A stretch of DNA of 34,120 nt from Octopus bimaculoides (GCF_001194135.2 NC_068991.1:60183811-60217930); one strand, 5' to 3'; positions 1 to 34,120 are shown, counted from the first letter of the stretch. Made by a program: numbers and translations. Notes: a model not told the origin generated them from the letters alone.

Positions 1-1
1 C

Positions 2-30
2 AATAATAATAATAATAATAATAATAATAA
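2..30. repeat. (AAT)n microsatellite
   Basis: Perfect AAT array at the window start. Confidence 0.95.
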
Positions 31-393
31 ACTTTCAAAATACAAAGACTTGGAAATCGAGGTAACTCGAATGTGGAATCTAAAAACAGAAACAATTCCT
101 ATCATAATAGGTATAATAAAAAAAATATTCAGACAAATACAAAACAAAAACACCATGACTTACAAATATATATAGCATACAGAAAATTGCACTACTGGGC
201 ACTGCACACATCCTACGCAAAACACTTTCAATACAGTAACCATAAAAGCATCACAGCAAACCACAGCACATAACCAAGGCACACAGAGCTGCGCTCGGTA
301 GTGAAGTGAAAGCACGTTATAAAAATAAAACTACTGAACAATAATAATAATAATAATGATAATAATAATAATAATAATAACAATAATAATAAT
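31..393 (+). mobile_element. 3' end of an R4/Dong-like RLE non-LTR retrotransposon (5'-truncated) with (AAT)n tail
   Basis: Translates LSKYKDLEIEVTRMWNLKTETIPIIIG, then IQKIALLGTAHILRKTLSIQ* (RLE C-terminus: K..KY..L, PIIIG, ALLGTAHILR). A short 3' UTR and (AAT)n at ~340-393 follow. Confidence 0.85.
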
Positions 394-399
394 ATCTGA

Positions 400-840
400 T
401 CAAATGTATAGTCTCAGGAGAAATAATACAAAACTGAAGCAGAGTGGTTAAAGACATTCAAAGAGGAGAATATCAGCAGGTGGATTTGAGAATAACTGAG
501 GAGATTATTAGAGATCAGTGCAAGAAAAGGGAATACGGTTGGAAACTTCCGACCGATATCTTGTTTGCCACTGATGTGGAAACTGATGACGGGCATCATA
601 TCAAGCAACATCTATAAGTACCTAGGTGAGAACGATCTGCTACCAGTGGAACAAAAAGGTTGTAGACGTAAGAGCAGAGAAACGGAGCATCAATTACTAA
701 TCGATAAGACTATCCTGGCTGATTGCAAGAAGAGGCACAAAAGTTTGGCGATGGCATGGGTGTGGGACCATGTCATATGCATACAGGAAAGCATATGACA
801 TGGTCCCTCACTCGTGGATTATTGAATGCCGTGAACTGCT
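400..840 (+). mobile_element. R4/Dong-like reverse transcriptase fragment (degenerate)
   Basis: [12 protein letters not shown]...[14 protein letters not shown]...[23 protein letters not shown]...[16 protein letters not shown], typical RT motifs of RLE LINEs; frameshifted. Confidence 0.85.
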
Positions 841-1021
841 TAAGGCATGAACGTTATGAACATGAAGCATGAACGTTTGGAACAAACTTATGAAAACGCT
901 TTGGACAAGCAAAGTGTTAAGGAGTAGTTCAGAGGATAATTATTAATTGTGCATACCACCTTTTTTCTTTAAAAAAAAAACTACTTTTAATTCACACAAT
1001 AAACAATAACAAGGTACTTAC

Positions 1022-1163
1022 CCTGAATCGGTTCGTGCTGTAGTTGTGGATCTTCACAATAAACACAATACTACTTCAGTAAAAATGACAATACTGTAAA
1101 GCCGAATCAACAATATTCATCATACAGAAATAAGTGAAGACTCTCTCCTACTATGTTTTTATA
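1022..1163 (-). promoter_or_regulatory. Putative TATA box, short first exon with 15-codon ORF, and 5' splice donor (copy 1)
   Basis: Minus strand: TATAAAA 1163-1157, Inr-like TCACTT with A at 1135, ORF 1123-1076 (MMNIVDSALQYCHFY*), CAGG|GTAAGT with GT at 1021-1020. Confidence 0.5.
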
Positions 1164-1177
1164 GGCACACGCACACG

Positions 1178-1290
1178 TTTGTGCGTGTATGTGTGTGTAT
1201 GTGTGTGTATGTGCGTGTCTGTGTCTGTGTGTCTGTGTGTCTGTGTCTTTGTGTACATACATCTATGCACATGTACATGCATACACATGC
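1178..1290. repeat. Imperfect (TG)n/(TGTC)n microsatellite
   Basis: Direct inspection. Confidence 0.9.
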
Positions 1291-1493
1291 GATTCACCAA
1301 TGAAACTTCTTTCGATTATCTATAACATCCGTGAAATGTAAATGTTACATTCCTGTGAAGAGCATCCTGTTATGCTAATGAGCAGTGAAGACTGTATGAA
1401 AATACAACAACTTAACAACTTAAAGATGACCATCTAATGGGCTACACTCTACGAGGTTACTAATTTGCTAGAAATTAAAACTAAATTGGAATC

Positions 1494-1665
1494 ATGCTAA
1501 GCAGCGTTTTGTCCAACTTTACGCTTTTAGCTCAAATTCCGCCGAAATCGACTTTGCAGTTCACCCTGCCGGGTCGATAAAATATGTACCAGTTGAGCAC
1601 TAAGGTCGATGTAATCGTCTTACCCTCTCTCCTGATCTTGTTGGCCTTTTGCCAACATTTGAAAC
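1494..1665 (+). mobile_element. tRNA-derived SINE, 5'-truncated and diverged
   Basis: Similar to the SINE copies at 9861-10067 and, inverted, at 23605-23808 and 30345-30553 (tcaaattccgccga..gtcgataa..gtaccagtt..cact..ggtcgatgtaatcg). Confidence 0.8.
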
Positions 1666-1899
1666 GAATGTTAAACAATGAATTCTATACTGAACAATGT
1701 AGACTACGATGTACAAACATCGGAATGGTTACGGCTGGAAACTCATATTCACGTGTCTATTCAATCACATTCGTGTTGATACACGACAATACAAAAAAAA
1801 ATCAAAGAGGAAGAAATAAAACTGAACAACTACAACGATTTGAACTGAGAAATACGAAGATTGTGGTCAATGAGGAGAGAAGATGTGATATCAATAGTT

Positions 1900-2245
1900 A
1901 TACAACTCGGTATAGACCACAGCAAGAAGGTTGAAGAATTTGTTTAACAAGATCGTTGCGAACAATAACACGAGTCTATGAAGTAATATCAGGAGACACA
2001 CAAGACTTGATAGACTGTGCTCTAGTAACCAAAGGAGGTAATTCTATCATGTAATTTCGTAAATGATGTATGTAATCAGCCGGATCGGAAATTTTATCAG
2101 GAGTCTCAGGTGCGGTTTTCTCAGGAAAAGTGGGGATCCGTAGAGAAGTAATGCTTCCAACCATCTGTCTGAATGAGAGTGAGCACATGAAGCAGATTTT
2201 AGCTGACGACGAAATCTTTCTATCATTGCATTAGCTATGAGATGG
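1900..2245 (-). mobile_element. Ty3/Gypsy integrase C-terminal fragment (degenerate)
   Basis: HHLIANAMIERFRRQLKSA...WLEALLL resembles YHPQANGMVERFHRQLK (catalytic E region); DPADYIHHLRNYM...; RVIVRNDLVKQILQPSCCGLYRV resembles the GPY/F region. Confidence 0.65.
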
Positions 2246-2292
2246 TGAACCCTCATTCGATGTGAACCCTCATTCGATGTGAACCCTCATTC
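2245..2292. repeat. 17-bp tandem repeat (gtgaaccctcattcgat, 2 full copies plus 14 nt)
   Basis: Direct inspection. Confidence 0.9.
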
Positions 2293-2554
2293 AGACATAT
2301 GGTTGGGAGTATTATCGGTTGTTCTCTTAGGTTAAGGAATAGCGAGGCTTTTCTTCAGCGGAACTTCTCTACGCATCCCCACATTGCTTACCTAGCAAAT
2401 GATCGCACCTGCAACCCCTGAACAAATTTCCAATCAGGTCGAGATCACCAATTTTTAGCAAGACTGCATTTTTTTAGTAATAAAGGTATGTAATGTTGTC
2501 GTAAGAATTGCAGGTTAAGTCCTGATATATTATGTCCTCTCTTAATTGACATTC

Positions 2555-2735
2555 AAATAGATATTACATAACAACTGCAATAATTTTCTCATTCTCCTTG
2601 TGTACTCCCTACTGGCAATTTGCTTCATTTTTTCATGCCTTATTTTGTCTGTTTCTAGTATTCCCAAGTACTTATACCACTGTTCTTTCTCAATCGCTCT
2701 CATTGTTTGCCCATTTGGCATTTCAGTTCTCTGGT
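2555..2735 (-). mobile_element. R4/Dong-like RT C-terminal fragment
   Basis: Minus translation EMPNGQTMRAIEKEQWYKYLGILETDKIRHEKMKQIASREYTRRMRKLL (YKYLG motif). Confidence 0.75.
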
Positions 2736-2739
2736 GGTC

Positions 2740-3685
2740 AGGAAGATGTGAAAGGTGCGCTGAAAGAGATAATGTTCACATTCAGCATATCTCGAGTGCA
2801 AAACAGTTTGCGAGCATTTCAGTGCTCTTCAAGTCTGAAGCTCTGGTCACCAAACACTATGGTTTCCCGTGGGAGCGAAAAATATGTGCTCCACCCATCG
2901 CATTTAGGAAGCAGGACGGTGCAAATAAAGATATCAGGAATTTCACCGTAGGTAAATTTACGGTTGATTTTAGTGTGAATCGTTTTGGAAGGGGGTAATA
3001 ATCCCCTGGAGGTGAATCAGACCGGTCATGAAAATTGGTCTGAGACCAGTGTGGAGGTACTACACCCCGTTAAACTAGACACGGTCCATAAGCTACCTGA
3101 CCTCAGTTGCCTTCCAGGAGGGTAAGAGCTACATGTTACGGTTGAGGGTAGAAAGCCATGGTGCTACTTGTATGGGATAACAGGCTACTTGAGAGCTTTC
3201 TGTTCTCAAGAGAACACAGGGAACAATAGAACCCCACTACTGTCCAGAAGCCTCAACAAATAAACCAGCAACGATCAACAAGAAAAGTGGTACCATCCTC
3301 GGCAACTACAGCGTCAACAATAGGAACAGCAAAATAAGCAAATGCTGGAAGATCACCAGCATCAACACCAGCAACACCAGCAACACCGGCAGCACTAGCA
3401 ACACCAACAACATCAGCAGCATATGCACCACCACCACCACCACCTTCAGCAGTAAAAGAATAATAATAACGGACGCTCACAATACCCAGGGAATCTCCCG
3501 CTCCCTCCTTCTCCCCGTCTCTTCCAAACTCAAATACGATCGTAGACTCGTACCCCGACACCACAGACACAAATTCATCTGCAACACGCAGCGAAAATAG
3601 GAACACACCAAAATGCAAAAGCAAAAACAATAAATAAATAGATAAACAAATAATAAAGCGTAATAAAACATCAATCCCCACACAA

Positions 3686-3723
<38 letters not shown>

Positions 3724-3967
3724 CAAAAACAAAAGAACAACCACAACAGTCACAAACACACCTACAGCATTACCAACCTCTCCAGCATCGCACTCGTCAA
3801 CACATCTACTGCTATCACAACCAGCTCCACCAACACTACCACAACTTCAATAATCCACGAAAAGAAAACACCCCTAACAGCAACAACTAGCTACACGATC
3901 ACAAAACTTCGTGCTAGTGAGGAGAGCCAACTAAGAATTGATGGTCGTCGAAAGCACGAAAGAAAGA

Positions 3968-3998
<31 letters not shown>

Positions 3999-6900
3999 GG
4001 GGTGGGGTGACTGCGGCATCAACACCGTTCAAGTGCCAGAAAAAACTATGATGGTGAGAATGTCTCTAGAAACATAAAAACATCAAGGAGAGCTTCTCTC
4101 ACGATTTGGAGACCCCTAAAGTGAAATCCACGTGTAGTCTTTTAAGGGAGTTCTCAAAAGAACTTCAACAAGTTAGGGAAGTAGAACTACTAGACCTCCA
4201 GCGGCATCCGGTGGGTAAGTAGAGGTTTTTGTTTCTTCTCTAAACTCTGTGTAGTCATCATGGTGGCTTTCGGAGCCTGGAAACAAGGTCACCTGCTCAA
4301 CGACCTCAGGTCACTAGCTATAGATATGACGTCCGTCAGCAAAACCAGAATTTCCGACACATGATCTAAACCCCATTTTAATGATTTTAATATCTACGCA
4401 CCTCTTACTAGGCATGGAATGGGAGGTGGTGTGGCAGTGTTGTTTAAGAAAGGCCTGGATCTCGGGATACGGACGATCTACACAGATTCGGAAGGTAAGT
4501 TGGTGGTCCTATATTGAGCAACAGTGAGGGTGGTGCTTTTAGACTAGTTGCTGTTTACGCACCGACTGGGGCGGGACAGCAAGATCTCTTCAGACGTTTA
4601 GAGGTTTTCTTTGGGACGTCTCGCTCTTTAGTTCTAATAGGTGATTGGAAAGTCATCGTGGATGCACGCCTGGATAGGGAGGAGAGAGGGGTGTAAAAGC
4701 CTCACAAACTTGCTCAGTCGCTTCCAATTGGTTGACAGGTACCGACTGGATTTTTCGAATGCGCTAATGTGGATTTGGGCAAACAGCATCAGGTCTTCCG
4801 CATCGTATCTAGATAGAGTTTTTATAGATAGAGGCAGCATAAGTTGCTCACAATTCAAAGTCGTCGTTTACACAGACCACAAATTTGTGATCTCTACCGT
4901 CGACCTATATAGGATCCATAAGCAAGGCCCCGGATACTGGAAGCTGAATACGTTTTTGCCTGTGCGTCAAGCATTCAGAAACCGGGTTAGCACATTAGTG
5001 CATCGGGAGTTGTTGGGTGCAGTCATCAACAACCGATGGTGGATATCCCTGAAAAGGGCTATGGGTGTGGAGGTGGTAGAGTTTAGTAAAGAAATAGGGT
5101 TAAAGGAATCTAGGATAGAGGGAGAGATAGTTAGGAAGCTAGAAAAGGCTCTTAATTCTTCTATGCCAAGCACGAAGTTTCGATCGAGTGGCAGAGGTGT
5201 AACGTGACAACGAATCTACAATTCGGTCTTTGGGTGATCGGGACAGGCACACGCTAAACGAATTCAAGCAGATATGTGTAAAATTTCGGCGGTACTTTGC
5301 CGAACTGTACGGAGCGTACGGTGAATCGGAGATGGGGGTGGATTTTACCTCTTGCCTCGGCGTTATGCCTTGCCCTTTGGCCAGGGATGTGGTGTTCTGC
5401 GAAATGCCGATAACAACCGAAGACATACAGGACACGATGACGAGCTGCACAAAGAGAAGTCTACAAGGCTAGATGGTGTGCCTCTCCAGTTGTATCTTCA
5501 TATACCAGGCTTGTTCAGTAATCTCTTGGTGGAACTCTAATGCAACTAGTAGCAGAATGGAAGAACACCCAGTACTGTGAGTCCTAGCGTGGTGCTGCTA
5601 GTGAGAAAGGATCCGAATAAGGGGGACCAACTTGAAAATTTTAGTTCCAATAACTCGATTAAACGCAGATTATAAGATTTTAGCAAAGTTGCTAGTCAAG
5701 AGGTTGGCATTTATCTTCGAAAGGCTGGCGAATATCTTCGAAAGGAGGTGCACAGACATGCACTATCCCGACCAGATCTATGCACGATAGCTTCCAACTC
5801 ACGTGCTATCAAAAGGTTTTTGATAGGGCCTACCATTAATATTTGGAGGTAGACCTGTTTTCAAAGGATGGATCGCTGCAATGTACAGTGACAGCTGTTT
5901 GGTGGTCAAATTAATGACCACCTGTCGGAATTTTTTAGCATTGTATGTTCGATTTGTCAAGGATCCACACTCTCACCCCTTTTATACGCACTGTCTCTTG
6001 AGCCATTACTACGGAAGTCGGATGTTTCGATAGACTAAGATATTAAAGTTTTGTGTCGGTTTATGCAGACGACGTTAACGTAATGATATCTCGGACATCG
6101 ATGTGATCGGCACTAAACTAAGAGAGTACGAAACGGTGACAGGATCAAAGATTAACCAGAAGACGATGGGCTTGCAGCTCGACACCTGGAAAGGCAGATC
6201 CATATAGTTCGAAAGCGTCGTAGAGTGTAGGATGGAAGGACTGATTAGATCGCATGAGGCATGGTTTGGGCCGGACTTCTGGGTGGACAAGAACTGTGGG
6301 GAGGTGATGAGCAGGGTGGCCAGTCTCACTCAGACATTAGCAGTGAGGAAGTTGTCCATGAAAGGTTGGACATAGGTGCCGAACGCATAAATCGCTTCCG
6401 TCATTTACTATTGTCTGAGGAGCGTTCCATGGCCTACTTCGTGGCCGATCAATCTGGAGTGCTTGCTCTTCTATTTTCTGTGGAAGGGACGTGTATCGCT
6501 CGTCAGACGCTCCATCTGCTGTCAGCAGCCACTGAGTGGAGTACTAGGCATGCTGTGGCTAATGATGTGCAGATATGCACTGAGGCTGCAGCATCTCCAG
6601 CGTTTCCTTAACAGTGACCAAGTGTTCTCGCTGTTTGCCAGACTTGATTGTCCGCAGCTCGTCTCATTGATAGAGCTACAGACCTGCATGAAGTGCAGAT
6701 CGAGAAAGGGTACTTAACACCTGGTGTGTCGGCAAGCTTTCACAGTTCTCTGCCAGTTGGGCAATGAAGTCGGTATTGGAGTCCTATAGAGTTTAAAGGC
6801 AAGCAAGTGGTACGATGTCCTCGGGGTAACTTTTGGTGTTGGGAGAGATCAATTAGCTGGTCTTTTCCAGAGGATTTTCGGTCCTGGAAATCCTTGGCTT

Positions 6901-7285
6901 GGTAGTGCTACCGCGAATTTTGCCGTTTCGAGAGAAACTCTACAGGTACAGAAGTGCTGTCTGGAGGACTTGTCCAAGATAAGCAGAATTTGACGGAACT
7001 TTTCTGCATGCACTCGACTAGTGTCTGGACATTGTTGACTTGTGATGCTTTGACTAATAGCTGTTATCGCACGTAGGACGGATCCGGTTATTGACTGAGT
7101 CCACCGCCTTCTTTTAACCGGCAACAAAAGGCAGTTTTCCTCAGCTTGGTAGCTATAGCGGAAGAGATAGTGTGTGGTAAACGAGATTGAAAGGGCTGAA
7201 GAGAGATACTTTCCTCTTCGGTCAAGTCTTTCCTGACTTTTTCAAGTTCCACTTGAAAAGAAAGTAAAGGTGGCGTGGGAAAGTA
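2740..7285 (+). mobile_element. Tx1/L1-clade LINE, near full length, degenerate (ORF1 plus APE-RT ORF2)
   Basis: ORF1 remnant with decayed zinc knuckle VTVEGRKPWC-YL-Y-GITG-Y-LRAFC (3135-3203). APE: AWKQGHLLNDLRSL, GGGVAVLFKKG, RLVAVYAP, LIGDW, SYLDRVF, TDHK. GPGYWKLN at 4926. RT: CQGSTLSPLLY (~5955), YADD (6062). Many stops and frameshifts. Confidence 0.9.
3688..3721. repeat. (CA)n microsatellite within CAA/CAC low-complexity DNA
   Basis: Direct inspection; (GA)n also at ~3973-3998. Confidence 0.9.
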
Positions 7286-7289
7286 CTGC

Positions 7290-8820
7290 TACTAGTTGCG
7301 CACTACTACACCACCACCCGCTCCCGATAGACCACAAGATGAGGATACCTCATAGTCCTCGAAAATGAATGCTAGAGCGTGTTTTCCGGAGATCCTTGCT
7401 TCACTAATGGCAGCCACGTCCAAATCAAGTGACCTGAGATCATTGAGCAAGTGAACTTGCTTCCAAGCTAATCCCAGACCACTCACGTTCACACACCCCA
7501 TTCTCAGCACAGCCATGCTAGTCGGAGAAAGAAAATGAGGTTATTCACCTTGATTCTCGAGAAGACCGGAAGTTCCGGGCTTCTCTACTGGTGGAAAGTT
7601 TTTAAAAGGCCTTTCCAACAGTCTTTTATCAATAGATTTTTTTAATCCCCCACACTTCCAGGGAATTTTTTTTATCATAGTTCTATAAACGTCTGAGGAT
7701 GTTTTAATTAAGTCTGTCCTTGGGTGTTTTGAGGAGGAAATTCTCAAATTCTTTTCGCTCTGTCTCTATACTATTTTGATTTTGATTAACAAAATCCATT
7801 AATTCACTGTTACACTTGTTCACAACAGTGAAAGTGATGGATACAATTCCTCCACAGTTTGATGAATATTTTTTAAGTTCTGTAATCGGTTGTTTCTCTG
7901 TTTTTTTTAATTTCATGCTATTGATGATGTTGCTGTTTTCGAACTTGTTGATCTTGTTCTTGCTATTTTTACTGGATTGATTGTGAACTGTGTTGCAGTT
8001 GTGGTTTCAGAATAAGTTTTCGTTGATTTCTTGAAGTTGGGCTATGTACTATCCTCCTCTTTCGCACCCTAATCTTGGCATGACGTTTGCCGCGATTGCT
8101 GGGAATTAAAAAAAAGTTGTCGTTCCTCAAAGAGCTACCCTTTTTCCATCTCTTTTCACAATTTTTCTTGTTAATTGGAATTCTTCTTCGTTTATGTGGT
8201 AACTTTCCATATCTCTCGCCTCTGACACCAAAGACGCAGTGGCGATATTTGCGTTTCTATTTTATTTATTTATGTGTTTCAGCCAAGTGGCTGCGGTCAT
8301 GCTGGTGCACCTTCTTTTGCATTGTTGTTGCTGTTATTAGTGTTGTTGTTGTTGTTGTTGTTGCTGTCACTGCATCTTTTGTTGTTGTTGTTGCTGTCAT
8401 CTGCATTTTTTGTTGCTGCTGTTGTTCTCATTGTCGACACCGAAAGTTTTGACGTCATTAAGTTTAGTCCATTCTAAATTGATATTCTCAATTTTCCCCG
8501 ACAAGAAGCGCGTTTCTTTGTCGAACATTATGATGGCTTCTTTATCAGCCATCTTTAAAAAAATTATAGAAAATTGCAAAGCTGCTTTTGTTAAAATTCA
8601 AAAATTTTGTTAAACTTCAAACATTATTTATGCCCCCCCCCCCTGCAAAACAGGGGTGTTTCTACACAGAAATACTATCTGCGCAATCCAGACAATCTCA
8701 GAAACGGTAACAACAGAAATGAAAAGACCTTAGAAGGCCGAAAAGCTTACAAACACTTTCTCAACTTACGGGGCACCAAATTTCCGTGGCTTCACAGTAT
8801 GGCGGCCATAATAATGGTAA
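7290..8820 (-). mobile_element. 5' part of a second Tx1-like LINE (5' region/ORF1 remnant and start of ORF2 APE)
   Basis: ORF 7516-7292 MAVLRMGCVNVSGLGLAWKQVHLLNDLRSLDLDVAAISEARIS...GAGGGVVV is an APE N-terminus paralogous to ~4262-4440. The upstream K/N/Q-rich broken ORFs are assigned to ORF1 by position only; the right boundary is uncertain. Confidence 0.65.
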
Positions 8821-9177
8821 TAATATATGACCAAAATAAACATGTCCAATTTATTACGTGATAAACAGGACATATTTTCTTGCGTCCATGCATCATACAT
8901 AATACACATTCCCAATTTTTTCAACCATTAGATTATCTCGGGACTAATGAAAGGAAAGCTTTATATTACTCAGGACGTATGAAACAACGACTAGCTAAAA
9001 AAAACAAGCATGGACATTTACGACATACTTGTGTAAACGCTTTGGACAAGCAAAGTGTTAAGGAGTAGTTCAGGAAGTATCTATTAATGGTGCCTATCGC
9101 CTTTCTTTGTCACACACACTAAAACAAAAAAAAAAACAGCCTTGAATACACACAATAAACAAAAACAAGATACTTAC

Positions 9178-9337
9178 CCTAAAAGCATAGGCTCGTGTGG
9201 TAGTTGTGGAGTTCCACAATAAACATAATACTACTTCAATAATAATGACAACAATATAAAGCTAAAGCAAAGATATTCGTCATACAAGGATAAATTTAAA
9301 ATCTCTCTCTCCTTCTCTCTCTGCCTGTATATTTATA
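9178..9337 (-). promoter_or_regulatory. Putative TATA box, short first exon with 15-codon ORF, and 5' splice donor (copy 2)
   Basis: Minus strand: TATAAAT 9337-9331, ORF 9283-9236 (MTNIFALALYCCHYY*), TAGG|GTAAGT with GT at 9177-9176. Confidence 0.5.
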
Positions 9338-9338
9338 T

Positions 9339-9350
9339 ATGTGTGTGTGT

Positions 9351-9428
<78 letters not shown>
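9339..9428. repeat. (GT)n microsatellite
   Basis: Direct inspection. Confidence 0.95.
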
Positions 9429-9429
<1 letters not shown>

Positions 9430-9860
9430 ACTTGAGTTTCAAATCCCTTCAGTCAACAGCTGGTCTTAAAAGTCATATGAGGGCGCATCAACGGAATGCT
9501 TGTGCTGTGTGATGTGTGTTTGGATGGGAAGGTTATCAGCTGTCAAAATGAAACAATCATTTGTGTGTGTTTGTGTGAGTGTGTGTGAGTGTGTGTACAT
9601 TCATCTATGGACAAACACATATACATCTGCAACCCTCCAATTATATATTTTTTTTTGGGGGGGGGGGGGATAATCTACACTTACATTCCTGAAGTTTGTG
9701 CAGAACATCCGGTTATGTATTGAGAGGTACATTACTAACAGAAAAGACAATAACGATGTGATGCTATCCAACTTAACAACTTAAAGATAACAATCTAGTG
9801 TGAAACCCTCTACGCGATTACTAAATTGCTAGAAATTGCAGCCAAATCACCATCAAAATA

Positions 9861-10067
9861 CGCAGCTGGTAGAATTGTTAGTGAGCCGGGGAAAATGCAT
9901 AGCGGTATTTCGTCCATCTTTATGCTCTGAGTTGAAACCCCGTCGCAGTAGACTTTGTCTTTTATCTTTTCGGGATAGATGAAATAAGTACCAGTTATGC
10001 ACTGAGGTCAATGTCATCGACTTACCCGCTCACCCAAATTTGCTGGCCTTGAGTTAAAATTTGAAAC
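9861..10067 (+). mobile_element. tRNA-derived SINE (diverged, near full length)
   Basis: A-box-like AGCTGGTAGAATTGTTAG, B-box-like GAGTTGAAACCC, and a body shared with the other copies in the window. Confidence 0.85.
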
Positions 10068-10419
10068 GAATATTAAATTATGAATTCTACATTGAGCAAT
10101 GTAAACTGTAATGTACAAAAATCGGAATTGTCACGACTGGAAACTCTATTCACGCGTCTACTCAATCACGTTCGATCTAGTAGACAACAATATAACATAT
10201 AGAAAAGGCTCCATGCCCCCAAATAAAATTCACCTAGCTATCTGAGAAAAGTTGACAATACAGCGAGACTTTAACATGTAGAAGACTTTAACGAGACTTT
10301 AACATGTAGAAGGACCATCATGTAACAAAGAAATAGCCTGACGTAATTTTCCATCATAGATATAGCAATACTATTGTTACAATAGTATTGTTACAATCAA
10401 CATAGGATGCCAATATTGC

Positions 10420-10565
10420 TTTCTGGTGAAGGTACTCGCCGCGCAATCATGTCGCTTTAGGTTCAGTCCATCTTCGAGGCACTTAGTCAAATGTCTTCTG
10501 CTGTAACTCCGGACCGATCGACGACTTGTCAATGAATTGGGGAGACAGAAACCGTGTAGAAGCAC
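10420..10565 (+). mobile_element. Second SINE family, diverged 5' half
   Basis: Similar to 11371-11490 (ggttcagtc..., aaatgtcttct.ct.ta.c.c.ggaccga) and runs into (GT)n(AT)n. Confidence 0.6.
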
Positions 10566-10602
10566 GTCATGTTTGTGTGTGTGTGTGTGTGTGTGCGCGT
10601 GC

Positions 10603-10636
<34 letters not shown>

Positions 10637-10970
10637 NNNNNNNNNNNNNNNNNNNNNNNNNNNNNNNNNNNNNNNNNNNNNNNNNAAAACTTACTGTTAA
10701 TAAAAGTCGGGGTGCGTTGCGTTCCGTTACGTAATAAATGAAAAAATGCATTGTATATAATCAACACCAGGAAAAAAGTGTACATATACTGAGTGTACAA
10801 CTGGAGAGGAGACAGACATAAAAGGTCCCAAATTCTTCATCAGTTATCAAATAAATGGTAATACTCAGTTTTGCGCCATTAATGGCAAGACTGAGAACTT
10901 CCCGTGCTAGCGGTGCCTGCGAAAGCCATGGAGAATATAGGGCCTGGAGCAAGCAAAACAACACTGAGTG

Positions 10971-11316
10971 GACATACGAAAGTAAAAAAAAAAATGTAAT
11001 TTAAGACGGTGGACAAAGACGAAATAAATAAGAAATGAACAAAATACAGCTAAGACAAGAATGATGAGTAACGCTTAGGATATAGGAAACAGCAAATAGC
11101 AAAACACAGAGAATTTTACAACCGGTCATCAATGCAACCGGTATGAAAAAGGGAGAAAATTAAGGGAAGCTGACCACGGGTCACGTGTCAGCACCAGGTA
11201 GAAGAGAAAGAGGGCAATTCTTGTCTTTTTGAGCCTAAGGTTGTATTTTGCTCGTTTCGTATTTATTTCGTCTTTGTGCATCGTCTTAAATTACATTTTT
11301 TAAGTTTTCGAATGTC
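10971..11316. mobile_element. MITE-like element with long terminal inverted repeats
   Basis: 10991-11048 versus the reverse complement of 11242-11299: 53/58 identical by hand. The repeat extends outward to gacatacgaaag / gacattcgaaaa. No ORF. Confidence 0.8.
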
Positions 11317-11370
11317 TATTCCGTGGACATATATTGAAAGCGCATACTTTTTTATTATATTTATATATAC

Positions 11371-11490
11371 AGGCGCAGGAGTGACTGTGTGGTAAGTAGC
11401 TTGCTTACCGACCACATGTTTCCAGGTTCAGTCATACTGTGTAGCATCTTGGACAAATATCTTCTACTATAGCCTCGGGCCGACCAAAGC
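11371..11490 (+). mobile_element. tRNA-derived SINE head (second family), cut by an assembly gap
   Basis: aggcgcaggagtgactgtgtggtaagtagcttgctt (A-box-like) and caggttcagtc (B-box-like). Downstream pieces of this family occur at ~19945-20045 and ~33419-33465. Confidence 0.8.
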
Positions 11491-11590
11491 NNNNNNNNNN
11501 NNNNNNNNNNNNNNNNNNNNNNNNNNNNNNNNNNNNNNNNNNNNNNNNNNNNNNNNNNNNNNNNNNNNNNNNNNNNNNNNNNNNNNNNNN

Positions 11591-12741
11591 AGAAATTATT
11601 TTTATGCATTTGTGTACATTTAAACTAATCAAATATTATTGTACAGAATAATAGAATTAAAGTTTCTTTGATTAAAACTCTTTCTAACATGGAAGTATCC
11701 AAAGAGCATTTAAGGCACATAATGCTATATGAGCGCAAAAAAGGAAACTCTGCAGCCGAAGTGACTCAAAACATACACTCAGTTTATGGGAAAGAATGCT
11801 TGAATGAAAGAACTTGCAGAAGATGGTTTACAAAATTCAGAAAGTGGAGATTTCAGCCTTGAAGATGAAGATCGAACAGGACGTCCAGTTGAGTTTGATG
11901 ATAAGCTCCTTGAGGCATTACTTGAAAAAAATCCTACATTATCAGTTGAAGAATTGGCAATAAAGCTTAGTTCAAACCATACAACTGTTCATCGTCATCT
12001 TCAACAACTTGGAAAGGTTCCTAAACTNNNNNNNNNNNNNNNNNNNNNNNNNNNNNNNNNNNNNNNNNNNNNNNNNNNNNNNNNNNNNNNNNNNNNNNNN
12101 NNNNNNNNNNNNNNNNNNNNNNNNNNNNNNNNNNNNNNNNNNNNNNNNNNNNNNNNNNNNNNNNNNNNNNNNNNNNNNNNNNNNNNNNNNNNNNNNNNNN
12201 NNNNNNNNNNNNNNNNNNNNNNNNNNNNNNNNNNNNNNNNNNNNNNNNNNNNNNNNNNNNNNNNNNNNNNNNNNNNNNNNNNNNNNNNNNNNNNNNNNNN
12301 NNNNNNNNNNNNNNNNNNNNNNNNNNNNNNNNNNNNNNNNNNNNNNNNNNNNNNNNNNNNNNNNNNNNNNNNNNNNNNNNNNNNNNNNNNNNNNNNNNNN
12401 NNNNNNNNNNNNNNNNNNNNNNNNNNNNNNNNNNNNNNNNNNNNNNNNNNNNNNNNNNNNNNNNNNNNNNNNNNNNNNNNNNNNNNNNNNNNNNNNNNNN
12501 NNNNNNNNNNNNNNNNNNNNNNNNNNNNNNNNNNNNNNNNNNNNNNNNNNNNNGTTCTTCGCTTTGAAACCAAACCAAAAGTGTTTTACATTGATGGGAT
12601 TAAAAAGCTTGTAAATAGGTGGTAGGAAGTCATAGATAATCAAGGGAAGTACATTGATGATTAAATTTCAATTAAATATAACATTTGATCACTTGTTTTC
12701 TTTATTCAAAATTCGGACAGAACTTATGGGATGACCTGATA
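11591..12741 (+). mobile_element. Mariner transposon 1 (transposase pseudogene; centre in gap)
   Basis: MEVSKEHLRHIMLYE...ERTCRRWFTKF (frameshift ~11840) SGDFSLEDEDRTGRPVEFD: mariner HTH domains. After the gap, FYIDGIKKLVNRW*EVIDNQGKYID*. Right TIR ...gaacttatgggatgacctga followed by TA at 12740-12741. Confidence 0.92.
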
Positions 12742-12870
12742 CAAAAGAAAGTAAATGGGGAAGAAGTACAGATAGATGGGACCTATTAAAGAAGGATTAG
12801 ATTACATTAAGTTTAAATAGTGAGAGGGGTACTACACTTGCTAACATGGGGGATTGTTTATAGACATATA

Positions 12871-12936
12871 CGCGCACATACACACACACGCACACACGCG
12901 CGCACATACACACACACGCACACACGCGCGCACATA
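12871..12936. repeat. 28-bp minisatellite (cgcgcacatacacacacacgcacacacg, 2 copies plus partial)
   Basis: Direct inspection. Confidence 0.85.
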
Positions 12937-14671
12937 TACACCCACACAGCGACGTAGACACCCACACCCACGCTGACCCAGTACGCCATAAAATCTTACA
13001 ATCCTAGGATTTATAATCGGAAGATACAGACAGTAAAAAGCTGCCATCACCGTTACCATAAGATCAAAATGGGAGTCTTGATAGGTGTCGTGTAACAGAC
13101 TGTGTAGCGGAAATCGTTGTTCTTTTTTCCATAGCATACTGGGGTGTAGATTCAGCTATCAGTCACAGATGACTGGACACGCTCATATGTATACAAGTAT
13201 ACACGTGTGCACACAATCATAGTGGCCTATTTAACTGTATACGTACAGCAATATACACCACTCGGTTCTCACTATCTCCATCCACTACAAACACACTGAC
13301 TCACATTCATATATTAACTTCTCCTCTTCTCACCCAAACCACACCAAGCTCTCCATCACCTACTCCCAATTCCTCCGTCTGCCCAGGCTCTGCAGTGACA
13401 ACCATGACTTTGAGACTCAGTCTCAACTCATAACTCACCACTTCATTCTACATGGATATCCTCCTAACCACTATCCACGCTGCCCTTGCCAGGGAATGAT
13501 CTTTAGAACCTGACTCTGCTCTTTCTCCTCGCACCACCCCGTCGTTGCCCGTCGCTCGTTTTCCCTCACCTACCACCCCTCCACCCTGCCTCTCCAACAC
13601 ACCATTCTTCGAGCTTTCCGGCGACTCCAGTCCGACCCCTCCACATTACACATCTTTCCCAACCTACCCCTTCTCTGCTTCAAACGAACCCATAATCTGC
13701 GTAACCTCCTAGTCCACAGCTTCTTCCCTAACCTCACCTCCCAGCCTGGCTCGTTCTCCTGCTCCCGACCACGATGTCGCACATGCCCCTGCCTCTCCAA
13801 CACTGCAATCCTCACAGCAACCCATCATCGTCCCTATCACATCACCGACCTTTACCTGTACTTCTATAATGTCATTTACTGCATCTCCTGCTTTCTCTGT
13901 CCTTCCCTGTACATCGGTCAAACGAGGCGCAGCTTAGCTGATCGGCTCGCGGAGCACCTCCGAGGCATCAGACTCGGTAATGACACCCGGTATCGTGCCC
14001 TTTCCGCTCTACCGGCCATTCGTTACAAAATTTGGGTATGTTCGGACTGTCTTTGCACAGGGGCCATCTGGACTCCCGCCTTCACCGTAAACCGGAATTA
14101 ATGTTCTCTCTTCGCTCCTTTGCGCCACACAGGCTCAACTTACTTCCTCTCTTCATCTGACACCAACCTCACCTCTTCTCTTCATTTGACACCACTCTAT
14201 ACACACACTAGTAATGACCACTTCTCGGCACCCACACCACACGCCATCATCCACACAGCCACACACAATCTTCAATAGCGTCACCACACCTAAACTATAA
14301 GAGCAGTCATATGCACTGTTTAACACCACACACCATCATGCACACTCCCAAACCTACACAAGCACATAATACCCGAACACAGACAATATATACATAAACA
14401 CGCAACACGCATTAACGCATGCAACATACATAGACAAAGATAACTTTCGCCCACATACATACACCATAGGCATGCACACTGCTTGGTCACAGACACATAC
14501 CCTCACATCCTCACATACACGCACACGTACGTGTACTTTCTGTTGTTGGGATCACTAGCACTATTATCTCTCTTTCATTGAACTTTTTTTCTTATTATCA
14601 CCCTTTCTTTCAACCTCGTTTTTCCCCAATCATCCACCATGTTGGACCGCGGAATTCTAAACGTTTTTTTA

Positions 14672-14672
<1 letters not shown>

Positions 14673-14748
<76 letters not shown>
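14673..14748. repeat. (CT)n microsatellite
   Basis: Direct inspection. Confidence 0.95.
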
Positions 14749-14751
<3 letters not shown>

Positions 14752-14765
14752 ATATTTTCTAATTC

Positions 14766-14801
14766 CTTTCTGTTGAAGAGCGTAGGCTCGAAACGTAAAA
14801 G
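14766..14801 (+). ncRNA. Minimal hammerhead-ribozyme-like motif of a Penelope element (one core mismatch)
   Basis: cttt-CTGtTGA-A-GAGC(GTAG)GCTC-GAAA-CGT-A-aaag: core CUGAUGA with one A>U change, 4-bp stem II, GAAA, self-complementary ACGT stem III, GUA triplet, 4-bp stem I. Confidence 0.65.
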
Positions 14802-14878
14802 ACTTTTCATTTTTCCCGAAAGTCAAACTAATACACTTGCTTGTTGTTCATAAACAGGGGAACCAAACAGCAGAACAC

Positions 14879-15062
14879 AAACAGGAGAACCCAATCATGG
14901 CTGTCAGACAATTTCTGCGACCACATCACTCCGAACATCTCGCCATCTAACTCCCCAGACTCACTCCCCTTGATTATTATGTGTGGGGCGCAGTTGAACG
15001 AGAGACCAACACAACTCCTTGTAACACCAAAGATGAATTGAAGGCAAGGATTATGGCAGCAT
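14879..15062 (+). mobile_element. Tc1/mariner-superfamily (maT/DD37D-like) transposase C-terminal fragment
   Basis: RRTQSWLSDNFCDHITPNISPSNSPDSLP (frameshift) DYYVWGAVERETN...NTKDELKARI matches the WP..SPDLNPLDYYVWG motif. Confidence 0.75.
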
Positions 15063-15086
15063 AAGACCGCTGTCTCGCCTGTTGGT

Positions 15087-15290
15087 TCATTGATCGATGA
15101 TAACGGCATTCCCCAGCATGATGCTAAAGAAATAGCAAAAGTACTGCAGAAACAATACTGCTCTGTCTTTAGAGATCCTACTGATATTGACGTAAGGTAT
15201 GTGAACGAAGTCGATTCCCAAAATATAATCTGTAAAAGGATTACGAGGCTAATTTTTCGGCGATTTTACCGTAGACATTAACTTTTACAC
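15087..15290 (+). mobile_element. Possible APE-type LINE (CR1/L2-like) tether-region fragment
   Basis: LIDDNGIPQHDAKEIAKVLQKQYCSVFRDP resembles the 'A..LN.YF.SVF' pre-RT motif; short. Confidence 0.4.
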
Positions 15291-15694
15291 TATCGTTATG
15301 ATGAGCATACCAAGCGTTTATCAGTGCACTGATTTCGTTTTCTACCCAGTGACGTTTTAGAATATTATTGGCCATATTCAATGGATAGAATAGTATTATA
15401 CATTGTACGTTAGTTATCACTGATTTGATGTATGATCGTGAATGTGCCGTAGGAGAATTTATGTTGATATATTCGAAAATGCGTGGCGATATCCAGGTGT
15501 GCGTGAGAGAGTTCAGTGTATTTAGTACAAATCAGAAAGAGCGGTGTGTTTAATACAAATCAAAAGAAATTAACTGTACTCACTAGTCTAGTTTTAGAAC
15601 TAATATTGATGATACCAGGTAGTCCAAACTGTCCCAGCGCTCTATTCAACACTTCACCACACTAATCGACATATACACATTAGTCCAAAATATT

Positions 15695-15699
15695 AACTG

Positions 15700-15739
<40 letters not shown>

Positions 15740-15749
15740 TACACACACG

Positions 15750-15785
<36 letters not shown>

Positions 15786-16045
15786 CACTCATGCATATAT
15801 ACACATACACACACATGTACACATATATCAATACATGCATATACACGTCTTCGCGTGCCAGTGTGTGTTTATTGGACGCGTGTGCGTGCACTGGCACATG
15901 TATATATCCACCGTGAATATAACCCCGAATTCAAATTGTCGGGGTTATATGTTCGTTGTACAGAATATATATATTCGTTGTACGGAATAAAGACTAATAC
16001 CAAATATCCCTCTTCTGTTTCTTTAATCGATTATATATATATGTA

Positions 16046-16079
<34 letters not shown>

Positions 16080-16104
16080 CATGTGTGTGTGCGTGTGTGT
16101 GTGT
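15695..16104. repeat. Compound (AT)n/(AC)n/(GT)n microsatellite field
   Basis: Direct inspection. Confidence 0.9.
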
Positions 16105-16110
16105 AAGAGT

Positions 16111-16210
16111 TACCACCATTCTTGAAATAGCAGTCAAACCTTGACTCTAAAACCACATTTAATGTGGTTTTTAGAGTCAAGGTTTGACTGCTATTTCAAG
16201 CATGGTGGTA
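16111..16210. repeat. 100-bp near-perfect palindrome (foldback/MITE-like)
   Basis: Arms 16111-16159 and 16161-16210 differ by one mismatch and one 1-nt indel; 1-nt centre at 16160. Confidence 0.95.
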
Positions 16211-16344
16211 TATCTTAGATACCCTGTATTATAATTTTTATAATAATTATTACCTCTGAGGTTTTTGTTCCCCTGCTGGCCACTTGAAAAGATCGGTATT
16301 TTTAAATAACGATCTTAGCCTTATTTATATAAATTTATATATTT

Positions 16345-16428
16345 GTGTGTGTGCGTGTACGTGTGAGCGTATGTGTGTGTGCGTGTACGTGTGAGCGTAT
16401 GTGTGTGTGCGTGTACGTGTGAGCGTAT
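16345..16428. repeat. 28-bp minisatellite, 3 perfect copies (gtgtgtgtgcgtgtacgtgtgagcgtat)
   Basis: Direct inspection. Confidence 0.92.
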
Positions 16429-16484
16429 GTGTGCGTCTACATGTGTCTGTGCATGCGTGTATTGTACGTATGTGTCTTTGTGTC

Positions 16485-16645
16485 TGTATTTGTCGCCCAC
16501 TGCCGTTTAACAACCGTTGCTGGTGTGTTTACGTTCTCGTACGTTAGCGGCTCGGCTTTAAATACAAGAACTAGGGTCGACTAAAGTTCCTGAACGTCGT
16601 GCTCCAGCATGGCCGCAGTCTAATGACTCAAGTAAGTAAAAATCG
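16485..16645 (+). mobile_element. SINE 3' half following a (GT)-rich spacer
   Basis: tttgtc..acaacc..ctggtgtgtttacgt..gtgctccagcatggccgcagtc..atgact..agtaa. Related pieces at ~16785-16880, 31745-31795 and, inverted, ~32290-32435. Confidence 0.7.
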
Positions 16646-16993
16646 AAACATATACCTACCTAAACACACACACATTTATATGCACACGTATATACATATG
16701 TGTGTGTGTGTGTGTGTGTGCGTGTGTGTGTGTGTGTGTGTATGTGTGTGTGTTTGGGTTTGTGAGTGTGTTTGGGTTTGTGTTTGTCCACTACCTGCGT
16801 TTGACAGTTGGTGTCGATTTGTTTGACTAAATTCTTAAAAGCAGTGACCTAGCATGACCACAGCCTTAAACCAGTAAAACATAACGTATAGCAATGCCAA
16901 ATTATTATAATGTTCCGATGAAGCACGCTACAGCCTTAAGGAAGTGCACCGACTAGTCTTCTAAAAGAAAAAAACATTATAGTCATGAAAAAT

Positions 16994-17999
16994 TATTGGG
17001 TAGGCAACTAAGTTCCCGCCGTTTTTTTTAAATTCGGAATTTATTTTGTTTTTACATTTTGGAATTCTATTTTTGAATCATTTTCGAATCTATTTTTTTT
17101 TTCCTAATTAATTTTCGTTAATTTTTGTTTATTTTCAGATCATTAGAATGGAATGTCAAGTTAAGAAAAACGAGCATTTTCGACACCTTCTTCTTTTTGC
17201 TTTTAATCAAGGTTCTAAGGCGGCAAAAGCTGCTCGCGGCATTTGTGCTGTGTATGGAGAGGGTGCCATAGCTGAAAGAACCGCACGTGATTGGTATGCC
17301 AAGTTCAAAAATGGAAATTTTGACCTCAGAGACGCACCTTGTTCTGGCCATCCAGTGGAGTTCGATGAAGTGCGATTAAACCAACTTTTGCACAAAATTT
17401 CTAGTCAAACGACAAGGGAACTGGCAAAGAAAATAGAATGCTCCCACACTGCTACACAGAAGCATCTTCACTCGATGGAAAAAGTTCAGAAGTACGGAGC
17501 AAGGGTTCCACATGCTTTAAGTGACAACAACAAAAATCATTGAGCCACAATCTCCGCTGGTTTGCTTGCTCGTCACCGCTCAACTCATGCAACGATTTCT
17601 TTACCGAGTAGTTACTGGCGACGAAAAATGGTGCCTGTATTTCATATGAAGCAGCGTAAGGAATGGCTTAGCCCCGGTAAACAATTGACACCGCGCGTGA
17701 AACAAGATCTTCATCCGCGTAAAACGATCTTGTGCGTATGGTGGACTGGGAAGGGACTATCCATTATGAATTGCTTGAACGGAACCAAACGGTCAACGCG
17801 GAACTCTATGTTCAACAGATGGAACGACTCAACACGGCTATTCAAGAGAAAAGATCTAATCGGCAGCATGGAGTTCTTCTACTGCACGACAACGCCCGCC
17901 GTCATATCGCCAATATGACCAAGGAAACCATTCAAACGCATGGTTGGGAAGTGCTCCCACACCTGCCATACTCTCCTGATTTGGCACCAACGGATTTCC
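16994..17999 (+). mobile_element. Mariner transposon 2 (mellifera-subfamily-like; pseudogene, 3' end in gap)
   Basis: TA at 16994 then TIR ttgggtaggcaactaagttcc. ATG 17148 MECQVKKNEHFRHLLLF..., RVPHAL (WVPHEL), TGDEKW, HDNA, PYSPDLAPTDF. One stop and two frameshifts. Confidence 0.93.
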
Positions 18000-19432
18000 N
18001 NNNNNNNNNNNNNNNNNNNNNNNNNNNNNNNNNNNNNNNNNNNNNNNNNNNNNNNNNNNNNNNNNNNNNNNNNNNNNNNNNNNNNNNNNNNNNNNNNNNN
18101 NNNNNNNNNNNNNNNNNNNNNNNNNNNNNNNNNNNNNNNNNNNNNNNNNNNNNNNNNNNNNNNNNNNNNNNNNNNNNNNNNNNNNNNNNNNNNNNNNNNN
18201 NNNNNNNNNNNNNNNNNNNNNNNNNNNNNNNNNNNNNNNNNNNNNNNNNNNNNNNNNNNNNNNNNNNNNNNNNNNNNNNNNNNNNNNNNNNNNNNNNNNN
18301 NNNNNNNNNNNNNNNNNNNNNNNNNNNNNNNNNNNNNNNNNNNNNNNNNNNNNNNNNNNNNNNNNNNNNNNNNNNNNNNNNNNNNNNNNNNNNNNNNNNN
18401 NNNNNNNNNNNNNNNNNNNNNNNNNNNNNNNNNNNNNNNNNNNNNNNNNNNNNNNNNNNNNNNNNNNNNNNNNNNNNNNNNNNNNNNNNNNNNNNNNNNN
18501 NNNNNNNNNNNNNNNNNNNNNNNNNNNNNNNNNNNNNNNNNNNNNNNNNNNNNNNNNNNNNNNNNNNNNNNNNNNNNNNNNNNNNNNNNNNNNNNNNNNN
18601 NNNNNNNNNNNNNNNNNNNNNNNNNNNNNNNNNNNNNNNNNNNNNNNNNNNNNNNNNNNNNNNNNNNNNNNNNNNNNNNNNNNNNNNNNNNNNNNNNNNN
18701 NNNNNNNNNNNNNNNNNNNNNNNNNNNNNNNNNNNNNNNNNNNNNNNNNNNNNNNNNNNNNNNNNNNNNNNNNNNNNNNNNNNNNNNNNNNNNNNNNNNN
18801 NNNNNNNNNNNNNNNNNNNNNNNNNNNNNNNNNNNNNNNNNNNNNNNNNNNNNNNNNNNNNNNNNNNNNNNNNNNNNNNNNNNNNNNNNNNNNNNNNNNN
18901 NNNNNNNNNNNNNNNNNNNNNNNNNNNNNNNNNNNNNNNNNNNNNNNNNNTATATATGAATGTTAGATCCAGGGATCGAGATGTAGGAAGAAAGTTAGCT
19001 TCAAGCGATTCGTAGTAAACATATAAAAAACACAACTTTCAAGGACAATAGTGGTTTATTGAGACAAAAGGTTCTTTATCGAAGTACGATAAACTGAAAA
19101 CAGTTCGTTTTATATTTCACGGTAGGCGACCAGGGTTGCCGGGTGTACGAATAAGAATACAAAAGTTACGGAATGGGGTAGATAAGATCCGAGCAACATA
19201 TGCTTCATAGCGAACGTAACCTCAGAAGTGGCAAATATCCAAGTGAGGTGTATACCGTAGGCTACTCTTCTGGCTAAGAATATCTTGATTAAATGAAAGT
19301 TTACATTGCCTCAAGGAGGTTAACGCATGGAAGATTCAATCATAATCTGATATGTGTGTATGTATGTATGTATGTATGTATGTATCTGTATGTGTGTGTA
19401 CACGTATGCGCGCGCGCGCGTGCGTGTGTGTG

Positions 19433-19645
19433 TATGCTGAACTATTGAGAAATCTACAGCTACTCTATCCAGATTACAAGTTCAGCTTTATGCCTGTAAT
19501 TATTGGTGTTCTAGGATACGTGACACACTACCTAAGTACCAGTCATGACAAATTGGGCTTCTCAAAACCATAAAAGGAGAAAGTTGATTTGAACGACTAC
19601 AGATCCAAGCCATCACTAGAACTATAAGAATTTGTAAACTAGAAG
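19433..19645 (+). mobile_element. 3' RLE fragment of another non-LTR retrotransposon family
   Basis: YAELLRNLQLLYPDYKFSFMPVIIGVLGYV...LGF...IQAITRTIRICK (P.IIG.LG motif of RLE C-termini). Confidence 0.65.
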
Positions 19646-20804
19646 TTTATCATTTAAATATATATTTGCTTGTCTAGACATGCAAATATATCCATTAGAA
19701 TACATACATAAAGCAAAACATACAAATCTGCACATGAACTGATTCCAAATACTGCACACGTACATACATAGATGCAAAAATACCCAGTTGCTGAAATTCC
19801 AATGAAGGAATCTTGGAAACCGGCTCTTTCTCTATTGGAAAGAAATCGTGAAATAAAACTGAATAATCACACACTCACTCACACACACACATACACATAC
19901 ACATACATACACACACACACACATATCGGGCTCATTTTCCTTGCGTGGAACCTCGGGCAGGTTTTGTCTACCAGTCTCGGGACGAACAAAACCTTGTGAG
20001 CGGATCTGGTACACAGAAACTGAAAAAAGCCGTCGTATATACGTACATATATACCATTAGTTTCATGTTAAGGAAGCTCTTAACAGTTATCAAACCTATC
20101 GCATCGAACATCAGTGTTAGTCTCCATTTTGGATTAAAACATGAAAGTCACGTAAAATCACGATAAAAATCACGTGAGATTTTTGGGTAACCAAAAACAA
20201 GACAACAGGAAAAAACCTCTGGGATGATCATCTCCCTGGGGTTCGACTTTTGGAAAAATTCAATTCATTCGAATTTTTCTCACTCATATAGATACTTACA
20301 CATACCTGCATAAAAATTTTACAATTGTAAAATTTGTGCACTTCATAGTTCATACTTACACATGTATGCCCTTCGTTGCCGAATGTTTATCCCATGTTTT
20401 GACGTTAAAAGTTTACAGCTTGTTATAATTGCGTATACTATGAGTTTGTGTATATTCTATAAGTTTATGTGTATATTCATATATTTTTCCAGTCTATGTA
20501 TCATGTGCTTTGTGCATATGAATACATTCACATACATGTGCTTGTACACACACATAGAAGCACGCACGCACGCACCCAGACACGCATGAACGCACGCACG
20601 TACACACACATATACACATGCAGATACACACATGCTGCACTCATCCAACAACACACGTGTATATGCATACATAAAAACTGCACGTATTATACGCATTTTT
20701 GAGTATATGATCGTGGAGTTTCACGTATGTTATTCATATTTTTACACATATTTTGTGGAATTTCCTGTAACTTGCACATATTCTTTATAAGTTTTTTTCA
20801 CATA

Positions 20805-20850
<46 letters not shown>

Positions 20851-21491
20851 NNNNNNNNNNNNNNNNNNNNNNNNNNNNNNNNNNNNNNNNNNNNNNNNNN
20901 NNNNNNNNNNNNNNNNNNNNNNNNNNNNNNNNNNNNNNNNNNNNNNNNNNNNNNNNNNNNNNNNNNNNNNNNNNNNNNNNNNNNNNNNNNNNNNNNNNNN
21001 NNNNNNNNNNNNNNNNNNNNNNNNNNNNNNNNNNNNNNNNNNNNNNNNNNNNNNNNNNNNNNNNNNNNNNNNNNNNNNNNNNNNNNNNNNNNNNNNNNNN
21101 NNNNNNNNNNNNNNNNNNNNNNNNNNNNNNNNNNNNNNNNNNNNNNNNNNNNNNNNNNNNNNNNNNNNNNNNNNNNNNNNNNNNNNNNNNNNNNNNNNNN
21201 NNNNNNNNNNNNNNNNNNNNNNNNNNNNNNNNNNNNNNNNNNNNNNNNNNNNNNNNNNNNNNNNNNNNNNNNNNNNNNNNNNNNNNNNNNNNNNNNNNNN
21301 NNNNNNNNNNNNNNNNNNNNNNNNNNNNNNNNNNNNNNNNNNNNNNNNNNNNNNNNNNNNNNNNNNNNNNNNNNNNNNNNNNNNNNNNNNNNNNNNNNNN
21401 NNNNNNNNNNNNNNNNNNNNNNNNNNNNNNNNNNNNNNNNNNNNNNNNNNNNNNNNNNNNNNNNNNNNNNNNNNNNNNNNNNNNNNNNNNN

Positions 21492-21593
21492 GAAGAAGAA
21501 GAAGAAGAAGAAGAAGAAGAAGAAGAAGAAGAAGAAGAAGAAGAAGAAGAAGAAGAAGAAGAAGAAGAAGAAGAAGAAGAAGAAGAAGAAGAA
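21492..21593. repeat. (GAA)n microsatellite adjoining a gap
   Basis: Direct inspection. Confidence 0.95.
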
Positions 21594-21832
21594 ACTATGT
21601 AAGTAGTAGGTGGTTGGTACAGTGGTGAGAAGTTTGTTTCGCAGTCATGGGATCCGGCACATTGAGTATCATAATCTCAGGTCAAGGAAGTGGTAGTTCA
21701 TTTGATTCGAAGAACTGGAATACAAATCGTCGAATCTGCGTTTAATTTTTATCACTGCTATTTGTTGTTTGCTACAGCAATTTCGCTTTCGCTGATTTTA
21801 TATTTCAGATTGATGTTTGCTTTTGTTTCTAT

Positions 21833-23068
21833 TTATTTCTGCTTTAATCCTAACAACTTTTTTACTTCGTCTACAAAATTCTGATTCCTGCAACTGTAAA
21901 TAATTGGATTTAAACTTGAGTTAAGGTAAAACGTATGTCTTGCGAGCCAATAGAATATAGCTGTTGTTACTGACATTGTATCTTCGGATTTCAATACAGC
22001 GTTCACCATCATGGCAATAACGCAGGGTATATAAGTCACTATAAAGACTAGAGTAATCATCATCATTGTTACAGTAATGCGCTGTATCCTTTTGGTTTGC
22101 TCTCTAGCTCGTCTTTCGCTATCCGTCTCCCGTAATTTAATCGCGATAGGTGCAGTGTTTTTTGTATTTTTTGCACTTACGTTTGATGTATCATCCGATG
22201 ACACACCGGATGATGTTTCTGTTACAGACAATTCAACGGCTTCTACAGGTACATTAAAAACTAATTGATTACGATCAGTGTTTTTTGGTATATTACTCCA
22301 TCTCTGTTGTGTTTCATCAGAATATAGGGCACTTGTAACGTTCTTCCTATTTTGTTGTGATACAATAGTTTTTTTCTCCTGGACTTTCATTTTTCGAAGA
22401 ATTATGGTGTAAACTACACTGAGTTCAATGAACGCAAACACTGTTAAGAGAAGATAGAAAGCAAAGAATCCAAGTTGATAATAGTTTGGCTTCTCGGATT
22501 TTTTTGCTGAGCAAGAATAGCTATAGATATCAGGATAATTAGTTGATTTCTTGATACTTCCATAGTATAGAAGAGCAATGCTTCCCTGTATTGTGGAAAA
22601 AATAAGAATGGAAGCTGTTATAATTTTAGCACATTTCATTGACAACTGAGACTTCAGCGGTTGGCATACTTTTCTGTATCTATCTACAGAAATGGACACT
22701 AGAAAACCACAGTTACAAAGACCTGTAAAGACAGACAAACACATATGGTTCTTGCACAGTACGTCCCAGGTCGTCATCATGGGGTAAACATTTTGGACAA
22801 TGCGACCTGGTGATACAATAGCACAAAGTATCAAATCTACACAAGCCAGCATGACGACAAACAGGTATGTTGGGGATAGTTTTAAGCGAAATCCGTAAAC
22901 GTAAACTGTTAAAATGTTTCCAACGAAACCTATGGTCATTGTTAATATAACAAGAATGGTTGAAGGGATTCTTATCAAAACTTGCTGTCTGTTAAGTTCT
23001 TCGATGGTGACACTATATTCCGTACTGTTTGTTGTTACATTCTTCAGTAAATAAGTGAATAATGACAT
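21833..23068 (-). CDS. Class A (rhodopsin-like) GPCR, peptide-receptor-like orphan, single coding exon, ~411 aa
   Basis: Intact ORF with 7 hydrophobic segments: N-terminal sequons NVT and NST, TM1 GFVGN, TM2 LACVD, Cys at the top of TM3 and in ECL2, TM3 VDRY, TM5 Y, long S/T-rich ICL3, TM6 FIVTYIP, TM7 NSSLNPIIY, helix 8 F. Start placed at MSLFTY (23068) because the first part of the 23155 ORF is a polypyrimidine tract with a CAG acceptor. Confidence 0.93.
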   Translation of the reverse strand: MSLFTYLLKNVTTNSTEYSVTIEELNRQQVLIRIPSTILVILTMTIGFVGNILTVYVYGFRLKLSPTYLFVVMLACVDLILCAIVSPGRIVQNVYPMMTTWDVLCKNHMCLSVFTGLCNCGFLVSISVDRYRKVCQPLKSQLSMKCAKIITASILIFSTIQGSIALLYYGSIKKSTNYPDIYSYSCSAKKSEKPNYYQLGFFAFYLLLTVFAFIELSVVYTIILRKMKVQEKKTIVSQQNRKNVTSALYSDETQQRWSNIPKNTDRNQLVFNVPVEAVELSVTETSSGVSSDDTSNVSAKNTKNTAPIAIKLRETDSERRAREQTKRIQRITVTMMMITLVFIVTYIPCVIAMMVNAVLKSEDTMSVTTAIFYWLARHTFYLNSSLNPIIYSCRNQNFVDEVKKLLGLKQK

Positions 23069-23103
23069 CCTTTCTGATTTTCGAGAGTTTTTTCTATATT
23101 CAA

Positions 23104-23140
23104 TCTGAATAACAAAGAAAAAAAGAAAGAAAAGAAAAAT
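23104..23140 (-). promoter_or_regulatory. 3' splice acceptor upstream of the GPCR start codon
   Basis: Minus strand reads a long T/C tract ending ...ttctttgttattCAG|attg; the exon starts at 23104, 36 nt before the ATG at 23068. Confidence 0.75.
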
Positions 23141-23604
23141 GTTAAATGGTTTCAATTACTGCAACCACAAAGAGCCATTCTCACCAATATTAATTCTACA
23201 CTGCCGCTTATTGTGATTAATAAAGTCAATGAACTGTTTGTTTCTAGATGTAGCTTGTCCAGCTAACAATAAGGTTTGTGACAAAGAATTGAAGAAGATT
23301 CGGAGATATGAACTATTAGCATGGGAGATAAAACATTTGTGGGAAATAGAAAAGATCGCATGGTACTGTGAACACCAGAATTTAAAACTAATTTTTAAAA
23401 TATAGGGCAACATTAGTATGGGGCACTTACCATAGCAACACTCCTTGAAACAACTAGAATACTGAAAAAAATTCTGACAATTGAAGATACCACTTCACTC
23501 CACTTGTGAACAGCTGTCGCCGATATTACACCACAATCGACAAATTGTGTGAGAAAGCGGAATTATAACAATATGAACAACAACAATATTAATAATAATA
23601 ATTC

Positions 23605-23808
23605 TTTCTACTGGAAGCACAGGGCTTCAAATTTGGGAGAAGAGATTAAGTCGATTACATCTACCCCATTGCGTAACTGGTACTAATTTCATCGACCCCG
23701 AAATGATGAAAGCAAATCGACCTCGGCGGAATTTGAACTCAGAACGTAGCGGCAGACGGAATACTATTAAAGTCCGGCGTGTTAACTATTCTGACAGCTT
23801 GCTGCCTT
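23605..23808 (-). mobile_element. tRNA-derived SINE
   Basis: Reverse-complement copy of the 9861-10067 family (cctcggcggaatttgaactcagaacgta). Confidence 0.88.
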
Positions 23809-23810
23809 CA

Positions 23811-23950
<140 letters not shown>

Positions 23951-26900
23951 AGTTCCGGGTTAAATAACGTGGACATACACTAAGAAGCTCTCTCCACAAA
24001 ACAAATTCAGTAACATTGGTACAATGGAAGGAAAACTTCGCAATACAAATGTGGGAAAATTCTGTTAAAGCAGAGAAACTAAAAGACCGGAAAGATTTTT
24101 GTCACTTAAAGTGTAGTTTCTTTCTTAAATGCACGATATCTAAATGCAACATATGCGAGAAATCGAAACCAGCATCACGAAACCTGGAAAAACACCACTT
24201 GCACAGTAAGTACAGAAGTTGAAAAACTACCTATACATGCAACTGTCCACGCATCCATGTGCACATGTTAATATTTATAAGCATTATAAATAATGCCTAC
24301 TCGACACACACGAAAAATATAGAAAAAACGCGTGTCACGAGCGACGCCGTACCAAACAAAAACAAAGCGACTTCCCACAAACGAATATAAAAAGGAGTAA
24401 ATTAGTCAATCGGCTTAAAACATAACCAAACAGTTATGTCAGGGAACAAACCCACAAAAAAAAAATAGAGGCAATTTTCGATCTATCAGCCTACAATACG
24501 ATAAGTATATCCATTCGAAGAGTAAGGAAGCGGTGTCAGGTCAAAAATTCAACTCTGAACAAACAGACTCGTCTTCTATTGTCACTGTCAATGCCTTAAT
24601 GACAGACCAAAACTCATGCCGGATCGGTCAACACCCAGGACAACAAGGACAGCTTTACTCAGTGGGGAACCAGACTGGAGGCGAAAAGTCTGTTGCTGAA
24701 ACAAACACTAAAACGTGATCTACTAGGTAAACAAATCCAGGATAACCCTAACTCTAGGCCTGTAGCGACACCCCCAAAAACATCACCTAAAGAAAATCGC
24801 ATAAAATGGACTAGAGAGGATTATAGAGATGTGTTGAAAGCTTTCTATACAGCCCAACTATACCCAAACAATAATCTTAAAGTACAAACTCACATTTCAT
24901 GGAGAAACTGAGCAGGCAATGGGGTATGCAGATATATAGATGCAAATACGTACAATAATGTACATAGATACATCATTAAGACTAAAAGGTTAACTGACAC
25001 TGAAAATGGCCAAATTAGGACACAAATATCTCATGGTAGACTAAATGAAAACAGCAACAATGTAGATGAAATAGGTAACAGATGCACAGAACCCAGTGTA
25101 CGAGCAGTACATCCTAACGAGGAAGCTGAAGAAAGAGTAGCAAAGAACGGTTATGCGGTAAAAGAGGAGAAAGTAGACCTACCTCAAGAACAACAGAAGA
25201 GGTATGACACAGAATTTGAGGTGAAAAATTAAAGAGCATATCATAGAAACAAAAGAAGATATTATCAGAGAACTCAGCAAGACTGAGTGTACTGATATGA
25301 TCAATAGAGAACCGGCACCAAAGCTTTCAAACAGCATAAAAACAACGTAATCATATCTTAAGTAATAAGGGAAATGATCTAACAACTTTAAATAACCTCA
25401 TCTATTCCACTGCTAAAGTTGTGAAAGCTCAAGTAGGTATTAGGACGACACTGAAACAGACCAACCTGGTAACAGACCTCCCAAATGGAAAGTAGCAATG
25501 CAAAATGAGATCGAATCTCTGCGGGCGGTTGTATCAGTTCTCGATGAACTTTCTAGTGGAGTAAATGTTAAGACGAAACGAGGTAGAAAAATCAAGCAAA
25601 AATATAAAATCAACAGTTTTATAAACCTTCCTGCAACCAAGGAACAATTGAAACAACGAATACAACTGAAAACACAACGACTTACAAGGGATGATAAAGA
25701 AATCAAATTTTATCGACAAAGCAAGTTATTCAAGGCGGATGCAAATAAATTTTATAGAGAAATTGGCAAAAGTAAGATAGAAATAAAGGAGCCACCTAAG
25801 ACCGAGGAAATGGAAGAGTTCTGCAAGAAGATATGGAGCAATAAAAAAGAATATAATGCTATAGCTGACCGAATAGAGCATGAGAAAGTGAGACTGGATG
25901 AAGCTGAAGAGCAGAAATGGGAGGCAATAGGAATAGAAGAGCGAAGATGTGTTCTTAGGAAGTCTCACAATCGGAAAACCTCAGGACTAGACCAAATTCC
26001 TAACTTCTGGCTAAATTGTCCCACAGAAATACACTAAAATTTAGATGCATCTCAGACTGATGTCATCCTGACTGAAAGAACAACATACCTTCTACCAAGA
26101 AGTGAGGACACAAAAAAATCCAAAGAACTACCGACCAATAACATGTCTCAGTGCCACCTACAAGATTCTAGCATCCATATTAACTGACAGAATATGCGCT
26201 TTACTTGAAAAGAGATTTATCCTTCCACAAGCTCAAAAAGGTTGTAAAAGGAATTCTTATGGGTGCAAAGATCAATTACTCATAAGTAAAATGATTGTAA
26301 AGAATTGCCAGAGCATAAAGAAGAACCTGAGTATGGCATGGATAGACTATAGGAAAGCGTTTGATAGTGTCCCACATAATTGGATACTCAAGGCCCTTGA
26401 GATATATAAGATCTCTCCTGTCATATCCAAATTCTTACAAGGTAGCATGGCCAAATGGAACACACGTCTCCTTCTAAACCATAGTAATGGGATGAGCCAA
26501 ACAAACAACATCAAATAAGGCATCTTTCAAGGTGACTCCCTCTCCCCATTACTCTTTTGCATGGTACTGATCGCACTCTCAAAGGAAATGAATTACACAA
26601 GGTATGGATTCAAAGTTTACAATACGACAATAAATCATCTCTTTTAAATGGACGACCTGAAGCTGTTTGCTAGAAATGACGAAGCGCTAGTAGGGCTGCT
26701 AACAACTGTTAAATAATTCAGTAATGACATTGGAATGAACATTGACCTTGATAAGTGTGCTAAAGCAACTTGTGTAAGAGGCAAGCTCAGGCAAACAACT
26801 TCCATTAAATTAGATACCGACACTACCATCAAGGAACTTGACCCACAATAAAATTACAAATATCTGGCGATAAACGAAGATGATATACAACATGCTACTA

Positions 26901-27648
26901 TGACGGAAAAAATAAGAAAGGAATATTACAAGAAAATGAAACTCATACTAAAAACTGAATTCACCTCTAAAAATTGCATCGAAACCATTAACACCCTGGC
27001 ACTTCCAGTAGTCCAATATAGTTTTAACATTATTAATTGGAATCTTATTGAGCTCCAACGCCTGGACAGGAAGACAAGAAAAATACTAACTTCTAAGAAT
27101 ATGCGCCACCCAAAAGCAGATGTTGATCGTTTGTACCTATCTACAAGTAATGGGCGAAGAGGAATGATGCACGTAGAATTGTGCTATAAGACCTCCAGAA
27201 TAGCAATAAGCAAGTACTTATCTAGTACAGAGGACTGGACACTGCGACTTGTGTGCAAACACGAAAGCAGCAAAAAGTCCCATTCTACTGTAAAGGAAAT
27301 TCGCAAGGAAACTTGGAATTAAGCCTGAAATAGTTGAAGAACGTGAAACTATTGCTACAAAACAAGCAAAATAGATCAAGCAGACTGCAAAAAAGAACGG
27401 GCAGAAACTAATTGAGGAGTGGTGAAGCCAGAAACTTCTACATTGACAGTATATACTTCGAAGTCGAAATGCTGATGTAGATCAAGCAACAACCAATCAG
27501 TGGAGGAGAAGTTCAGGACTGGAAGCAGAGACTGAAGGTTTCATATTGGAGGCACAAGATCAAATCTTGCTCAAAAAAAAAAAATACCTGATTAATGTTC
27601 TTCAAAACGGTTCTGATCCTAAATAAAGATCCTGCGACACATACGAAC
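23951..27648 (+). mobile_element. R4/Dong-like RLE LINE, 5'-complete but degenerate (5' UTR, Myb-like N-terminus, RT, start of CCHC)
   Basis: KWTREDYRDVLKAFY (N-terminal motif); KTSGLDQIPNFWL; KNYRPITCL; QKGCKRNSYGCKDQLLI; WIDYRKAFDSVPH; GIFQGDSLSPLLF (26519); NHLF*MDDLKLF (Y of YMDD changed to TAA at 26645); HPKADVDRLY; ETEGFILEAQDQ; NGSDPK*RSC. Confidence 0.92.
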
Positions 27649-27651
27649 ACC

Positions 27652-28690
27652 AAAGTTATGAATTTCCCAGATGTTACACTAAATTTTAATACTAAACTCT
27701 ATAATCCACATAGAAAGTCCAATCAAGTAATACAATATATTAATGTTTCCTCAAATCATTCTAAATCTACCATTAACAGTTTAGTCACAGCTATATCGAT
27801 AAGGATCTCAATTCTTTCGGCTAATGAGGAAATATTTAATGCGCATGCACCCGTTTATAATCATGCTTTAAAATTCAGTGGCTTTAGTAGTCAAATGTAT
27901 TTTATACCCAATACTAAACTTAAAACTATCTAACAATTTAGCAACTCTAATTCTAAATTAACTGATACTGACACGCAAAATTAAGCCCACGCATAATTAT
28001 AATTATATCAAATGTAATAAAATAGGTCCCAGCAATAAAAATAAATACTTTGCTCGAGAACAACATAATATATCAAAACTATCTAGATCTAGGACGCAAG
28101 AAGTAATTTGGCTTCCGCCCATTCTCCTTTGTTGTTAAAAATCTACCTAAGCTTTGCTTCAAAATCCCGAGACATAATTTTCCAAGACATCACAAATATT
28201 CAATAAATCTACTTCAAAATTGTCCTATTCCACAATGCCAAATTTAGGATCAATCATAGCTTCCATAAATAAGAACAAAATTAAATACCAAACTTTAAAT
28301 TATTTAACACTGCCAGGAAACCAAGTATAAATAATATAAGTATATCCGGAATACCTAATTCATATAATTTAACATCTAATAAATATAACTCCAATTCGTC
28401 GGTAGCCTTGAATAATGAAAATCCACTCCCCCAAAATATAATTAATAGCAACAATAAATTGGGAAAAACATGTAGTTGTAGAAAATCGATTTATGTCCGC
28501 TTGAATGATTCTGCCTCTGAAAATGTAGTATATAAATGTACAGTAGTATCAGATAAGTATCAGGCTAGAACATATATAAGTAGAACTGTTGAATTAAAAA
28601 AAGATATAGAACGCATTCAAGTTTATTTGCTAACATTAAATATAAAAATTCATCTACTCTAGCCTCATATATACATAATTTAAGGAAGTT
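27652..28690 (+). mobile_element. Penelope-like element fragment (Penelope/Poseidon type; RT C-terminus to GIY-YIG)
   Basis: NFPDVTLNFNTKLYNPHRKSNQVIQYINVSSNHSKSTINSLVTAISIRISILSANEEIF..Y..AL..SGF; remnants of IWF.PPFS and SYSTMPNLGSII; TCSCRK; NVVYKCTV...TYI. Confidence 0.82.
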
Positions 28691-28694
28691 AACC

Positions 28695-29215
28695 AAACCA
28701 AGTAAAATCAGTGGGCCTGCAGCTCGGCACTTGAGGGAACAGGTTCATGTCATCCAATAATGTCGTAGGACGCTGGGCGGAGATACCGGTTAAATCGCTC
28801 GAGGTTTGGTTTGGTCCAGATCTCCAGGTGGAGAAGAACTGGAATGAGTTGACGTACAGTGTAGCCAATATCACTCAGAAATGAGCCGGAAGAAAGTTAT
28901 CCCTGAAAGGTCGGGTAGAGGTGGCGAATGCTTACACCGTCATATATTATCACCTGACCGTTGTGCATTGCCCCAGTTTGTTGGAGCGCGTAATCTTCTA
29001 CTTTCTATAGAAGGGACACGTTTCACTGGTCAGACGCAGCATTTGCTGTCAACACTCATTGAATAGAGGACTAAGCATATCGTGGCAGCTGATGTGCAGA
29101 CGTGTGCTGAAGCTGCAGTATCTGTAGTACTTGATGGTGAGCAGGTGAGGTCTCCGTTTGTCAAACAGGATTTTTCACAGCTCATCTCTTTGAGCTGCAG
29201 TCCTGGATCAAGGCC
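28695..29215 (+). mobile_element. Tx1-like LINE ORF2 fragment (post-RT), same family as 2740-7285
   Basis: Nucleotide similarity to ~6150-6660; KSVGLQLGT.., WFGPDLQVEKNW, RKLSLKGRVEVANAY. Confidence 0.85.
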
Positions 29216-29745
29216 TTGGAAGTTTCCCTTTCTTGGGGATTTTAAATGTTAAAATTTTCATCGTTATTCTGTTTTTACACTCTTCAATCCCAACCTTTTT
29301 TGTATCGTATTGTTCTGTATCGTCTCCAATATTTTATATGATCCCTCAGTTGTTAATGTAGGAAAGATTATTGCTATCATTATTACCATTGTCTTTCAAT
29401 TTTGTTTCCTTTTCTTGCTGAATGTCTTCCCAACACCTAAGGCAAAGAAACTTACTGTATACACTGGTAGGATATTAAAATAAACACACTAGATTGTTCA
29501 TTTATAAAATCATGTGATAGAATAAAAGGCAAAGAAAGACAGAGAGGAAAAGGAAAGAAGGAAAGAGAGAAAAATGAAAAATATAAAATATTATTTTTAT
29601 TATTTTATGTTTGACTTTTGTTTTGCATTTGTACAAGTTGGATCCAAGTCTCACCCAGAGACCTCAAGAGACAACAAGTTAGAAGTTCATGTAGGTGTTA
29701 TGCCTAGGGTACCATATATTTGGATTTGTACAGTTTTATTATTAT

Positions 29746-29747
29746 TA

Positions 29748-29798
<51 letters not shown>

Positions 29799-29853
29799 CA
29801 TTATTATTAGTATTAGTATTATTATTATTATTATCATTATTATTATTGTTATT
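29746..29853. repeat. (TAT)n microsatellite with CAT/TAG/TGT interruptions
   Basis: Direct inspection. Confidence 0.95.
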
Positions 29854-30325
29854 GAGTGAGAGAGCAGTGCATGCCATCAAAGTGACACTGGGGTAAAATA
29901 TACGAAGCCCAGTATACCTATCATGACTATCTGTCTGGTACACCAGACACATGCATCAAAACCACATGTGCGCGACATGGTGATCTCATATCAAGATAAT
30001 CAGTACATGACCTTGCAGGAGAAGGGGGGGGGGCAATTAAAAATTTCTTCAGGTCGGGTAGACCATCTCGCTCAAATGGTCCTTGAATAAGAATTGTTTA
30101 AGGATGATGAACAGAACATCCATGTTTCCAGAGGTGAGTTGTTCAAACCCCAAAGACTTCCTCTCATCACATGGCTATGATGCTCTCCCACTACTTCTAC
30201 TCGTGATCAGAGATGCACATACCGTCAGCCACTAAGGGATATGCTCAACTGGTTACGGTCAAGCACCTTAGAAGCAAATCTGTGGTATTAAGTAGAATAT
30301 TTGCTGTAGCCCATCTTTTATATGC
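29854..30325. repeat. Non-coding interspersed-repeat-like block following the (TAT)n array
   Basis: Higher-GC block abutting a microsatellite. Recognised from memory as a common octopus repeat; not verifiable within the window. Confidence 0.4.
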
Positions 30326-30344
30326 CGTTAATTAATTATTATTC

Positions 30345-30553
30345 ATTTCAAATTTTAACACAAGGCCTTCAATTTCAGTGGAGGGTATAAGTCGATAGCA
30401 TCGACCCAGTGTCCAACTGGTACTTAGTTTACCAATCCCAAAAGCATGAAAGGCAAAGTCGACCTCGGCGGAATTTGAACGCAGAACGTAAGGACGGATG
30501 AAATGCCGCTAAGCATTTCGCACAACTCCGTAATTATTCGTCCAGTTCACCGT
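30345..30553 (-). mobile_element. tRNA-derived SINE
   Basis: Reverse-complement copy (aaaggcaaagtcgacctcggcggaatttgaac.cagaacgtaa...aaatgccgctaagcatttcg). Confidence 0.88.
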
Positions 30554-30831
30554 CTTCGTTGATTACTGAATATCAGTAATGTTTCTTTATTTATACCCCA
30601 TTCTTCTTCCTTTCTAAATTTCTAGGAAACTCATCATAAAGCAAAGGAAACGTCGTCTATAATTGTTTCTCTTTAAATTTGTATGACATGAATACTTAGC
30701 CATTTGCAAATATATATATGCTTTTTCCTAACACACTCTTCACGCTTCACTATCGTTTCTGAATAACCTTTCACGATGTGCTTCCTTAAAATCTTCAGTC
30801 CTTATGTAGCCTTGTCCTTAAAATCCCTTTA

Positions 30832-31985
30832 GACAACATTTTGAGTGAGAGCAGTATACTGGCACACAAAAAAGGAATACATGTAAAGACATGACTAAGT
30901 ACAAGAGTGCATTGGGATATCAGTCGAGTATGTGGGCCTCAAAAAACAAAACAGAACAAAACAAAAATGTGGTATGAACATCAACTAGGGGCTATGATAG
31001 ACAATGAAAATTACAAGATCTTGTGGGACTTCGCTATAAAGACTGACTATACTACTGAGCCTAAAAGACTGGATATAATTATATATATATANNNNNNNNN
31101 NNNNNNNNNNNNNNNNNNNNNNNNNNNNNNNNNNNNNNNNNNNNNNNNNNNNNNNNNNNNNNNNNNNNNNNNNNNNNNNNNNNNNNNNNNNNNNNNNNNN
31201 NNNNNNNNNNNNNNNNNNNNNNNNNNNNNNNNNNNNNNNNNNNNNNNNNNNNNNNNNNNNNNNNNNNNNNNNNNNNNNNNNNNNNNNNNNNNNNNNNNNN
31301 NNNNNNNNNNNNNNNNNNNNNNNNNNNNNNNNNNNNNNNNNNNNNNNNNNNNNNNNNNNNNNNNNNNNNNNNNNNNNNNNNNNNNNNNNNNNNNNNNNNN
31401 NNNNNNNNNNNNNNNNNNNNNNNNNNNNNNNNNNNNNNNNNNNNNNNNNNNNNNNNNNNNNNNNNNNNNNNNNNNNNNNNNNNNNNNNNNNNNNNNNNNN
31501 NNNNNNNNNNNNNNNNNNNNNNNNNNNNNNNNNNNNNNNNNNNNNNNNNNNNNNNNNNNNNNNNNNNNNNNNNNNNNNNNNNNNNNNNNNNNNNNNNNNN
31601 NNNNNNNNNNNNNNNNNNNNNNNNNNNNNNNNNNNNNNNNNNNNNNNNNNNNNNNNNNNNNNNNNNNNNNNNNNNNNNNNNNNNNNNNNNNNNNNNNNNN
31701 NNNNTATATATATGTATATATGTATGTATGTGTGTTTGTGTGTCTGTGTTTGTCCCCCACCATCACTTGACAACCGATGGTGGTGTGTTTACGTCAGAGA
31801 GCTGAGGAGACCGTGGAAGACCAAGATAACAATTATTCCGGTAGCAATAGGTAGATTTGGCACAACACCCAAATTGCCACCAAAAAGACTGACAACAATT
31901 GGAATTGAAACTCGCATTGTCGACCTACTGAAAAATCTGGAGATCTGAGACTTGTTACCATCAAACTTCAAGATAAAATACCTGC
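30832..31985 (+). mobile_element. R4/Dong-like zinc-knuckle/RLE 3' portion, interrupted by a gap and a SINE fragment
   Basis: DNILSESSILA (decayed DHI.SECS), VHWDI, WYEHQ...ENYKILWDFAIKTD...KRLDI (R.PD motif). After the gap, RELRRPWKTKITIIPVAIGRFGTTPK...IGIETRIVDL. Ends in (TAA)n. Confidence 0.82.
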
Positions 31986-32073
<88 letters not shown>

Positions 32074-32160
32074 AAGAAGAAGAAGAAGAAGAAGAAGAAG
32101 AAAAAGAAGAAGAAGAAGAAGAAGAAGAAGAAGAAGAAGAAGAAGAAGAAGAAGAAGAAT
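31986..32160. repeat. Compound microsatellite (TAA)19 T (AAG)38 AAT (one AAA interruption)
   Basis: Counted from the sequence. Confidence 0.95.
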
Positions 32161-32289
32161 GCCCTCAAAAGAAGCTCTATTGGAGAAATCCAGGATTTTG
32201 AGAGTGATGCTTGGGTGTGGAGTATGTTTTATCTTTTATTTCTTGTTTCAGTCATTAGATTGCAGATATGCTAAGACACCTCCTACATT

Positions 32290-32454
32290 TTTTTTGTTTA
32301 GTCGAATGTATCGACACCAGTACTTTTAAGGCTCTGTACTTATTCTATCAGTATGTTTTGCTGAATCGCTAGTTTACGGAAACGTAAACACACCAACACC
32401 AGTTGTCAAGAGGTAATGGGGGTGTGTGGACAAACACAGACACAGACACACACA

Positions 32455-32525
<71 letters not shown>
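32290..32525 (-). mobile_element. SINE 3' half with (CA)n spacer, cut by a gap
   Basis: Reverse complement of the 16485-16645 family (gacgtaaacacaccaac-like, gttgtcaag, tacttattctatc). Confidence 0.7.
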
Positions 32526-33317
32526 NNNNNNNNNNNNNNNNNNNNNNNNNNNNNNNNNNNNNNNNNNNNNNNNNNNNNNNNNNNNNNNNNNNNNNNNNNN
32601 NNNNNNNNNNNNNNNNNNNNNNNNNNNNNNNNNNNNNNNNNNNNNNNNNNNNNNNNNNNNNNNNNNNNNNNNNNNNNNNNNNNNNNNNNNNNNNNNNNNN
32701 NNNNNNNNNNNNNNNNNNNNNNNNNNNNNNNNNNNNNNNNNNNNNNNNNNNNNNNNNNNNNNNNNNNNNNNNNNNNNNNNNNNNNNNNNNNNNNNNNNNN
32801 NNNNNNNNNNNNNNNNNNNNNNNNNNNNNNNNNNNNNNNNNNNNNNNNNNNNNNNNNNNNNNNNNNNNNNNNNNNNNNNNNNNNNNNNNNNNNNNNNNNN
32901 NNNNNNNNNNNNNNNNNNNNNNNNNNNNNNNNNNNNNNNNNNNNNNNNNNNNNNNNNNNNNNNNNNNNNNNNNNNNNNNNNNNNNNNNNNNNNNNNNNNN
33001 NNNNNNNNNNNNNNNNNNNNNNNNNNNNNNNNNNNNNNNNNNNNNNNNNNNNNNNNNNNNNNNNNNNNNNNNNNNNNNNNNNNNNNNNNNNNNNNNNNNN
33101 NNNNNNNNNNNNNNNNNNNNNNNNNNNNNNNNNNNNNNNNNNNNNNNNNNNNNNNNNNNNNNNNNNNNNNNNNNNNNNNNNNNNNNNNNNNNNNNNNNNN
33201 NNNNNNNNNNNNNNNNNNNNNNNNNNNNNNNNNNNNNNNNNNNNNNNNNNNNNNNNNNNNNNNNNNNNNNNNNNNNNNNNNNNNNNNNNNNNNNNNNNNN
33301 NNNNATATATCAGGGCA

Positions 33318-33341
33318 TATTATTATTATTATTATTATTAT

Positions 33342-33372
<31 letters not shown>
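33318..33372. repeat. Compound (TAT)n(TAG)n microsatellite
   Basis: Direct inspection. Confidence 0.9.
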
Positions 33373-33484
33373 CGATTTTATTTCTCGGAGCTTTCGATAT
33401 TACTTGTTCTGATTAATTCTTGTGAGTGGATTTGGTAGACGGAAACTGAATGAAGCCTGTCGTATATATATATAGAGATTAAGG

Positions 33485-33790
33485 AATATAGTGTATCAGT
33501 GTAAGGTTAAGAGTGATACAGATGTTAGTGTTTATGTGGGTTGTTCTTCGGATAAGATTTGTAGGAGAATTTCTTGTCACTTTAATACGTTTAGAGATAG
33601 GAGTAAAATAGCTAGTACTAGGCTTAGTAGGTTTATTTGGGGGTTAAAAGAACAAAATAAGAACTTTTCGTAAGAATGGACTATTATAGGGAGGGATTTC
33701 CTATACGATAAGGGTAGGAGGTATTGCAACTTGTGCAATCTTGAGTTGTTTTTTATTCTATTTTCTAAGCATAAACTAATTAATAACCTA
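33485..33790 (+). mobile_element. Penelope-like GIY-YIG endonuclease fragment
   Basis: NIVYQCKVKSDTDVSVYVGCSSDKICRRISCHFNTF...STRLSRFIWGLK...*EWTII...YCNLCNLE. Confidence 0.82.
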
Positions 33791-33974
33791 ACATATAATG
33801 GGTTCAGATGTGTTCACGTTCGCAAACATACTTATTTTTGGTTTAGATAATTTCATTGTTTATTTCTCCTATAGCAGAACTTTGTTATGATCGGGTATTA
33901 AGGTCTGGGTTTTAGTATTTTTTAGTTCTGCTATTGCTCTATTTACTTATTCGCACATTTGTTCATATACATGT

Positions 33975-34120
33975 GCAAGTGTATATACATATGCATGGGT
34001 ATACGTGGAAAAATGTGTGTATATATGTGTATGTATGTGTGTATGTGTGTGTATATATGTATATGGGTATGTGTATGTATATGTATGTGTGTATGTATGT
34101 ATATGTGTATATATACTTAT
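33975..34120. repeat. (GT)/(GTAT) compound microsatellite
   Basis: Direct inspection. Confidence 0.9.

Follow-up and report, generated by a model that had tools for sequence, protein, structure and literature searches.

A duplicated 5' module in a tandem class-A GPCR array of Octopus, probably derived by local segmental duplication

Two segments of Octopus bimaculoides DNA, hereafter A and B, are probably paralogous copies of a GPCR gene's 5' end, generated by local segmental duplication within a tandem class-A array of Octopus. Both lie in the 34,120-nt stretch analyzed here (the window), which belongs to chromosome CM046611.1 of GCA_001194135.2 (record coordinate = window position + 60183810). 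The NCBI gene models, for O. bimaculoides and O. sinensis alike, take B as first exon of a GPCR paralog located to the left of the window, and A sits within intron 1 of this GPR22-like gene on the same strand. The duplicated unit, about 1 kb long, would run from a core promoter region through a short 5' exon into the first part of intron 1, and this 5' module was copied along with the coding exon and also independently of it. The features concerned are as follows.

544-844, plus strand: LINE reverse-transcriptase fragment, outside the module (tblastn against the RVT_1 ORF at 26102, E 2.5e-19)
865-1794, minus strand: module A, its whole surviving extent in O. bimaculoides, 86.6% identical to its O. 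sinensis ortholog A'
1016-1021, minus strand: donor-like GTAAGT of A (TTCAGGGTAAGTACCTTGT, identical in A and A')
1022-1148, minus strand: exon-like core of A, with 1022 as the last base before GTAAGT
1076-1123, minus strand: 15-codon upstream ORF of A plus TGA (MMNIVDSALQYCHFY), from the reading frame
1156-1255, no strand assigned: TATAAAAA of A (1156-1163) and the adjoining (TG)n-type microsatellite
1494-1682, plus strand: SINE inside A, positional ortholog of the SINE in B, with a deletion of ~40 columns near its 5' end
8755-9171, minus strand: left arm of B, corresponding to the start of intron 1 and including 39 nt over which A and B do not differ
9172-9177, minus strand: splice donor GTAAGT of B, the start of intron 1 (~37.4 kb), from the gene model junction
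9178-9307, minus strand: B exon 1 of the GPR22-like gene XP_014770997.1, from the gene record and an exon-core HMM match, its 3' end being fixed at 9178 and its 5' end (TSS) estimated solely from how far the exon core is conserved
9186-9188, minus strand: ATG starting the CDS of isoform X1, 11 nt before the B donor, from the gene record
9236-9283, minus strand: 15-codon upstream ORF of B plus TGA (MTNIFALALYCCHYY), from the reading frame
9325-9429, no strand assigned: putative core-promoter region of B, with a TA-rich TATAAA-like stretch (9325-9337) and then, upstream, a (CA)n/(TG)n microsatellite
9430-9865, no strand assigned: upstream part of B, from the alignment with A
9866-10084, plus strand: SINE inside B, matching that of A in position
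10085-10420, no strand assigned: distal upstream arm of B, in which homology with a further copy, C, reaches ~10420, past 10195

The colinear paralogy of the two segments, as asserted in a preliminary description of this DNA, was confirmed by self-BLAST and alignment. Self-BLAST matched 865-1254 with 9006-9420 (74.3% over 417 columns, E 2.6e-71) and 1408-1794 with 9769-10195 (69.9%, E 6e-54), and the ungapped A/B blocks (repeat families D11, D12 and D14-D16) were colinear, 8141-8402 nt apart and 78-86% identical. Over their lengths, A (865-1794) and B (9006-10195) showed block identities of 74-86%, a duplication far beyond chance. The limits originally proposed for the segments (865-1795 and 9006-10195) stood as to colinearity but not as boundaries, because the homology of B reaches ~8755-10420 and the left end of A at 865 results from truncation of its left arm by the LINE fragment, which is absent at the orthologous O. 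sinensis site.

The minus-strand series of TATAAA, ATG, 15-codon ORF and AGG|GTAAGT was found in both copies. In A, TATAAA is at 1163 and the ATG at 1123, followed by 15 codons and TGA, with the last exon base at 1022 and GTAAGT at 1021-1016; the corresponding elements of B are TATAAA at 9337, the ATG at 9283, 15 codons and TGA, the last exon base at 9178 and GTAAGT at 9177-9172. The exon cores differed at 18 of 94 ungapped nt, exactly as previously counted by hand, and the 4-nt difference directly before the donor was also real, with ATGC in B and a gap in A. The identical 39-nt block lies at ~9027-9065 in B and 886-924 in A, and the motifs seen upstream of the exon are TATAAA or (TA)n and then a GA-rich stretch, for which a promoter role is putative. 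The individual motifs within the modules (TATAAA, donor) were not beyond chance, the minus strand of the window containing 25 TATAAA and four GGTAAGT, and their presence in both A and B is due to shared ancestry at ~80% identity. The embedded SINE was likewise verified in both, and the same SINE also occurs elsewhere in the window at 23589-23764 and 30328-30545.

The gene to the left of the window is annotated as "G-protein coupled receptor 22" (XP_014770997.1, Ocbimv22011019m; GPCR, PF00001) and extends on the minus strand from window position 9188 down to -29445 (locus L003 10001-48634 in the gene record). It has a single main coding exon, its acceptor lying 37 nt ahead of the main ATG, and the gene model joins the B donor (9178|9177) over ~37.4 kb to this acceptor at window -28197. 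The first 11 coding nt of XP_014770997.1 (ATGCTTTTAGG) form the 3' end of the B exon, so that the suggested identification of a GPCR paralog as the target proved correct. Joining exon 1 ATGCTTTTAGG to exon 2 ATTGAACAG gave the translation MLLGLNRENTPQNWRRMSSY, the N-terminus of P0021, and at the nucleotide level CCTATGCTTTTAGG|GTAAGT joined to TATTCAG|ATTGAACAGAG reproduced MLLGLNRENTPQNWRRM. The same gene structure, with a product starting MLSG and an identical junction, is present in the O. sinensis annotation, and thus the protein N-terminus is reproduced in two species. From an 11-nt coding first exon ahead of an intron of 27-37 kb, we infer that such a model can only stem from RNA evidence.

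The ATG at 9188 arises from the 4 nt (ATGC) missing in A, and it is this gap that leaves A without the X1 start. This ATG adds 16 residues to give isoform X1, of which the B exon contributes 4 codons, and it also occurs in B', the O. sinensis counterpart of B, while being absent from A, A' and the more distant copies C and D'. Paralog P0010, on the same chromosome, emerged from a search for GPCR homologs; for O. bimaculoides as well as O. sinensis, its protein cluster contains an X1 isoform of 419 aa and an X2 isoform of 403 aa. By tblastn, X1 residues 2-419 were placed at L003 47378-48631 and X2 residues 1-403 at L003 47423-48631; the gene record itself gives the longest product (X1) only. 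If A is transcribed, it would be expected from its sequence to yield the shorter isoform X2, starting at MSSY. Upstream of the shared acceptor, A lies at 29.2 kb and B at 37.4 kb, both on the minus strand.

The GPCR genes of the array are arranged in tandem in the same orientation. The acceptor was kept at six paralog loci, namely the GPR22-like gene and the GPCR of the window (each in two species), P0009 and P0004, and differed in P0005; its conservation in array paralogs implies that a non-coding 5' exon followed by one coding exon is the ancestral structure. Ritschard et al. (2019, PMC6408891) list Ocbimv22011019m and its neighbor Ocbimv22011018m as co-localised group-1 class-A GPCRs, and report expression of the former mainly in sub-/supra-oesophageal brain, axial nerve cord, testes and viscera (Table S2). 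The 2015 model of the next gene, Ocbimv22011018m, begins 240 bp past the stop of Ocbimv22011019m.

BLASTN of the module and a search for the next coding exon leftward, both proposed earlier as checks, identified the GPR22-like exon and, in the ~224 kb of octopus sequence searched, revealed copies only at GPCR paralogs. The module is not an orphan, as it had been called, but a family tied to the 5' regions of tandem GPCR paralogs. The O. sinensis ortholog A' (L004 25026-25951) was 86.6% identical to A over 937 columns, with its exon core within 25666-25951, and the B' exon (L004 9852-10027) was 92% identical to that of B, with 90% identity at the intron start. A' and B' keep the O. bimaculoides order upstream of the orthologous coding exon. 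Three further copies, all in gene sense, were found: C in O. bimaculoides (L003 52057-52793), downstream of the GPR22-like gene; C' in O. sinensis (L004 48316-48560), upstream of the next paralog; and D' in O. sinensis (L008 342-1431), 8.6 kb upstream of the P0009 ATG. Since C was only 72-76% identical to C' and D', the copies are not all one-to-one between the species, and further module copies probably exist in the genome beyond the loci sampled. The donor GTAAGT is kept in all exon-retaining copies (A, A', B, B', C and D'). B', C and D' also retain the (CA)n-(TA)n-(GA)n arrangement of B, and the left arm of B has homologs in B', C and A' as well as, in partial and inverted form, at two sites near paralog P0007 (L010). 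Against a neutral background of 90.3 ± 2.6% between O. bimaculoides and O. sinensis, the A core (89%) fell at the 29th percentile of noncoding windows and B (92-95%) at the 78th percentile and above; module identity between the species is not clearly above this background.

Pairwise identities paired A with B and C' with D', and the SINE site was empty in C, C' and D'. The chronology that we propose would begin with the split of the C/C'/D' lineage from the A/B ancestor, into which the SINE would then have entered; this ancestor would subsequently have duplicated before O. bimaculoides and O. sinensis diverged, and TE insertions specific to each lineage would have come last.

An unrecognised TE or dispersed repeat, represented by the module or its left arm of ~230-400 bp, could in principle carry a donor-like site, one copy having been exapted as an exon. 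The left arm does occur twice in inverted form 5-6 kb upstream of P0007 with no recognisable exon or donor, the module holds a SINE and microsatellites, and the octopus sequence searched amounts to ~224 kb, a sample too small to exclude strictly hundreds of genome-wide module copies. Nevertheless, HMM and BLAST searches of this non-redundant sequence found module copies solely 5' of GPCR paralogs, the full copies all preceding a GPCR coding exon in gene orientation, and none in six other loci (L001, the L002 upstream region, L005-L007 and L009) in which SINE copies abound on either strand (32 copies in the 224 kb, 17 plus and 15 minus). No terminal inverted or direct repeats, target-site duplication or coding capacity were seen in the module copies, whose homology ends are ragged and differ between copy pairs, and the pre-SINE empty site of C, C' and D' is as expected for genomic DNA duplicated at different times. 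An origin as a mobile element is thus highly improbable. It is also quite unlikely, if slightly less so, that neither copy is transcribed and that the X1 first-exon junction is an annotation artefact. The ATG at 9188 stands in a weak context (C at -3), and the leader past the acceptor is not an open frame in other paralogs; however, two species with independent assemblies and annotations agree on the 11-nt exon and its junction, six copies keep the donor, expression of the target gene is documented (Ritschard et al. 2019), and the conserved acceptor across the array means that a 5' exon must exist for each gene.

A stronger claim than segmental duplication is that A and B form a true alternative-promoter array, in which both would be active TATA-type first exons, B giving X1 and A giving X2. 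This is a genuine possibility, though somewhat less likely than not. In its favor, the annotations of both species include X1 and X2 isoforms whose N-termini are precisely those expected, A has the correct strand and a position ahead of the common acceptor and lacks an in-frame ATG, its consensus donor is identical in A and A', and its TATAAAAA is placed ~30 nt upstream of a GA-rich stretch. On the other hand, O. sinensis has lost the TATA of A, A' having TTATACAG; the rate of change of the A core is neutral or lower and, measured against C, exceeds that of B; in O. bimaculoides a LINE fragment follows the A donor at a distance of 157 nt; and X2 could originate at a different first exon or at a start site beside the coding exon. 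A may be a used alternative first exon, but it is somewhat more likely to be silent or decaying. The earlier proposal of tandem alternative first exons or promoters of the left gene, or relics of tandem duplication, is supported in both its halves, in that B is an annotated exon and the family resides at GPCR 5' regions, use of A being plausible. A shared-acceptor system, in which transcripts from any module (A, B, C, D and so on) might splice to more than one downstream coding exon and repeated module duplication would diversify expression, appears unlikely; the start of Ocbimv22011018m 240 bp after the preceding stop would fit read-through transcription in such a system. If it were true, module duplication (A/B for one gene, C'/D' for the next) would be a way to diversify expression of a neural GPCR cluster specific to cephalopods. 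Such a system would rest on the acceptor and orientation common to the coding exons, as observed at six paralog loci, with several promoter/5'-exon modules dispersed between them.

The preferred explanation, local segmental duplication, makes the duplicated module an ordinary by-product of tandem gene-family expansion: what is seen is a normal outcome of tandem duplication, and no new kind of regulatory architecture is revealed. Mammalian olfactory-receptor-type genes have an intronless coding exon after at least one non-coding 5' exon, often with alternative first exons. The octopus genes resemble them in their single coding exon with an acceptor 37 nt before the ATG, short non-coding 5' exon, long first intron and same-orientation tandem arrays. 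They differ in being of another GPCR lineage, group 1 of Ritschard et al. (2019), which is an expansion of class-A receptors specific to cephalopods. They also differ in that copy B gained an in-frame ATG, so that the 5' exon adds 4 codons, and in that alternative use of the second copy is putative. Variable-first-exon clusters are known from the vertebrate clustered protocadherins and UGT1A. As in these, tandem paralogous first exons, each with promoter-like sequence, lie upstream of one shared acceptor in octopus; unlike in these, a gene has no more than two copies, the protein gains no diversity from exons that are essentially non-coding, a separate 5' module belongs to each coding exon of the array in place of common constant exons, and second-exon usage is putative. 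A cluster of this type was rejected, the B exon giving 4 codons and the A exon none.

In the searched portion of Ritschard et al. (2019, PMC6408891), which used gene models and expression, no mention of this duplicated 5' exon/promoter was found; the paper raises promoter/first-exon duplication only as a possibility for co-expressed tandem GPCRs. The additions made here, drawn from the sequence, are the module family, its likely chronology and the extra intronic copy, which provide a concrete sequence-level case of promoter and first-exon duplication in a cephalopod-specific GPCR expansion. They also establish how genes of the array are built: a 5' exon that is non-coding, then tens of kb of intron, then one coding exon behind a conserved acceptor. 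This aids annotation of neighbors, the GPCR within the window among them.

The 15-codon ORF is a fortuitous frame with no function as a uORF. A conserved regulatory uORF was considered and rejected, as start and length vary across B', A', C and D': the start is AAG in B', no ATG is present in C, the frame has 24 codons in D', and A' has ACG in place of the first ATG, while a frame opened at the second stops after 8 codons. Between A and B, the micro-ORF showed 7 amino-acid changes against 2 synonymous-only changes. A separate reading frame, C2H2-zinc-finger-like and without a Pfam match, lies in a ~140-bp piece of B (9430-9570); this piece is deleted in A and also occurs in O. sinensis (L004 5449-5819).

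The preliminary description had read two minus-strand segments, module A (865-1794) and module B (9006-10195), as colinear paralogs, each holding a promoter and a 5' exon. Self-BLAST bore this out, pairing 865-1254 with 9006-9420 (74.3%, E 2.6e-71) and 1408-1794 with 9769-10195 (69.9%, E 6e-54), with ungapped blocks that were colinear at 78-86% identity. The motifs and the embedded SINE that it had noted were found at the following positions, the slash marking the exon end.

Features of modules A and B (window coordinates)
1163 (A) and 9337 (B), minus strand: TATAAA
1123 (A) and 9283 (B), minus strand: ATG, opening 15 codons followed by TGA
1022 (A), minus strand: final exon base of the donor ...CAGG/GTAAGT
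9178 (B), minus strand: final exon base of the donor ...TAGG/GTAAGT
1494-1682 (A) and 9866-10084 (B): SINE at the matching place, with other copies elsewhere in the window

Counting by hand had given 18 mismatches over 94 nt between the exon cores, a figure that proved exact, and the alignment also showed the two copies to differ by 4 nt ahead of the donor. The minus strand of the window holds 25 TATAAA and four GGTAAGT occurrences; what goes beyond chance is the duplication, and the single motifs are unremarkable alone. A 39-nt block, CTGAACTACTCCTTAACACTTTGCTTGTCCAAAGCGTTT (minus strand), was identical in A (886-924) and B (9027-9065) against a background of ~80%, and also in B', the O. sinensis counterpart of B; it is intronic, not exonic. 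Within the microsatellite region of B, a piece of ~140 bp (9430-9570) contained a C2H2-zinc-finger-like frame, SFKSLQSTAGLKSHMRAHQRNACAV, which gave no match in a Pfam search because the piece is too short; since it also occurs in O. sinensis (L004 5449-5819), it is ancestral, and A has lost it.

The description had further supposed that the modules serve a gene to the left of the window, plausibly a paralog of the single-exon GPCR within the window (21833-23068, minus strand). The window lies on Octopus bimaculoides chromosome CM046611.1 (GCA_001194135.2; record coordinate = window + 60183810), and a homolog search returned, along with several O. sinensis paralogs, a paralog on the same chromosome named G-protein coupled receptor 22 isoform X2 (P0010, 403 aa), whose cluster also includes isoform X1 (P0021, XP_014770997.1, 419 aa). 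The accession of X2 is XP_014770998.1, and a matching X1/X2 pair exists for the O. sinensis ortholog (XP_036362953.1 and XP_029642744.1). On the locus sequence L003, the X1 gene spans 10001-48634, equivalent to window 9188 to -29445 on the minus strand (negative values lying left of the window), and tblastn placed X1 residues 2-419 in one exon (47378-48631) and X2 at 47423-48631. The end of exon 1, ...GCCTATGCTTTTAGG/GTAAGT, joins ...CCTATTCAG/ATTGAACAGAGAAAATACACCCCAAAATTGGAGAAGAATG at the acceptor (chromosome position 60155614, window -28197), across an intron of 37,374 nt, of which ~7 kb is N gap, and reads MLLGLNRENTPQNWRRMSSY, the N-terminus of X1. Because this junction reproduces the X1 N-terminus, the left-hand GPCR paralog has the exon of B as its annotated first exon, spliced from the very donor that had been predicted. 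The X1 start codon is made by the 4 nt present in B and missing from A, and O. sinensis has the matching exon and junction (ATGCTTTCAGG/GTAAGT, MLSG...). We infer that an 11-nt coding exon across an intron of 27-37 kb could be placed only via RNA evidence. The earlier interpretation is thus supported for B and its GPCR target, and half of the feature already stands in public annotation.

In Ritschard et al. (2019, PMC6408891), the gene corresponds to Ocbimv22011019m (A0A0L8HMV5), a class A receptor of the cephalopod-specific "group 1" expansion, expressed mostly in the sub- and supra-oesophageal brain, axial nerve cord, testes and viscera. According to their Table S2, the next GPCR model, Ocbimv22011018m, starts just 240 bp past the Ocbimv22011019m stop and spans 25 kb (Scaffold18222 33102-58024, 2015 assembly), a spacing suggestive of read-through or of a common 5' structure including copy C, a further O. 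bimaculoides module copy.

The same acceptor, (Y)nTATTCAG/ATTGAAC..., was found 36-37 nt before the ATG at six paralog loci, four of them being both species' versions of the GPR22-like gene and of the window GPCR and the other two O. sinensis P0009 and P0004; only P0005 differed. The ancestral structure is accordingly a non-coding 5' exon followed by one coding exon. In the window GPCR this acceptor reads ttgttattcag/attgaatat... and lies 36 nt before the ATG (23069-23105, minus strand); as no module copy was found in 10-11 kb of its upstream sequence, its 5' exon must be located further upstream. The O. sinensis array genes share one orientation at spacings of 25-60 kb, except for P0007 on the other strand. 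The 409-aa receptor P0004 is encoded twice on O. sinensis CM016869.1, at 77.46 Mb and 10.30 Mb (L005 and L006), one locus being near the chromosome end; the two loci stem either from a recent duplication or from a duplicate in the assembly.

Module A lies within intron 1 of the GPR22-like gene, on the same strand and 29.2 kb upstream of the acceptor, and has no in-frame ATG. A transcript starting from A and spliced to the shared acceptor would be translated from MSSY, yielding the X2 protein, and the X2 isoform annotated in both species fits A as a putative alternative first exon. When a relic GPCR coding exon was sought between B and A and between A and exon 2, tblastn returned only noise (E > 0.02), so that only the 5' segment would have been duplicated in A and B, or else the coding part lies within the 7 kb of N gaps. 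One gap of 3.1 kb is directly left of the window (record 60180685-60183810, window 0 to -3125) and a second in intron 1 measures 3.9 kb; they may conceal features located between A and the coding exon.

Further copies were sought by BLAST and profile searches, and those retrieved are summarized below.

Module copies in the two species
A', O. sinensis, L004 (counterpart of L003) 25026-25951: 86.6% over the full 937 columns
B' exon, O. sinensis, L004 9852-10027: 92%
B' intron start, O. sinensis, L004 10629-10791: 90%
C, O. bimaculoides, L003 52057-52793: 3.4-4.2 kb downstream of the GPR22-like stop
C', O. sinensis, L004 48316-48560: cut by the locus end
D', O. sinensis, L008 342-1431: 8.6 kb upstream of the ATG of the next paralog, P0009

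All of A', B', C, C' and D' are in gene orientation, and GTAAGT is kept in every copy retaining the exon. The 224 kb of non-redundant sequence searched for the module also served for the SINE as a control, which gave 32 copies, divided 17 and 15 between the two strands. Within 10 kb upstream of their GPCR genes, L001, L005-L007 and L009 showed no module copy, nor did the 10 kb upstream of the ortholog of the window GPCR (L002), and none was detectable within 10 kb of the Argonauta hians homolog. More copies probably exist beyond the sampled stretches, in O. sinensis CM016869.1 10342843-10355333 and in O. bimaculoides to the left of 60144365. In O. sinensis L010, two inverted copies of the intron-start "left arm" (TTAACACTTTGCTTGTCCAAAGC ... 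ATATGTCCTGT) were present at 4051-4456 (minus) and 4975-5350 (plus), 5-6 kb upstream of P0007, whose orientation is opposite, and neither had a recognisable exon or donor; they could be a relic of head-to-head gene duplication, or else an element that is mobile or conserved in its own right.

Apart from the SINE, the modules had been described as not assignable to any transposable element. Their homology ends are ragged and neither terminal repeats nor target-site duplications were found; on the 224 kb searched, the module is very unlikely to be a transposable element. Homology between B and C extends over window 8808 to 10420 and that between A' and C runs 250 bp past the apparent left end of A. 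At that end, at 865, A is cut short by a LINE reverse-transcriptase fragment (544-844, plus strand), which adjoins it, is missing from O. sinensis and replaces ~185 bp of ancestral sequence still kept there. A candidate LINE 3' tail on the right flank of A was not confirmed by tblastn. The modules are an ordinary product of tandem duplication. The SINE site is occupied in A, A' and B and empty in C, C' and D', indicating that the SINE entered the A/B ancestor after its split from the C lineage and that A and B were duplicated later; the pairwise identities are consistent with this order.

Gap-free identities between module copies
A-B: 78-80%
A-C: 65-76%
B-C: 70-78%
C'-D': 92%
A-A': 89-91%
B-B': 92%

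Judged from the A-B identity against the ~10% noncoding divergence between the species, the A/B duplication would be about twice as old as the split of O. bimaculoides and O. sinensis. With C' and D', C shares only 72-76% identity, which argues that these copies have no one-to-one match between species. Directly after the B' donor of O. sinensis come three partial SINE copies in tandem (L004 10012-10644), and the 16-bp target-site duplication of these insertions, GTAAGTATCTTG(T/C)TTT, repeats the donor sequence itself.

The 15-codon ORF is not conserved among the copies, its start being AAG in B' and its length 8 codons in A' and 24 in D', and it is absent in C; A and B differ within it by seven replacements and two silent-only differences. 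The TATAAAAA of A reads TTATACAG in A', and the "TATA" of B, B' and C is a (TA)n run beside a (CA)n microsatellite; transcription would be expected to start ~30 nt downstream of the TA-rich stretch. Between the two species the A core is 89% identical (29th percentile of background) and the B exon and intron start 92-95%, values for which two-species conservation is powerless as a test of function, since the noncoding background itself reaches 90.3 ± 2.6%. The tRNA and Rfam scans of the window returned nothing.

In GPCR genes of the olfactory-receptor type, a single coding exon follows a short non-coding 5' exon and a long intron, and the array genes are built alike. Duplicated or alternative first exons are known from many genes, which the A/B modules resemble; the defining feature of the protocadherin and UGT1A variable-first-exon clusters is lacking here, because the first exons encode no protein diversity. 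Where Ritschard et al. (2019, PMC6408891) discuss co-expressed GPCR clusters, tandem promoter duplication is raised as one possible explanation, and the A/B locus provides a sequence-level instance of that proposal.

Elsewhere in the window, a Mos1/mariner-type transposase remnant broken by an N gap (17148-19000; Pfam HTH_48 and Transposase_1) and a LINE reverse-transcriptase ORF (26102-26515; Pfam RVT_1) were observed, together with a C-rich stretch at 13000-15000 that is unlike its surroundings (GC skew ~-0.4, GC 45-50%).
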